Program-made: the position numbers and the translations under genes
Assembly (NCBI GenBank): GCA_963848965.1
Contig: CAWKFG010000004.1
Location: 32,001 to 96,000, forward strand
Source: an uncultured bacterium
GTDB taxonomy: Bacteria > Babelota > Babeliae > Babelales > Babelaceae
Direction of reading: 5' to 3'
DNA: 64,000 nt
In this document: positions 1-64,000 of the stretch, one piece after another
Numbering within the stretch: position 1 is the first letter of the stretch
How the letters are laid out: the number at the start of each line of letters is the position of its first letter
The notes under the pieces: generated by a model
What the model saw: the letters and a program-made list of their open reading frames with translations, nothing else
Database searches by the model: none
Told to the model about the DNA's origin: nothing

Positions 1-671
1 TTATAACTCTTTTTATCTAATGTACGCAAAACTTTAAGAGCTGTACCCGTTAATGAAGCTATCTTGCCATCAACGTCAGTACCTCCACTTGTTCCATAAT
101 CACTAAAAAAAACGTCTCGGCACAGCGCCATAAGATAGACTTCTAGCATATTTGTAGCAGCATCAACACTTGAAAGTTCAAAAAATGGCTCTATCTTAAA
201 AAGCGATGAATCTCCTCCTGCAGAGCTAAACATATAGGCACCTTGCGGATTAACAAGTTTTATTGTAGCTTGTGCATATCGCTTTACTTGATCAAAATCA
301 GTTTGTTTACCAGTTCTTATTGCTTCTACAAAGCGAGCATAATTTTTTTTTCCTTCTTCAGTTAAAAGACCTGTTTTTTCATCATGCTCGAACGTTTTTG
401 TAAAACTTGCAGCAAAAGAAGGAATTTCTCGTTCACTTTTATTAAGTCCTCCTCTTACTTGTATAGAATCTCGTAATAACAGTTGCCTACTTGCAGCACA
501 ATTACGCCGCTTATATGCTATCAACGGCTCATCTTTATCTGCTCCTCGAAGCTCTCCACACCCATCTTGCGTAAGAATACACGCTTGTGTACTTGTACGA
601 TTTGTATTTACCGTACTCTGCACAGTGCTCTGACAAAAAATAGTACTTAATAATAAGATAGTATACTTCAT
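1..671 (-). CDS. Vanadium-dependent haloperoxidase-like protein (PAP2 superfamily), N-terminal part; runs off the window start
   Basis: Manual translation (not in ORF track): ATG at 671 after AGGGGG RBS, MKYTILLLSTIFC... signal-like start, open to position 1. Motifs SFTKTFEHD, KLVNPQG and LEVYLMALCRDVFFSDY resemble the N-terminal half of cyanobacterial/algal-type vanadium bromoperoxidases. Active-site motifs lie outside the window. Confidence 0.65.
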   Translation of the reverse strand, partial: MKYTILLLSTIFCQSTVQSTVNTNRTSTQACILTQDGCGELRGADKDEPLIAYKRRNCAASRQLLLRDSIQVRGGLNKSEREIPSFAASFTKTFEHDEKTGLLTEEGKKNYARFVEAIRTGKQTDFDQVKRYAQATIKLVNPQGAYMFSSAGGDSSLFKIEPFFELSSVDAATNMLEVYLMALCRDVFFSDYGTSGGTDVDGKIASLTGTALKVLRTLDKKSY

Positions 672-956
672 ATACCCCCTTTTATTAGCAGTATAGCGAA
701 AGCAGTACTTCTCATACAATATTTAATAACCAATTAATTGTATTTATAAAATATCTTTTATGAAAATTAAATTAATTATTGTAATTTATGGCATGCTTTT
801 GGTACAGTATATCTAAACAGGAAAACCAAAAGTATAAAGGATCGTATGAAAAAGCATCTTATATGGTTGCTCGCACTTTGCGTTATAGCACAATGGTATG
901 TAAAAAGTACTCTTACTCCACAGGTAAAGCCCCTTATGAAAGAGCAACAAACCCAA

Positions 957-1568
957 TCACTGAAAAAATCCAAGCTCGGTTAGCGCTTCGCGCAGTTCAA
1001 ATAAAGGGAGCCCTAGAATTGTTGAATAAGACCCTTCCACTTTCTCTAAAAACTGCATACCAAATGCTTCAATCGTTATTCCTCCTGTTGCATGTAATGC
1101 ACCAGAGCTCTGAATATAAATATCAAGCCATTCATCAGGAACATTAAATACACAGTAAGCTGACACTGCACGAACAACACGGTGTTCTGTCTGCCAGCTT
1201 TTATCTTTGTAGAGTTTTTTATCAAGACAAAAACCGGTACTTACTAGAGATCCTGCACGAAGAGCTCTAATTTTTTCTTTTGCATCATTATAATCATGCG
1301 GTTTGCCATGAATAACACCCTGCATATCCACTGAAAGCGTATCTGCAGAAAGAACAAAAAGCTTATCTTCTTGTACTGAAGGTAGCACTGCATGCTCCAT
1401 TTTATGCAACGCAATAGTACTGACTAACTGCTCAAGAGGCAATGTATGATCTACAGCTAATTCATCGGCATGTTGTTCAATAGTGTGAAAGGGAATAGCA
1501 GAAAGGGATAAAAGATTTTTCCTTGATTGGGAACTGGAAGCAAGATAAAGAGGGAAACGAGGATGCAT
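957..1568 (-). CDS. maf: Maf family nucleoside triphosphate pyrophosphatase
   Basis: LYLASSSQSRKNLL, SADT...HGKP, EGSYSTILGLPL motifs; start moved to ATG 1568 so it lies downstream of the tRNA. Confidence 0.9.
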   Translation of the reverse strand: MHPRFPLYLASSSQSRKNLLSLSAIPFHTIEQHADELAVDHTLPLEQLVSTIALHKMEHAVLPSVQEDKLFVLSADTLSVDMQGVIHGKPHDYNDAKEKIRALRAGSLVSTGFCLDKKLYKDKSWQTEHRVVRAVSAYCVFNVPDEWLDIYIQSSGALHATGGITIEAFGMQFLEKVEGSYSTILGLPLFELREALTELGFFQ

Positions 1569-1584
1569 ATACGAACCGTTTGAA

Positions 1585-1659
1585 TGGCTGGGGTGGAAGG
1601 ATTCGAACCTCCGCATGCCAGGACCAAAACCTGGTGCCTTACCGCTTGGCTACACCCCA
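1585..1659 (-). tRNA. tRNA-Gln(TTG)
   Basis: TGGGGTGTAGCCAAGCGGTAAGGCACCAGGTTTTGGTCCTGGCATGCGGAGGTTCGAATCCTTCCACCCCAGCCA: cloverleaf, TTG anticodon, GTTCGAATC T-loop, encoded CCA. Confidence 0.97.
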
Positions 1660-1671
1660 ATGGCGTGTAAT

Positions 1672-1935
1672 CTATTCTTGTGAAGCAGTCTTTGAGTACT
1701 CGTTAATAACGGTATCCTCAATAGTTTTACGCATCTCTGAATTAAGAGGATGGACAATATCTCTAAAAGAACCATCTTTGCGACGCCGTGAAGGCATAGA
1801 AACAAAGAGCCCTTTATGGCCTTCAATAACTTTTAGATCGCGCACAATAAAGCAGTTTTCAAAGACAATAGTTGCATATGCCTTAAGACGGCCGCTTTCT
1901 GTTGCTGGATATACCTTTACTTCTGTAATTCTCAT
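1672..1935 (-). CDS. spoVG: SpoVG family nucleic-acid-binding protein
   Basis: MRITEVKV...LKAYATIVF...LKVIEG..GLFVSMPSR...FRDIVHPLN signature. Confidence 0.95.
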   Translation of the reverse strand: MRITEVKVYPATESGRLKAYATIVFENCFIVRDLKVIEGHKGLFVSMPSRRRKDGSFRDIVHPLNSEMRKTIEDTVINEYSKTASQE

Positions 1936-2101
1936 GAAGCTTCCTTAAAAGTAGCTGTATATACTACTGTTGTTATCTACCTATAGGTATTACTAGTATT
2001 ATTGTACCTTATTCACTACGTTTGTCAACATTTTACCTACGTCTATCATCTATTTTCTTGAGCTTCTATTTTATTACCTTTGAGCATATTTGTATATACC
2101 A

Positions 2102-2130
2102 TTGACACACTTTTCTGTAAAACTTATACT
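2102..2130 (+). promoter_or_regulatory. sigma70-type promoter for the 2206 gene
   Basis: TTGACA-17 bp-TATACT. Confidence 0.6.
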
Positions 2131-2205
2131 TAATGCAATTAGCATTAATTCCAACAACGCCTCCTGAGGAGTCATCGAAGGCTCTTACAGTATAAAGGAC
2201 CTATC

Positions 2206-3348
2206 TTGAAATACACATTTTTACTTATTCTCTGTTTTTCACTGTTCTTCTCAGCACGAGCAATGGAAAAAATGGACCAGACTCTACCACAATTACCGGC
2301 AGAAATTATAGTATCCATCATGCAGTACCTTAAGGGAGATGATAGAGCATTAAACTTCTTAGCAAGACTCTATGGATTTTCACACGATAGTGCAAGAGAG
2401 ATAGTCGATGCATTTCTTCAAAGAATTCCCTATTATCCGATAACTGATGCTCGAATAGAAGATCTTTTAAAGCTTCACTTTAATACGTTCAGCATGGCTC
2501 TACATAAACAAGTAAAAGAATATATTGTGCCTGCCTTAAAACACCATAGGAATACTCATCCAGTTCGCACGGTACTACACCAGAAAGATTTTGATCAATT
2601 GAGAAAAATGATAAATTTCATAAATATTAACTTGTTTGAAAAAACAGATCCTATGATATCTTACACAAAACAAGAGAAACGTGCTATAAAAAATGCCCTT
2701 TGTACTACTTATAAGTCATTTTCACGCAAGCAACATGGATCACTAAAAGACTGCTCCGAGCAACAGCTTTTAGATCACGCTCATGATCTTACTCGTCTCA
2801 TAGAGGAGTTACAGGTGTGCTGTACTACTCTTACAACATGGCAAAATGCTTATACAACCAAAAACTTTTATAAGTATTTTCCTGTTTTTCTTATGCCATT
2901 ATTAGCATTAGATATAGCGCTTGCTCTTTACTTGTATGGTAGCGAAACATCAGTAGAGCATCCTCTTACTTTTGCTGTAGGAACATGTTTATTCGGAGGA
3001 ATTTTAATAACAAGCTTTTTTTATAAGAAGCTTTTAAATCACTCTGTTTTTTGGTCTATTTTCTCTAGTATGTACTTAATAGCATTACGAGCTTATTGTT
3101 CAAGTCAACAGTACTCAAAGGCTCATGCTCTATGGCCTCTAGGTGTGATAGCATTTGCAGGAACTTTACTCTTTATGCCGGTTATCACAGATGAAGCAGC
3201 CCGACGAGCATTTATAATACCACCTCTGCTTAATCGCTGGTCCGCTACAAGTTATCCAAGGCTTCTTCAGTCTTTTCAAGAACTTATAAAGGATCTAAGA
3301 AGAGCACAAGAAAATACAATGGCTATTCACACATTAGTTCAAGAGTAG
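2206..3348 (+). CDS. Signal-peptide protein with F-box-like motif and several C-terminal transmembrane helices (effector-like)
   Basis: TTG start after AAAGGA; hydrophobic N-terminus ending ARA|MEK; LPQLPAEIIVSIMQYL F-box-like segment; about four hydrophobic stretches. Confidence 0.6.
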   Translation: MKYTFLLILCFSLFFSARAMEKMDQTLPQLPAEIIVSIMQYLKGDDRALNFLARLYGFSHDSAREIVDAFLQRIPYYPITDARIEDLLKLHFNTFSMALHKQVKEYIVPALKHHRNTHPVRTVLHQKDFDQLRKMINFININLFEKTDPMISYTKQEKRAIKNALCTTYKSFSRKQHGSLKDCSEQQLLDHAHDLTRLIEELQVCCTTLTTWQNAYTTKNFYKYFPVFLMPLLALDIALALYLYGSETSVEHPLTFAVGTCLFGGILITSFFYKKLLNHSVFWSIFSSMYLIALRAYCSSQQYSKAHALWPLGVIAFAGTLLFMPVITDEAARRAFIIPPLLNRWSATSYPRLLQSFQELIKDLRRAQENTMAIHTLVQE

Positions 3349-3393
3349 CCTTTCTAGAAAGCTTAGCGTCTCCTTGAAAACCTACAGCTTGTC

Positions 3394-4290
3394 CTATAAA
3401 GAACGCATTTTCCTTTCAGCAGCTCTTAATTTTGCAGATCGAGCTGAAGGGTTTCTGGAAAGCTCTTCTGAAGATGCTATTACTATATGCTTAGTAAGAA
3501 TAGCAAACACATCAGAATGTGCTTTAAAAAATTGTTTTACAATACGATCTTCTAAAGAATGAAAGCTAATACATACTAAGCGGCCAGAGTCCTCAAGAAT
3601 ATCAGGAGCCTGTGTTAATAATGACTTTATATTATTAAGTTCATCATTGACAAATATTCGTAGTGCTTGAAACACTTTTGTAGCAGGATGAATTTTCCTG
3701 CTATAAGGAGGAATAACTTTCTGTATAAGCTCTGCAAGCTGCCCTGTAGTTTTTAGAGGGCCATACTCTTTACGGTAAGCTACTATAGCACGAGCAATCT
3801 TGCGCGATTGATGCTCTTCGCCAAGGGTATAAAAAATATCAGCAAGCTCCTGTTCAGGTGCTTTATTAACTACCTCAGCTGCAGTAGTTTTATAATGCCC
3901 TGGGGACATACGCATATCTAACGGAGTATCTGCAGAAAATGAAAATCCTGCACGCTGCGTTATCTGAAATTGAGAAGTACCAAAATCTGCAAGAATGCCA
4001 TCAACACGAGCTATTTTAAGCTTTTTAAGCAAGGGAATTATATGAGCAAAGTTACCCCACTGTAAGATAAGACGATCGCCAAACTGTTCTTGCAATGGAG
4101 GACCATTAAGCTCTATCGCTTTTACATCCCAATCAAATGCAATAACACGACAGGTAGGTTCAGCTTCTAAAATAGCTCTTGTATGTCCGCCGCCCCCAAA
4201 TGTTGCATCGACATACACTTTGTGTGGACGAGGAGAAAGATAGGTTAAAACTTCATTAACAAGAACGGGCTTATGATATACTTCGCTCAT
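3394..4290 (-). CDS. rsmH: 16S rRNA m4C1402 methyltransferase RsmH
   Basis: HKPVLVNEV, VDATFGGGGHT, PLDMRM, HPATKVFQALRIFVNDEL, ISFHSLEDRIVK, NPSARSAKLR. Confidence 0.96.
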   Translation of the reverse strand: MSEVYHKPVLVNEVLTYLSPRPHKVYVDATFGGGGHTRAILEAEPTCRVIAFDWDVKAIELNGPPLQEQFGDRLILQWGNFAHIIPLLKKLKIARVDGILADFGTSQFQITQRAGFSFSADTPLDMRMSPGHYKTTAAEVVNKAPEQELADIFYTLGEEHQSRKIARAIVAYRKEYGPLKTTGQLAELIQKVIPPYSRKIHPATKVFQALRIFVNDELNNIKSLLTQAPDILEDSGRLVCISFHSLEDRIVKQFFKAHSDVFAILTKHIVIASSEELSRNPSARSAKLRAAERKMRSL

Positions 4291-4332
4291 GCACAATCCT
4301 TAAAAAAAGGTGACTTCTCGTCACCTTTTATT

Positions 4333-5760
4333 TTACAAAGTAGTTTCAGCAAGCTCGCTTACAAGGCGAGAAAGCTGGGTACCATGAGAGCCTTTTACAA
4401 GGATAACAGCTTCTCTATCAAGTCTCTTTTTCAAGAGTTCGGTAGCTTCTTGCCAATTTGCTACATGCTCAAACGTGATACCAAGTGGTACTGTTGCTTT
4501 TGTCCATCGTACAAAGTCACCTACCAATATAACGTGGTTGAGTGAAGGAACTTTGCGTAAGAATCTTCCCAATTGGCGATGCCAGAATGGACTATTAACA
4601 CCAAGCTCTAGCATATCTCCAAGAACAGCAATTTTCTGTCCTTTTGATTCTACTTTCTCAAATGCCAATAATGCAGCTTTCATACTTTCAGGACTTGCAT
4701 TATAACAGTCATTAATTAAAATGCCTCGTGCAGCTTTCAATTGTTTCTGCTCAAATCTTCCTGAGATACGTAATGGCATTTGAATACCTTTGACAATAAT
4801 TTCAGAAGGAACATTTAATAAATATGCGGCTGCTGATGAAGCAAGAGCATTAATAACACGCCCTGCATGATTAGTATCAAGCACAATTCTATGGCGCTCT
4901 TTATAAAGCTTTAACACAAAATATGTTTGTGTATTATTTGATTGTATTTTACGAGCTTGTACTTGATTAATAGTCTTACATCCAAAGCGTACCATAGGAT
5001 GACTATATGATATATTAGATAAAATAGATTGATCACCGTTAATAATACCGATATTATCTTCTTTGAAAAACTTGAAAATATCCCGTTTTTCATGTGCAAT
5101 ATCTGCTAATGAGCCAAGTCCTTCCATATGACTGTGACCAATAGCAGTAATAATAGCAGCTGTCGGACGTACGAGCTCGGCCATACGAGCCATCTCACCC
5201 CGTTTGCTGATACCCATCTCAAAAATTGCTACCTCATGCTCTGAACGCATTCGCAAGATATTAAGCGAGAGTCCTAAAGCAGTATTTTGATTGCCTTGAG
5301 AAACCACAAACTTTTTATTATAGAGACCCAAAATATGAGAGAGCATCTCTTTGGTAGAAGTTTTTCCGATTGAGCCGGTTATACCTATTACAGGATACTT
5401 AAAGAAACTGCGCCATGCGGCAGCAAGCTTAAACAGTGCTTCCTGAGTATTTGGTACTATTGCCACAAAGATTTTTTTAAGAAGAACAGGATCTATAGTC
5501 TTAAGAACACTTTCGCGTTCCTTATTAATAATAAGACCTGCAGCTCCTTTTTGTAATGCTTCACCAATAAAGTCATGTCCATCGACCTGACTTCCCTTAA
5601 GCGCTACAAAAAGTTCTCCTTTATTTACTTGACGCGAGTCTATAGTTACCTCGCATACCTCTGGCATCTGCACACCAAGAAATGACACATCTGGCACTAC
5701 AGATTTAAAAAATTGCTGGTCAAAACGCATTGCTGAACTCCACGCCTTAGAAAGAAACAT
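4333..5760 (-). CDS. murF: UDP-N-acetylmuramoyl-tripeptide--D-Ala-D-Ala ligase MurF
   Basis: IDSR, DGHDF, GITGSIGKTSTKEM, EMG, NDCYNASPESM, VLGDMLELG, LVKGS. Confidence 0.94.
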   Translation of the reverse strand: MFLSKAWSSAMRFDQQFFKSVVPDVSFLGVQMPEVCEVTIDSRQVNKGELFVALKGSQVDGHDFIGEALQKGAAGLIINKERESVLKTIDPVLLKKIFVAIVPNTQEALFKLAAAWRSFFKYPVIGITGSIGKTSTKEMLSHILGLYNKKFVVSQGNQNTALGLSLNILRMRSEHEVAIFEMGISKRGEMARMAELVRPTAAIITAIGHSHMEGLGSLADIAHEKRDIFKFFKEDNIGIINGDQSILSNISYSHPMVRFGCKTINQVQARKIQSNNTQTYFVLKLYKERHRIVLDTNHAGRVINALASSAAAYLLNVPSEIIVKGIQMPLRISGRFEQKQLKAARGILINDCYNASPESMKAALLAFEKVESKGQKIAVLGDMLELGVNSPFWHRQLGRFLRKVPSLNHVILVGDFVRWTKATVPLGITFEHVANWQEATELLKKRLDREAVILVKGSHGTQLSRLVSELAETTL

Positions 5761-5970
5761 GTTATAGTGTGATACGAAGATAAAATGGCGCTATTTTTAA
5801 CATTTGTCAAGAATCGAAACTAAAATATATCTACCATACAAGATAGCTTTTATTTTTATTTCTTGCAACCCCTGATTCTATTTTTAACACTTTTCTATCC
5901 AAATAAAAATTTTTAAAAAGATCTAAAAACTTTTAGGGACTCTTACTATACCTCAAGTAATCCTGTATTG

Positions 5971-8133
5971 TCAAATTTTATTTGAAAAATTGTTATTTTC
6001 TACTAGCTCTTTTACTACCTTGCGCATCTTGGATCCATCATGAGGCATAATATACCCTTGACTTTCTAATTGGTCAATAAGACGAGCAGAACGATTATAA
6101 CCTATTCTAAAAGCACGTTGAAGAAGCGAGATAGAAACTTCATTTTTTTGCGAGATAAATGAAAGCACTTCTTCATAGAGATCGTCATCGCACTCTTCCT
6201 CTTGTACTGTCGTTGTCGTAAGCGGTATATATTCAACTGTTTGTTGTGCCTTAATATGCTTTACTACTGCCATAATTTCTTCTTCTGTTACATAAGCACC
6301 ATGCACACGACTTAAGGATCCTTTGGTATCTAAGAATAGCATATCTCCTTTTCCAAGAAGTTTTTCGGCACCTGTCATGTCAATAATAGTTCTTGAGTCA
6401 ACCTTTGACGTTACTTTGAATGCAACACGGCTTGGAAAATTTACCTTAATAAGCCCTGTAATAACATCAACAGACGGTCGTTGAGTTGCTGTAATCATAT
6501 GAATACCTGCAGCACGTGCCATTTGCGCAAGGCGCGCAATAAGATGCTCTATATCTTTACCAGCAGTCATCATAAGATCTGCAAGCTCGTCAATTATAAT
6601 GACAATAAATGGTAGAAGCTCTTCATTTTTTTCTTCAACAGAAGCATTATATTCAATTATATTGCGTACTCCTTTGGTAGCCATAAGAGTATACCGATCT
6701 TCCATCGCTTTAACTGCCCAGCGCAGTGCAGTAAGGGCACGTGCAGGATCTGTAATAATAGGAAATAACAGATGAGCACAATCAGTATAAGAAGAAAATT
6801 CAAGACGCTTCGGATCAATTAAGATGCAGCGCATCTCTTGTGGTGTTTTGCTACACAGTAAGCTCATAAACATCGCATGTAACCCTACAGATTTACCAGA
6901 ACCTGTAGAGCCTGCTACAAGAAGGTGGGGCATCGTTGCTAAATCTATAACAACGTTAGCTCCTAACGTATCTTTTCCTAAAATAAGGGGTAATGAACCT
7001 TTAAAATGTACAAAATGGTCACTGCGAATAAGTTCAGAAAATAGTACTGCTCTGCGCTTACTATGTGCAACTTCAAAACCGATAACCGAACGACCTGGAA
7101 TAGGTGCAATGATACGTAAACTCAATGCTTGAAGAGCAAGAGCAAGATCATCCTCTCGAGCGAGAATGGTACTAATTTTTGTATCAATAGACGGTTGATA
7201 TTCAAAAAGAGTAACGACAGGGCCATGAGTAATAGCAACTACTTTGCCTTCAATACCAAATCGTTCTAGTTTATGTTCAAGCGCACGTGCTTGCTGTTCA
7301 CTTTCAGCTTGTGCTGCTTTATCTACACTGCTTTCTTTTATTACTTTTCCTTCTGGATGTGGTAACTTATAACCACGTCGTAACTGCTCAGGAGTTTCAT
7401 CTTTTTCAACACGTTTTTCAACAAGCGGTACTACTTTCTTTTCTACTTGTATACTATATGCTGGATTTATATAGGTTCCCCAAAAAGGATCTTCGTAAAT
7501 AGTACTCTCTTGCGTATCTTTATCAGATAAGCCTGGAAGTATACGAGCGCTATATGCTCGTACTTTTTCATAACCATAGCTTACGAGTGCTTGTACCTTC
7601 TTAAGACCGTACATACAAAAAGAAAGGAGCGGTGCAAGATATACAATCCACGAAAATTGCATGAGTACAATAAGCATAGACCACAATGCTATAAAAAGAA
7701 ACATATCTGCCATCTTTTCATCAAGAAGAGCGAAGAGCATGCGAGAGCCTACAGTTCCTACTGCTCCTCCAGGACACACGCACGTAAAGAGCTCAAAGGA
7801 ATATCGGTGTGCTATTGTACTACATAGTGGTATACTTACCAGTAGAGTACCTATATGGCTTTTTTTAATAGAACCTCGAGGCCAAAGACATCGCATAGCA
7901 TAAAGACCGAACATTATACTCAAGAGCAAAGCAGAGCTTCCTAAAAAATAAAGCAAAAAGCCAGCGATACGCGCCTGCATATATTCAATACCGCCAAGAG
8001 CAGAAGATACCTCTGTAGTATCATAGAGCAATGAAGGAGTATAAGGATTATAGGTCACTAAAGAAAAAAGTAGTAAAAGAGCAAAGCTCATACTTATAGT
8101 AAAAGTAACCCACCGTTTTACAAGAGCAAACAT
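5971..8133 (-). CDS. ftsK: DNA translocase FtsK
   Basis: N-terminal TM helices; PHLLVAGSTGSGKSV, IDPKRLE, IIDELADLMM, ATQRPSVDVITG; gamma domain LQRAFRIGYNRSARLID. Confidence 0.96.
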   Translation of the reverse strand: MFALVKRWVTFTISMSFALLLLFSLVTYNPYTPSLLYDTTEVSSALGGIEYMQARIAGFLLYFLGSSALLLSIMFGLYAMRCLWPRGSIKKSHIGTLLVSIPLCSTIAHRYSFELFTCVCPGGAVGTVGSRMLFALLDEKMADMFLFIALWSMLIVLMQFSWIVYLAPLLSFCMYGLKKVQALVSYGYEKVRAYSARILPGLSDKDTQESTIYEDPFWGTYINPAYSIQVEKKVVPLVEKRVEKDETPEQLRRGYKLPHPEGKVIKESSVDKAAQAESEQQARALEHKLERFGIEGKVVAITHGPVVTLFEYQPSIDTKISTILAREDDLALALQALSLRIIAPIPGRSVIGFEVAHSKRRAVLFSELIRSDHFVHFKGSLPLILGKDTLGANVVIDLATMPHLLVAGSTGSGKSVGLHAMFMSLLCSKTPQEMRCILIDPKRLEFSSYTDCAHLLFPIITDPARALTALRWAVKAMEDRYTLMATKGVRNIIEYNASVEEKNEELLPFIVIIIDELADLMMTAGKDIEHLIARLAQMARAAGIHMITATQRPSVDVITGLIKVNFPSRVAFKVTSKVDSRTIIDMTGAEKLLGKGDMLFLDTKGSLSRVHGAYVTEEEIMAVVKHIKAQQTVEYIPLTTTTVQEEECDDDLYEEVLSFISQKNEVSISLLQRAFRIGYNRSARLIDQLESQGYIMPHDGSKMRKVVKELVENNNFSNKI

Positions 8134-8360
8134 AGTTCCCTCCTCTTTTTTGTTTCAGTGTACTGTATACTACTTCTTCAGCACAAGATCCTTTATGATA
8201 CTTCCACACTTTATGTCGCTGCTTACTAGAATAACGCCAGACGATTTAATAAAATATTCGGTTAAAAAAGAGCAGCACTACATTGAATTATTGACAAAAA
8301 AAAAATATATCCCATACTAAATTGTATATAAAAGCTTATAAACAATTAAAGGAGCACTTC

Positions 8361-8849
8361 ATGTATTATAATTTACTTATTGCTTATCTGTTACTCGGTA
8401 TCTCTGTTTTTGCGATGGATACTCAGTCAATGCTTTCAGAACCTCTGTTAGAAAATGACCATCTTGCTTTACAAGCTCCTATGCTTGGCAAAAAAGAGGA
8501 TATTGAAAAAAGGTTTATAGAAGCAGCAAAGCAAGGATCTATTGAATCCGTTGAATTTTATCTAAAGCGGCAAGTAAACGTTCATGCACGTCAAGATAAA
8601 GCATTACGTAGAGCAGCACGAAATGGACACCTGCAAACTGTTCTTCTTCTTTTACAGTATGGTGCGAATATACATGCAAAAAATAAGTATGCTCTACTCT
8701 GGGCACAAAAAAATAACCATCGAGCGGTTGCCGAACATTTGATTACTCTTAGCAGAGATGTACATGCGGTCCACAAGCAGCAATCTCAAGAAGTTTTTTC
8801 TTCACCATCAGAGAGTACATGCTGTTGCATCTCCTGCAATTTACTATAG
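8361..8849 (+). CDS. Signal-peptide ankyrin-repeat protein
   Basis: ATG 8361 after AAGGAG; signal ending VFA|MDT; ALRRAARNGHLQTVLLLLQYGANIHA repeats; Cys-rich tail TCCCISCNLL. Confidence 0.8.
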   Translation: MYYNLLIAYLLLGISVFAMDTQSMLSEPLLENDHLALQAPMLGKKEDIEKRFIEAAKQGSIESVEFYLKRQVNVHARQDKALRRAARNGHLQTVLLLLQYGANIHAKNKYALLWAQKNNHRAVAEHLITLSRDVHAVHKQQSQEVFSSPSESTCCCISCNLL

Positions 8850-8851
8850 CG

Positions 8852-9610
8852 TCACCTATCTTTTATAAAAAGAGCGATACTCACAGGAATAAGCATGTAC
8901 CATGCAAAGGCAGTTGTAGTACCGTTCTTTAAAAGTATATATACAAAACCGAGCAGTTTATATGCAAGAAATGTAGAAATACCAAGAACTATGGTACCAG
9001 CAAGATTCCAAGAAATTTCCCTCTTTTGCTTAACATACATTTCAAATAATGCTTTTGTTACTGCGGCACCCATCAATGGCATCTGTATTGCAAGAGAGAA
9101 CAGAAATGATTCCTGTAGCGATAAATCTAACCAACAACCAGTTACAAATGTCGCAGCAAGCCGAGAAATGCCAGGAAGTAGAGCACATCCTTGAACGAAA
9201 CCTATAATACAAGCTTTTACAAACGTAATAGTATGAACTTCATAATAAGGGATCCACTTTACCGAAAATAACAAAAGACTGGTGATAAGGAATCCGAGCC
9301 ACAAAGGAAACTTATTACCTTTTACCACAAAATAGCATACAGCAGTAATACTAGCAGCACACATTGCCAACACTGCATATTGTACAAATTCCTCTAAAGA
9401 GGTCCAAGAGCTATAGTTATATAAAAAAATACTATTAATAAGCAGTGTAGGAATATGCATAAGATAGTCTACATTGTTTGATAGAGCTCTTTTTTGTAGT
9501 ATACCTAACATAAGCATCATATGACCAGAACTGCTTATAGGAAGTACTTCAAGGAGAACATGGAGTGCCCAAAGAATATATACAAAATTGTTCCACATAA
9601 TTTTTTTCAC
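8852..9610 (-). CDS. uppP: Undecaprenyl-diphosphate phosphatase UppP/BacA (divergent)
   Basis: EVLPISSSGH and QGCALLPGISR motifs; multi-pass membrane protein. Confidence 0.85.
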   Translation of the reverse strand: MKKIMWNNFVYILWALHVLLEVLPISSSGHMMLMLGILQKRALSNNVDYLMHIPTLLINSIFLYNYSSWTSLEEFVQYAVLAMCAASITAVCYFVVKGNKFPLWLGFLITSLLLFSVKWIPYYEVHTITFVKACIIGFVQGCALLPGISRLAATFVTGCWLDLSLQESFLFSLAIQMPLMGAAVTKALFEMYVKQKREISWNLAGTIVLGISTFLAYKLLGFVYILLKNGTTTAFAWYMLIPVSIALFIKDR

Positions 9611-9700
9611 TCAGATAAAATAAAGCTTTACAAGAATGGTTCTTCAAGATTATACTGCGCATTGCTTTAATAGTCGAATTTTAACGCAAAGGAGTAGGAC

Positions 9701-11437
9701 ATGATGTCCCTATGTAAGCATATATGTATGGCATTCTTTCTTCTTGTACCGCTAACTGTGTATCCCCAACAAATACCGGAAGGTTGCGGCAGGATTCCCT
9801 TTAAAAAACATGTACGGTTGCCTAAAGAGCAGATCCGCAGTTCTGTATGTGGACCTCGTACAACATTTATTCCCCGGTCGCCAGGTTCCAATACAGCACG
9901 ACGTATAGCCGGATGGTACGAATATCTCCCTGGATGTGACGATCGTGTATGGGGGAACCTATCACTCACGGTTGAATATGCTCAATCATTTAAGTCAGAA
10001 CGTATCGCTCAGTACCTCTTTGGAAGTACCTGTCTCCATTTTTCAGGAAGTCAGGTACCAAACCGCTCGACAAGAGATCTTCTTGCAGACAACTTTGGGT
10101 TGCCTACTACCTTCGTAGGAACCGTGTGCTTTAAACCTAAAATTAAAAATGTTATTGTCGATCTTATGTTTCACATAGGACTTGATGAATGGCATGAAGG
10201 ACTCTATTTTAAAACCTATTTCCCTATTGTCAACGCTCGCTGGGATATAGGACTACACTGTAACGAAATAAACAATCAATCACGTACTACATTACCAACA
10301 TTCCCGCCATGCTATATGGATACTGCTACATCTCCTGCAGTACAAAACATTCGAGAAGCACTTTCAGGAACTGCTACCTTCGGTAACGAAGCAGTGCCCA
10401 TTATGTTCGGCGAATTTGCATGTGACCACGTACACAAAACTGGTATAGGAGATATCGAGATGATTCTCGGATGGAATACTCTTCTTACTCCCACTGCTCA
10501 TGCAGGGCCGTATATCATCACCGTGGTCCCTACAAGTAATAAGCCGAACGGCACCGTCGTGTTTGAACCTCTACTGGGTAACGGACATTTATGGGAACTC
10601 GGAGCAGGAGCTTCTGCACACTATACCTTCTTCCAAAGAGGATGTCATACTGCAGGCCTCTATTTTGAAGGGCATGTTACGCACCAATTTAAGGATTTTC
10701 AAGTACGATCATTTGATCTGAAAAAGCATGGACCACTCAGCCGCTATCTTCTTCTTAAAGAGTTCGACGAAAATAACCAATATAATAATAACCTCGTCAA
10801 TACTATAGACTTTGCTACTCGCTCAGCTCGCGTTGGGGGCAGCTTTAAAGTAGATGCTTCTCTTAAACTCGCTTATTTCCATGGTGGACTAGGCTTTGAT
10901 ATCGGTTACAATATCTATGCACGAAGCCGTGAATCGCTCTGCATAGATCGATTTCTCTTCCCTTCAGATTTCAACAATGACCGCCTAGGCATAAAAGGAA
11001 CTGAAGGAGTATGTGCACGTGTCTTTAATACAAACACTAATACACTGACCAACGATACAGTACCCCTTAACTCTACACAAAGTAATGCTACTATACGACA
11101 ACCAGGCACCGTCGATAATCCGCAACCTATTACCGACCTGGCGCCCGGCCTCGTTGCTATTACTTGGGATAGCCCACTCGATCGTACCCAACTTAAACAA
11201 GCATTCAACTCTAATCCGCCGGTCCTCATCTCAGTTAACGAGCTCAGCCGACGCAGCGGTGCAGTACCAGCACAGCTTACACACAAAATCTTTGCTCATC
11301 TGAGCTATGTAGCACTCGACTGCTGCTGGGAACCACAATTTGGCTTCGGTGCCGAAGCTGAATTCGATGGCCGCTCCAAGTTCCTCAGTAGCCTCAACCA
11401 ATGGGGCATCTGGGTCAAAGGCACCCTATCATACTGA
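9701..11437 (+). CDS. Cys-rich secreted putative outer-membrane beta-barrel protein, paralog 1
   Basis: Signal peptide; family motifs PRSxGxNTAR, FSGSQV..LLADNFGL, GNGHxELG, RSFD..GPLSRYLLLKEF, THK, NQWGIWVKGTLSY (C-terminal aromatic residue). Confidence 0.6.
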   Translation: MMSLCKHICMAFFLLVPLTVYPQQIPEGCGRIPFKKHVRLPKEQIRSSVCGPRTTFIPRSPGSNTARRIAGWYEYLPGCDDRVWGNLSLTVEYAQSFKSERIAQYLFGSTCLHFSGSQVPNRSTRDLLADNFGLPTTFVGTVCFKPKIKNVIVDLMFHIGLDEWHEGLYFKTYFPIVNARWDIGLHCNEINNQSRTTLPTFPPCYMDTATSPAVQNIREALSGTATFGNEAVPIMFGEFACDHVHKTGIGDIEMILGWNTLLTPTAHAGPYIITVVPTSNKPNGTVVFEPLLGNGHLWELGAGASAHYTFFQRGCHTAGLYFEGHVTHQFKDFQVRSFDLKKHGPLSRYLLLKEFDENNQYNNNLVNTIDFATRSARVGGSFKVDASLKLAYFHGGLGFDIGYNIYARSRESLCIDRFLFPSDFNNDRLGIKGTEGVCARVFNTNTNTLTNDTVPLNSTQSNATIRQPGTVDNPQPITDLAPGLVAITWDSPLDRTQLKQAFNSNPPVLISVNELSRRSGAVPAQLTHKIFAHLSYVALDCCWEPQFGFGAEAEFDGRSKFLSSLNQWGIWVKGTLSY

Positions 11438-11444
11438 TATCCAA

Positions 11445-11476
11445 AGAGCTCTGCACCCTGCAGAGCTCTCTTTCTT
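11445..11476 (+). terminator. Rho-independent terminator
   Basis: AGAGCTCTGCA-CCC-TGCAGAGCTCT followed by CTTTCTT, just after the 11437 stop. Confidence 0.75.
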
Positions 11477-11859
11477 TAGGGGCGCTGCCCCTATAACCCC
11501 GCTGGGGTCTTAACCCCAGACCCCTTTTACTTTCGTTCTTTTTCTGCGTTAAAAAACGCTCAGCGTTTTTTAACAATAGCAGTCCCTTCGGGAATCTCCA
11601 TCAGAGGTGGAACACACCTCTGCTGATAACACTCTGTTTACAGAACTATTGTTGGTATGAAATACCAAAGAATAAAACGTAAGTCAGCAACGGGCAACCA
11701 GGGAGTTCCCCTGGTTGCTTGACTTCGCGGAGCGACTGCTATTGCAAAAAATCGGTACGATTTTTTGCTTTAAAAGACAAGCGAGGAGCTTTAGCTCTGA
11801 AGCTATAAAGTGGGTTGCAAGGGTGTGCCCTTGCCGGGGTCTTAGGGGCAGAGCCCCTA
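11477..11859. repeat. 383-bp non-coding element with imperfect ~53-bp terminal inverted repeats and many nested hairpins
   Basis: Left end TAGGGGCGCTGCCCCTATAACCCCGC..., reverse complement of right end TAGGGGCTCTGCCCCTAAGACCCCGG.... Internal hairpins GTTAAAAAACGCT-C-AGCGTTTTTTAAC, CAGAGGTG-GAACA-CACCTCTG, TTGGTAT-GAA-ATACCAA, GCAACCAGGG-AGTTC-CCCTGGTTGC, GCAAAAAATCG-GTA-CGATTTTTTGC. Long-range pairing AATAGCAGTC/GACTGCTATT. Confidence 0.85.
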
Positions 11860-11966
11860 CCAGCTAGTTAAGAGAAAGCAAATTGGAGATTCACGTAAGA
11901 TCAGCAAAGTGGTAGACTAGGGCACGATACTCAAAAAGAAGCAACACCAACAAAGGGGGTCCGCTC

Positions 11967-13958
11967 ATGAAGCGCTCTGTTAGACATCTTGTCAGTGCAG
12001 TACTGATTGCAGGAACTATTCAAGCAGAAAGCCAGTTTGTCTTTGTGCGTGGCGACACAGTAGAGCCGTGTGGCGACTCTGTGTTGCCCTGTGTCGTGCA
12101 GGATATCTGCACAACGTGTGGTACCAAGTCGTGCATCTCCTGCGCAAAATGTACGTCGCAGTGTGCCCCTTGTAAGCGTCAGAATGGACTCTGTAATACA
12201 GGATGTTTTACCTGCAGCGTTTGCTCGACACGGCTGGGTATCGAAAGTAATGGCATCTGTGTCCAGTGCAATAAGGGTGGCAAATTACCAGATGGTAGGC
12301 TTGGGACCAAGACATGTAAGCAAGAGTGTACTACAACGTGCAATACTGTACGATCTATTTTTATTCCAAGGTCTGTAGGAGCTAATACAGCAAGAGAACT
12401 TGCAGGTTGGCAAGAGTTTATCCATAGATGGTCTCCTGGGAGAAATTATGTGACGGTTGCTCATAGTTTAGGTTATTCGAGGTCCTTTGATCCTGAACGT
12501 ATTGCACGGTACCTCTTTAGTGACTGTACACTGATTTTTTCTGGTAGCCAAGTCAGAGAGAGAAGAGATTGTGAGTTGCTGGCAGATAATTTTGGGTTAT
12601 CTCCGAGTTTTAGAGGACAACTGCGTGTGAGTCCGGTTATCGACAATGTCTTTTTTGATACACAGATCTTTGTAGGGCTTGACGAATGGCTCTGCGGTCT
12701 CTATGTAAGAGCCCATGCTCCGCTAGTGCATACGAGGTGGGACCTGAGGATGCACGAGAAGGTAGAAGAGCAAGAGTGTCCGCCCTTTCCTGCTTGTTAT
12801 ATGGGCCCTGATGAAGCAAAGGCAACTTGTAGCATTGTAAGGGCATTGAGTGGCACCTTTAGATTTGGAGATATGCAAGAACGATGGAAATTTGGCAAAT
12901 TTGCAGGTTGTGGCCTTTCAAAGACGGGGCTAGCAGATATTGATCTTATTGTAGGGTGGGACTTCTTAAAATGCGAGAATTATCATATAGGTATATTTGG
13001 ATTAGTGGTGGCACCAACGGGAAATAAGCCTAAAGGCGAATTTATTTTTGAGCCGGTTATAGGTAACGCAAAGCATGTTGAGCTGGGTGCTGGACTCTCG
13101 GGACATCTGGTTTTGTGGCAGGAAGGGCTTGATCAGTCATTGAGCATTTATCTTGAAGGTAATATAACGCATATGTTCAAAAATAGACAAGTACGTTCGT
13201 TTGATTTGTGTAGACAAGGGCCTTTAAGTAGATATTTGCTTTTAAAAGAATTTAGAAGAGAAGGTGAAGAGCTTATACCTACAGGAAGAATAATCAATGG
13301 TATCAACTTTGTAACTCGGGAAATAGAGACGTGTGTTCCAGTAAAAGGAGACGTAAGTGTAAAGCTTTCTTTGAGAATACCGTGCATCGCAATTGATCTA
13401 GGATATAATTTCTATGGCCATGCGCAAGAGCGGATAAAGTTTTGTAGAGCAGGAGGTGAAAGTACTTTTGGCATTAAAGGAACTGAAGGAACCTGTGCTC
13501 TTGAATATCAAACAGTGGGCACTCAACAACCATTGTCTTTTGGTTCTCTTGTAAAAAAGATACCGCTTAATGCGACACAGAGTAATGCAACTATTACAAG
13601 TGCAGGCACTACCGATAATGCAAAGAAAGTTGCAGTAAATTCTCCTGAAGATATTGCAGTAACTGCATTTAGTAGGCAAAGCGGCTTAATTGTAGGGCCT
13701 GATATTCAAGAAGCTTTTGCTTCCAATCCTCCGGTATTGCTCTCTGATAAAGATCTTAATAAAGATTCTGGTGCTGCTGGCCCAACAGCAACTCATAAGG
13801 TTTTTGGCTATATTGGTTATACGTTTGAAGATGCATGCAGATGGTATATCCCGTATGTTGGAGTAGGTGGTGAATTTGAAGTTGATGCACTTGCTTGTAA
13901 TGAACGAACGAGTCTTAATCAGTGGAGCTTGTGGATCAAAGGTGGTATCTCATTTTAG
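11967..13958 (+). CDS. Cys-rich putative outer-membrane beta-barrel protein, paralog 2 (extra N-terminal CxxC-rich segment)
   Basis: Same family motifs; ends NQWSLWIKGGISF; CTTCGTKSCISCAKCTSQCAPC...CFTCSVC...CVQC insertion. Confidence 0.6.
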   Translation: MKRSVRHLVSAVLIAGTIQAESQFVFVRGDTVEPCGDSVLPCVVQDICTTCGTKSCISCAKCTSQCAPCKRQNGLCNTGCFTCSVCSTRLGIESNGICVQCNKGGKLPDGRLGTKTCKQECTTTCNTVRSIFIPRSVGANTARELAGWQEFIHRWSPGRNYVTVAHSLGYSRSFDPERIARYLFSDCTLIFSGSQVRERRDCELLADNFGLSPSFRGQLRVSPVIDNVFFDTQIFVGLDEWLCGLYVRAHAPLVHTRWDLRMHEKVEEQECPPFPACYMGPDEAKATCSIVRALSGTFRFGDMQERWKFGKFAGCGLSKTGLADIDLIVGWDFLKCENYHIGIFGLVVAPTGNKPKGEFIFEPVIGNAKHVELGAGLSGHLVLWQEGLDQSLSIYLEGNITHMFKNRQVRSFDLCRQGPLSRYLLLKEFRREGEELIPTGRIINGINFVTREIETCVPVKGDVSVKLSLRIPCIAIDLGYNFYGHAQERIKFCRAGGESTFGIKGTEGTCALEYQTVGTQQPLSFGSLVKKIPLNATQSNATITSAGTTDNAKKVAVNSPEDIAVTAFSRQSGLIVGPDIQEAFASNPPVLLSDKDLNKDSGAAGPTATHKVFGYIGYTFEDACRWYIPYVGVGGEFEVDALACNERTSLNQWSLWIKGGISF

Positions 13959-14147
13959 AGAGGGGTTTATATAAACCCCCTCTGTTCTTGTTGACAATAA
14001 AGCTTAAACCGTATTTTTCGCTTCATCGGGCAGATTACTGTCTAGCATGTCTATGGATAAACTTTTATTCTTTACTCTTTAAAGCTTCTCTTCTTTTAAA
14101 AACCTGATAAGCTATCGGGAAGTATGAGGTTTAAAAAAGGAGAATTT

Positions 14148-16091
14148 ATGAAATACCTGTTACATATAATGCTCTGCTCTTCTCTTTTTACCAGCATGTA
14201 TGGTGCAGACAAAAAGAAGGTTGATGAGTGTAATCGTGCATGCCCTGAAGTTATTAACCGCCGGCTTCCTCGCAATAAAACGTGTGATGTTCGTTGCTCA
14301 AATCAGTGTTTTGATTGTGGCACTACCATTTTTCTCCCTCGTTCACAAGGAGCTAATACTGCACGTGAGCTTGTCGCTTGGCAAAAACAGTTGCATACCC
14401 CCTACTATGTAGAAAACTATGTAACACTTGCTGCAACTGCTGAATATACACGATCTTTCAAAGATTGCCAACTTGCACAACGGCTCTTTTGCACCAATTG
14501 TCTTACCTTCTCAGGTAGCCAAGCTGCAAACAGAAGAAATGAGCAAGAAATTATAGCAGATTATTTTGGGTTACCTACCGATTTTAGAGGAACTCTTTCT
14601 ATTAAGCCTTTTATAGAAAACTATATAGTTGATCTTAATATGTTTTTTGGCCTTAGTGAATGGCTTCCTGGTCTCTATCTGAGAGTTCATATGCCCATTG
14701 TACATACTCGGTGGAGTCTTGGCCTTGATGAATGTTTGCCATGTGCAGATAAATTTAGGGGTTCAAATAATTTTCCTCCTTGCTATATGTTTAGCAATAC
14801 AGCTCCGGACGTACCGGTATTTACGCCAGGCAATGTAACGTGTGCTATAGAAAATGCTGTTAATCCTCTGCAGGTTTTAAATAACCCTCTTCAGCCCCAA
14901 ACTTCTGGTGCTCTACAATTTACCAATAATAATTGTACAACGCAGAGTATTCGAGAAGCATTGAGCGGCAACTTTACGTTTGGTGACATGCAAGAACGTT
15001 GGAACTTTGGACGATTTGATTTCTGTCCTCGCAAAAAAACAGGTCTCGCTGACGTTGATATTATTCTGGGTCTTGATTTTTGGCAGTCTGATTTTGGCCA
15101 TTTTGGAGCGTTTGCACAGCTTGTCGTTCCTACTGGAAACAAGCCAAAATCAAAATTTATTTTTGAACCTATTATAGGAAATGGCCGCCATCTTGAATTA
15201 GGAGGTGGTGTGAGTATGCATTGGTCTCTGTTCAGTGATCATTGTACCGGAGGACGTAATTTGGGTCTTTATATTGAAGGAAATGTAACCCACTTGTTTA
15301 CTAATGACCAAATTCGTTCATTCGATTTTAGACGAAACGGTCTTTTAAGTAGGTATATACTTCTTAAAGAGTTTGATATTAATAATAGGTATCTTGGTAG
15401 AACTATTAATGCTATTAATTTTGCTACTCGTAATGCTGATGTCTCTATTCGATATAAGGTAGATTTTTCTGCTAAACTTGCATTTGCTCTAGGAGGATGG
15501 AATATAGATCTTGGTTATAACATTTATGCACGAGATCGTGAATGTGTTTGTATAAAAACGGAATGTCCGTGTGACATCGATCAACGACGCTTTGGCATTA
15601 AAGGAATTGAAGGAGTATGCTGTGACAACTTTATGATAATGGACGGTATGGTTATGCCAATACCACCCAATGAAAGCGCTCCTACAAAGTTAGTCAATGC
15701 AACGCAACCAGGTGCTACGATGTTTAATGCAGTACTGCCAACAAGCGGTCCAGTACCATCAGCTACTGCAGAAGAAGTATGTCTTGGTTTTAACAGTAAA
15801 GAGATTGGACAGCAGATGATCCCCGTTGCCGATCTTACTCCTGAAAATGGTTTCATTATTGCAAGAAATGAGCCAGTGCGGATTATTTCTTGTAGAGATT
15901 TAGATCCAAGCTCTGCAGCACAATGCAGTATCCTTACTCATAAAGTTTTTGGTCATTGGGGATATATATGGTACAACTCCTGTTACCATCCTCATTTAGG
16001 CATTGGTGCAGAATTTGAATTTAATGGAAAGAAACCGGAGAGTGGACTTAATCAATGGGGTGTATGGCTCAAAGGTGGTATAACTTTCTAA
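14148..16091 (+). CDS. Cys-rich putative outer-membrane beta-barrel protein, paralog 3
   Basis: ATG 14148 after AAGGAG; same motifs; ends NQWGVWLKGGITF. Confidence 0.6.
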   Translation: MKYLLHIMLCSSLFTSMYGADKKKVDECNRACPEVINRRLPRNKTCDVRCSNQCFDCGTTIFLPRSQGANTARELVAWQKQLHTPYYVENYVTLAATAEYTRSFKDCQLAQRLFCTNCLTFSGSQAANRRNEQEIIADYFGLPTDFRGTLSIKPFIENYIVDLNMFFGLSEWLPGLYLRVHMPIVHTRWSLGLDECLPCADKFRGSNNFPPCYMFSNTAPDVPVFTPGNVTCAIENAVNPLQVLNNPLQPQTSGALQFTNNNCTTQSIREALSGNFTFGDMQERWNFGRFDFCPRKKTGLADVDIILGLDFWQSDFGHFGAFAQLVVPTGNKPKSKFIFEPIIGNGRHLELGGGVSMHWSLFSDHCTGGRNLGLYIEGNVTHLFTNDQIRSFDFRRNGLLSRYILLKEFDINNRYLGRTINAINFATRNADVSIRYKVDFSAKLAFALGGWNIDLGYNIYARDRECVCIKTECPCDIDQRRFGIKGIEGVCCDNFMIMDGMVMPIPPNESAPTKLVNATQPGATMFNAVLPTSGPVPSATAEEVCLGFNSKEIGQQMIPVADLTPENGFIIARNEPVRIISCRDLDPSSAAQCSILTHKVFGHWGYIWYNSCYHPHLGIGAEFEFNGKKPESGLNQWGVWLKGGITF

Positions 16092-16195
16092 ATACGTTAC
16101 TTTTGGTATTGCCATCTCATTATCTTTTGTCTACATTATATAAAACAATTAAGTGGCAGTTGTTTTTGAATCTTATAACAAAAAAAGGAGTACCT

Positions 16196-18031
16196 GTGAA
16201 ACGAGTTCTTTCTTCAATCGTGTATATCTCCTTATTGCTTAGTGCAACGGGAGCTACTGCACGAAATGAGAACAATACAAAGCGATGTAATGATAATTTT
16301 TGTGATGTTCGTACGGCAGTACACTTCCGTTCGCAAGGCGCTAATACTGCACGCGAACTCGTAGGATGGCAATGGGAGCTTAATAAACCTCTTATGTGCG
16401 AATATTATGGTTCTGGATATATCGCCTTTGAATACCAACGTTCATTTAAACCAGAACATCTTGCTCGCGCCTTTTTTGGGTCAACTGCACTGCGTTTTGC
16501 AGGAAGTTTAGTACCTGATAGGCAAAGCAATGAACTACTTGCAGAAAATTTTGGACTCTCAAGAACGTTCAGAGGAAGTATCCATTTCTGTCCGAGTATT
16601 GAGAACTTTATTGTAGATCTCGGTTTCTATTTAGGTCTTGATGCCTGGGTTCAAGGACTTTATTTTAGAGCACATGCTCCCTTTGTACATGCTCGATGGA
16701 AACTTGGAGCAACACAAGTACGTAATAACGAAAATGGTGCAGGAAATAGAAAACCAACATTTGCTCCATGTTTTGTAGGAGAAGAGAGCGATCAGGCCGC
16801 ACAAACTATTGAACAAGCGCTGAGTGGCAATTTCCTTTTTGGAGATTTAAAGACTCGGTGGTGTGCAGGCAAGTTTGATTTTTGTAAACGTACGAAAAAT
16901 GGACTTGCAGATATAGATCTTATTCTTGGTTATAATTTCATTAATGATGATTGTTATCATTTGGGCTTTTATGCACAAGCTGTTATTCCGACTGCCAAAA
17001 AGCGTAAAAATGAATTTGTGTTCGATCCTCTCATCGGTAACGGAAGACACTTTGAGCTTGGTGCAGGTATTTCCGCACATACAGTATTGTGGAGTGGCGA
17101 AGATGCTAATGTAGCACTATTCCTTGAAGGAAATATTACGCATATGTTTAAATCTCGTCAATGTCGCCTCTTTGACTTGAGAAATCACGGTCCATTCAGT
17201 CGGTATCTGCTACTAAAAGAGTTTGATAGTAATGGAACTCGTCTTATTTATAATGGTAATCTTTTAAGCGCTACATGCTTTACTTCACGCGATGTTAATG
17301 TAAGTGTAGATGTAAAAGCAGATTTTTCTTTAAAACTTGCTTACCGGTGGTGCGGCTTCGGTTTTGATATAGGATATAATATCTATGGTCATAGTGCAGA
17401 GACTATTGATCGTCGGTGTGACGGATGTCCAACTGGCATCGATAAAAGACGATTTGGTATCAAAGGTACTGAAAATACTTGTTGCTTCAATTTCCCTGTA
17501 GGCATAGTTTCTGAAAATGATCAAGAAATTCCTACAATATTTCCTGAAGGAGCACCTTTTGAAGTTCCTGTACCTGAAGGATGTCCTGCTGTAGCAAGTC
17601 CTGTAGTAGTAAGAAAAGTAGCAAATAATAGTACGCAAGCAGATGCAACAGCATTTAGACCAGGAGCTACCGTAACTCCTACTATTGCCGCAAGTGCATG
17701 TACTGTATGCTTAACAAGAGCTGACAATGTTATTGCTCCTATAGCAGTTGCAGATCTTACTCCTGAAAATGGATTTATTGTAACGAATACTACACGACCA
17801 ACTATTCTTACTACAAATGACCTTAACTTATGCTCTGGTGAAGCTCTTTCAGTGCTTACTCATAAAGTCTTTGGTCATATATGTTATACTTGGATGGACG
17901 AATGCGGTTGGAATCCACAACTTGGTCTTGGTGCCGAAGTTGAATTTGATGGAAAGCGGCACCGTAATGGTACAGAACGAAATGGTTTAAACCAATGGGG
18001 TATCTGGATAAAAGGTGTTATCTCCTTCTAA
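16196..18031 (+). CDS. Cys-rich putative outer-membrane beta-barrel protein, paralog 4
   Basis: GTG 16196 after AAGGAG; same motifs; ends NQWGIWIKGVISF. Confidence 0.6.
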   Translation: MKRVLSSIVYISLLLSATGATARNENNTKRCNDNFCDVRTAVHFRSQGANTARELVGWQWELNKPLMCEYYGSGYIAFEYQRSFKPEHLARAFFGSTALRFAGSLVPDRQSNELLAENFGLSRTFRGSIHFCPSIENFIVDLGFYLGLDAWVQGLYFRAHAPFVHARWKLGATQVRNNENGAGNRKPTFAPCFVGEESDQAAQTIEQALSGNFLFGDLKTRWCAGKFDFCKRTKNGLADIDLILGYNFINDDCYHLGFYAQAVIPTAKKRKNEFVFDPLIGNGRHFELGAGISAHTVLWSGEDANVALFLEGNITHMFKSRQCRLFDLRNHGPFSRYLLLKEFDSNGTRLIYNGNLLSATCFTSRDVNVSVDVKADFSLKLAYRWCGFGFDIGYNIYGHSAETIDRRCDGCPTGIDKRRFGIKGTENTCCFNFPVGIVSENDQEIPTIFPEGAPFEVPVPEGCPAVASPVVVRKVANNSTQADATAFRPGATVTPTIAASACTVCLTRADNVIAPIAVADLTPENGFIVTNTTRPTILTTNDLNLCSGEALSVLTHKVFGHICYTWMDECGWNPQLGLGAEVEFDGKRHRNGTERNGLNQWGIWIKGVISF

Positions 18032-18036
18032 AGTAC

Positions 18037-18064
18037 AAGGCTCCTCATATGAGGGGCCTTTTTT
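18037..18064 (+). terminator. Rho-independent terminator after the paralog array
   Basis: AAGGCTCCTCA-TA-TGAGGGGCCTT plus T run. Confidence 0.7.
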
Positions 18065-18136
18065 CTATTCATTTTTCTTAAAATACAAGGTATGCTAAAA
18101 AAGCAGTATTTTATTATTACCTACTAAAGGGGGACC

Positions 18137-19189
18137 ATGAACGCTATTCTTTTAAGTTCTCTAGCTTTATCTATCACTTTTTTATGCAGCGCTATGCATG
18201 ATGAATCATCTTCTGGAGAAAGTCATATACAAAGTACTCCACCACGTCATACAAGACGTAAAAGCTTAGATTTTTCACCAAGTGCAAGCCCTTCGTCGCC
18301 TGAGATGCAAGAGCAAGATGTTTTTGAACTCAACTCAAATCTTATACTCAATACTGATCTTCGAAGAAGAGTATATAGCACTATTACTCAAACGAGTGAT
18401 CTACAGTTATCAAGAGCTCTTTCTGACCTTCTTAAAGAGCCCGTAGAAGAACAAGATCAAGATCAAGATTTTGTACAAGACCTTCAATCAGTACTTAAAA
18501 ATAACAAGTCTACATTTAGCAGTGCATATAAACCAAGTAGCCCCCTTAGAAAAGGACTTCATACAGCACTAAGCACAGAAAAACCTCAAGTTACATCCCA
18601 ACGAAGAAAAAAACCATCTGCTGCACATAAAAGAAGCATTTCTTTTGCACCTCATATAGAAGAGCCATCTGTTAGGCCAGAGCCAACACAACCGCTTGTG
18701 CACGAAAAAAAGCCGAGTGAGCCTGCAACACAGTCTCCTTCAATTGCCGCTATACTTAAAGATGCAGTCAAGCCTGCAGAATCACAAAGCACAGAAGTAA
18801 AGCAAAATACACCGGTCACTTCTCAAACTATACCAGCTCAAGCTGCAGAAACGCTACCTGAAATTAAGATAACCGCTCCAACAGAACCGGTTGCACCTGT
18901 AGGCTTAAATCCTACTCTAGCGCAAGAGGCTGCAGAAGTAGCACAGCATGCACATGTTGCTCATACAAATGAAGCTTCTGACCACATAAAAGCTGATCAT
19001 GCAACAGAATCTTCTGCACCGCATGTTCAATCACAAGAACCTCAAGAAGATAAGCATACTGCTAAAGATACTAAGCCCCGCACATGGCTTACCAAAAAAA
19101 GTGTTATAACACTTGGACTTGTAGGCACACTACTTGGCATAGTCGCATATAAGAAATTTTCTGCACAGCAGCACAAAGAAAGAGCATAA
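18137..19189 (+). CDS. Signal-peptide, low-complexity (S/P/E/Q-rich) protein with C-terminal membrane anchor
   Basis: Signal ending CSA|MHD; disordered composition; C-terminal VITLGLVGTLLGIVAYKKF. Confidence 0.65.
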   Translation: MNAILLSSLALSITFLCSAMHDESSSGESHIQSTPPRHTRRKSLDFSPSASPSSPEMQEQDVFELNSNLILNTDLRRRVYSTITQTSDLQLSRALSDLLKEPVEEQDQDQDFVQDLQSVLKNNKSTFSSAYKPSSPLRKGLHTALSTEKPQVTSQRRKKPSAAHKRSISFAPHIEEPSVRPEPTQPLVHEKKPSEPATQSPSIAAILKDAVKPAESQSTEVKQNTPVTSQTIPAQAAETLPEIKITAPTEPVAPVGLNPTLAQEAAEVAQHAHVAHTNEASDHIKADHATESSAPHVQSQEPQEDKHTAKDTKPRTWLTKKSVITLGLVGTLLGIVAYKKFSAQQHKERA

Positions 19190-19215
19190 AAAAAGAGGCC
19201 ATACGGCCTCTTTTT
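19189..19215. terminator. Bidirectional terminator between convergent genes
   Basis: AAAAAAGAGGCC-ATAC-GGCCTCTTTTT. Confidence 0.75.
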
Positions 19216-19459
19216 AGTGTTGCAACGTCTGTACGTAATTGATTACTTGGTCTACGGTAGAAAGCTTTTCAGCTTCCTCGTCCTTTATCTCAATACCAAA
19301 AGCTTCTTCGAGCTCCATAATGATCTTAACGCGATCAAGAGAATCTGCTCCAAGACCTTCGAGCGTCGCATCTGGTGCTATTTTTTCTTTGTTAATACGC
19401 AGCTGCTCTGCAATAATAGCACGTACTTTAGATGCAGTTTCACTGTGATCTAATGCCAT
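19214..19459 (-). CDS. acpP: Acyl carrier protein
   Basis: LGADSLD phosphopantetheine motif; MELEEAFGIEI.DEEAEKL.TV. Confidence 0.95.
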   Translation of the reverse strand: MALDHSETASKVRAIIAEQLRINKEKIAPDATLEGLGADSLDRVKIIMELEEAFGIEIKDEEAEKLSTVDQVINYVQTLQH

Positions 19460-19521
19460 ATCGTTATTCCTTATTTAAAACATACATTGCTAGTAAAGAG
19501 TATCATATTTAAGTACAAGAA

Positions 19522-20517
19522 TCACTCTCTCACATGAGAACTCTGTTCTTGAAGAGGATGCGCAGTAAATGCAACTGCTGTTTCTTTTCCTTCTTCTATA
19601 AGAGCTTTCAATTCATCAAATTGAGCAACAGTATCGATACCAAGTATCTTTTTATCTGGATATAATGATTGTATTTCTGCCGCCAACACGTGAGAAGGAG
19701 CAGGAATTACAATTATGTCCATTTCTGCAAATTGCTTTAAGACACTATGCCAATACAGTGGTTCACTAATTTGACGAATAATAGCATCTTGTGCTTTCTT
19801 TGCACGACAGACCTCTTTTGCATCAACATTGGTAATAAGCGGAATTTGAGGGTCCTTAAAGTCTACTTTTGTTAAATAGATTTTAAGCTGTTCTGTAAGA
19901 TCGTGTAATAAGGGTGTATGGAACCCTTCCTCTTCTTCTACTTCTTTTACCTTATCTGCACCTGCATCTGAAGCACCCTCTGCTACTGCATTAACTGCTT
20001 CAATATGACCAGACACAATATGTTCATGCTTATTCTCATAAACAGCAATATGTGCATTACATTGTCCCGAACTGTTTTCTTCACAAATTTGACGCAATCT
20101 GCGTCCTGAAAGACCGTTTACAACTACAGATTTAATATCGAGTTGCTCACGCATTGCTGTATAGAAATGAGCAAGTTTTGTAAGAAGATAGAGCCCATCT
20201 GGAAAACTGAGTGCGAGAGCACTCGATAAAGCACTATATTCTCCTATACCATGCCCTGCAACAGCAGAGAGCGTAACACCTGTTTCTTTTATCATAGCAG
20301 CTGTTGCAGCTCCTAATAAGAAAAGAGCAGGATACGCATGAGTTATTTTACTTAATTCGCTGTCAGATGAAGCAAAGCACAATTTCACGAAATTGATTCC
20401 TAAGCAATTTGAAGCTTCTTCAAAATACTCTTGAACAACACGCGAATTATCGTAGAGCTCTTTGCCCATACCAACAAATTGACTTCCATAGCCAGGAAAA
20501 AGCATCCCAATTTTCAT
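19522..20517 (-). CDS. fabD: FabD-like malonyl-CoA:ACP transacylase homolog with degenerate active site
   Basis: MLFPGYGSQFVGMGKELY fold start, adjacent to acpP; the nucleophile motif reads AGHGIGEY instead of GHSxGEY. Confidence 0.75.
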   Translation of the reverse strand: MKIGMLFPGYGSQFVGMGKELYDNSRVVQEYFEEASNCLGINFVKLCFASSDSELSKITHAYPALFLLGAATAAMIKETGVTLSAVAGHGIGEYSALSSALALSFPDGLYLLTKLAHFYTAMREQLDIKSVVVNGLSGRRLRQICEENSSGQCNAHIAVYENKHEHIVSGHIEAVNAVAEGASDAGADKVKEVEEEEGFHTPLLHDLTEQLKIYLTKVDFKDPQIPLITNVDAKEVCRAKKAQDAIIRQISEPLYWHSVLKQFAEMDIIVIPAPSHVLAAEIQSLYPDKKILGIDTVAQFDELKALIEEGKETAVAFTAHPLQEQSSHVRE

Positions 20518-20544
20518 AAAAACCTCCAAACATATGATTATGGG

Positions 20545-21984
20545 TTAGCGCCTTACTCCCTCCTCTTTTGATAGTATCTGTCTAAAGTGATGGAGTCTCG
20601 CTATGCTTTCTTTCTTGCCAAGTAATGAGAGCAGTTCAAACACTCCTGGACTTGAACTTTTACCAGTAAGAGCTATACGCAAAGGCTTTGCAAGATCTGC
20701 AAGAGAACGCTTCAATTGAGCACACAACGCTTTCATCATCTGAGAAAGGGCTGGCGGCGAAAAATCCTCTTGCATATGTAAGGCTTCTTCTAATGCAGTC
20801 ATATCATGCATTGTTTGTATAGTACTCCACGGTTTAAGCTCTTCTGGATCAAACGCATAAGGACGTTGATAAAGAGAACGTAATTCACATTCAAGTTCTT
20901 TAAGAGTTTTAATTCGCTCTTTATATAATTCAATACCACTGGCAAGCGTAGAAGCATCCCAATCTGGAAAATAACTCCTAAAAAGTGGATCAACATCACG
21001 TTCTATGTAAAAGATAATTTCATCAGGCGTTAGCCTTTTTACATAAATGCTGTTCATCCACTCCAGCTTCTTTATATCAAATATTGCTCCTTTTTTACCA
21101 ACGTGGTCAAGGGAAAAATAGCTAATTAATTCCTCTCGTGTAAAAATCTCTTGGTCTCCATGAGACCAGCCAAGACGTACAAGATAATTACAGAGAGCAT
21201 CCGCTAAAAAACCAGCATATTTATAATCAAGCACTGCTGTTGCAGCATCACGCTTACTCAGTTTATTACCATCTGGTCCTAAAATCATAGGAAAATGGCC
21301 AAAGAGCGGAACCGTATAGCCACATGCTTTATATAACAAGAGCTGTTTTGGGGTATTTGGTATATGATCTTCACCCCGTAATACATGTGTAATGTTCATA
21401 TGCGCATCATCTACAACTACTACAAAGTTATACATGGGCGTCCCATCTGAGCGCATAATAATAAAATCATCAAATTGATCTCTATCAAACGAAATAGGTC
21501 CTCGAATGAGATCATCAAAGCTTATTTCATTTATATTATCTGGCACTTTAAATCGTACAGCATACGACTTATTAAGATCCTCTTCGGTTACTGTTCTATA
21601 CAAACATTTTCTATCATACTTTGTATAGCCGCCTTCTTGTGCAGCACTTGCTCCTAAGCGAGCCTGCAATTCTTCCGGAGTACAAAAGCACCGATAAGCA
21701 GTTCTTTCTTCAAGCATCTTAGCAATAACCTGTTTGTGTAGCGGTAAATTTTTACTTTGAATAACTACCGGTTCATCTGCTTCAATGTCAGCCCATGCTA
21801 ACGTCTCTAAAATCGAGGTTGTATATTCTTGTGTAGATCGCTCAATATCAGTATCTTCAATACGCAGAAGATAGACACCGTTATAGTGCCGTGCAAAAAG
21901 CCAATTAAAGAGCGCTACGCGCAAACTCCCAAGGTGTAAATGGCCTGTTGGTGACGGAGCATATCGTACCCGAATAGTACTCAT
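20545..21984 (-). CDS. gltX: Glutamate--tRNA ligase
   Basis: RYAPSPTGHLHLG, LRIEDTD, RGEDH, KLSKR, PLRIALTG..SSP. Confidence 0.96.
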   Translation of the reverse strand: MSTIRVRYAPSPTGHLHLGSLRVALFNWLFARHYNGVYLLRIEDTDIERSTQEYTTSILETLAWADIEADEPVVIQSKNLPLHKQVIAKMLEERTAYRCFCTPEELQARLGASAAQEGGYTKYDRKCLYRTVTEEDLNKSYAVRFKVPDNINEISFDDLIRGPISFDRDQFDDFIIMRSDGTPMYNFVVVVDDAHMNITHVLRGEDHIPNTPKQLLLYKACGYTVPLFGHFPMILGPDGNKLSKRDAATAVLDYKYAGFLADALCNYLVRLGWSHGDQEIFTREELISYFSLDHVGKKGAIFDIKKLEWMNSIYVKRLTPDEIIFYIERDVDPLFRSYFPDWDASTLASGIELYKERIKTLKELECELRSLYQRPYAFDPEELKPWSTIQTMHDMTALEEALHMQEDFSPPALSQMMKALCAQLKRSLADLAKPLRIALTGKSSSPGVFELLSLLGKKESIARLHHFRQILSKEEGVRR

Positions 21985-22628
21985 GCTTCAGACCTTATCT
22001 TTGCTTGCGCACGCTGATACCATTGAGAGTCTTTATTTCCTTGTGCGATAATATCATTCCATAATTTTTGTGCATCTTCTTTATTACCTTGTTGCCATGC
22101 ATCGAGTCCTCTATAATAGAGCGCCATATCGCGTGCTGGATTTTTATTATCTTGTGCAAGCTTTTGCATCTGATCTCGTCCCTCTTTTTTAACTGCCTCT
22201 TCTGATGCATCAAGTTTCATAAGAGCAGCTTTAGTAGTATAAAAATAATAAAGAGGGTGCTTTGTATTCATAGAAGTCAGAAGTACATTCATAACCTCTT
22301 GAGCTTCTTTTTGCTTGCCTTGATAGCTTAAAGCATCTGCTTTATAAGCAAGAAAGTAAGGATATAATTTAGAACTCTTATGGCGCTCACTACCTGCTTG
22401 AAATGCCCGCTCAACATCAGCCCAACGGCCAGCATCTGTAGAAGAGAGAGCTTTATAATAGCCATCAATACTTTCTGCAAGATCCTTATATGCTGCTTGT
22501 TCATACCTATCTATATACCAAGCATAACCAAACCACCCAGCAGTAAGCAATCCGCTTACTAATGCAAAAATAAGTACATATTGAATACGCTTAGTTGTCC
22601 ACATATCTTGTGTCACATTTGATATCAT
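21981..22628 (-). CDS. YfgM-like membrane-anchored TPR/helical protein
   Basis: Single N-terminal TM helix, then Ala/Tyr-rich helical repeats. Confidence 0.55.
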   Translation of the reverse strand: MISNVTQDMWTTKRIQYVLIFALVSGLLTAGWFGYAWYIDRYEQAAYKDLAESIDGYYKALSSTDAGRWADVERAFQAGSERHKSSKLYPYFLAYKADALSYQGKQKEAQEVMNVLLTSMNTKHPLYYFYTTKAALMKLDASEEAVKKEGRDQMQKLAQDNKNPARDMALYYRGLDAWQQGNKEDAQKLWNDIIAQGNKDSQWYQRAQAKIRSEA

Positions 22629-22707
22629 ATAAAACTCCACTCCCAATCTTTATATAAACAGTATAAGGGGGCCAATCATCGATTGACCCCCCTCTTTATT
22701 TTCAGGC

Positions 22708-22989
22708 TTACTTTTCGCTCTCATGCTCATGACCTTCATGACCACCTTGTGATGGTACAGGCTCTTGAGCTTTTTGAGCACTACGTGCTTCACCACGCTT
22801 AAGTGCTCGTTCAAGCTTTGTGTTAAGTACTTTTTTTCCTTTATAGAATCCACATTGCATACATGCTTGGTGAGGACTTAAAGGATACTCACACTGTGAA
22901 CATCGCGTCACAGCTTGAGGACGAATATGTTTATTAGCCGAACGTTTATCTCTACGAGCTTTACTCGTTTTACGTTTAGGTACTGGCAT
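22708..22989 (-). CDS. rpmF: 50S ribosomal protein L32 with C-terminal extension
   Basis: MPVPKRKTSKARRDKR...CSQC...PHQACMQCGFYKGK. Confidence 0.93.
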   Translation of the reverse strand: MPVPKRKTSKARRDKRSANKHIRPQAVTRCSQCEYPLSPHQACMQCGFYKGKKVLNTKLERALKRGEARSAQKAQEPVPSQGGHEGHEHESEK

Positions 22990-23070
22990 AAGAAGCTCCA
23001 TCTTGTAACTACATAAAAAATCTTCTAACTATTCTAAGTGTACTTTATTTTACGCAAAAAGGCAAAAAAG

Positions 23071-24588
23071 CTATGGCTGCACCGGTGCAATGCGACTTAA
23101 CCGTTCTATAAGTGGATCTTTTGCTCCTTTTTTTACATATCCACAGCACAGCCTATAAAAAATAAGGCTAGAAAGCGCTGTACCAAGGCCTATACGTGTC
23201 AGTAAGAGCTGCCGTTCTTCTGAAGTTCTACGCTCTTGCGCAGTAAGAACTATATTCTCATCCTTATATTCTTGTTGAGGAACCTGTATATTTTCTGGGT
23301 TGAACGTCGAGTTCCAGGTAGGCTCTGTTACAGGAATAGTATGCTCTTGAGCTTGCGCTGGTTGTGGATTTGGATCTGCATAAGCTTGTCTTCTTGGCTC
23401 TGCTACATATGCCCATGCAAAATCCTCGTGTCCCCTGGGTACACGTCCTTCCTCTTTTCTTTTTTTCTCTTCCAATTCCTGTTTGTAGCGATCCATCTTA
23501 TCTTGTTGAATACGCTCCTGTTCACGCGATAGACGAGCTTTACGCTCTTCTTCTGATTCTAAATGGTTTCTATACTCACAGTGTGCTGCATATAATCGGC
23601 AAAGAAGAGGATATTCCTTTTGTATACTAGCTGCTTCATGATACTTCTCTAGCTCAAGATACATTTTTTCTAAATGATGAATATCATTCTGACGATATGC
23701 TTGCCAAAGAAAATTCTTATCGTGCCTTAATATAACTTCTAAAGCTTGTGGTCTATTATATTCTAAAGCATACTGTAAGGCTGTATTCCCTTGTACATCA
23801 GCAACTGGTAATAACCAGGGAGCATTAAGAAGTAACATATCAACTACTTCTGAGCAACATTCAACAACCGCTCTATGCAAATAGCTTGCATTTTTAGCAT
23901 TACCGTGCTTGAGAAGTTGAGCATCTGTCTTAAAAAATTCATGAATAATGAGACATAGAGCCTGGATGTGCTCTTTCCTATCTTGTTCTTTAACATTCTT
24001 TAATTCTAGCTCACTTACCAAAAGAAAGGCATAGTCTAATGCTTCATGCGAAGGTTCATGTAATTTCAATCCAGCTCTTACAAGCTCAACATCTTTGTAA
24101 TCTATGATAGCAGGCCATGAAAGCTTTCTTAATCTACGCAGAGCACGCGCACGAATCTGCTCTTTCGTTTCTTTTTTCTTTTCTTCTGGTTTCAGCTCTT
24201 CATCTAATGCTCTGAGAGCTTCTTGAAAATCTTGACGATCTTGAAATTGCTTAAATGCTGATTTATTTTTTACAAGATCTACACGAGCACCTCTACGACG
24301 CAAAAGCTCTATAGTACTTATACGTTTTGACAAGAAAGCAAACCAGAGAGGTGAATTTCCATTCTCTGTAAGTCCATTAACGTCAAATCCCTTTTCTATA
24401 TAGTGCTTAATAAGCTGATTATTACCTTGACTAGCAAGCCTATGAAGAGGGTTTGCTGGAGCTTCATTTTTAGGTGCACTGGAAATTTCTTCGCTTGAGT
24501 TCTGCATATCTACACCAGTATGTGGTGGTTGCATAGCATATACAGTAGTACAATAGCATATGAGGAAGATAGTCGCTTTATATATCAT
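23071..24588 (-). CDS. Signal-peptide ankyrin-repeat protein with coiled coil and C-terminal hydrophobic segment
   Basis: VYA|MQP; NPLHRLA, GNSPLWFA, GNTALQYA. Confidence 0.75.
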   Translation of the reverse strand: MIYKATIFLICYCTTVYAMQPPHTGVDMQNSSEEISSAPKNEAPANPLHRLASQGNNQLIKHYIEKGFDVNGLTENGNSPLWFAFLSKRISTIELLRRRGARVDLVKNKSAFKQFQDRQDFQEALRALDEELKPEEKKKETKEQIRARALRRLRKLSWPAIIDYKDVELVRAGLKLHEPSHEALDYAFLLVSELELKNVKEQDRKEHIQALCLIIHEFFKTDAQLLKHGNAKNASYLHRAVVECCSEVVDMLLLNAPWLLPVADVQGNTALQYALEYNRPQALEVILRHDKNFLWQAYRQNDIHHLEKMYLELEKYHEAASIQKEYPLLCRLYAAHCEYRNHLESEEERKARLSREQERIQQDKMDRYKQELEEKKRKEEGRVPRGHEDFAWAYVAEPRRQAYADPNPQPAQAQEHTIPVTEPTWNSTFNPENIQVPQQEYKDENIVLTAQERRTSEERQLLLTRIGLGTALSSLIFYRLCCGYVKKGAKDPLIERLSRIAPVQP

Positions 24589-24599
24589 AGCAAAACCCT

Positions 24600-26162
24600 T
24601 TATGCAGTAACAGCAGGTTGTCTTTGTTTATCACGAGTATGCGGTGCAAAAATCTTATATAAAATACCGCCAACAACAAGAGAAATGCTACCATAGAGTA
24701 CCGTCTTCTTAGCCCATTTATGAGCCCAGAGCCTTTGGGCCCATGACTTTTCCTCTGATGCGCTGCTTGGCATAGCACCCGCTGCCGAACTTTTTTCCTG
24801 CTGTTTTTCTTTTTGAAGTACAGCATCAGGCTGTTCATCTTTAGATTCCTTTGAAACAGCTGCATGTATGACCGGTTCTTCGATATCATGTGACACGCGA
24901 AGCTCTTGCTGCACGAGTTCTTCCTCGGGAATAAACGGTATACCAGGCTCGTCTACAAGTGCATTAAGAAGCTCTTCTGGAATATCTAATGAGCTCACTG
25001 GCTCTCCTCTATCGTGTGGTACAGGAGACTCGATTCGTCCAGGCTCTTCTTCAAAAAACGGTACGGCTGGTACATCTACAAAATCATTGTGAGGCTCTGC
25101 AATCTGCTGATACCACTCATGAAGTGTCGGGTAATCTCTTCTTACGCGCTCTAGTCCTGCAGTTCTACAAAGAGTACGTACACGCTCTTCTATCCAAGCA
25201 ATTGAATTTCCACCACCTCTTAAACTCTCATGAGGAACATGATAACGCTCGGCGTTGAGCACGAGTAACATATTTACAGCATCTATATGATTACGTTCAA
25301 GAGCACAATATAAAGGGGTATGCCCTGATTCGCCTTGGGCATTGACAGCAAAGCCAACATGAACAAGAAGCGGTAGTAATTCTGGTATATTAAGCTCTGC
25401 CGCTTGATGAAGCGGAGTACTCTGACTATATAATGCACCATTTGTTAGCTGTGGATTTGCTCGTATAAGAAGTTCAATAATAGCAGATACATTGCGAATA
25501 TGCTCTTGCCGCGCCTCTCTATTAGCAATCGGCTGAGCCGCAAGATTCACAGCTTGTTCAAGCGCTTGGTGAGTTGCCATCTCTTGCACAGATAAGCGCT
25601 TGATAGTGTAAGGGTAATATGAATCTATAGTATAAGTTTCTCTTTCTAGTACCCCCCTTACTATATCGGGATTTGCAAGAGCAACTGCCTCTTGCATACT
25701 AAGCTCTTCAGTTTTTTTAATCTCACCATTTAAAGCTCTTACTACTTCTTGATACGCAGGAAGTCGTAAGCGTTCTTGCACATCTTCCATACTCAATACA
25801 TGATTTTTATCTGCACCGTATTTTAAAAGCTCTGCTATTGCACTAATTTGACGGGCCATAACAGCAAAGTATAACGGTGTACGCCCTGACGCTCCCATCT
25901 GCGTGTTTACAGAAACATCTCTTATCAAAACCCAATACTGTATACCTAGTATATCTCCTTGTGTCGCACAGGTATGTAAATGCCCTTCCTCACTCACGTG
26001 GTTAGTTTCTCTTTGTGGGACAGGAGAGGAATTTTGCGCTGCACCCATTGGTGGTAATGGTGGTTCCATACCTTGTAAACCACAAAAAAACAAAGAGCTT
26101 ATTGCGTAAAACGTAAATTTTATTGACCGTAGCACAGCTTTTCCTTTCTTTAGCAATAACAA
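24600..26162 (-). CDS. Signal-peptide ankyrin-repeat protein with C-terminal membrane anchor (same architecture as its neighbour)
   Basis: LQG|MEP; GRTPLYFA, STPLHQAA, GHTPLYCA; C-terminal TVLYGSISLVVGGILYKIF; start codon uncertain. Confidence 0.75.
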   Translation of the reverse strand: MLLLKKGKAVLRSIKFTFYAISSLFFCGLQGMEPPLPPMGAAQNSSPVPQRETNHVSEEGHLHTCATQGDILGIQYWVLIRDVSVNTQMGASGRTPLYFAVMARQISAIAELLKYGADKNHVLSMEDVQERLRLPAYQEVVRALNGEIKKTEELSMQEAVALANPDIVRGVLERETYTIDSYYPYTIKRLSVQEMATHQALEQAVNLAAQPIANREARQEHIRNVSAIIELLIRANPQLTNGALYSQSTPLHQAAELNIPELLPLLVHVGFAVNAQGESGHTPLYCALERNHIDAVNMLLVLNAERYHVPHESLRGGGNSIAWIEERVRTLCRTAGLERVRRDYPTLHEWYQQIAEPHNDFVDVPAVPFFEEEPGRIESPVPHDRGEPVSSLDIPEELLNALVDEPGIPFIPEEELVQQELRVSHDIEEPVIHAAVSKESKDEQPDAVLQKEKQQEKSSAAGAMPSSASEEKSWAQRLWAHKWAKKTVLYGSISLVVGGILYKIFAPHTRDKQRQPAVTA

Positions 26163-26208
26163 AAACTTTTATTTAGCATAACCATTTGAAGAGTAATTTA
26201 CAAAGGGT

Positions 26209-27306
26209 TTATATAATGCTCCATAAGCCCATAAAATCTTGAGTTACTCTACCTTCTAACTGAAGGTCCCACAAAATATCTCGTAATTCAGTTTCTGGTA
26301 ACCCCGTTTTGACAAGCAGTTCATCAAAAGAAAGAGAACTTACAAGATAAGAAAGCACCTGGTCACTCATACCGAGCGGTTTTGCACTCTCTTCTGACTG
26401 CTTTTTATTAACAGAAGAGGTATATCCTAGTACAGAAAAAATATCTTGAGCTGATGTTACAAGGGATGCTCCTTCCTGAATAAGAGCATGACATCCAGCA
26501 GCAAGAGGATTATCAACAGGACCAGGTACTGCCATAACTTCACGTCCTTGCTCAAGAGCGTAACGCGCTGTAATAAGAGCACCACTTTGTTGTGCAGCCT
26601 GCACTATTATGCACCCTTTGCTTAATCCAGAGATAATACGATTCCTTGCAGGAAAATTACCTGCTAGTGCGCTCATCTGTAATGGAAATGAGCTTATAAG
26701 AGCACCACGCTCTGCTATGTTATGAAAGAGTGCAGTATTACAAGAAGGATACGGCTTTAAAAGCCCAGAACCAAGAACAGCTATGGTACTCCCTTGCGCT
26801 TCAAGCGTTGCTTTATGAACCATGCTATCAATGCCTAGTGCGCCACCACTTATAAGCGTCCATTTTTGAGCAACAAGCTCTGGCACTATCTTTTTTATCA
26901 TGCTATAACCATAACTATCTGCTTTACGAGCTCCTACTAAAGCGAGTGCTCGATTTTGTAAAATTGTTAGATCTCCTTGAACATAGAGCGTCAAAGGTGG
27001 TAGATGAATAGCTTTTAAAAGTTCTGGATAGTCTGCATCTATAATAGTTATTAGTTTTATGCCAGAACGCTCGCTTAAAGCCAGCTCTTTTTCAAGAAGT
27101 GCTTTATCTGAAAGGCCCTCTTTTATTCGCTGTGCAGTGTTTTGAGAAAGATGCCCATAATACATAAGATCTTGTATAGTAAAAGAGTAGAGAGCAGAGT
27201 AGTTGGTTATTGAAGCTGCAGTAAGTGCTTGAAACAGTTTTTCAACAGTTGCAGGACCTACCTTATCTATAAGAGAAAGATGGAGAAGAACAGTACGTAT
27301 TTCCAT
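26209..27306 (-). CDS. dprA: DNA-processing protein DprA
   Basis: YPELLKAI..PPLTLY, ALVGAR, SGGALGID, NFPARNRIISGLS, SGALITA..ALEQGREV.AVPG. Confidence 0.95.
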   Translation of the reverse strand: MEIRTVLLHLSLIDKVGPATVEKLFQALTAASITNYSALYSFTIQDLMYYGHLSQNTAQRIKEGLSDKALLEKELALSERSGIKLITIIDADYPELLKAIHLPPLTLYVQGDLTILQNRALALVGARKADSYGYSMIKKIVPELVAQKWTLISGGALGIDSMVHKATLEAQGSTIAVLGSGLLKPYPSCNTALFHNIAERGALISSFPLQMSALAGNFPARNRIISGLSKGCIIVQAAQQSGALITARYALEQGREVMAVPGPVDNPLAAGCHALIQEGASLVTSAQDIFSVLGYTSSVNKKQSEESAKPLGMSDQVLSYLVSSLSFDELLVKTGLPETELRDILWDLQLEGRVTQDFMGLWSII

Positions 27307-27354
27307 AAAACTCTTTCAAAAAAAAGCGGAAGAGAAAAACTCTTCCGCCGTTAT

Positions 27355-29862
27355 TTAATGTTCTACGTCAGATTCGTCAAGCTGCACAGGTGGTGACTGT
27401 ACCGGTTTCTGTTCGGATTCTTCACCAGAACTTGGTATTGCAGCAATACCTGCAAGCGTACGATCTCCATCAAGGCGAATTAAGCGTACTCCTTTAGCCT
27501 GACGGCCCATTGTACGCACCTCTTTAGGAGACAATCGTATTATTTTACCATGAACATCTATAAGCAATATGTGAGTGTTATCATCTACAATAACAAGCCC
27601 AATTACTGTTCCATTGCGCTTATCAGTAGGTATAGTTCGCACTCCATAGCCACCCCGATGAGCAACTCTAAAGTCAGTTACTTTAACTCGTTTTCCATAA
27701 CCACCTTCTGTAGCAAATAAAAGATCTTTTTCTTCAGAAACAACCTCCATACCTACTACATAGTCGTTGTCGTATAAACGAATACCTATAACACCTGCTG
27801 CCATACGGCCCATAGATCGAACTTCTGTTTCTTTAAATCTAATTCCTTGACCTAATGCTGTAGCAATAACAATTGAATCTTTACCTGAGCTTAATGAACA
27901 GAAGACCAATTGATCATCATCATTAAGCGTTAAAGCACGGATGCCGGTACTGCGAATATTATCAAATGCTGTAGCTTCTGTACGCTTAATAGTCCCCTTT
28001 TTGGTAAGCATCACAAGATATTTACCAGCAAGGTCTTTTGCACAAAGCAATTTAACAACATGTTCTTCAGGAGCTAATGACAGAATATTGACAACCGCAC
28101 GTCCTTTAGAAGTACGCGATCCTTCAGGCACCTGGAACACTTGTAAGCTATATACTCGCCCTAAATTAGTAAAGAATAACAGTTCATCATGATTACGTGT
28201 AGCAAAGATATCCTGTAATACATCATCAGAATCATCAAGAGCTGCCATACCCATTTTTCCTTTACCACCACGATGCTGTACATTATAGGTACTTAATGCC
28301 ACTCGCTTGATATATCCTTTACGAGTAAGAGTAACTACTACTTCTTCATTTGGTATTAAATCTGCTTCACTGAGTAAATCGATAGCGCCTTCAATACGGC
28401 TACGACGTTCATCAGCATAGTCTTCTTTAATTTCTTTTAACTCTTTAACAATCTCTTTGCGCAATAGCTCTCTATCTTGTAAAAGTGCTTGAAGATATGC
28501 AATTGTTTTTTTAATTTCCTCTAGCTCTTCATGGATTTTCTCTTGTTCAAGACCAGTAAGACGCTGTAATCTCATCTCTAAGATTGCTTTACCTTGCTCA
28601 GGAGAAAATGAGAATCTATTATGTAATTTATTTATTGCCTCTTCAGCTGATTGAGAGTTTTTAATGAGCGCTACTACTTCATCAATATTTTTAAGAGCTA
28701 TACCAAAACCAAGCAAAATATGTTGTCGCGCTTGTGCTTTTTGTAATTCATATTCACTACGCTTAGAAATAACTATCTCTCTATGAAGCAAGAATTCGCG
28801 TAATAGTTGTCGCAACGTAAATACAATAGGCTTATTATCAAGCAATGCAAGCATAAGTATAGGAATACTTGTTTGCAATACTGTATGTTTATAGAGCTGA
28901 TTAAGAGTAACTTGTGGAGTTTCGCCACGCTTTAGTTCAATAACAACGCGAATACCACCTTTATCAGATTCATCACGAATATTAGAGATACCTTCAATAA
29001 CCTTGTTTTTAACTAAATCAGCTATTTTAACGATAAGCTCCGCTTTATTTACCTGGTATGGTAACTCAGTAATAACAAGAGCAGTACCCTTTTTAGTCTC
29101 TTCGATATCTACCACACCACGAACAATCACATTACCACGACCGGTAGTATATGCTCTAACTACCCCAGCACGACCACAAATAATACCACCCGTAGGAAAA
29201 TCTGGTGCCGGAACAAGTGAAAATAGCTTTTCATCGGAGATAGTTTCATCTGCAAGAAGCGCCAAGCATGCATCAACGACTTCGCCTAAGTTATGAGGAG
29301 GAACAGCTGTTGCCATACCTACTGCAATACCAGCAGTACCATTAATAAGAAGATTTGGTAATCTGCTTGGCAAAATAACCGGCTCAACAGTTGACTCGTC
29401 AAAGTTCGGCACAAAATCTACCGTCTCTTTGTCTAAATCTGCAAGCAATTCTTGAGAGATGCGTTCCATGCGTATTTCAGTATAACGCATAGCAGCTGCA
29501 TTATCGCCATCAATTGAACCCCAGTTTCCTTGCCCATCAAGGAGCGGATATCGCTTAGAAAATTCTTGTACCATGCCAACCATGGTATTATATACTGCCT
29601 GATCTCCGTGCGGATGGTATTTTCCTAGTACTTCCCCGACCACACGAACTGATTTGTGGTAGGGCTTATTGTAGTGAAACCCAAGTTGATGCATCGTATA
29701 AAGAACTCGGCGGTGTACTGGCTTTAAGCCGTCCCGTACATCAGGAATAGCTCGGCTTACCACCACCGACATCGCGTAATCAAGAAAGGAAGTTTTTAAT
29801 TCTTCTTCAATCAGAATCGGCTTGATACGAGATTGTGCATCTTTTTCATGCGTTGAATCCAT
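27355..29862 (-). CDS. gyrA: DNA gyrase subunit A
   Basis: RAIPDVRDGLKPVHRR, YHPHGD, AAMRYTE, GyrA-box QHRGGKG, C-terminal beta-pinwheel repeats. Confidence 0.97.
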   Translation of the reverse strand: MDSTHEKDAQSRIKPILIEEELKTSFLDYAMSVVVSRAIPDVRDGLKPVHRRVLYTMHQLGFHYNKPYHKSVRVVGEVLGKYHPHGDQAVYNTMVGMVQEFSKRYPLLDGQGNWGSIDGDNAAAMRYTEIRMERISQELLADLDKETVDFVPNFDESTVEPVILPSRLPNLLINGTAGIAVGMATAVPPHNLGEVVDACLALLADETISDEKLFSLVPAPDFPTGGIICGRAGVVRAYTTGRGNVIVRGVVDIEETKKGTALVITELPYQVNKAELIVKIADLVKNKVIEGISNIRDESDKGGIRVVIELKRGETPQVTLNQLYKHTVLQTSIPILMLALLDNKPIVFTLRQLLREFLLHREIVISKRSEYELQKAQARQHILLGFGIALKNIDEVVALIKNSQSAEEAINKLHNRFSFSPEQGKAILEMRLQRLTGLEQEKIHEELEEIKKTIAYLQALLQDRELLRKEIVKELKEIKEDYADERRSRIEGAIDLLSEADLIPNEEVVVTLTRKGYIKRVALSTYNVQHRGGKGKMGMAALDDSDDVLQDIFATRNHDELLFFTNLGRVYSLQVFQVPEGSRTSKGRAVVNILSLAPEEHVVKLLCAKDLAGKYLVMLTKKGTIKRTEATAFDNIRSTGIRALTLNDDDQLVFCSLSSGKDSIVIATALGQGIRFKETEVRSMGRMAAGVIGIRLYDNDYVVGMEVVSEEKDLLFATEGGYGKRVKVTDFRVAHRGGYGVRTIPTDKRNGTVIGLVIVDDNTHILLIDVHGKIIRLSPKEVRTMGRQAKGVRLIRLDGDRTLAGIAAIPSSGEESEQKPVQSPPVQLDESDVEH

Positions 29863-30093
29863 AATTAAACCTCTTGTTAAGCCCCTTAAAGAAAGCCCTC
29901 TAAGTGCTTTGAGTTAGTGAATTTCCGTATCTATACGCTTATTATTATACCACAAAGAGAAGATTTTGCCAACTTTAAAACTATTAAAATGGAATTTTAT
30001 TAGCAGTATAAATTTATTTTTCTATTCTAATGAAAAATATCAAGTAGCTGTGACAAAGCACAATGCTTCTACCTTGGCTTAAAGCTTTTCTAA

Positions 30094-31929
30094 TCACCTC
30101 AAAGGAGCTTCTTGTTCCTTACAAATAGGCTGTTTCTCAACTTTTTGAGACGTATGATCGTCTTCACCTTGCTGCCTTTGCCAAAGCTGAGCATATACTC
30201 CCTTAGAGCGCAAAAGCTGATTATGGGTTCCTCGTTCCACTATAGTACCTTGATCGAGCACAAGTATTTCATGAGCATGAACTACAGTAGAAAGCCTATG
30301 AGCAATAACAATAGTTGTTCTATGGGTAGAAATTTCTTCAAGATTCTGTTGAATTTCTCGCTCTGTATGAGTATCTAATGATGAAGTTGCTTCATCAAAT
30401 ATATACAAGGCAGGCATCTTAAGTAAAAGACGAGCAATACCAACACGCTGCTTTTCGCCCCCTGAAAGTTTAAGGCCACGTTCACCTACAACAGTACTAT
30501 ATCCTTGTGGTAAAGAGGTAATGAAAGTATCTAAATGAGCCAATTGTGCAGCTTTTTGCACTTCACTTTCTAGTGCTGTAGGATTGCCATAAGCAATATT
30601 GTGATACAGTGTATTATTAAAAAGAACAGTATCTTGAGGTACAACCCCTATAGTTTGATGCAAAGATTTTTGGGTAACAGAGCGAATATCAACTCCATTA
30701 AGCACAATAGAGCCAGAGTCAACATCGTAAAAGCGAAAGAGAAGCCGCGCTATCGTTGACTTTCCTGATCCACTCGGGCCCACAATGGCAACAGTTTCAC
30801 CTGCAGGTACGGCAAAAGACACTCCCTTTAAAATACCACGCTCTGGAGTATAGCTAAAATATACATTATCAAACACAACCTCTGCTTTATCTATCTTTAA
30901 AGAAGAGGCATGAGATACATCTTTTATCTCTGGCTCAAGGTGCATAACCTCTAAAGCTGAACGCATATCCTGAATACCTCTACGTACTTGATGCATAATG
31001 TAACTAAAATGATTAAGTGGCATAGCAAATTGCAAAAAGTATCCATTAATAAGCACAAAGTCCCCAACATTCATAGTACCATTATATACTGCTCTACCTG
31101 CCATCCAGGTAAGAGCAGTGAGTCCTAATCCAATTACTACTCCTTGGCCCATTTGCACAGTACTATCAGTTAAAAATCTTTTTGTTCCTGCATCTTCTTG
31201 TTCTTTTAAAAGCTCATTTATTTGAGTATGTTCATACTGCTCATTATTAAAATATTTTATCGTTTCAATGTTGAGCAAGCTGTCAACAATACGAGCACTT
31301 GATTGTATACGCTTTTCATTATGATGTTCCTGCGCTTTTATAGATCGGCTCATTGCCACAAAGCTAAAGAAAAGATACCCTATAGTAATAAAAAGCAAAG
31401 CAATACCATAGCATAAGCCATATAGGTAAGAAAGAAGAACTATTACAAGAGTCATTTCAAGAGCTGTAGGAATCAAAAACAACGTAAGCCCCCAAAAGAT
31501 ATTATCATAGCCATGTTGTGCCCGATCAATAGCATTAGTTAATGCGCCTGTTCTTCGCTCAGTATGAAACCGTTGTGATAATGAAAGTACATGATCAAAA
31601 AATGATAAGCTTAACAAACGCATACCGCGCTCAAGGACACGGTATATAATATGTATACGCAACTGTGTTACTATTTGACCCAAAGTCCAAAAAAGCCCAT
31701 AGCTTGCAAGCACAAGTGACAAAAAAGCAGGAGAAAGTGACTGCGTTTGGGAAAACGTATTAACAATAGTTTTAAAAATAACAGGGATACTCAGATTTAT
31801 AGCTATCATAACACCTGTTAAGAGAAATGATGTTATAATGCGTAATCGTATACGCCATTGAGGTACCCATACGTATGGCAACAGTTGAAAAATAATTTTT
31901 GCTGAGGAATAATTTTTACCAGGTGACAT
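30094..31929 (-). CDS. ABC transporter ATP-binding/permease, ATM1/HMT1-like (ABCB) half transporter
   Basis: FHTERRTGAL, DSLLNIETIKYFNNE, GPSGSGKST, VVPQDTVLFN, LSGGEKQR, DEATSSLD. Confidence 0.88.
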   Translation of the reverse strand: MSPGKNYSSAKIIFQLLPYVWVPQWRIRLRIITSFLLTGVMIAINLSIPVIFKTIVNTFSQTQSLSPAFLSLVLASYGLFWTLGQIVTQLRIHIIYRVLERGMRLLSLSFFDHVLSLSQRFHTERRTGALTNAIDRAQHGYDNIFWGLTLFLIPTALEMTLVIVLLSYLYGLCYGIALLFITIGYLFFSFVAMSRSIKAQEHHNEKRIQSSARIVDSLLNIETIKYFNNEQYEHTQINELLKEQEDAGTKRFLTDSTVQMGQGVVIGLGLTALTWMAGRAVYNGTMNVGDFVLINGYFLQFAMPLNHFSYIMHQVRRGIQDMRSALEVMHLEPEIKDVSHASSLKIDKAEVVFDNVYFSYTPERGILKGVSFAVPAGETVAIVGPSGSGKSTIARLLFRFYDVDSGSIVLNGVDIRSVTQKSLHQTIGVVPQDTVLFNNTLYHNIAYGNPTALESEVQKAAQLAHLDTFITSLPQGYSTVVGERGLKLSGGEKQRVGIARLLLKMPALYIFDEATSSLDTHTEREIQQNLEEISTHRTTIVIAHRLSTVVHAHEILVLDQGTIVERGTHNQLLRSKGVYAQLWQRQQGEDDHTSQKVEKQPICKEQEAPLR

Positions 31930-32208
31930 AAGACCACCTCTTTCTTATAATATACCCAGGAGGTATCACTTTTCTTTTGAATATCTAACTTTACCTATGT
32001 TTAAAAGTATAGCAAAGAAAAGAAAATTGTCATTTTCTCTAGAGAAAATAACTTCTTATTAAAGAACTCTTTAATAACGAAACTCAAACGCTTGTACAAT
32101 GAAAAAAGCTTTAAGGCAGTTCTCCAGCTCATTTTACAATTTGAGTGCAATACGATAAACTATAAAGAGATACACAGAATTTATATGCACCTTACGTAAA
32201 ACACACTC

Positions 32209-34032
32209 ATGGACCCTAAAAAATTAGACTTACAACAGTTTTCTCCCGATAAAATTCGGAATTTCTCGATTATTGCACATATTGATCACGGAAAATCAAC
32301 ACTTGCTGATCGGCTTTTAGAAATCACAGGAACACTCTCTACTCGTCATAAGCATGAGCAATTTTTAGATAAGTTGCAGGTAGAGCGTGAACGTGGTATT
32401 ACCGTAAAAGCACAATCTGCTTCGATGCTCTATACCTATAATGGTCAAAATTATCTACTGAATTTGATTGATACTCCAGGGCACGTCGACTTTAGCTATG
32501 AAGTGTCCCGCTCTTTATATGCCTGTCAAGGAGCAGTATTGCTTGTTGATGCTACACAGGGCGTACAAGCACAGACTATGGCTAACTTTTATCTGGCTTT
32601 TGAGCAAGATTTAACCATTGTACCGGTTATTAACAAAATAGATATAGCAAGTGCAGATCCTGCTCGTGTTGCAAAAGAGATGAAACAGCTTTTTGATTTT
32701 AATGAAAGCGAGATTTTAAAAGCCTCTGCAAAGACGGGTATTGGAATTACCGATCTTCTTAACAGCGTTATTGAGCGAATACCAGCTCCTCAAAGTACTG
32801 TAGATGCGCCACTTAAAGCTCTTTTATTTGATTCATGGTTTGACAGTTATAAAGGAGTTGTCTGTCTTATTGCTCTCAAAGACGGTACTATGAGGCGGGG
32901 AGACAAAATTACGCTAGCTCAATTGCAAAGAGATTATGAAGTATTAGAACTTGGTCTTATGTACCCTAATGAAACTCCTCTAGATGCACTCTATGCAGGG
33001 CAGGTAGGCTATGTTATTGCAGGCATGAAGACAGTACAAGAAGCACGAGTGGGTGAAACTATTTATCATAGTAAAAAGCCTGTTGTACCATTTCCTGGAT
33101 TTAAGCCTGCAAAGCCAATGGTATTTGCTGGTATTTTTCCTGTAGAAAATGAAGATTTTGATGTCTTACGTGACTCAATTGAAAAGCTTACACTTAACGA
33201 TGCAAGTGTAAAAGTAGAAAAGAAAAATTCTACAGCGCTTGGCCTTGGTTTTAGATGTGGCTTTTTAGGCTTATTACATATGGACGTATTCAAGCAACGT
33301 CTTGAGCAAGAATATGGACTTTCAGTTATTATTACAGCACCAAGCGTGTTATACAAAATAAAATTAGCATATACTAACGAAATGATAAGTATTGAAAGTC
33401 CATCAGATTTTCCTGATCCGCAAAAGATAGACACTGTATACGAGCCTGTTATTGATGCTACTATTATTATGCCAAAAATGTATTTAGGCTCTATTATAAA
33501 ACTGTGTCAAGATAAACGGGGCGTACAGCAAGGTCTTGAATATTTAAATGAAGACCGCATAATATTACGGTATCGGCTTCCTTTAAATGAAGTTGCTACC
33601 GATTTTTATGACCAGTTAAAATCATTAACATCGGGATATGCAAGTCTTGATTATGAAGAATCAGATTATCAAGCAAGCGATTTAGTAAAAATGGATATCT
33701 TGCTTAACGGTAAGCCTGTTGATGCACTTTCTACTATTGTACACAGAGAGAGTGCTTACAATGTTGGTAGAGAGCTTGCTGAAAAATTGAGAAAAGTTAT
33801 TCCACGGCAGCTTTTTGAAATTGTTATTCAAGCTGCTATTGGAGCTAAGATTCTAGCACGAGAGTCAATTTCAGCACTGCGCAAAAACGTAACAGCTAAA
33901 TGTTATGGTGGTGATATTACTCGTAAACGTAAATTACTTGAAAAACAAAAAGAAGGTAAAAAGAAAATGAAACAAGTTGGTAACGTAGAAGTACCGCAAG
34001 AAGCATTCTTAACCATACTTAAAAAAGAGTAA
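32209..34032 (+). CDS. lepA: Elongation factor 4 (LepA/GUF1)
   Basis: IRNFSIIAHIDHGKSTLADR, DTPGHVDF, GFRCGFLGLLHM, KCYGGDITRKRKLLEKQKEGKK. Confidence 0.97.
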   Translation: MDPKKLDLQQFSPDKIRNFSIIAHIDHGKSTLADRLLEITGTLSTRHKHEQFLDKLQVERERGITVKAQSASMLYTYNGQNYLLNLIDTPGHVDFSYEVSRSLYACQGAVLLVDATQGVQAQTMANFYLAFEQDLTIVPVINKIDIASADPARVAKEMKQLFDFNESEILKASAKTGIGITDLLNSVIERIPAPQSTVDAPLKALLFDSWFDSYKGVVCLIALKDGTMRRGDKITLAQLQRDYEVLELGLMYPNETPLDALYAGQVGYVIAGMKTVQEARVGETIYHSKKPVVPFPGFKPAKPMVFAGIFPVENEDFDVLRDSIEKLTLNDASVKVEKKNSTALGLGFRCGFLGLLHMDVFKQRLEQEYGLSVIITAPSVLYKIKLAYTNEMISIESPSDFPDPQKIDTVYEPVIDATIIMPKMYLGSIIKLCQDKRGVQQGLEYLNEDRIILRYRLPLNEVATDFYDQLKSLTSGYASLDYEESDYQASDLVKMDILLNGKPVDALSTIVHRESAYNVGRELAEKLRKVIPRQLFEIVIQAAIGAKILARESISALRKNVTAKCYGGDITRKRKLLEKQKEGKKKMKQVGNVEVPQEAFLTILKKE

Positions 34033-34038
34033 AGTATC

Positions 34039-35130
34039 ATGACTCCACATGAACGTGACGCAGATGCTCGTTCCCATTTATTTTCAGGTAATGTCTTTAT
34101 TTTTCACAGCTTTGATGTGGGTGAAGACATTAACCTCGAGCGCGTAAAAGATCTTCAGCTTCTTTTACGACGTCCTTTGATTCTCTCAAAGTATTTTAAA
34201 AATTATCATATTCCCCTTGCAGTAGAGCTTCCACATCCTCATACAAGCTCGCGCTGCGTAAGTGCCAAGTTACATAACTTTGGTGTTATTTCACTTGCTT
34301 ATAAAATACCATTTCGTGAAACACTTGATGATTTACGAACGCATATTAATGGTATTGAAGATGAATATCGTGAACAAAGTGTTATTGATGCAGGCTCTCT
34401 TTTTAAAAAAATAAAGTCTGAGATCAAGCAGCCGAAGTTTTTTCACTTACGAAGATCATATGTATTAATTCAAGTTGACCCAGATTCTGCATTAGATATT
34501 GTACAGCTTAAAGAGCGGTACGGCGGCATTATTGCTTCTACATTGCGTTTTGAAACTGAGTCACTGTCTGAATATCAAAAGAATGAGATTCTTGACTCTG
34601 CGATTGGTTATTATCGTGGTGATCTTATTATCATAGATACTGAAGCCGCATTCATTTATGATGATGAATATGAAGAATTTTTAGATCTTTTTGAGTTTGC
34701 AAATATGCAGCAACTTGAATTGCAGTACTTTGACAGAGTATTAGATCAACAATTGAACGCTGTGTATGAACGAGAGATTAAAAAGCTGCCATTACGCTCC
34801 TATTTACCTTTTGTAGGTACATTACGGAGTGACCTAGTGAGCGATCTTGGTAAATTAAAGGTAGATATTTCAGTAATTACTGAACGACTTGAAAATAGTA
34901 TTAAACTTGCAGGTGAAGCCTATTACTCTGAGCTTTATAGCCTCCTTGTTGAAAAACTTGATATAGGAAACTGGCGCGAATCTATTACTCGTAAACTTGA
35001 AATTATTATTGACGTACGAACAGTCTATGAAAATAAGGTTGAAGCATTACGAGAGGATCTTCTTTCAGTTCTTATTATCGTTCTTATTTTTATTGAGCTT
35101 GTAGTGGGTATTTTACACTACTTTAAATAG
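34039..35130 (+). CDS. RMD1/DUF155-like conserved protein with C-terminal TM helix
   Basis: LELQYFD..LD..L, ERLENSIK..GE.YY..LY, W...I..KL, ending LIIVLIFIELVVG. Confidence 0.55.
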   Translation: MTPHERDADARSHLFSGNVFIFHSFDVGEDINLERVKDLQLLLRRPLILSKYFKNYHIPLAVELPHPHTSSRCVSAKLHNFGVISLAYKIPFRETLDDLRTHINGIEDEYREQSVIDAGSLFKKIKSEIKQPKFFHLRRSYVLIQVDPDSALDIVQLKERYGGIIASTLRFETESLSEYQKNEILDSAIGYYRGDLIIIDTEAAFIYDDEYEEFLDLFEFANMQQLELQYFDRVLDQQLNAVYEREIKKLPLRSYLPFVGTLRSDLVSDLGKLKVDISVITERLENSIKLAGEAYYSELYSLLVEKLDIGNWRESITRKLEIIIDVRTVYENKVEALREDLLSVLIIVLIFIELVVGILHYFK

Positions 35131-35178
35131 ATGTATAACGTAGTAAATGCTCTAGACTATGCCATTGAATAAAAAACA

Positions 35179-35202
35179 TGAGGCACCCTATAGGGTGCCT
35201 CA
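35179..35202. terminator. Perfect 24-bp palindrome between convergent genes (probable terminator)
   Basis: TGAGGCACCCTATAGGGTGCCTCA. Confidence 0.6.
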
Positions 35203-35225
35203 CTAATTTTCACTTTAAGCTATGC

Positions 35226-35651
35226 TTAACGGGTAGCTGCTCTACGCCCTTCTTCTCTTGATTCCCCAGCGCCAAACATCTCTTTTATTCTTCCGAGTAC
35301 ACCTTTTGGTTCTTCTTTTCTTGTTCCTCTATCATCTCTTCTATCTTCTCTTCTGCGGTCATCTCTTCTTCTAAAGTCTCTTCTTAATCTATCAAAGAAA
35401 CCTCTACCTTCAAGTCTATGTTGTGCTCGTTTAAGATTAGATTCAGCACGGCTGATAAAATCAGCTTTAGCTCTACGAGCTTTTAAGCAACGACCAACTT
35501 CTTGCCAAAATGCAACAGTTTGTCTTCTACGTTCTGTTCTACTTTCTTTTTTCGGTCTCGTATCTCGAGTTGATCGTGTTTGTGCAAAGATCTCAGAGTA
35601 GGTTATGAAAGATGTTCCAACGAGGGCTACAAAAAGAATAGTTCTTTTCAT
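35226..35651 (-). CDS. Signal-peptide, very Arg-rich small protein
   Basis: RBS AAGGAG; hydrophobic N-terminus; RRDFRRRDDRRREDRRDDR. Confidence 0.65.
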   Translation of the reverse strand: MKRTILFVALVGTSFITYSEIFAQTRSTRDTRPKKESRTERRRQTVAFWQEVGRCLKARRAKADFISRAESNLKRAQHRLEGRGFFDRLRRDFRRRDDRRREDRRDDRGTRKEEPKGVLGRIKEMFGAGESREEGRRAATR

Positions 35652-35965
35652 GTGATTCTCCTTATATAGGCTATTTATTTTACTTTTATCTATCTTTTTT
35701 ACTTTAAATTATTTACTAATTGAAAATCAAGAAAGAGTATCTTTTTTGCATTTTTTCAAGAAATACTCCTCAAGGGCTAAGTTCTTCATTGTTCTCAATA
35801 ACATCTATAAAAGCACTCTTAGGGGTAAAGGTGGGAAGAAGTCTACTAACATCAGACACAATAACCCCTTACCTTGAAGAAAATTCATATTACAATTTGA
35901 CAAATTTTACTAGTGCTATAGAATGGTTCTTATGTTATGTGTTGAACGTTATTAAGAAAGTATAT

Positions 35966-38218
35966 ATGAACTATAAATTAGCCATTTTTGGCATTCTTTG
36001 TGCTCTTAGCTTCTCTTGCCTTAGTATGAAAAGGACTCATGAAGAAGATGACCAACAGCCTGCTAAAAAGCAAGCTACTTTTACTTCATCACAAGTAGCT
36101 CTTATAAAAAGCATTATTGAACAGGATACTGAACAAATAAAAGCATTGTGGGCACAACAGCAAGATTGGCAAAGTTTATTACTAGGATGCGCTTACGCAT
36201 TACGCTCCGGTAAACAAGAAATCCTAAAAACTCTCATTGCATTAAATCTAAGAGATGCGCATGGCAAAACCATTTTAATAACAGCAGTTATAACAGGACA
36301 GATTCAATTCGTCTCAGCTCTTATTGCATCTGGTGCTGATGTTAATGCACAAGATATATTCGGCTGGACACCGCTCTTTTACGCACTACATTATGGCAAT
36401 AAAGCACTTGTACAACTGCTTCTTAACGCTGGAGCTTCTACAACTATAGCTGATCCTTTTGGTTATGCATGTAGTTATCTCGATATCTTATTACAATCAA
36501 GCAAAAAAAAATCGTGGAATACCATGGAACGGCTCCTTGAAGCTATAGAAACAAAGCATAGATATGTTGAAGGAAATGCCTACGACACTACTCCTGATAT
36601 GCATACGGCTATTTCAGGGCTTATGATCGCTGCAGCACATGGCAATAAAGAGCTTGTAGAACTTTTTCTCCAAACTGATTGTGATATAGATGACGAATCA
36701 TTAGCAGGTTCTGCACTTATTCTTGCTTATAAACATGGACAAAATGATATAGTCAGAATGCTTTTAGAAAAAGGCGCAGAGATAAATGCAGTAGACTACG
36801 ACGAGGCTACAGTGCTCGCATTAGCCGCAGCTAAAAATGATACAGAAATGGTAGAAGATCTTATACAAGCAGGAGCAGATGTTAATGAAGGATCAACTCT
36901 TCATAAAGCTGCCGAAACTGGACAAACATCTATGGTTAAACTACTACTTAATCGAGGAGCAGATGCAACACAACGAGGTCACTGCTACCGACATGGAACA
37001 CCCCTTCACCTTGCTGTAATGGAGGGTTATTTAGACACTGTTAATACTCTTCTTGAAGCAGGAATAGATCCTGATATTCAAGATGGGACTGGCTTTCCCC
37101 CTCTTGTTCATGCAGTAAATGATCACCACAAAGACATAATAAAAAGATTTTTAGAAGTAAGTAAAAATCTTGATTTCAAGCTTCTTGCTGCTGCATATAT
37201 AGGAGATACCGCACTGGTTAAAAGCCTTCTTGACCAAGGAGCAAATATTAACATTGAAGGTATTCTCGCAATGACTCCTCTCATTATAGCAGCTGAAGAA
37301 AACCATAACGACGTTGTTAAAGTATTGCTTGAGCACGGAGCTCACTTTGTCCCAGCTAACAATGCAGGTGATGATGTATATTGGGCAAGCCCCTTAAGCG
37401 CTGCCGCTGCTGAAGGAAATATAGAGCTTATACATACTCTTATAGCTTCTGGTGATCCCTTACGAGATAATGCTCTTGTTCGAGCTATCGATGAAGGTAA
37501 TTTTAAGGCAGCTCTCACGCTTTTGGCATATGGAGCAAATCCTACATTCGACCAAGATCCTCAAGTTAGCAGATCAGCACTAGAATTGGCCGAACGCCCA
37601 GCCTCTAAAGATCTTCATTTTATTTGTACAATGTGCACAAATGCAGAAATTCAGGAGTATATTAAAAGTCCTGGTGAATGTACCGCTAGGTTTATAAATA
37701 CTTGTGTCCAGAATAACAATCTCATATGCGATAGCACGTATCATCAATCACCACTAGTATGGGCATGTATCTTTGATCACAAGGAAATTGTACAATTATT
37801 GATTGATGAATGTAAAAAATATCCTCTTTTAAGAGCTCTGTTTAATAGCAAAGATGTTCAAGGCAGAACCCCTTTAATGTATGCCATCATTTGCCAAAGT
37901 TATGAAATAGCGGAACTTTTGTTATCAGTAGGTGACACATTATCAGATACCTCTATAATAGATGTAAACAAAAGAGATAAAGATGACAATACCGCTCTTT
38001 ATTATGCCGTTAAAGCAGGTAACTTAAGACTTGTCAATGCTCTTTTAAATGCTGGTGCTAAAGTACAAACAAAATGTATTGAACTTGCAGCACAAATGTA
38101 TAACAAAGAGATAATGATTAATCTGCTTTTTGCCTCTGCTAAAACATTTGGCGCTTTAGCAAATAATCCTGCTCATACTCAAGCTCAAGAAAAGCTTCCT
38201 CGCCTCTTTAAAACATAA
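35966..38218 (+). CDS. Signal-peptide multi-ankyrin-repeat protein
   Basis: Start moved to ATG 35966 (MNYKLAIFGIL); many TPL..A/GADVN repeats. Confidence 0.85.
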   Translation: MNYKLAIFGILCALSFSCLSMKRTHEEDDQQPAKKQATFTSSQVALIKSIIEQDTEQIKALWAQQQDWQSLLLGCAYALRSGKQEILKTLIALNLRDAHGKTILITAVITGQIQFVSALIASGADVNAQDIFGWTPLFYALHYGNKALVQLLLNAGASTTIADPFGYACSYLDILLQSSKKKSWNTMERLLEAIETKHRYVEGNAYDTTPDMHTAISGLMIAAAHGNKELVELFLQTDCDIDDESLAGSALILAYKHGQNDIVRMLLEKGAEINAVDYDEATVLALAAAKNDTEMVEDLIQAGADVNEGSTLHKAAETGQTSMVKLLLNRGADATQRGHCYRHGTPLHLAVMEGYLDTVNTLLEAGIDPDIQDGTGFPPLVHAVNDHHKDIIKRFLEVSKNLDFKLLAAAYIGDTALVKSLLDQGANINIEGILAMTPLIIAAEENHNDVVKVLLEHGAHFVPANNAGDDVYWASPLSAAAAEGNIELIHTLIASGDPLRDNALVRAIDEGNFKAALTLLAYGANPTFDQDPQVSRSALELAERPASKDLHFICTMCTNAEIQEYIKSPGECTARFINTCVQNNNLICDSTYHQSPLVWACIFDHKEIVQLLIDECKKYPLLRALFNSKDVQGRTPLMYAIICQSYEIAELLLSVGDTLSDTSIIDVNKRDKDDNTALYYAVKAGNLRLVNALLNAGAKVQTKCIELAAQMYNKEIMINLLFASAKTFGALANNPAHTQAQEKLPRLFKT

Positions 38219-38240
38219 CTACCAGAATAACTTCATATAA

Positions 38241-38272
38241 AAAGGCTCTGGTTTATTTGCCAGAGCCTTTTT
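38241..38272. terminator. Bidirectional terminator
   Basis: AAAGGCTCTGG-TTTATTTG-CCAGAGCCTTT with A/T runs on both sides. Confidence 0.75.
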
Positions 38273-38288
38273 TGTACTATAGTATCTA

Positions 38289-40511
38289 CTACTTGAAAAG
38301 AGCCGCATAAGGGCTTCCGTCTTCTTTCTTCTGCATTGATAAAAGAAGTATAATAGTTATTTCTTTATACTCTAGCTCTGTGGCTAGTTTAAGAGCAGGT
38401 ATCCTTAACGTATAGAACGGGTTAAGAGCAAGGATCTCATGAACTAAGTATATATCATTATGTAAGACAGCATGTGTTAAAGTTGAATGTAATAAAACAC
38501 TAGAGGGTGTACTTGGATAGCAAACTTCCTCAAAAGCTTGCACATTAATACCACTTTTTACAAGAGGAAGAAGTAATCGTATGCATTCTTTGTTCTTATG
38601 CCTTATAGCATAGATTAAAGCAGTATAACCACTTTTATCCTGAGCATTGATATACCATTGAGGAGGGTTACATGCAAGAAGCTTTTTCACGTTCTGAGTA
38701 TGGCCAAGTATACATGCCCACATAAGTACTGTTTGATGAAAACAATTATTATGCGCCTGAGGAGTCTCTGGATATACAAGCGCACCCTTAACACATGTTC
38801 TTAAGTATCTATTTTTACTCAAAAATTGTGTCGTATACCAGTCAATATACCGATCTGGATCATCTGCATAATTTTTAAACCCTTCATTCATATAAAACTT
38901 AATAAGTGCCTGTGGCTCATCCCAGACTTCCCTGCTAAACCATTTCATAGCTTTATAAACAGAAGCATTATGTGCAAGTAAGAGACTTATATTCTTTAGA
39001 TTTCTATACTCTGCAGCGTACACAAGAGCTGTTTTACGCTTATAATCCTTAAATTGTGTATCTGCACCTGCTTGTAGCAAAAGGTTTGTTATGCCATTAT
39101 TTTCACCTTTGCGTACTGAATGTATGAGCGCAGTAGCTAGTTTATGATCATCGGTTACATTTAAGTCTGCTCCTCTTTCTATGAGTATACGCACAACATC
39201 AGTATGCCCATTTCGCACTGTACTTATAAGAGGAGTCTCAGGATCGTCTCTATCTCCATTAATTTCTGCCTTATGATCAAGCAATAAATTTACTATATCT
39301 ACAAAACCGTTGCTAGCTGCAACTTCAAGGAGTAAGCGAGAATCGCTCGTATATAAATTAGGCGAAATCCCCTTTTTTAAGAAGAGAGATACAAGAGCTT
39401 TATATCCTTCTTCTACCGCCAATATAAGCGCTAGTTCTTCTCTTTTAAGACCTTCCAGCTCCTTATAGATGCCACTCTTTTCAACTTCATAATGCCTTTT
39501 CATAAGTGCTCGTAGTTCATGAATAACCTTATCGTTTTTACATTGAAGAAAAGCTTCATGGCCTATAAGCTCAACTGCATAATGATCAAGTAAAGGATAG
39601 GTAATTTCTTGATTACTTTTCTTTAAAGCCCAATCTAGAGCATTAAAACCTTGAGCATTACAGATCTTTGCATCAGCTCCTTTCTGCATAAGCAAGGCTA
39701 CAATTTCAGGACAATTTCTATCTACAGCGATCATCAAAGCTGTTTTTCCAGTAGTATTTTCTAGACTATTAATAGGTACCCCAGATGTAATAAGTTCATG
39801 CACTAATTCTTTGGCATTAAGATATACCGCTGCAAATAAAAGAATACATGCATCTGACTGTAGTACTTGGCCGATAAGGTCTTCTAGGTCTTTAGAAGAG
39901 TATAAAGAAGCTAAACTTATAGTAGATATATCTTTGTCTTTTACTATATGCTTTAAAATCACCGCAGCACACATACTATCCCCTTTTTCAAGAGCAGAGT
40001 GTAAAGCATCAGAAAGAACGTTCTGTCTGTCTGCAACCTTATATTCAAAAAGCAAATCTACTATTTCAGCATCTCTTTTTTCTAAAGCATAATACAGTGC
40101 ATTATGCTCCATTTCATTTTGCATGTGTACTAGAGCACCAGCTTTAAGCAGTGTGTGTACAATACCTCTATACCCATTTTTTACAGCAAGAATAAGCGGC
40201 GAATTACCATATTGATCTGTTTCATTACTATTTGCACCAGCATTAATAAGCCTTGTTACAAGTTCTTCATAACCATTTGTTGCCGCAAATGTAAGAGCTG
40301 TATCTCCTACAAAATCATGATTATTACTATCTTCATCACCTTGCAAAGCTCGATTAACTCTCTCTACTGTCCATTCTGACCATGACTCAATAAAGTGGTC
40401 ACCACCTTTTCTACATATTCTCTTATACGGTGGCGTTACATTTTTATTGTTTTCTCTTTTCATGCTATAAGTACTAAAACTAAAAAGCATTATACATAGG
40501 TATATAAGCAT
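38289..40511 (-). CDS. Signal-peptide multi-ankyrin-repeat protein
   Basis: TYS|MKR; GDTALTFAA, GNSPLILAV, GKTALMIAV, GYTALIYA. Confidence 0.85.
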   Translation of the reverse strand: MLIYLCIMLFSFSTYSMKRENNKNVTPPYKRICRKGGDHFIESWSEWTVERVNRALQGDEDSNNHDFVGDTALTFAATNGYEELVTRLINAGANSNETDQYGNSPLILAVKNGYRGIVHTLLKAGALVHMQNEMEHNALYYALEKRDAEIVDLLFEYKVADRQNVLSDALHSALEKGDSMCAAVILKHIVKDKDISTISLASLYSSKDLEDLIGQVLQSDACILLFAAVYLNAKELVHELITSGVPINSLENTTGKTALMIAVDRNCPEIVALLMQKGADAKICNAQGFNALDWALKKSNQEITYPLLDHYAVELIGHEAFLQCKNDKVIHELRALMKRHYEVEKSGIYKELEGLKREELALILAVEEGYKALVSLFLKKGISPNLYTSDSRLLLEVAASNGFVDIVNLLLDHKAEINGDRDDPETPLISTVRNGHTDVVRILIERGADLNVTDDHKLATALIHSVRKGENNGITNLLLQAGADTQFKDYKRKTALVYAAEYRNLKNISLLLAHNASVYKAMKWFSREVWDEPQALIKFYMNEGFKNYADDPDRYIDWYTTQFLSKNRYLRTCVKGALVYPETPQAHNNCFHQTVLMWACILGHTQNVKKLLACNPPQWYINAQDKSGYTALIYAIRHKNKECIRLLLPLVKSGINVQAFEEVCYPSTPSSVLLHSTLTHAVLHNDIYLVHEILALNPFYTLRIPALKLATELEYKEITIILLLSMQKKEDGSPYAALFK

Positions 40512-40585
40512 ATTTTTTCCTATTTTAATTTTATTTTTTCAAAGATACTAATAAGCATAGAGAAAAAGAACATTTTGTAAAGAAA

Positions 40586-41095
40586 TTACTCTGCTACACT
40601 TACTTGAGCAGGTCGCAGGACATGTCCTTTATGACGGTACCCTTTTTTAAACACAGAAACAATGGAGCCCGATGACTTATCTGATTTCACTTGCATGATT
40701 GCTTCATGAATTTCAGGATCAAACATATCAGTTTCTGTTATTTCTTCTACCTCATGTTTTTTCAAAAATTTCTGGAATGATTTAGTAATAAGTTCAATAC
40801 CAACAAGATGTGATGTAATTTCTGCAGGCAGTTCTTGTAGACGTAATTGCTCTAATGCTCGTTCAAAATCATCAACAATAGGCAAGATATCATCTATAAC
40901 TGTTTCTTGCCCATGGGCTATCCATTGAACTCGCTCTTTTTCAACACGCCTTCTAAAATTATCAAATTCCGCTTGTAAGTAGAGTTGGCGTTCACGTGCT
41001 TCTTGTAAAGAAGCGTGACATTCTTGTAACTCAGCCTCACAGCACTGTTCTTTTGTACATGCCTGTGGACAAGAAGATCCATTTTCGTTTTCCAT
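40586..41095 (-). CDS. grpE: Nucleotide exchange factor GrpE
   Basis: AEFDNFRRR, LPIVDDFERAL, FDPEIHEAI, KGY....VLRPAQVSV. Confidence 0.95.
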   Translation of the reverse strand: MENENGSSCPQACTKEQCCEAELQECHASLQEARERQLYLQAEFDNFRRRVEKERVQWIAHGQETVIDDILPIVDDFERALEQLRLQELPAEITSHLVGIELITKSFQKFLKKHEVEEITETDMFDPEIHEAIMQVKSDKSSGSIVSVFKKGYRHKGHVLRPAQVSVAE

Positions 41096-41172
41096 TATAA
41101 GTACCCTATTCAAAATCTACTGTAATAATGCTTTTATCTTTATAATACTCTATTTTGCAAAAATTATGAAGA

Positions 41173-42546
41173 TCAGCGCTCTCTAAACAGCATAAGCCCT
41201 ACTCCATAAGCAAGCGCAGAGACAAGAAGTCCATCAATTTCCGCAGAGATAAGTAACCCTTTTTCAAAAAATAACAGGATAAAGAATGTACCTAGCCCGC
41301 CAAAGACACTCAGATAAGCAGCACGCTTATTTATCCACCATGATTCTTTAGGAGCATAATAGGCAATAAGCAATGGTACTAACAATCCTGAAACGGGCAC
41401 TGCATAACTATCTACAAGTATTTTTATAAGATCACTAAACATAAATGCTAGAAATATTCCAATAGATCCTACTATAAGCATAACACCTTTAGAAATAAGT
41501 AGTTGATGTCGCTTATCAAGAGCAGGCAATTCAAAATCCTGTACAATATTACTACTTATAGCGCATAGTACTGCATTAGCACTAGAAATAATTGCAGCAA
41601 ACACTCCGTATACGACAAGCATAACAACAAGCGTCGGATACAACTGATCAAAATATGAGATTAAAGGACTTGCTGCTTCATTTAACGGGATACCTATCAC
41701 ACGTGCTTTCATACCAAAATATAAGGGGATAAATGCGAAAAGCAGTAAAAACAAGGCTGCAATACCAGCTCCTATTACTGCAAGACGTGAGGTACGTGAT
41801 GCAAAAAATACCTGCGCTAAATCTTGCTCAATCAAAGAATAGAGCGCAGGCATTAAAGGTATCACCATAAGGCGTGAAAGATCTGTTCCCTCTGCAAGCT
41901 TAAAAAATGCATGCTTTGTAAACGCAACACGCCACAACTCTGTAGGATTGCTTACTACATCTATGAAAAAGAGACTTACAAAAACGACAATGATTAACGA
42001 TAGTTGAAAGATATCATTTTGTACAATTGCTCGTAGCCCTCCAAGCATTGCATAGAGAATAATACCCAACCAGAACAAAATAAACACAAAAGCATTATAC
42101 ATTCCTAAAGAAACAAGCAATGTTTTTGAACCAACTACTTGAGCAGCAAAGATTCCACCAAGCGAAATAATAGAACATAATGATGCAACTTTCTTTAAAA
42201 AAGATGAATTATAATGCGTTTGAAAAATCTGCGCTGTCGTTTCAATATTCAACGCCCGCAAACGAGAAGCAATACCAAACGACAAAAGCATAAAACCAGC
42301 GCATACTCCTAACACATACAGTATGCCAAAATATCCTATCATATATGCTTCTTTTGAAGTACCAAGCAAAAACCCTCCCCCTAATTGTGTTGCAATAAGC
42401 GAGATAGTAATTTGAAATAAATTAAGATTTCTACCTGCTAAAAAATAGTCTTCAAGTGATTTTACCGATCGAGAAACAAGATATCCTACCACAAAGTAAA
42501 TAGCACCCAACAAAAGAAAAATTATAAGAAATGCTGTTCTTTCCAT
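41173..42546 (-). CDS. Sodium:solute symporter family protein
   Basis: DYFLAGR, ATQLGGG, Y..LGGL.AIV.ND.FQ, AAIISSA; about 13 TM helices. Confidence 0.88.
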   Translation of the reverse strand: MERTAFLIIFLLLGAIYFVVGYLVSRSVKSLEDYFLAGRNLNLFQITISLIATQLGGGFLLGTSKEAYMIGYFGILYVLGVCAGFMLLSFGIASRLRALNIETTAQIFQTHYNSSFLKKVASLCSIISLGGIFAAQVVGSKTLLVSLGMYNAFVFILFWLGIILYAMLGGLRAIVQNDIFQLSLIIVVFVSLFFIDVVSNPTELWRVAFTKHAFFKLAEGTDLSRLMVIPLMPALYSLIEQDLAQVFFASRTSRLAVIGAGIAALFLLLFAFIPLYFGMKARVIGIPLNEAASPLISYFDQLYPTLVVMLVVYGVFAAIISSANAVLCAISSNIVQDFELPALDKRHQLLISKGVMLIVGSIGIFLAFMFSDLIKILVDSYAVPVSGLLVPLLIAYYAPKESWWINKRAAYLSVFGGLGTFFILLFFEKGLLISAEIDGLLVSALAYGVGLMLFRER

Positions 42547-42800
42547 AGAGCCTCTTTAAAAAAAATAACACTATTTTGTAGTGTACCATGAGTTTTATGA
42601 TATCTCCAGATCCTCAATATACAAAGGCTAGGGTTGCCTATCCCACTCATTACTTTCTGTCTCTTTGAATAAAAAGCACATAAAAGCTTCAAATCCCGTT
42701 GAGTTTAAGCAGATAGCCACATCAATTATTGACAAATATAAAAACATAGAACCATACTTGGAGTAATATAGTTTAAATAATATCTACTTAAGGAGAATAT

Positions 42801-43112
42801 ATGAAATTTTACGCATTTTTAGCACTAGCGCTTTTAAGCGCTGGTACAGTTTTTGGAATGGAGCTAGTTTTACCAGGACATGTAGTAAAACAGAAACAGA
42901 AGAAAGGGATACAGGAAATAACTCTTGAAGCATCAACACAAGCTGAATATAATGAAATTATGCAAAAACTAAGTAACTTAGCAAAACAACATCCAGGTTC
43001 AGTAGTAGCTGGCAAAGGAGAAAAAGAAGCTCCTGCAGGTACAACACCCATTAGACTATGGGTAAAACCGAAATTTAAGAAGCCTAAAAAGCAAGGAAAG
43101 ATGCAAAAATAA
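42801..43112 (+). CDS. Small basic signal-peptide protein
   Basis: AAGGAG RBS; VFG|MEL; Lys-rich C-terminus KPKFKKPKKQGK. Confidence 0.65.
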   Translation: MKFYAFLALALLSAGTVFGMELVLPGHVVKQKQKKGIQEITLEASTQAEYNEIMQKLSNLAKQHPGSVVAGKGEKEAPAGTTPIRLWVKPKFKKPKKQGKMQK

Positions 43113-43204
43113 AGGAGTTGCGGTATTCACCCTTATCTATTTACTTAAAGGTCACCACCTTTGTTAATTAGGCAGCAGTGACCTTTTCATATCCTCTAAA
43201 TACC

Positions 43205-43969
43205 TTAAAATGGATTTTCAGTTTTTATAAACGTGCACGGTATACCAAAAACTTTCTGAAGATGCTCTCCAAGAGCCATTGGACCTACAGTTTCTGTAGT
43301 GTAGTGTCCCAAACCTAAGAAAGATATACCTTCTTCATGTGCACTATCCCACACAGGTTCATCAAATCTACCAGTTATAAAACAGTCAGCTCCTGCATGA
43401 GCTGCAGCAACAATAGATTTCTCTGCACCTCCAGAAACAATTGCAACAGAAGAAATAGAATCTTTTACTTTTACAAACGCAGCAGGACGGCCATAGTATT
43501 TCTCTACTTTTCTTTTAAATTCATCAAAAGATACTGGCACAAGATGACCTATGACACCAATAGGTACTTTATAATACTCTGCAAACGGTTGTAAATTCTG
43601 AAGTCCAAGATCAAGAGCAGCCCTATAGTTGTTGCCCAGCTCTCGGTGAGCATCAAGAGGCAAATGATACCCTAATAACGCAATATCATGCTTTATCAAA
43701 ACTTGAATCTTTTTGTAAAGAGTACCAACTAATGGATAAGGATCTCCCTTTTTAAAAATTCCATGATGAACAATAAGTGCCTGCACTCCTAAACGTGCAG
43801 CTTCTTCTAGTGTTTCAAGACTTGCTGTCACTGCTGTAGCAAGAGAAGTAATAGGACCAGTATGTCCTACCTGAACACCGTTTGGAGCCATATCTTCCAT
43901 TTTCATCGGATCAAGAAGCGCGTTTAAATAAGAGCTTAGTTCACTGAGTGTAATAGTTTTTTCTTTCAT
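43205..43969 (-). CDS. Nif3-like dinuclear metal centre protein (YbgI family)
   Basis: PNGVQV, LIVHHGIF, YHLPLDAHRELGNN, GHYTTE, C-terminal NPF. Confidence 0.9.
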   Translation of the reverse strand: MKEKTITLSELSSYLNALLDPMKMEDMAPNGVQVGHTGPITSLATAVTASLETLEEAARLGVQALIVHHGIFKKGDPYPLVGTLYKKIQVLIKHDIALLGYHLPLDAHRELGNNYRAALDLGLQNLQPFAEYYKVPIGVIGHLVPVSFDEFKRKVEKYYGRPAAFVKVKDSISSVAIVSGGAEKSIVAAAHAGADCFITGRFDEPVWDSAHEEGISFLGLGHYTTETVGPMALGEHLQKVFGIPCTFIKTENPF

Positions 43970-44182
43970 ACAACCTTTCTAAAGGAGTGTTGATGGTAAA
44001 GTACCTCAAAAAGATCTGCAAAAAGCATAGAGCAAAATACAGGTACTTACAACTTTACCTTTACAAGCAACTGTACTTTTCACATTTTAAAAATAGTTTT
44101 TCAACAAACAAATTATTGAAAATATGCTAGAAAATAAGCTATTCTATCTAAAAATAGACAAATATAAAACAGAGAGGCTAGT

Positions 44183-44773
44183 ATGAATCGTAACAACCTT
44201 GTAGATGAGCTCAGCATTATTTTAGTAAAAAATCATATTTTTTCTTTTACTGATGCACAAGCCTTACGAAAAGCATTTGCCAATCGCGATGATATAACCT
44301 ATGAAGACTTTCTTTTAGAGCAAGGCGTTGTAGAAAAAGATGATCTTCTTCAAGCATTGTCTGAATACTATAAAGTTCCTGCAATGGATGTTATAGGTGA
44401 ATTTTTTAATCATCAATTTTTACGACTTATTCCTAAAGATGTTATGATTCGTCATTCTATGATTCCTCTCTGGCGTGATGCCGATACTCTTACTGTAGTA
44501 GCAGCTGACCCAAGTGATCCTCATCTACCAGTAGTATTAGGCAAATATGTAACACACAATATTACGTTTATGGTAGGAATTGCACAAGACATTGACGAAA
44601 CAATTGAAGAATTCTATGATCAGTCTGATACTTATCAACCTAACGACATTGCAAATCGTCTTATGGAACGCAGTAGCTTTGATGAATATTCACCAGAACG
44701 ACTTGAAACTGAAAGAGGACAAATAATACCTCTTATGGTTGAAGAAACCGACGATGACTATGAAAGTAAATAG
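44183..44773 (+). CDS. Stand-alone GspE/PilB N-terminal (T2SSE_N-like) domain protein
   Basis: L..QG.V...DLLQALSEYY.VP, L..IP.....H.MIP, LTVVAADP.D; no ATPase domain. Confidence 0.6.
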   Translation: MNRNNLVDELSIILVKNHIFSFTDAQALRKAFANRDDITYEDFLLEQGVVEKDDLLQALSEYYKVPAMDVIGEFFNHQFLRLIPKDVMIRHSMIPLWRDADTLTVVAADPSDPHLPVVLGKYVTHNITFMVGIAQDIDETIEEFYDQSDTYQPNDIANRLMERSSFDEYSPERLETERGQIIPLMVEETDDDYESK

Positions 44774-44880
44774 TACGTATTAATAAGCCTACTGGCAATA
44801 AATTATAACAGACAGCCTTTTTCTCTTGTATCTTCACATACAATTATTATATTGTGAACAGAGAAAGGAGAAAACGCTGT

Positions 44881-46008
44881 ATGAAGCACATATACCAGGT
44901 AATAGTTGTATTCTTACTCATTTGTACTCATGCTCTTAAAGCTTCTACTTTTAATAGAAGTTTTTTTTATCGAGCGTCTTCTTTTTGGGGCGAACCACGA
45001 TTTGAAAGAAATGGTTTAACTACTCTTGATATAGCACTTTCTGGAGGCTCTACCCATAAAGGACGTAATAAATGTGGCGACACGACAGATATTCTTTCTA
45101 TCTATAGTTCGGACGTTTCTTTTACGCCTTCACACAATCAGGTCTGCAAGCGTGGCACTTTTGACCTTTTTGAAGCAAATTTTAATCTTTATCAAAACCT
45201 GTGTTATGGCCTATTTTGGCATTTTCATCTACCAGTAGTGCTTGCTCGATTATCTCCTTGTAGCAATAAAGCTCACACAAAAATCTCTAAAAAACCGTTA
45301 CCGTTATGGCGACAGACTGCAGAACATTTTGAGTCCTTTTTAGAAAAATGTACTTTCTGCGTACGCTCTTTTAAAAAAGCAGCTCTTTCAGATGCTTCTC
45401 TTCTTTTAGGCTGGACACATTCATTTGATGGTCCCTGTTACTCAGATTTTATTGATGTAACCTTACAAGCTGGCATCTTATTTCCAACAGGCAAAAAGAA
45501 AAATAATGCTCTCTTATTTGACATTCCTTATGGTTATAATGGCCATTGGGGTTTCTCTTTTATTAGCGACATAGCTCTAGGAGCATGTGATTGGCTTACC
45601 GTAGGGCTTCATAGTGATGCTATAGCTTTTGGCAGTAGAACAAACTGTATAGACGCAAACAAAGAATTTCGAATTTCTGCAGGACCTGTATGGCGATTAG
45701 GAGCATATATGAAAGCAGACCATTTTTGTAGCCCTCTCTCCTTAGTAGTTGCTTTTGCTTATGAGCAGAAAAATAGTGACAGAGTGCACCTGAAAAATAA
45801 TACTGTTCCGGACGCACTTGTAGCTGGTACACAAAAGTGGTCACGATGGTTGTTACATATTTTATTTGAGTATGATTTTACGATAGAAGAAAGCATTATT
45901 GGCCCTCGTATAGGTTTTTTTTATAATAGAGAGCTTGCAGGTAAGCGTGTATTTTCTACTCATACTGGCGGCGGCTTTCTAGGTCTTGATGTTACCTGGT
46001 GCTTTTAA
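44881..46008 (+). CDS. Secreted putative beta-barrel protein, distant relative of the 9.7-18 kb family
   Basis: Signal peptide; LLLGWT, FPTGKKK...GYNGHWG; C-terminal LDVTWCF. Confidence 0.5.
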   Translation: MKHIYQVIVVFLLICTHALKASTFNRSFFYRASSFWGEPRFERNGLTTLDIALSGGSTHKGRNKCGDTTDILSIYSSDVSFTPSHNQVCKRGTFDLFEANFNLYQNLCYGLFWHFHLPVVLARLSPCSNKAHTKISKKPLPLWRQTAEHFESFLEKCTFCVRSFKKAALSDASLLLGWTHSFDGPCYSDFIDVTLQAGILFPTGKKKNNALLFDIPYGYNGHWGFSFISDIALGACDWLTVGLHSDAIAFGSRTNCIDANKEFRISAGPVWRLGAYMKADHFCSPLSLVVAFAYEQKNSDRVHLKNNTVPDALVAGTQKWSRWLLHILFEYDFTIEESIIGPRIGFFYNRELAGKRVFSTHTGGGFLGLDVTWCF

Positions 46009-46446
46009 AGTATAGATAAGCCTATTAAGCAAAATAACTGTTTTAGAGTATACAAGACTATTCTCTTTACAAAAGATTGCACAGAATTCCTCTTTGATTA
46101 TCTCTAAGAGCTCAATAAGCCCCGCTTTATCTTCTTGCTTTTGTGTTTGAATAATACTACGTAAACTTCTATATTCTCTCCACAACTCTTCTACCATTTT
46201 GACAAGCTCTGTACAAATTTCCTTTCTTTGCTCATCTGTTGTATGAATAGCTCGTACTAAATCAAGATTTGTCCATACATCCATGCAACGCTTTAAAAAG
46301 CTTTCATATGAAGGCGCTTTACGAGCAAAAAAACCCCAAAATCTATACACACATTCATAATCTTTTTCACAGAAAGTAGAAAGCGCTATTGAAAGCATTC
46401 CACAGAGCCATACTACCGAACTTTTTTTTATCATAATCACTTTCAT
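45979..46446 (-). CDS. Hypothetical helical protein with signal-like N-terminus
   Basis: 155-aa ORF; no recognisable motif. Confidence 0.45.
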   Translation of the reverse strand: MKVIMIKKSSVVWLCGMLSIALSTFCEKDYECVYRFWGFFARKAPSYESFLKRCMDVWTNLDLVRAIHTTDEQRKEICTELVKMVEELWREYRSLRSIIQTQKQEDKAGLIELLEIIKEEFCAIFCKENSLVYSKTVILLNRLIYTLKAPGNIKT

Positions 46447-46686
46447 TATAAGCGCATTTTTAAGAGAGCATTGCTATTATAATATTTGCAAATTGAATTA
46501 GCAAAAGTCAATAATTTGAATTATTAATTTAAGAATGAATTATAAAAATAAAAAACTATGTACATCTCTCTGTTCCTCTACCGACCAGAGCTTAGTAACA
46601 AAAATAGCGCCTTATTGACTAACATAAAATTATATATTACAATATGTTTAAATTTAATATAACAAATTTAAATTAAGGCTTTCAAT

Positions 46687-47673
46687 ATGAATAAATCATT
46701 GTTGGTAAGTATCTTCTCAATCATACTTATAATCAATGCCTATGGCATGGAACAGAACTCTTCTTCTTATACAAGCGATGAATCAACTGAATTTTTAGAT
46801 GCAGCAAAAGACGGATCTCTAGAAAGAATTAAAGCTCTTTTAGAAGTAGGCGCTGATATTAATGCGCAAGATCAATGGGGCCGTACAGCATTATACTATG
46901 CTACAAAATATGGACATAAAGAAGTAGTAAAGATATTGCTTAATCGTAACGCTGATAGCAATATACAAGATCAAAGTGGCGTTTCTTGCTTAATGTGTGC
47001 AGCAGAGCGTAATTGCAAAGAGTTAGCAGCTTTACTAATAGCACGTGGAGCTCACATTAATGCTCACGATAAGTATCGTAACAGCGTCTTAAGCTATGCA
47101 ACAAAAAATAATCATTCTGGTATGGCTCAATTTCTAAATCTTTGCAACACTGAGCACGTACAAGCATATCTTAAAGATCCTCAAGCATACGCTGATGTTA
47201 ATCAGTCTGAGAGCACTTTCACAACAAAGCTTATGCTTGCATGCATCTTTGGGCATAGTGAGATTATAGCTTCATATAGAGACTGTACTTCAGAATATCT
47301 TAATAGCAAAGATTCTAACGGATACACCGCATTTGAATATGCTCTCCTTTATAATCTTGATAGCGCAGCTGCACTTCTTACTATTTTTGATACAAAAATT
47401 GAATGGTTTGACGCATCAGACACAAAAGTACAAGATTTAAACTTAAAAGACGATGCCTTGAGCAATGCATTTATATCAATAGCAGCTTACTTAACTGGCG
47501 TAAAACTAGACAAAAGAAAAGCGTTATTCAACTACGCAGTAGAGAATAATCATCAACCTCTCGTGCAAGCACTTTTAAATACTGGCCATCTTAAGCATTT
47601 ACCACACGATCTTTTTCGAGAGCTTTTATTTTTTACAACTTCTTGTAAGAGTAATAACAGGACCTATTTTTAA
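46687..47673 (+). CDS. Signal-peptide ankyrin-repeat protein
   Basis: AYG|MEQ; GADINAQDQWGRTALYYA repeats. Confidence 0.85.
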   Translation: MNKSLLVSIFSIILIINAYGMEQNSSSYTSDESTEFLDAAKDGSLERIKALLEVGADINAQDQWGRTALYYATKYGHKEVVKILLNRNADSNIQDQSGVSCLMCAAERNCKELAALLIARGAHINAHDKYRNSVLSYATKNNHSGMAQFLNLCNTEHVQAYLKDPQAYADVNQSESTFTTKLMLACIFGHSEIIASYRDCTSEYLNSKDSNGYTAFEYALLYNLDSAAALLTIFDTKIEWFDASDTKVQDLNLKDDALSNAFISIAAYLTGVKLDKRKALFNYAVENNHQPLVQALLNTGHLKHLPHDLFRELLFFTTSCKSNNRTYF

Positions 47674-47766
47674 GCATAAGACTACTATCTCCATAAAGCA
47701 AAGATAAAACTTTTGCTTTGTGGAGATATCACTCACATAAGAGCTATAAGTGAGATTCTTGACTCA

Positions 47767-48567
47767 TTACCAATAAAGATTTTTTTCGTAACCAAGATCA
47801 ATAAGTAGTTTACCTGCAACTCTTTTAAAGGCTATCTTATGCACTTGCTTAAAATGTTGCTTCCAAGAGCCAATTTTACCCTCTCTAAAAGTCACATTAG
47901 GTGCACCAAAGATAACGAAAGCTATTTCCTGAGCTCGTGTTCGTGTTATAGGATATCCTAAATGAGAGGCTATATTCATAATCTCTCTAATTTGGTCATG
48001 AGTACTCCCTCCTCCCTTAGATCCTACAAGTGATTCAAAACGCGTTGTATATATCATAGGTTGGTAACGCCATGGCATATAAAAATTACGGTACACAGAA
48101 TCAATATTTTTTGGCCGAGTACTATATTGCTCATATTCATGAAATAATGAATAGTTATCGATCAGGAAAAGTATCATTTCATCAAAGCTATACTTTTGGT
48201 AAGCTTTCCATTTTTCTTTATGTGCTAATTTGTACACCCAATAAGCCATAGATATGATATTATCTCGAGGATCACGTAAAATTAAGACTCCTCTAAAGTT
48301 ATGTGCCTTCAATTGTTCAACATGTTTGAAAGTATATGTTGCATGACAAAAAAGGAATCTATCAGAAGGAAATTCCTCAAGGTTAAGATGGTCTATGCGA
48401 GTCCACGGTTCTCCGCAGGGCTTATGCCTTTTACCAGTTATATGCTGTATACATTCGATAAGTAAATGTGTACCTGACTTAGGAACTGATGTAACAAAAG
48501 TATTATCGTACTTAGCTTGAAGCATTGAAAACCCTATAAGTACCATGATTACTACTGAATGCTTCAT
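47767..48567 (-). CDS. Sulfotransferase domain protein with signal peptide
   Basis: 5'-PSB PKSGTHLL, 3'-PB RDPRD..IS, FREGKIGSWK. Confidence 0.88.
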   Translation of the reverse strand: MKHSVVIMVLIGFSMLQAKYDNTFVTSVPKSGTHLLIECIQHITGKRHKPCGEPWTRIDHLNLEEFPSDRFLFCHATYTFKHVEQLKAHNFRGVLILRDPRDNIISMAYWVYKLAHKEKWKAYQKYSFDEMILFLIDNYSLFHEYEQYSTRPKNIDSVYRNFYMPWRYQPMIYTTRFESLVGSKGGGSTHDQIREIMNIASHLGYPITRTRAQEIAFVIFGAPNVTFREGKIGSWKQHFKQVHKIAFKRVAGKLLIDLGYEKNLYW

Positions 48568-49475
48568 ACATTCCCTCCTTTGCTCTTTTTAGCTTTTTTA
48601 GTCCAAGAAACATCCCAATAATGTACAGCAAATGATTCAGCCTTAATCCATTGTTTTACTTGCTTATAACTCTTTATATCTTTCTGAAAGTGTGCTATAG
48701 GATAAAAGAATGTATTAGGAAATAACACGCAGCGCTTGCTTTGTCCTTGTCTTTTTAGATAGTGCATAATCATATTAGTAAAATGGATAGGACCTGTATA
48801 AGTTACAGTAGCATTCATACTAACTTCATTCTTAGGCTTCCTTTTCATATTTTCTATGCAATACTTTAAAATAGGATGGCCTGCGGCTGCACCAATAAGA
48901 GCATTATTCACACGAAGTTCCCGTCTAAAGACAATACCCGCATAAAAATCAAGACCATGGTGAAGCAGATCAAACGGACGTATACACTCAAAGTCAGTAT
49001 CGGCATAGAGCCCTCCAAATCTGTAAAGAATCTCATAGCGCGCAATATCGGCCTTTTCCCCATAGTTTGATGCTGCATTATAAAGCTCCTTATTGCGTAA
49101 CCCAAAAGCTTCAACATCTTTATCGGTCCAAAGTATATATTTCCAATCTGGATGCAATCGACGCCATGATGCCTGCAATTGCTTGTATCGGTCAGGTAAG
49201 GGAGAGCCGAGCCATATTTGATGAATTATTTTAGGGATTGTCGGCTTATGCGAATAGGCAAAATTGCGTAAAAAGTTTGTGTCATAAGTTTCTTTGGCAA
49301 GTCTCCAATGAATATTATTCAGTAAAAAGGGTGTATAAATCTTAAACCGAGATGAAGGCACCATGCTTTGATTAAAATCTATTCTAAGATGATGAGGCAA
49401 CATATATGCTTTACTCATTATAGCTATATTGAGCACTAGACCAAGTAGAGCATATGTATAGTAAGTACGGATCAT
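48564..49475 (-). CDS. Glycosyltransferase family 32 (DXD, OCH1-like)
   Basis: IPKIIHQIWLG, SW...HPDW.Y.LWTD, ADIARYEILY.FGGLYADTD, TGP, HYW..SW. Confidence 0.9.
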   Translation of the reverse strand: MIRTYYTYALLGLVLNIAIMSKAYMLPHHLRIDFNQSMVPSSRFKIYTPFLLNNIHWRLAKETYDTNFLRNFAYSHKPTIPKIIHQIWLGSPLPDRYKQLQASWRRLHPDWKYILWTDKDVEAFGLRNKELYNAASNYGEKADIARYEILYRFGGLYADTDFECIRPFDLLHHGLDFYAGIVFRRELRVNNALIGAAAGHPILKYCIENMKRKPKNEVSMNATVTYTGPIHFTNMIMHYLKRQGQSKRCVLFPNTFFYPIAHFQKDIKSYKQVKQWIKAESFAVHYWDVSWTKKAKKSKGGNV

Positions 49476-49494
49476 TGTATTCCTTATATGTATA

Positions 49495-50322
49495 TTACCA
49501 GTGTAAATTTGCTTCGTAGCCTAAACGTACAAGTAATTCTCCGGCTACAGCTTTAAAGGCTCTTTTATGCATTGGTTTAAAATGGCTTTTCCAGGAACCT
49601 ATTTGTCCTTCTCTAAAGGTCTTACTATTTGTATCGAACACCTTATGAGCAACTTCTTGCGCTTTTTGGTCATCAAAAGGCACAGATAAGTGACGTGCTA
49701 TATTTCTAATCTCTCTGAGTTGCTTTTGAGCATCTCCCCCTCCTTGAGGACCAATTAAATCTTCAAATTTAGTAGTATACATAAATGGGCACTTTTGCCA
49801 TGGCAGGTAAAGCTTCGTGTATACATCATAGAGATTTTTAATATGCAGAGAATTTACATAGTTCGGATAGCTATCAAATTGAGCATGCTCATTAATAAGC
49901 TTCATAAGTAATTCGTCTATAGAAAGCTTGCTAGTAGGATGATTTTTTGAATACCAGTAAGCTCGTGAGACGATAACATCTCTTGGGTCTCTAATAATAA
50001 ATATTCCTTTAAAGTTGTTTCTTTTTAATGCTCCAACATTTTGAGCACTATAAATAGCATGAGTACCTAAAAAGCGATTATCTGGAAGATTCTTTAAGGC
50101 TTTGGGTTTTAGAACGGTAAGGGGTTGGCCTACAAACTTAAGAGATTTTTGCGTGATAAGTTCTACACATGTACTTAAAACATGAGTTCCTGATTTGGGT
50201 AAAGCCGTAATAAATGCCTTGTGTTGATCAGCGGCTTGTGTAAGAAATGTCAGTGAGCTGGCTAACAGCACCCCCTTAATAGATCTCAATACCTGTAGTA
50301 ATATCATACGTATAGTCCTCAT
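49495..50322 (-). CDS. Sulfotransferase domain protein (paralog of 47767)
   Basis: PKSGTHVL, RDPRDVIVS, FREGQIGSWK, LGYE...W. Confidence 0.88.
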   Translation of the reverse strand: MRTIRMILLQVLRSIKGVLLASSLTFLTQAADQHKAFITALPKSGTHVLSTCVELITQKSLKFVGQPLTVLKPKALKNLPDNRFLGTHAIYSAQNVGALKRNNFKGIFIIRDPRDVIVSRAYWYSKNHPTSKLSIDELLMKLINEHAQFDSYPNYVNSLHIKNLYDVYTKLYLPWQKCPFMYTTKFEDLIGPQGGGDAQKQLREIRNIARHLSVPFDDQKAQEVAHKVFDTNSKTFREGQIGSWKSHFKPMHKRAFKAVAGELLVRLGYEANLHW

Positions 50323-50421
50323 ACCTAGAAATTAGACTTGTTTGTGTTATTCTAGGTAAAAGTAAAAAGCACAGTCAATAGCTTTTATATCTTTTTGTAA
50401 AGAAGCTTAGCTATTAACTGC

Positions 50422-50596
50422 TCAATTTCTATGTGATATCCCACTTTTCAGAAAGCATTTTAAGGAATTTTTTCCCTTGATAGCAATACCATCAGCAACT
50501 ATTGTTTCAAAATGCTTAGCTTTCAACTCTTGGATGTATTTTTTTTGTATAATCTGATCGAGAGTACATTGTGCAGCAACTTCTAAAGTTTCTCCC
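50422..50596 (-). pseudogene. 3' remnant of an AAA-ATPase/PD-(D/E)XK nuclease (PDDEXK_9-like) gene
   Basis: LEVAAQCTLDQIIQKKYIQELKAK...GIAIKGK resembles the 'AL.QI..KKY..EL...GIAF.GK' C-terminus; truncated against the TnpB remnant. Confidence 0.5.
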
Positions 50597-50904
50597 AATA
50601 ACGGATGGGGCAAATTTGTTTTTATGCTTGGCTATAAATTGGCAGAGAGAGGCAAACAGCTTATAAAGATAGACAAATGGTTTCCTTCATCAAAGATGTG
50701 TTCTTCATGCAGTAGTATAAAAGAACGTCTAGAACTATCAGAAAGATGGTATGATTGTCAGCATTGTGGGTACTCTCAAGAGAGAGATATCAATGCTGCT
50801 AGAAATATTAGAACCGTGGGGATCACGGGGATAGCTTGATAAATATCCTGAGGCTGCTCAGGAGTTCCCAAGAAGCCCCCACCTCTTAGGTGGAGGTAGT
50901 TCAC
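50597..50904 (+). mobile_element. tnpB: IS200/IS605-family remnant: C-terminal TnpB fragment plus right end (omega-RNA region)
   Basis: In-frame NGWGKFVFMLGYK...WFPSSKMCSSC...WYDCQHCG...ERDINAARNI (stop at 50839), then hairpin right end GAAGCCCCCACCTCTTAGGTGGAGGTAGTTCAC ending in TCAC. Confidence 0.85.
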
Positions 50905-50977
50905 CTTCATATGTATCGCTTAGTATAACAAGAAGGCAAATAAAGAAAGCAACAGAGTATTTATCACTTATAGTACC

Positions 50978-51082
50978 TTATCTATTAAACCAAGCTCCGG
51001 GCCTATTAGTCTCATAATATGCTACCCAAGGGCCACCTAGGGTCAACTTACTAGCATTGCCAAGCATACGGATAGTTTTCAT
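50978..51082 (-). CDS. Lasso peptide precursor A1: MKTIRMLGNASKLTL|GGPWVAYYETNRPGAWFNR
   Basis: Manual translation; AAGGAG RBS; G-x-A-S-x-L-T leader with Thr at -2; core Gly1, Glu9. Confidence 0.85.
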   Translation of the reverse strand: MKTIRMLGNASKLTLGGPWVAYYETNRPGAWFNR

Positions 51083-51115
51083 CGTGTATCTCCTTTTAAG
51101 GTATGTTAAATTTTC

Positions 51116-51144
51116 CTTGAGGAATACCACATGCATTCCTCAAG
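51116..51144. other. Stem-loop between precursor genes
   Basis: CTTGAGGAAT-N9-ATTCCTCAAG. Confidence 0.6.
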
Positions 51145-51304
51145 AATTAATAAACCTATTTTTCACGGGAAAGGATAAGCCATCCCAATCTTACTTCACC
51201 AGCAACCTTCGCCTACATCAAGGGGCTGTCTTCCTTCGTCTATCGGCAGCAGGCGAGCATTGCACCTGACATAACCATCTTTAGAAATCTAGTTAGTTTA
51301 CCTT

Positions 51305-51436
51305 CTAATGCCCACACCAATGAGGCCTTAGTCCAAGCTCATTTCTGTTACCATTGCAATACCCTAGAGTAAGTAATGATGCTTTCCCAATCTCAACGGC
51401 TCTACTTTCTTTTTTGTTTAGTTTTATCTTATGCAT
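51305..51436 (-). CDS. Lasso peptide precursor A2: MHKIKLNKKESRAVEIGKASLLTL|GYCNGNRNELGLRPHWCGH
   Basis: Manual translation; GAAAGGA RBS; Thr at -2; Gly1, Glu9; Cys3 and Cys17. Confidence 0.85.
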   Translation of the reverse strand: MHKIKLNKKESRAVEIGKASLLTLGYCNGNRNELGLRPHWCGH

Positions 51437-51454
51437 TGCAGTTCCTTTCATTAA

Positions 51455-52383
51455 GAGCCTATCTCTAAAATGGAAAAAAGGTTGAAAATATAATAAAATC
51501 TCCTTCTAAAGAATCGCGATCAACGATCAAGAAGGAGATTTACACATGTGTCATACAAAAAATTGTTATGAAGTATGCATAAACAAGAAGTTTCTTATAA
51601 CTCCAAATTTATGGAAAGATATAGAAAAAATAATACCAAAAATAAGCGAAAAATCAAAGCGGGGAAGACCCTCAATGGATATGAAAAGAGCAATAAATGG
51701 TATCTATTATCTGTTAAGGACAGGTATACAATGGAATGCATTGCCTAGATGCTTTGGATCGTACTCTGCTGTCCATAAACTGTTTCAAAAATTAAGGTCT
51801 GTCGAGTTCTTTAAATATTTATGGTATGCTGAACTTGACCAATATGATAAAATTCACGGACTTAGTCTAGAAACTCAAGCTGCTGATTGTGTTTATATTA
51901 AAGCGCCCTTGGGTTCAGAGAAAACAGGCAAGAGCCCAGTAGATAGGAGAAAATTAGGAACAAAACGAAGCATATTAACTGATAAAAACGGTATAGTTAT
52001 CGGTTGTGCGTTAGGTAGCGCTAATCAGCACGATTCTCAGCTATTTTTGGATACCTTATTATCCATTCCTAAGCATATATCCATGCCTTATAGCAAAATT
52101 ATAAGTTTAGATGCAGCTTATGATTCAGCGCAAATAAGAGCCTACTTGCTGCATTACAGCTATGTACCTAAAATAATGAAAAATAAAAGAAAAGCTAAAA
52201 ATAAAGTTTATGGTGTACCAGAAGGTTATCAACGCTGGTTCATTGAACCTACGCATTCATGGCTCAATCGGTTTAGGCGCTTGTTTGTTCGTTATGAAAA
52301 ATACGCTTTAAACTATATGGCTATGGTTTATTTTGCCGTAGCTATCATTATTTTTAACAAATTATGAATTTACGGATAGGCTC
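51455..52383 (+). mobile_element. IS5-family insertion sequence (IS1031-like), 929 bp
   Basis: Terminal IRs GAGCCTATCTCTAAAAT / ...AATTTACGGATAGGCTC; TAA direct repeats at 51452-51454 and 52384-52386; single transposase ORF. Confidence 0.88.
51546..52367 (+). CDS. IS5-family DDE transposase
   Basis: RGRP, GIYYLLRTGIQWNALP, DRRKLGTKRSILTD..G, AN.HDS, LDAAYDS, RWFIE..HSWLNRFRRL..RYEK. Confidence 0.92.
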   Translation: MCHTKNCYEVCINKKFLITPNLWKDIEKIIPKISEKSKRGRPSMDMKRAINGIYYLLRTGIQWNALPRCFGSYSAVHKLFQKLRSVEFFKYLWYAELDQYDKIHGLSLETQAADCVYIKAPLGSEKTGKSPVDRRKLGTKRSILTDKNGIVIGCALGSANQHDSQLFLDTLLSIPKHISMPYSKIISLDAAYDSAQIRAYLLHYSYVPKIMKNKRKAKNKVYGVPEGYQRWFIEPTHSWLNRFRRLFVRYEKYALNYMAMVYFAVAIIIFNKL

Positions 52384-52495
52384 TAAAGTATAATTAAACT
52401 TTATCATAAGAGTTTCTCTAATTAGCATTAAAGAATACATCAAACAATAGACTAAGTATTTTTAAAAGTAGTGGTTAAAGCTTTTGTAAGTAATC

Positions 52496-52657
52496 TCACA
52501 TCCATTTATTTACTTTTACCGGTAGCTCTAAACCATTAAAGCCTCTACCCATAGTAAGATTTACCGCTGAACCAATCTGCATAACAGAAGTTTGTAGGAA
52601 AAAAATCTTCTTATTATTAGCCTTATCTTTAATTACAGTACTATTTGTATAATGCAT
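52496..52657 (-). CDS. Lasso peptide precursor A3: MHYTNSTVIKDKANNKKIFFLQTSVMQIGSAVNLTM|GRGFNGLELPVKVNKWM
   Basis: Manual translation; GAAGGA RBS; IGSAVNLT leader end; Gly1, Glu8; paralog of A5. Confidence 0.85.
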   Translation of the reverse strand: MHYTNSTVIKDKANNKKIFFLQTSVMQIGSAVNLTMGRGFNGLELPVKVNKWM

Positions 52658-53128
52658 TTTTTCCTTCGATAGTAATTATAAATTGTGATCCTAAAAATAT
52701 ACGCAATAAAAATACTAACAAGATAAACCTTATTGTCAAATAGGCATCAAAATAGCGATTGTTACACTCTCTTAAAAAAGAACTAAAACAACAAAAAGCA
52801 TATGCTCTATTTAGAATTTTTTTATTATTATAATTTATTACTGCAACTAATAACTTTGGTATAATTTTCGATAGTAAACTATACATTTATCCTTACTCTA
52901 TCTCTAAAATAGCTTTATAAAAGCTGTTATAGTTGCGATAACAGCAAAAAGTCCTGTTATCATGAAGCTTAATATACTGAACACTGTTAATAATTATGTA
53001 TATGCCACTAGCATCTTACGTAGATATTTGACTTTTTAGAGCTATAAATCATACTGGAAAAAGTAATTTCTATACTCTGCAAAAATATTATAATGACAGG
53101 CTTCATTACTAAATCGAAAGGTATAATT

Positions 53129-53293
53129 GTGATTACTCCTCAAAATTACAAGCAAAAAAGTGCTCGCGTAAATACAGTGGCTATCAAAGAATTGGGTAGT
53201 GCTTGTTTTCTTACTCTTGGTTGGCAAACTAAGAATGCTAAAGAATACATGCGATCATCTTCTTATTTGAAAAACTCCAAGAGTAAGCTTTGA
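53129..53293 (+). CDS. Lasso peptide precursor A4: ...VAIKELGSACFLTL|GWQTKNAKEYMRSSSYLKNSKSKL (tail possibly chimeric)
   Basis: Within track ORF 53093..53293; GTG 53129 after GAAAGG; Thr at -2; Gly1, Glu9. Confidence 0.7.
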   Translation: MITPQNYKQKSARVNTVAIKELGSACFLTLGWQTKNAKEYMRSSSYLKNSKSKL

Positions 53294-53358
53294 GACAAGA
53301 CCTATTTAACAACTATTTTTTTGCTAGTTTTCTTAATAGCATTAAAAATTTTTTGCAT
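53259..53358 (-). pseudogene. Frameshifted copy of lasso precursor A6
   Basis: MQKIFNAIKKTSKKIVV[fs]IGLVSKLTL|GVF[fs]SNKK aligns to 60198..60335 with two small deletions; truncated. Confidence 0.75.
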
Positions 53359-53465
53359 ACTATATTCCTTTAAATTAAATAGCACTGTAGAGATAAACTT
53401 TATGAATTTTAAACAAATAATATTTGTCGAATGTCAAGCGAGTAGTTTTTTATGAAATACGTTTA

Positions 53466-53588
53466 AGTAAAATGCAGCAATTCTTACTATTATACTATGT
53501 AAATTAATTATATATCTGAGATGAAATATTCTTAAAGCATAATACACTTAACTTGACATTTAAAAAACTTAAAGCATACTAGAAAAAA
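53466..53588 (+). repeat. 123-bp block duplicated at 60517..60639 (promoter region)
   Basis: One mismatch by eye; contains TTGACA-16 bp-CATACT and two copies of CTTAAAGCATA. Confidence 0.9.
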
Positions 53589-53716
53589 GAAAACTTGACA
53601 TCTTGTAAGATCACACAAAAAACAGCATTTTTTAATCTTGATGATAAGCTATATGCTGAAGCAGAATAGCATATACGCATAAGAAGAGCTGTAATTTTTA
53701 ATTGAAAAGTATCTGT

Positions 53717-53883
53717 ATGTTTATAAGACAAAATATTCAATAGAAAGATTGTATCAAAGTAAATACCGTTAAGATAACCAGAGCAATAGTTAAGGAGCCC
53801 GGCAATAGCTCAGCCCTTACGCTTGGAATACTAAAAATGCTAAAGAATATATGAGAACTTCGTGTATTTGGGTGAAAAGCTAA
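53717..53883 (+). pseudogene. Decayed lasso precursor, paralog of A4
   Basis: MFIRQNIQ*KDCIKVNTVKITRAIVKEPGNSSALTLG[fs]NTKNAKEYMRTSCIWVKS*. Confidence 0.7.
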
Positions 53884-53990
53884 AAATCAATAGAGGATTT
53901 ATAGACATCTTAATCATAAAAACTATCTAGTCAGTGTAGTTTAATCAAGCAGTTATATTAATCAAGGAGGGAATAAATTTAGGGGAAACT

Positions 53991-56900
53991 ATGAAAAATG
54001 TATGTTCTTTTGTTTTAACCGTATGTCTTTTGTCTTTTCAACTGAGTAAGCCAATGGAAAAGGAGACAGCCAGAGAACAAGATATACAAGAAGACAAAGA
54101 AAACATTATATATTTAGAAAGCATTGAAGGAGAACTTGTTCCTTTATCGAGCTCATATCTTCCTCCTGCTTTTGCTTTCACAGTATCTGCTTATCCAGCC
54201 TCTCTAGTTCCTATAAAACAACCATTAGATACTTTAACTTTAGCATGTGATATCCTGCAAGCAAAAAATAAAGATATCTCTCGCCTTATCAATGATTATA
54301 TTGCAGGAGGTTACCTAGAAAGATTCAAACCTGCTCCTTTAAAGAAACCAATTAGAGATGTATTACAAAAGGTTCGTACACTCATAGAAACTCTTCAATT
54401 TCTAAAAATAAGCCAAGAATGCTTGGCCCGTACCTTAAAATACTGCCTACATAATGAACATGTACAGAAAGCTATAACGAGTAAGCTCTTTGTTTATTTA
54501 GAAAGCAAAGAAGGTACCTTGGTTTCTTTTCCGCTTCAATTTCTTCCTCCAGATTTCACTCGAAGATTACCTCAGATAAACCTCGATTTTATAGACAATG
54601 ATATCGTCATCGATTGTAATGACTACCCTACTCGCACTTTAGAGCTTGCACGCGAAATTTTGATACACTACATAGGACTTATCTCTACTACTTACAAAGA
54701 AGCTCATCAACAAGCACTATTAAACAAAGTTGAAGACTATTTGAAGACAGACTCTTCTAATGGAATCATACAAAAAGCGCAAAATCTTTTGAAATTAGTA
54801 AGGTTTCTTAGAGTAAGCCAAGACTGCTTTAACGCTCTTTTACAAAAATGTGCAGCAATAATTAAATGCGATCAAAAAGAACTTTTTTATTCTTGCGATG
54901 CTTTTCATAAAGAGATAGCAGAAGAGAATCTCAAGTCGTGTATACGACCATTAGAAGAGCAAAGCAGCTGGCATCCTTTATCCCTTCACTCTCCTCAAAA
55001 ACAGAGTCTCTCCTTTTCAGTAAAGAAGCTTGAAGATCTACTTTATATAGCTCCTCAGAAAAGAAGAGAACTTGCATTTACTATAGCACTAAAGTATGAA
55101 GATAGAAATATTCATTTGCCTGTTCAGCACCTTATTGATCACAAATCATGGCAAGCTTTAGATGTACTCTGTGGACCTAAATCAAATCCTGAATCATATT
55201 TTGCACATGCTATTGACCGTACATCAACAGAAATAGGAAAAGCGCTCTTTTATTCAAAGCTTCTACAGCCTCTTGATGCTATCCAAGAGCTCAAGAAAAG
55301 GCAATCCATTGTTCAAGAGCTTGCTGGCAACAAAGAGATCTTTGATAAGCTTGATGGGTTATTCAAAGATTTCTTTAGTGAGCTTAAAGGCAAAAATGAA
55401 CAAATGGAAGCAAAAAAATATGAGAATAATATATTAGCCTTCTTTACAGAAAACGATCCCTTTAAAGAATTACTCAAGCTTGATATCACCAATCTCAAGG
55501 GAGCCGCAAAATGGATAAACTCTAACGAGCTCATGGTAACGCTAAAAAGAGGTAAAGATATTATTCCAGATATCATTATCAATATAACAACAAAACAGAT
55601 AAAAAATATTATTCCACAACAGATTAAACAGCTCTTTGACGCGTTTATGCCTGCACTTGCTTCTGAGGCAGGCTCCTGGGCAGCTTCTCAAGCTTGGAAC
55701 TCATTATCTACAAAATTTTTTCCTGACCCTGCTCATCTATCACCACGCTTACTCCAATGGGCGGCTTCTGCTGTAAGCAAAGTACCAAAGGCACATATAC
55801 AGCAAACCATGATGCTTCTTGTTGCAAAGTTTATCTGCTCATTAACATGCTCTAGCGACGAAGATGATTTTGTTAAAGGAATGGTAGAGATGAACTTCTG
55901 TCTTCAGACAAGGCTTATATTACTTGCAAAATATATTACTCTCATGAAAAATGTCTATAATATAGTAAGCACATCACCTAAACTTAAAGAGTATCTACCG
56001 TTTCTAGAAGCCCTCGATCTTGGGCAGGAGCATCATCAAGATATTCTCGCTCATCTCTGGTATTGGTGTAATGAGCTTACTCATCCTGCATCGTTTGAAC
56101 AGTTTATCAATAAGCTCTGTACTGCTACTTTTGATGAAAAAGATGACTCTTGGGCAAAATATCATTTCGGTCGAATAATAGCAACGTATTGCCTTGTTGA
56201 AGTTCATAAAGAACGGCTTTTTGAGGCAGTTATGGCACTATCTGAGCTTGATTCATATCTTTCAGTTGCACGATTGTATAATGAATCGCAGGATAAACCA
56301 AATAAGTATAGCTTTGTCAATTATGATACGTCAGAAACACCCATTATTGATCTTAAAAACTTTTGGAATCCTTGTGTTGGATATAATGCAGTAGCTAATA
56401 CCCTAACTATGGGTACTGATAACCATCCAAAAGACATTATCATTACAGGCCCAAACACGGGTGGCAAATCAACACTCATGAGAGCTCTTATCTTCACCAT
56501 TCTTATGGCACAATCAGTAGGAATAGCTCCTGCTCAACCAGGTTCACATATTACGCTATTTTCAAATATACGAGCGTATCTTAACATCACTGATGATGCT
56601 TCACAAGATGCGTCCTTATTCAAAGCAAGTGCTCAACGAGCCCGAGAGCTTTTAGATGCTGCATTAAAAACAAGAGGACTTTCTCTTACACTCTTTGATG
56701 AAATATATAATGGAACTGATCCTAAGTTAGGTGAATCATTAGCATATGCTACTCTTAAATTTCTTAACGATAGCGCTCGCTTTTCTCACAACATGTGTAT
56801 AACTACAACTCACTTTCCCTGTGTTCAAAAGCTACGCAGAGAGCATACAGGAACTGCATTAGGTACTAATTTTGGATATTTTAGAGTATTTGATATAGAA

Positions 56901-57497
56901 GATCCTAACACCCTCTTTAAAATTAAACCTGGTATTTGTACTAAATCAAATGCTTTTAAAGTAGCAGAGGATAGCTTCAAACTGAGTGAAGATAATAACT
57001 TATACTCAAAGATTCTTGAAGATGCAAAAGAATATTATGGACAGAATTTTGAAGAACAAAAGGGCATACTTGCAGATCCTCATTACTTGGATTTATTGAG
57101 AAGGTCTCCTACTGCATTACTTGAAATGATCCAATTAATAAAAAGCAGCCCTAATCGATGTAAAGAATACCAAGATCTCCTTTTAAGAATGGCGTACCTT
57201 GATAGTTTTATAGCACTTATTGAGCATAAGAAAAATATCTTAGCAGAGAATAATATCACTCTTGCTACATTACTTAACCTTACTAATTCTCAAGGTAGAA
57301 CAGTTCTTCATAACGGAGCACTTGATCTTATTGAAGATGAAGCTCTTATAACAAAACTCATAAACTATGGAGCAAATCCACAAGTGACAGATAACTATGG
57401 AAGAAAACCATTACACTATACTCAAAAGAATACCCTTATAGAAGAGCTGCTCAATCGCTATGAAAGACCGGCCCGCTCAAAGTCAATAAAATTATAA
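53991..57497 (+). CDS. Signal-peptide protein: two N-terminal Skp1/BTB-like repeats + MutS-family ATPase domain + C-terminal ankyrin repeats
   Basis: SKP|MEK; repeated YLES.EG.LV..; MutS domain V motifs IITGPNTGGKST, SLFK, LFDEIYNGTD, TTHF; GRTVLH/GRKPLHY ankyrin. Confidence 0.75.
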   Translation: MKNVCSFVLTVCLLSFQLSKPMEKETAREQDIQEDKENIIYLESIEGELVPLSSSYLPPAFAFTVSAYPASLVPIKQPLDTLTLACDILQAKNKDISRLINDYIAGGYLERFKPAPLKKPIRDVLQKVRTLIETLQFLKISQECLARTLKYCLHNEHVQKAITSKLFVYLESKEGTLVSFPLQFLPPDFTRRLPQINLDFIDNDIVIDCNDYPTRTLELAREILIHYIGLISTTYKEAHQQALLNKVEDYLKTDSSNGIIQKAQNLLKLVRFLRVSQDCFNALLQKCAAIIKCDQKELFYSCDAFHKEIAEENLKSCIRPLEEQSSWHPLSLHSPQKQSLSFSVKKLEDLLYIAPQKRRELAFTIALKYEDRNIHLPVQHLIDHKSWQALDVLCGPKSNPESYFAHAIDRTSTEIGKALFYSKLLQPLDAIQELKKRQSIVQELAGNKEIFDKLDGLFKDFFSELKGKNEQMEAKKYENNILAFFTENDPFKELLKLDITNLKGAAKWINSNELMVTLKRGKDIIPDIIINITTKQIKNIIPQQIKQLFDAFMPALASEAGSWAASQAWNSLSTKFFPDPAHLSPRLLQWAASAVSKVPKAHIQQTMMLLVAKFICSLTCSSDEDDFVKGMVEMNFCLQTRLILLAKYITLMKNVYNIVSTSPKLKEYLPFLEALDLGQEHHQDILAHLWYWCNELTHPASFEQFINKLCTATFDEKDDSWAKYHFGRIIATYCLVEVHKERLFEAVMALSELDSYLSVARLYNESQDKPNKYSFVNYDTSETPIIDLKNFWNPCVGYNAVANTLTMGTDNHPKDIIITGPNTGGKSTLMRALIFTILMAQSVGIAPAQPGSHITLFSNIRAYLNITDDASQDASLFKASAQRARELLDAALKTRGLSLTLFDEIYNGTDPKLGESLAYATLKFLNDSARFSHNMCITTTHFPCVQKLRREHTGTALGTNFGYFRVFDIEDPNTLFKIKPGICTKSNAFKVAEDSFKLSEDNNLYSKILEDAKEYYGQNFEEQKGILADPHYLDLLRRSPTALLEMIQLIKSSPNRCKEYQDLLLRMAYLDSFIALIEHKKNILAENNITLATLLNLTNSQGRTVLHNGALDLIEDEALITKLINYGANPQVTDNYGRKPLHYTQKNTLIEELLNRYERPARSKSIKL

Positions 57498-57530
57498 CTC
57501 GATAAGAAAACAGTACGAAAGGATACTTGT

Positions 57531-58880
57531 ATGAATCATCTGTTAAAGAAGAGAAGCAAACAAGCGTTATTTTTTGTGAGCCTCTCTTTTACCTCTTTAT
57601 CATTACTGGGTATGCAAAAAGCGCCTTCACCACATGATAGAGCTAGCAATATAGAAGAAGGATCTAAAAGCAACCGAAGGAGAGCTCTCCTTTTAGGATT
57701 AAAACAGTCAAGTGTATCATCAAGTGATGGCCAAACCATTATTCTTGAGCCCTATTTACTTTCGCCGGAAGCCCTAGAGTATATTACCGACAACCGAGAG
57801 CAATTTGATGGTGAATTAAGTACTAACGTATGGAAACTTATTTTTTGGCTCTACCGTACTAGTAACGATATTGATAGCAGTTCTCCTGTTACTTTTAATG
57901 ATGACCCCTTCATTGAATACAAGGTTAAAAATCAAGATGTATTAAAGCTGATAGGGAGGCTACCACTTCTTTACCTCAAAGATTCAGTTTTAGAGACATT
58001 CATAAAAGCTTATGTTGCTTTTAGTAAGGGAACCATAGATGCCAAAGCTCTCTTACATTATCATGATACTCTTTATACTAGTGAGCCCAGCTCTCGACAA
58101 AGAGATCTTTATCAAAAGCTGTGCCTAACCTTGCTTGATAAGTGTTACTATTTACGCTATAAAAAGCATCTTCCTTTTGCTCAAGAGCTTTTAGGAACTG
58201 TATCAATTCAAGAATTATTAGAGCATGGGAGAATTACGTTTCCTCAAGCATCGTTTCATCAACTTAGAAGTACTCTCCACAATGAGGAAGGCAGCTCATT
58301 TTTACCAGAAAACCCAACACTCAAGCTTCGAGATAGTTCCTTGTCAAGTCTTAATGGATGGCAAACTATTTTGAACAATATACAAGCAGATAGTATCTAT
58401 GCAATTGATTTAAGTAATAACTGCTTACAAACGCTTGACCCTCTTTCTGAGCTTACAAACTTTAAAGCGCTTACCGTACTTAGGTTAGATCATAATAAAT
58501 TAAAAACTCTCCCCTTAGAATTACTTAAAGATTGTACCGCTCTTATGGTACTTGATCTTTCGCATAACCCATTAAATGAATTTTCTCCAGAAGACCTTGC
58601 TGTACTTATAGCTCCATGTTCACATCTTCAAGAGCTCTCTATTGCTCATACAGATATGAAGGGAAAGCTTACTGCAGAGCACTTTGCGCGTAACCCTTCT
58701 TTAAAAAAAATAGATTACAAGAATTGTTCACAGTTGTGTGTTTCAGAATCTGTAGATAAACTAAATGCTATGCGTGAGGAATTTACTTTAGATAACAGAT
58801 TTGTCGTTATAGGCGGCTTTTTAGCTTTTATAGTAATAGCTATTCTTGTAGGAAAACATATTATGCATCGTTCTGCATAA
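57531..58880 (+). CDS. Signal-peptide leucine-rich-repeat protein with C-terminal TM helix
   Basis: LLG|MQK; IDLSNNCL, LRLDHNKL, LDLSHNPL, LSIAHT; C-terminal FVVIGGFLAFIVIAILVG. Confidence 0.82.
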   Translation: MNHLLKKRSKQALFFVSLSFTSLSLLGMQKAPSPHDRASNIEEGSKSNRRRALLLGLKQSSVSSSDGQTIILEPYLLSPEALEYITDNREQFDGELSTNVWKLIFWLYRTSNDIDSSSPVTFNDDPFIEYKVKNQDVLKLIGRLPLLYLKDSVLETFIKAYVAFSKGTIDAKALLHYHDTLYTSEPSSRQRDLYQKLCLTLLDKCYYLRYKKHLPFAQELLGTVSIQELLEHGRITFPQASFHQLRSTLHNEEGSSFLPENPTLKLRDSSLSSLNGWQTILNNIQADSIYAIDLSNNCLQTLDPLSELTNFKALTVLRLDHNKLKTLPLELLKDCTALMVLDLSHNPLNEFSPEDLAVLIAPCSHLQELSIAHTDMKGKLTAEHFARNPSLKKIDYKNCSQLCVSESVDKLNAMREEFTLDNRFVVIGGFLAFIVIAILVGKHIMHRSA

Positions 58881-59049
58881 GTGATATATACGTAAAGGAC
58901 CCCAAGTGTAAATAAGCACTTGTATATGAATTTAAGATTAAAGCTTAGTTACTATACCTTACATCTTTCTCTTATACATATGGCAATTGCTTATATCTAC
59001 AAGCAACAAAATGCCGTTATCTTAACTTATTAATAGAAAGGAATAAAAC

Positions 59050-59156
59050 ATACAGCGTACTATTAAAAAGCTCGGTGCCGCCTCTGGTTTAAACCCACGG
59101 TACTGCCATCAAAGCGTTTTGAGGGCGGCCTGTGAGCTGGGCTTACTTACGAATAG
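59050..59156 (+). pseudogene. Decayed lasso precursor
   Basis: After GAAAGGA: (ATA)QRTIKKLGAASGL[fs]TH|GTAIKAF[fs]EGGL*AGLTYE*. Confidence 0.55.
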
Positions 59157-59210
59157 TAATTATAAGATTAAATCCTGGTATTACTATAATAAATTAAACG
59201 AAAGGTCACT

Positions 59211-59735
59211 ATGAAGTTTATTTTATTCTCATTCTTTACAGTTGCTTTCCTTATGTCTTCGGTTCAGGCAATGGAGCCTGCAGATAACCAAGGCAGAAAA
59301 ACGCAAGACCAAGCTATGACAACAAAAGATTTGCTAGAGCGAGGATTCCAACACCAAAGCCAAAGTAGCTTAGGAATTGGATTACTTGGTGCTGGGACAC
59401 TTTTATTTCTCTATGGCATAGCAAATGGTTCAATGGGGGCTGGTTTATTGAGTCTCTGTGCAGCTGCTGGCGGCTTACTTGCACTGCCTACACATCCTCT
59501 TACTGAAGAAGAAAAGAGAAAGCTTGAGGAAGCTAGAAGTATGTGTAAACCTGAATATAACCGGGGATATAATGAGGGATACTCACAAGGATATTACCAA
59601 GGGTATAATAGTGGACATAGTCAGAGTCAAAATTCTGGTACCGCACAAGGATATTCTCAAGGCTATAATCACGGGTACTCCCAAGGGCAAAATTCCTCTC
59701 CAGGTGCTGGGTCTCTCTTTAAAACTAATAAATAA
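59211..59735 (+). CDS. Signal-peptide membrane protein with GYxx tetrapeptide repeats
   Basis: VQA|MEP; two Gly-rich TM helices; YNRGYNEGYSQGYYQGYNSG...QGYSQGYNHGYSQG. Confidence 0.7.
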   Translation: MKFILFSFFTVAFLMSSVQAMEPADNQGRKTQDQAMTTKDLLERGFQHQSQSSLGIGLLGAGTLLFLYGIANGSMGAGLLSLCAAAGGLLALPTHPLTEEEKRKLEEARSMCKPEYNRGYNEGYSQGYYQGYNSGHSQSQNSGTAQGYSQGYNHGYSQGQNSSPGAGSLFKTNK

Positions 59736-59798
59736 ACTGTTTCTGCAGAAAAACTTTTCTTAAACAGTACTCGGTAATCTCTGTAAGAGAGCATAATA

Positions 59799-59824
59799 AA
59801 ACCCCAGCTTTATCGGCTGGGGTT
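59799..59824. terminator. Terminator between convergent gene 59211 and precursor A5
   Basis: AACCCCAGC-TTTATCG-GCTGGGGTT. Confidence 0.7.
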
Positions 59825-59844
59825 ATAAACTGTTTGGGTATAGT

Positions 59845-59994
59845 TTATTTTTTAATTGGCCACTTATTACCTTTAACAGGTAATTCTAAACCATTTCCTT
59901 TAATACCCATAGTAAGAGTCACTGCTGAGCCAACTGAAACAACTGCGCTCTGTAGTTTTGAAGCTATTTTATTATGTGTTTTTTTATGTAACAT
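59845..59994 (-). CDS. Lasso peptide precursor A5: MLHKKTHNKIASKLQSAVVSVGSAVTLTM|GIKGNGLELPVKGNKWPIKK
   Basis: Manual translation; GAAAGGA RBS; Thr at -2; Gly1, Glu8; divergent from lasso B/C. Confidence 0.88.
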   Translation of the reverse strand: MLHKKTHNKIASKLQSAVVSVGSAVTLTMGIKGNGLELPVKGNKWPIKK

Positions 59995-60041
59995 GAGTAT
60001 CCTTTCTCATAAAATAATTAAAAAATGTCTTAACAAAAAGT

Positions 60042-60192
60042 TTATCTTTCTGAACGGTTTGTCATCCAACCTGGTCTTATAAGCTCAGATCGCTTTGAAG
60101 TAATGGCCTACGCGGTAGCTATGTATAATAGCCTATTTTGCAGACTAAATGTTTTTTCCTAGCTACTTTATTTAAATTACAAATTTTTTCAT
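60042..60192 (-). pseudogene. Decayed lasso precursor related to A6
   Basis: MKK[fs]...VCKIG...[stops/fs]AITSKRSELIRPGWMTNRSER*, compare A6 core SNKKSELFRPTW. Confidence 0.65.
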
Positions 60193-60197
60193 AGTCA

Positions 60198-60335
60198 TTA
60201 TTCTACCCATGTTGGTCTAAAGAGCTCAGATTTTTTATTTGAGAAAACTCCGCGAGTAAGCTTTGATGCAAGACCTATCTCACGAAGAGCTATTTTTTCG
60301 CTAGTTTTCTTAATAGTATTAAAAGCTTTTTGCAT
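60198..60335 (-). CDS. Lasso peptide precursor A6: MQKAFNTIKKTSEKIALREIGLASKLTR|GVFSNKKSELFRPTWVE
   Basis: Manual translation; IGLASKLT leader end; Gly1, Glu9; immediately divergent from lasso B. Confidence 0.88.
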   Translation of the reverse strand: MQKAFNTIKKTSEKIALREIGLASKLTRGVFSNKKSELFRPTWVE

Positions 60336-60516
60336 GATATATTTCTCTAAATTAGATAAATTAAAAACAATTTACAATCAAATAATAACAAGCTTAAAAA
60401 ATAAATCAAGTGGTGCTGTAAAGATAAATTTATGGATATTAAATGACTAATAATTTTAAATAAATAGTATTTGTCGGATGTATAGCGACTGTCTTTTTAT
60501 GTAAACAAAGAGTTCT

Positions 60517-60639
60517 AGTAAAATGCAGCAGTTCTTACTATTATACTATGTAAATTAATTATATATCTGAGATGAAATATTCTTAAAGCATAATACACTT
60601 AACTTGACATTTAAAAAACTTAAAGCATACTAGAAAAAA
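60517..60639 (+). promoter_or_regulatory. Promoter block upstream of lasso B/C (second copy of 53466..53588)
   Basis: TTGACA 60604-60609, CATACT 60626-60631; direct repeat CTTAAAGCATA. Confidence 0.6.
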
Positions 60640-60679
60640 AGAAACTTAAATAAATTGTAAGATTACACAGGACAATGTT

Positions 60680-61429
60680 ATGTTTTTTCGCTTACAATCC
60701 CCTATTTATGCAACACACTGTGATAGCGGAATTATTATTTTAGATTTAAAGCAAGATAAATACTTTAGCCTTACTGATGAGGCTGTTCACTTTCTTACTG
60801 AAATATTAAAAAGAGAATTTGTTCTTAAAGACGCTCATTATATCCCTTGTGATGAAACAGTGCCTGATGAAGAACATATATTTGATTCTTGGATACACTA
60901 TTTTTTAGAAGAAGGATTTATTGAGCCTAGCAATCAGAAAGATGTCTCTAAGCCATTAAGGACAGCCTTAGTATCAGGCGGTCTTGCAGATTACCAATGG
61001 GATACTAAAGATAAACTTTCCTCTTTTTCTCAGTCACCTAAGCTTTTAGTAATGCAATTATTTTTCCTCGTAATGCGCGTAGATTTTATTTTAAAACGCA
61101 AGGGAATACAAGGAATCTTAGATAAAATAAATGTATATAAACGCAAGCATAAGGTATACAAAGAACCAACTCAAAGTGATATAGAAGCGCTTTCTGCTGC
61201 ACTTGATGTCGCTTGCTCTCTGTACCCAAAAAAAATGTATTGCCTTGCATGGGCATCATCATTTGTCTTAATAGCTCTTAAAAAAGGGCTAAAGTGTAAT
61301 CTTGTTATTGGCGTACAATCACCTCCCTTTTATGCTCACGCATGGGCTCAAGTAGGAGAAACGGTTATTAATGATGCAACCATAGTAAAAGAACGTCTTT
61401 CAATCCTCTTAAAGGAACCATTTAGTTAA
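60680..61429 (+). CDS. Lasso peptide biosynthesis B protein (fused RRE + transglutaminase-like leader peptidase)
   Basis: N-terminal IILDLKQDKYFSL (RRE/PqqD-like); C-terminal YCLAWAS...LVIGVQSPPFYAHAWAQ....IND with Cys-His-Asp triad. Confidence 0.9.
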   Translation: MFFRLQSPIYATHCDSGIIILDLKQDKYFSLTDEAVHFLTEILKREFVLKDAHYIPCDETVPDEEHIFDSWIHYFLEEGFIEPSNQKDVSKPLRTALVSGGLADYQWDTKDKLSSFSQSPKLLVMQLFFLVMRVDFILKRKGIQGILDKINVYKRKHKVYKEPTQSDIEALSAALDVACSLYPKKMYCLAWASSFVLIALKKGLKCNLVIGVQSPPFYAHAWAQVGETVINDATIVKERLSILLKEPFS

Positions 61430-61438
61430 GGAATAGCT

Positions 61439-63241
61439 ATGCCTCTTATTGCCGGTGCTCTTTTAAAGCATCCTTCTACGCACCTTACTGATAAACTTAT
61501 ACATTACACAAAAAAAATACTTACAGAAGAATCGTATACTATTAATCAGCAGCCCTATGCACTCATTATAGGTGGAAAAAGAGCAGAAGAATCATCTTTA
61601 GAACAGGTTCAAGTACTTCCTCATAATGAGGGAATTATGGTTGGCAGACTCTTTGATAAAGTTACTTACAAGCCCTGCTATGCGCAAGGAGCAAGCTCTA
61701 TCGTGCATACAAAAGGAAAGTCTTTGAGCGACCGCTATTGGGGACGGTATATTCTTGCTCTTTTAGATACCTCTCATAGATCTATTACTCTTTTTAGAGA
61801 TCCACAAGGCCTTTCATCGCTCTTTATTATTGAGATACCCGAAGGAATTTTTTTTGCGTCTGAGATTTCAGTTCTGTATGATATCCTTGAGATAAAGCCA
61901 GAACTTGATTGGACCTATTTAACTTCATATGTTTCTGGTGCCCACAATATTACTTATAGAACACCTTTTCATGGCATTACAGAGCTCTTTCCAGGATATG
62001 GAGTAACCCTTTCACCTAAGGGAATCGAAACTCCATTTCTTTTTTGGGATCCTACTGAGCTTTCGTCTCAATGTAAAACTGAACAAGAATATGAAGATAA
62101 GCTCATTGCAACATTTTCTTCTTGTACACAAGCTTGGACACAAGGAGTTTCAGGTATAGGAGTTGAATTTTCCGGAGGTATTGATTCTTCATCAGTGCTT
62201 ATGATGCTCAAAAAAGTGGCATTACCAGAGCAGCGTATTGTTGGATTTAATTTTTTCCATCCTGCCGTTGCTTCATCTGATGAGCGGGAACATGCAAAGA
62301 AAGTTGCTACTGCTTGCCAAGTAGATGTTGATTATATAAATTTACAAGATTATGCATATTTAAACTTTCAAACGGTTGAAAGATTTGATAAGCCCTCCTC
62401 TTTCTTGCTCGATCTGGGATGGAATAAAGAAATGGCGCGGAGAATACAAAGCTATGGAGATCTTGAAATCATGTGTGGCCAAGGAGGCGACCATCTTTTT
62501 ATGGCACCACCTCCAGTAGAATCAATTGCCGATTATCTAATTTTACAAGGCTTTAGGGGCATCACTCCTAAAATTAAAGATATAAGCGCTTACTATCGTA
62601 TGCCATTGCTTAGTGTTTTATCAAAAAATCTTTCTTCATTTGTTCACTATAAGCGAGGAAACCTTAAGCATATAGAATTGCTCTATGAACCAACCAATTG
62701 GATGAATCAGTCATTTAAAGAAAAACTTAATAAAGACATATTCCAAGTTCCTTTTTGGCATAAGCTTAAGAATCTTCCTCCTGCTAAAGTGCAGCATATC
62801 TTTGCTCTGTATCAAGCAACTCTCTATATAGATAGAGGGCACAGAATAGCACATAAGCCAGTTATTAACCCACTTCTCTCTCAACCTCTTGTTGAGCTCG
62901 CTCTTGCAGTACCTACCTATCAACTATATGGAAATGGTTATGATAGAGTACAGTTTAGAAAAGCAATGTACCAATTTACAAAACACGATTACATATGGCG
63001 TAAAACTAAAGGCGAAACGAGCGGCATACTTATGATTGCCTTTAACCGTCAAATTAAAGAAATCACTGAATATCTCTTAGAAGGTAAGTTTGCTCAAGAA
63101 AAATTGGTAGATAAAAATCTTCTTTACAATCATATCCAAGATATAAGGCATGGAAAAAACGATAACATATGGGCTATTATTAACCTTCTTGCTGCAGAGC
63201 TTTGGCTTCATTCATGGGATACTACAACGCGTAAAGAGTAA
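61439..63241 (+). CDS. Lasso peptide cyclase C (asparagine-synthetase-like isopeptide bond synthetase)
   Basis: YWGRY, RDPQG, EFSGGIDSS, SSDER, GQGGDHLF, NPLLSQPLVELAL, WRKTKG; lacks the N-terminal Cys of a glutaminase-active AsnB. Confidence 0.9.
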   Translation: MPLIAGALLKHPSTHLTDKLIHYTKKILTEESYTINQQPYALIIGGKRAEESSLEQVQVLPHNEGIMVGRLFDKVTYKPCYAQGASSIVHTKGKSLSDRYWGRYILALLDTSHRSITLFRDPQGLSSLFIIEIPEGIFFASEISVLYDILEIKPELDWTYLTSYVSGAHNITYRTPFHGITELFPGYGVTLSPKGIETPFLFWDPTELSSQCKTEQEYEDKLIATFSSCTQAWTQGVSGIGVEFSGGIDSSSVLMMLKKVALPEQRIVGFNFFHPAVASSDEREHAKKVATACQVDVDYINLQDYAYLNFQTVERFDKPSSFLLDLGWNKEMARRIQSYGDLEIMCGQGGDHLFMAPPPVESIADYLILQGFRGITPKIKDISAYYRMPLLSVLSKNLSSFVHYKRGNLKHIELLYEPTNWMNQSFKEKLNKDIFQVPFWHKLKNLPPAKVQHIFALYQATLYIDRGHRIAHKPVINPLLSQPLVELALAVPTYQLYGNGYDRVQFRKAMYQFTKHDYIWRKTKGETSGILMIAFNRQIKEITEYLLEGKFAQEKLVDKNLLYNHIQDIRHGKNDNIWAIINLLAAELWLHSWDTTTRKE

Positions 63242-63346
63242 TATACCCTAAGAAAGATCTTATAACATAAGAGAGAGTTATTTTAGAAGACTACTAGCCG
63301 AGTACCGAGTCTCAATAAATACTTACTTAAATAGATGTGGGAGAAA

Positions 63347-64000
63347 ATGAAAATTATATATACACTTATCTTACTTTTAGGTACTGCTTTATTCAAAACA
63401 GTTGCACCAATGGAAGATATTCAAAGAGTACATACTCCTCACACGAAAAGTTTTGTATATCTCATAAGCGCAGAAAACGATACAATTGTTTTACGCTCTC
63501 AGCTCCTCTCTCCAGAAGCTTTACAAAAAAAGGATTCTTCTAATACTATCGACTGTAGATCATACCCTACAGAAGTAATAGAGCTAGCATGCAAAATTCT
63601 TGAATCGAAAGACCAAGACACCTCTCAGCTTATCAATAACTACCTTGTAGCAGGATACTTAAAAAAATTAAAACAAAGTATCTTAAAACAGCCAACAATA
63701 AACCTTCTACAAAAGGTTCATAATCTTTTAGATATCTTACGATCCTTAAAAGCAAGTCAAAAATGTTTGAAAACTACTTTACGATTTTGCTTGAATAACG
63801 AGTATGTTCAAAAGGCTATAACAAACAAACCTTTTGTATACTTAGAAAGTACTGAAGGAAAACTACTGCCTCTTCCTTTTCAATTCCTTCCTCAAGATTT
63901 CATTCAAAGACTTTGGCATTCAAACCTAGATTTTATTGATAATGATATCATTATCGATTGCAGCGCCTACTCGTTGCATAATCTAGAGCTTGCATGCGAG
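63347..64000 (+). CDS. Signal-peptide protein paralogous to the N-terminus of 53991; runs off the window end
   Basis: Manual translation MKIIYTLILLLGTALFKTVAP|MED...ELACKILESK...LINNYLVAGYL...CLNNEYVQKAIT.K.FVYLESTEG...NLDFIDNDIIIDC, collinear with 53991. Confidence 0.85.
   Translation, partial: MKIIYTLILLLGTALFKTVAPMEDIQRVHTPHTKSFVYLISAENDTIVLRSQLLSPEALQKKDSSNTIDCRSYPTEVIELACKILESKDQDTSQLINNYLVAGYLKKLKQSILKQPTINLLQKVHNLLDILRSLKASQKCLKTTLRFCLNNEYVQKAITNKPFVYLESTEGKLLPLPFQFLPQDFIQRLWHSNLDFIDNDIIIDCSAYSLHNLELACE

Follow-up and report, generated by a model that had tools for sequence, protein, structure and literature searches.

What does a bacterium of a protist-dwelling lineage do with a set of small open reading frames dispersed around two genes for lasso-type maturation enzymes? 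The window, meaning the whole 64,000-nucleotide stretch of DNA analysed here, holds six such frames together with a fused B gene and a cyclase-like C gene (Table 1). Judged from sequence comparison and a model of one enzyme–precursor complex, these genes quite probably belong to a working-type class II lasso-peptide system of Dependentiae, in which the six frames are part of a 16-member precursor family.

The six open frames reported in the preliminary description are all present, with cores identical to those of the earlier reading, and each of the six carries the G-x-A-x-x-L-T-x leader end, Gly1 and a Glu at position 8 or 9 that had been ascribed to it. When all six are aligned, the G, A, L, T, Gly1 and Glu are invariant. 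A Thr at the penultimate leader position is given as a feature of lasso precursors in the available part of one review (PMC7549694). One amendment concerns A4, the single plus-strand member: a frame does exist where a precursor had been placed, and 53129 is an internal GTG of the longer gene, in frame and with AAAGG upstream, which would serve as an alternative start. The 3′ end of A4 overlaps a decayed gene on the opposite strand, so its tail may be accidental. For A1 the likelier start is an ATG, residue 19 when counted along the ATG-started ORF and 20 along the stop-to-stop frame; AAAGGAG precedes it, and the leader would then be 15 aa long. In A2, a ring-to-tail disulfide between Cys3 and Cys17 is possible. 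A3 and A5 are paralogues, their genes sharing 87% nucleotide identity (repeat D5), and a terminator-like hairpin lies 3′ of A5, at 59824–59800.

Table 1. Lasso-related genes, remnants, repeats and mobile-element genes in the window
Feature	Position	Strand	Details and basis
TnpB-type fragment, 71 aa, edge of precursor field	50624..50839	+	PF07282 72 bits
Precursor A1	50978..51136	-	Core GGPWVAYYETNRPGAWFNR, Glu9; motif alignment, relatives-only profile
Precursor A2	51305..51451	-	Core GYCNGNRNELGLRPHWCGH, Glu9; motif alignment, relatives-only profile
IS4/IS5-type DDE transposase, between A2 and A3	51546..52367	+	PF13340 63 bits, PF01609 56 bits
Precursor A3	52496..52657	-	Core GRGFNGLELPVKVNKWM, Glu8; motif alignment
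Precursor A4	53093..53293	+	Core GWQTKNAKEYMRSSSYLKNSKSKL, Glu9; motif alignment, relatives-only profile
Decayed A6-gene copy, stops and frame breaks	53240..53381	-	About 85% nt identity to 60244-60358 (repeats D2, D3)
Duplicated intergenic segment, copy 1	53461..53596	.	96% identical to 60512-60647 (D1)
Frameshifted A4-like precursor remnant	53744..53883	+	D4, 82%; leader and core in different frames
MutS-like paralogue 1, 1168 aa	53991..57497	+	Hydrophobic N-terminus, MutS domains III and V
Precursor A5	59845..59994	-	Core GIKGNGLELPVKGNKWPIKK, Glu8; motif alignment
Core-only remnant, A6-core-like	60042..60107	-	Sequence likeness
Precursor A6	60198..60335	-	Core GVFSNKKSELFRPTWVE, Glu9; motif alignment; divergent from B
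Duplicated intergenic segment, copy 2, between A6 and B	60512..60647	.	Repeat match
B, fused B1/RRE-like N-terminal domain and B2 cysteine protease	60680..61429	+	PF13471, NF033537
C, Asn-synthetase-like macrolactam cyclase (predicted)	61439..63241	+	PF00733
MutS-like paralogue 2 (start), 1193 aa, extends past window	63335..64000	+	94 bp after C
Candidate exporter D, ABC membrane and ATPase	30094..31926	-	50% identity to relative's lasso-cluster exporter

The six had been taken for the whole set, but the family actually spans two contigs, with 16 intact members distributed over about seven sites, along with at least three decayed ones, all three of which were noted inside the window. Besides the precursors of the window, there are two genes just past it, others on contig C1 and at 417–421 kb of contig C4, and four at a second B/C locus. 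Thr at −2, Gly at 1 and Glu at 8 or 9 occur in 16 of 16 members, the ring acceptor being Glu8 in nine and Glu9 in seven, and cores run from 15 to 25 aa. The leader end common to the precursors, [EQ]-[LI]-G-x-A/V-S-x-L-T-x, adjoins a hypervariable core, and pairwise identity, averaged over 120 pairs, comes to 48% across leader positions −10 to −1 and to 9% across core positions 2–7. In the genome's 45,880 small stop-to-stop frames the motif G.A..LT.G.{6,7}E occurs 10 times, and not once in the reversed frames or in 20 residue shuffles, a frequency that exceeds chance. Moreover, the invariant residues are encoded by several synonymous codons, which indicates conservation of the peptide rather than of a DNA repeat. 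SD-like sites precede most of the ATG starts, and some remote precursors sit in operon-like positions next to ABC-2 transporter or MutS-like genes.

A profile built solely from the precursors of other genomes, searched against the same 45,880 frames, placed four of the six window frames among its top 12 (E of 4e-6 for A1, 4e-5 for A2, 0.008 for A4 and 0.35 for A3); A5 followed at E 4.4, and A6 was absent from the matches at E ≤ 10. The cores had been called unfamiliar, and indeed the curated lasso families leave them unmatched, with best NCBIfam E-values of 0.093 and 0.13, below cut-off. With the model of the acinetodin/klebsidin/microcin J25 family (NF033471), whose cut-off is 23 bits, the best score was the 12.8 bits (E 0.093) of A1, which does not pass, and the other five window precursors gave no match.

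Both enzyme genes have intact reading frames, and their earlier assignment as lasso enzymes was borne out, in that B passes the lasso B2 cut-off and C has a lasso cyclase as its best NCBIfam family. B reaches 66 bits with the NCBI lasso B2 model NF033537, whose cut-off is 33, and 62 bits with PF13471, and Cys188, His220 and Asp232 are shared by all 19 of the 19 homologues compared. Residues 3–55 at its N-terminus match lasso PqqD (NF033530, E 0.011) and TfuB1 (6jx3_B, E 0.041) weakly, so that the RRE assignment combines weak sequence matches with a model that may echo solved RRE–leader complexes. That model, of B with A1, has an ipSAE of 0.69 versus 0.00 for the best control, passing a mark that 116 of 157 solved complexes attained, as against 2 of 215 mismatched pairs; the runs share at least 72% of contacts, and the partner pLDDT is at least 50. 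The predicted contacts join B 19–36 with precursor residues 20–29, and B 187–189 and 217–221 with residues 31–35, which would set the cleavage site beside Cys188 and His220. C scores 73.6 bits with PF00733 (cut-off 21) and 90 bits with the lasso cyclase NF033535, under that family's cut-off of 525, and also falls short of a second curated lasso-cyclase cut-off (86 versus 300 bits). Its PP-loop, SGGxDS at 245–250, is intact and invariant in six of six; the protein begins MPLIAG, with no Cys at position 2 to act as an N-terminal nucleophile. The preliminary description inferred that a single promiscuous B/C pair processes all of the peptides; the genome, however, holds two B and three C genes, since the contig carries, about 700 kb from this pair, another locus with a B, a C and an additional C′.

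With these parts, a probable course of maturation can be outlined. The leader end would pair with B as an additional beta-strand, and B would cut between residue −1 and Gly1. C would then adenylate the Glu8 or Glu9 side chain and link it to the Gly1 amine, closing a ring of 8 or 9 residues through which a tail of 7–17 residues would pass. An ABC exporter, for which the gene at 30094–31926 is a candidate, would then release the peptide. The whole family would be served by the two B and three C enzymes, and probably grew by local duplication and decay, of which the three dead copies, the segmental duplication of 400 bp and the IS element are the traces.

Dependentiae are a bacterial group living inside protists, and by gene kinship and energy-parasite traits the host here is a Dependentiae-type bacterium, Babeliales-like in its order and with a reduced genome. 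Among the best 12 of the closest C loci, six are titled Babeliales, Dependentiae, TM6 or Babeliaceae (one of the titled loci being the same stretch as that of a same-family genome), one is titled Rhabdochlamydiaceae and five have no lineage in the title. GyrA is 67–72% identical to that of three genomes of the phylum set versus 44% for a chlamydia-titled genome. The ATP/ADP translocase family PF03219 has four matches in three genes of this genome and none in 14 control genomes, and genes with ankyrin, LRR and WD40 repeats are numerous. Together with the B/C kinship and the genome size of 1.73 Mb, these traits agree with the earlier suggestion of a reduced-genome, Babelota-like parasite. The precursor system extends well beyond this genome: a fused B was found in 16 of the 261 Dependentiae genomes searched (about 6%), and all 16 of these also have precursor-model matches, nearly all beside B and of the same leader type. 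The usual gene order in the relatives is D, several A, B and C, with one to eight precursors as compared with the 16 here, a count biased by the use of a model made from sequences of this very genome. Two relatives have individual precursor ORFs that comprise two to four leader–core cassettes. The uniqueness implied at first is thus not upheld, and in the available parts of the literature lasso clusters of other obligate amoeba symbionts have already been published (PMC8831229, PMC3423634).

Much of the precursor field bears the marks of duplication and decay. The two intergenic segments of Table 1 are part of a duplication of roughly 400 bp (53230–53640 versus 60200–60690), share promoter-like hexamers and exist in just two copies genome-wide; the promoter-bearing segment stands ahead of both B and the first MutS-like gene. 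This common upstream duplication, along with the position of the gene, ties MutS-like paralogue 1 to the lasso genes. Its C-terminus has a weak ankyrin match, and paralogue 2 is 44% identical to it. More generally, the MutS-like ATPases near lasso genes have signal-peptide-like N-termini and domains III and V only. Of the nine non-canonical MutS-like genes in this genome, four are no more than about 700 bp from a precursor or C. In 15 other lasso-bearing genomes 12 of 36 such genes are situated at the lasso locus, and in the MutS-like tree the lasso-adjacent copies group together and mirror the cyclase tree in three clades. It is conceivable, if rather doubtful, that the lasso genes and these ATPases constitute one module, whose peptides and ATPases would be co-delivered into the protist host or the shared intracellular niche as fast-evolving effectors, with variants supplied by a precursor library of up to 16 scattered genes or up to four cassettes per ORF.

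As for export, no exporter adjoins B/C in the window. The candidate D is this genome's best match to the exporter inside a relative's lasso cluster and lies 28 kb from A5, the nearest precursor, and 29 kb from B; close homologues (45–55% identity) are also present in four genomes without B/C. ABC-2 pairs adjoin the second B/C locus and one orphan precursor.

Some of the intact frames may be silent relics, given the decay of a region that contains three dead copies as well as an IS element and a TnpB fragment. In its fullest form, this idea would confine the real substrates to the precursors beside an enzyme pair (A5, A6 and the four at the second locus) and make silent, decaying leftovers of A1–A4, the two genes just past the window and those on C1 and at C4 417–421 kb. 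It accords with the three decayed copies found among the remote frames, with the two mobile-element genes lying within the same 3 kb, with a GC content that drops to 29% at 52–54 kb, with the A4 tail entering a dead gene, and with the placement of precursors mostly beside B/C in the 15 other genomes. Yet all 16 members keep Thr −2, Gly1, Glu8/9 and an open frame despite near-complete divergence of the core, a pattern that neutral decay would not leave. Most also retain SD-like sites, the complex model that passed came from the remote A1, and remote copies stand operon-like beside ABC-2 transporter or MutS-like genes, all of which makes the confinement of function to the enzyme-adjacent genes unlikely.

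It is far less credible that the small frames are other small proteins, or a chance ORF family, and that B and C act on something else. The failure of the precursors to match a curated family above cut-off and the sub-threshold cyclase scores of C would fit such an account, but the residue pattern in 16 of 16 members, the company of precursors in all 16 B-positive genomes, the motif's absence from shuffles and a modelled cleavage site at the B active site argue strongly to the contrary. A contaminant or chimeric origin of the island, raised at the outset as a possible refutation, is exceedingly improbable. The mobile-element genes, the GC dip and an assembly that is 88.7% complete in five contigs lend it some colour; the island nevertheless lies inside an 873-kb contig with typical lineage genes on both sides, and further family members occur on another contig and 700 kb away. 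Its GC content (33–37%) is in line with that of the genome (37%) and homologous loci exist in 15 other Dependentiae genomes, and on these grounds the island is judged not to be a contaminant. The lasso-peptide system with a 16-member precursor family stays the preferred reading.

The clusters of the microcin J25 type, McjABCD, occur in Proteobacteria and encode a fused B and an ABC exporter, D. The present system resembles them in a B with a Cys-His-Asp triad and a putative B1 domain fused to B2, in its Asn-synthetase-like C, in precursors with Thr −2, Gly1 and Glu as ring acceptor and, in relatives of the host, in a half-transporter resembling McjD inside the cluster. The spacings in B, 32 from Cys to His and 12 from His to Asp, presumably equal those of McjB. 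Unlike McjABCD, the window has six precursors instead of one, no adjacent D, and precursors that fail the J25-family model; its rings would be closed by Glu8 or Glu9, and its host is a reduced-genome member of the Dependentiae. Another parallel is offered by the prochlorosin-type lanthipeptides of free-living cyanobacteria, where one enzyme, ProcM, serves about 30 scattered precursors. Conserved leaders, hypervariable cores and many precursor genes away from the enzyme gene are common to both, although the RiPP class, the enzyme and the free-living habit of the prochlorosin hosts differ.

Among lasso peptides themselves, multi-precursor clusters are described for caulosegnins I–III, caulonodins, xanthomonins and astexins-2/-3 (PMC7549694). 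As in those clusters, more than one precursor lies beside one B/C set, with a common leader and differing cores; in the portion of that source at hand they have two or three adjacent precursors (PMC7549694), in contrast to the 16 scattered intact genes, dead copies, two B and three C found here, and to the two to four cassettes per ORF in two relatives. The nearest ecological counterpart is the putative four-gene lasso cluster Aasi_0899–0902 of Amoebophilus asiaticus, an obligate amoeba symbiont. As far as the accessible text goes, this cluster has homologues in Paracaedibacter and Odyssella, is common to unrelated symbiont lineages, has IS elements on its flanks and rises in expression late in infection, and its authors propose a role in host interaction (PMC8831229, PMC3423634). 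Compared by description and not by sequence, both are sets of lasso genes from an intracellular, protist-dwelling bacterium, the scattered precursor family and the MutS-like partner being peculiar to the present one as the other is described.

Three things appear to be new: a precursor family of such size and scatter, the recurrent association of lasso genes with genes for MutS-like ATPases whose N-termini resemble signal peptides, and the precursor ORFs with up to four leader–core cassettes in two relatives. Lasso peptides are valued as stable scaffolds and antibiotics, and to our knowledge those studied come nearly all from free-living Proteobacteria and Actinobacteria. With the 16 natural substrates of the scattered library, the tolerance of one B/C pair could be probed, the multi-cassette precursors pose the question of how the C-terminus of each core is released, and the linkage to putatively exported MutS-like ATPases is a testable puzzle. 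Here, a 1.7 Mb obligate protist parasite invests in two B, three C and 16 precursor genes, and about 6% of the Dependentiae genomes searched make a smaller version of the same investment. Taken with the Amoebophilus case, as far as it is described, this genome suggests that lasso peptides serve some function within protist cells, directed at the host, its organelles or rival symbionts.

The six small frames that the preliminary description named as lasso precursors (A1 to A6; table) are all open in the window sequence, and in their alignment the pattern G-x-A-x-x-L-T-x, followed by Gly and then by Glu at core position 8 or 9, is invariant. The penultimate Thr rule of lasso precursors is documented in PMC7549694, as are clusters with two or three precursors. 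When 45,880 small stop-to-stop frames of the genome (G000, a Dependentiae genome of 1.73 Mb in five contigs with 37% GC) were searched for G.A..LT.G.{6,7}E, 10 occurrences were found; there were none in the reversed frames and none in 20 shuffles. Since several synonymous codons encode the invariant residues, conservation is at the peptide level. Most precursor frames also have an SD-like site ahead of an ATG. For the lasso forms of the six cores, the calculated monoisotopic masses are 2222.045 (A1), 2163.959 (A2), 1926.030 (A3), 2815.444 (A4), 2157.279 (A5), and 2005.042 (A6). A2 is the sole window core with two cysteines, at positions 3 and 17, and these could form a ring-to-tail disulfide. 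Such a disulfide is a feature of class III lasso peptides.

Further members were sought with two profiles, one made from the frames that bear the motif and one made solely from precursors of other genomes. In this way, ten more precursors were added to the original six, for a total of 16 in G000. Thr at −2, Gly1, and Glu8/9 are present in 16/16 members, and mean identity over 120 pairs is 48% for the last ten leader residues versus 9% for core positions 2–7. As read from the sequences, this combination of a conserved leader end and a variable core is the usual signature of a RiPP library. One of the precursors on contig C1 is an orphan that lies far from any B or C and immediately precedes an ABC ATPase and ABC-2 permease pair (L009:2532-4732, a locus of that contig).

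Coordinates of lasso-related features in G000 and of multi-cassette precursors in two relatives (window positions unless a contig or locus is named)
Feature	Location	Strand	Remarks
Precursor A1	50978-51136	-	open frame
Precursor A2	51305-51451	-	open frame
Precursor A3	52496-52657	-	open frame
Precursor A4	53093-53293	+	open frame; 53129 of the preliminary description is an in-frame GTG behind AAAGG
Precursor A5	59845-59994	-	open frame
Precursor A6	60198-60335	-	open frame
Two further precursors	C4 99.1-99.8 kb		just beyond window end; profile searches
Two further precursors	C1 432.5 and 448.5 kb		profile searches
Two further precursors	C4 417-421 kb		profile searches
Four further precursors, tandem	C4 795.5-796.3 kb		profile searches
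Frameshifted A4-like gene	53744-53883		decayed copy
Core-only precursor fragment	60042-60107		decayed copy
A6-like gene with stops	~53240-53381		decayed copy inside 400-bp duplication
IS4/5 transposase gene	51546-52367		among precursors
TnpB fragment	50624-50839		among precursors
B	60680-61429		NCBI lasso B2 model 66 bits (cut-off 33); PF13471 passed
C	61439-63241		PF00733 match, 73.6 bits
MutS-like gene	53991-57497		behind A4 and a dead copy
MutS-like gene	starts 63335, past window end		94 bp after C; two precursors just after its end
MutS-like gene	C4 417397-420207		near precursor
MutS-like gene	C1 445305-448358		near precursor
Multi-cassette ORFs	L034:4934-6186	-	three ORFs: 128 aa (3 cassettes), 111 aa (3 cassettes), 148 aa (4 cassettes)
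Multi-cassette ORFs	L033:12370-13061	+	ORFs with 2 and 3 cassettes

The leader peptidase B carries Cys188, His220, and Asp232, which are unchanged across 19 B homologues. Its residues 1–55 weakly match a lasso PqqD model (E 0.011), as well as TfuB1, for which a structure is known (6jx3_B, E 0.041); on the strength of these matches B is read as a fused B1–B2 protein. In a predicted complex of B with the remote precursor A1, ipSAE was 0.69, and the best control gave 0.00; the mark used for this score was attained by 116/157 solved complexes and by 2/215 mismatched pairs. The model runs agreed in at least 72% of contacts, with a partner pLDDT of at least 50, and placed the leader end on B residues 19–36, with T32-L33-G34 adjoining Cys188 and His220. 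Comparable RRE–leader complexes have already been solved, so the model shows a likeness to these rather than proof of binding.

Lasso cyclase models are the top NCBIfam matches of C, yet these fall far under their cut-offs (90 versus 525 bits). The SGGxDS motif at 245–250 is kept in all of six homologues, and the N-terminus, MPLIAG, lacks the nucleophilic Cys found in true asparagine synthetases. A large protein search with C returned 33 homologues at E ≤ 1e-40, for which the most specific name was "asparagine synthase", and an ESM Atlas search gave only generic Asn-synthase clusters, which are most frequent in Pseudomonadota.

About 700 kb from these genes, on the same contig, a second locus has its own B, C, and C'. 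It comprises an ABC ATPase, a probable permease, a B 52% identical to that of the window, and a C (46%), with a converging arm that holds cyclase C' (44% identity) and then the four tandem precursors. The ATPase of the orphan C1 precursor shares 34.5% identity with its counterpart next to the B of this second locus. Both B frames and all three C frames of G000 are intact. The preliminary description was right in its observation and in recognizing a lasso system, which is real as known here from its genes; its interpretation holds in part, and its single B/C pair and its count of six precursors have to be given up.

No exporter adjoins the B/C genes of the window. An ABC gene at 30094–31926 is the top match in G000 to the in-cluster exporter D of a relative (50% identity), but homologues that are equally close (45–55%) occur in four genomes without B/C (G004, G007, G023, and G038), and the gene is therefore kept only as a candidate for D. 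Tandem pairs of ABC exporters, 45–48% identical to this gene, are found in two of those genomes (G007:C22:9483-12996 and G023:C50:32653-36155); these may be leftover immunity genes or exporters of another peptide.

The precursor field also bears marks of decay and duplication, with three decayed precursor copies in the window and transposon-derived genes among the precursors. A 400-bp duplication (53230–53640 versus 60200–60690, 83% identity, with a 136-nt core at 96%) has placed the same promoter-like sequence ahead of B and ahead of the MutS-like gene at 53991. The promoter and terminator scans served only to spot this duplicated segment, as promoter-like site counts were close to shuffle expectation (20 versus 16.0 and 7 versus 5.3).

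Several MutS-like genes lie beside lasso genes. G000 has ten MutS domain V genes, namely one canonical MutS and nine others; a short hydrophobic, signal-peptide-like N-terminal segment is present in 9/9 of the non-canonical copies, and four of these copies are no more than ~700 bp away from C or a precursor. Such a gene is also present in 8 of 18 relatives' lasso loci examined. Among the 15 other B-positive genomes, 12/36 non-canonical domain V genes sit at a lasso locus (13/36 if one beside weak precursor-like matches is included), and by our own arithmetic lasso-locus stretches make up ~1.3% of each genome. A quick tree of 62 non-canonical copies was built from a fast alignment with FastTree, excluding ORFs of less than 350 aa, those without a BLASTP match to the query, a 207-aa fragment, and a few genomes. 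The 17 lasso-adjacent copies need 7 state changes on this tree, whereas 2000 shuffles of the labels needed 15.0 on average and never fewer than 10, in a kind of test that relatedness inflates. Three of its clades (G000+G146, G006+G109, and G183+G242) parallel the cyclase tree. The hydrophobic N-terminal window occurs in 54/63 proteins of the MutS-like set and is absent from canonical MutS. These proteins form a phylum-wide family that is limited to domains III and V and starts with a hydrophobic, signal-peptide-like segment, and G000 has nine non-canonical copies versus 0–4 in 30 other genomes.

Other genes border or interrupt the precursor field. Two PF00685 sulfotransferase genes and a gene for a DXD glycosyltransferase lie at 47767–50322 (−); the N-terminus of one sulfotransferase is hydrophobic. 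Paralogues occur at ~300–317 kb of contig C4 and on contig C2, and 18 relatives' lasso loci yielded none of these genes; a role as lasso tailoring enzymes was rejected on these grounds. An LRR protein inside the island (57531–58880, +) is hydrophobic at its N-terminus and has a membrane segment at its C-terminus, and a homologue with 29% identity lies beside a MutS-like gene at a relative's lasso locus (L039:14688-15536). Between the LRR gene and A5, a 174-aa protein (59211–59735, +) starts with a hydrophobic segment, has a membrane-like stretch in its middle, and ends in a tail rich in Q/G/Y/S; tblastn found no second copy, either in G000 or at the lasso loci of relatives.

Multi-cassette precursors occur in two other Dependentiae genomes, where tandem leader–core cassettes share single ORFs immediately behind C (L034 and L033; table). 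Each cassette core runs straight into the next leader, so releasing its C-terminus needs some extra step. Among the papers that a literature search listed, none describes multi-cassette lasso precursors.

Fused B was detected in 16/261 genomes of the phylum and in 11/189 of high quality (G000 counted in both), and cyclase C in 2/24 other genomes of the same family. Precursor-model matches occur in 16/16 B-positive genomes, nearly all beside B, with 16 in G000 versus 1–8 in the others, a contrast biased by a model made from G000's own sequences. Relatives usually have exporter D first, followed by several A genes, then B and C. In a tree of 20 cyclases (the truncated L030 cyclase was excluded), the window C is sister to that of G146, a genome of a different family (support 100/99), and the second-locus C and C' pair together (100/100). 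Together these four make up a clade separate from the remaining 16, among them those of same-family genomes G006 and G009 and of a chlamydia-titled genome. This tree is at odds with family membership, by which reading the lasso cluster has moved between lineages.

Among public genomes, the 12 C loci nearest to that of the window comprise six titled Candidatus Babeliales, Dependentiae, candidate division TM6, or Babeliaceae, one titled Rhabdochlamydiaceae, and five without a lineage. The record titled uncultured Rhabdochlamydiaceae bacterium (L025) has a full lasso locus (A, B, D, C) that shares the leader motif, with B 42% and C 34% identical to those of the window. The GyrA of G000 is only 44% identical to that of this chlamydia-titled genome versus 67–72% for three genomes of the Dependentiae set, and L025 thus suggests that the cluster has passed from one phylum of protist symbionts to another. 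G000 has three ATP/ADP-translocase genes (4 matches), with none in 14/14 control genomes, and encodes many ankyrin, LRR, WD40, and MYND proteins.

A putative lasso cluster has been described in Amoebophilus asiaticus, an obligate amoeba symbiont; according to PMC8831229 and PMC3423634, it is IS-flanked, its expression rises late in infection, and two alphaproteobacterial symbionts of amoebae, Paracaedibacter and Odyssella, carry homologues. Since that cluster is published, lasso genes in intracellular protist symbionts are not new. For Dependentiae/TM6, none of the papers listed in a literature search describes a lasso cluster, although TM6 clusters may stand in the supplements of Tietz et al. 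2017. One paper touches on lasso peptides and Dependentiae only in passing, those matched by the term TM6 deal with transmembrane helices, and one preprint detected no BGCs in its 1–2 Dependentiae MAGs. What appears to be new here is the scattered library of 16 precursor genes, the presence of two B enzymes alongside three C enzymes, and the linkage to MutS-like genes.
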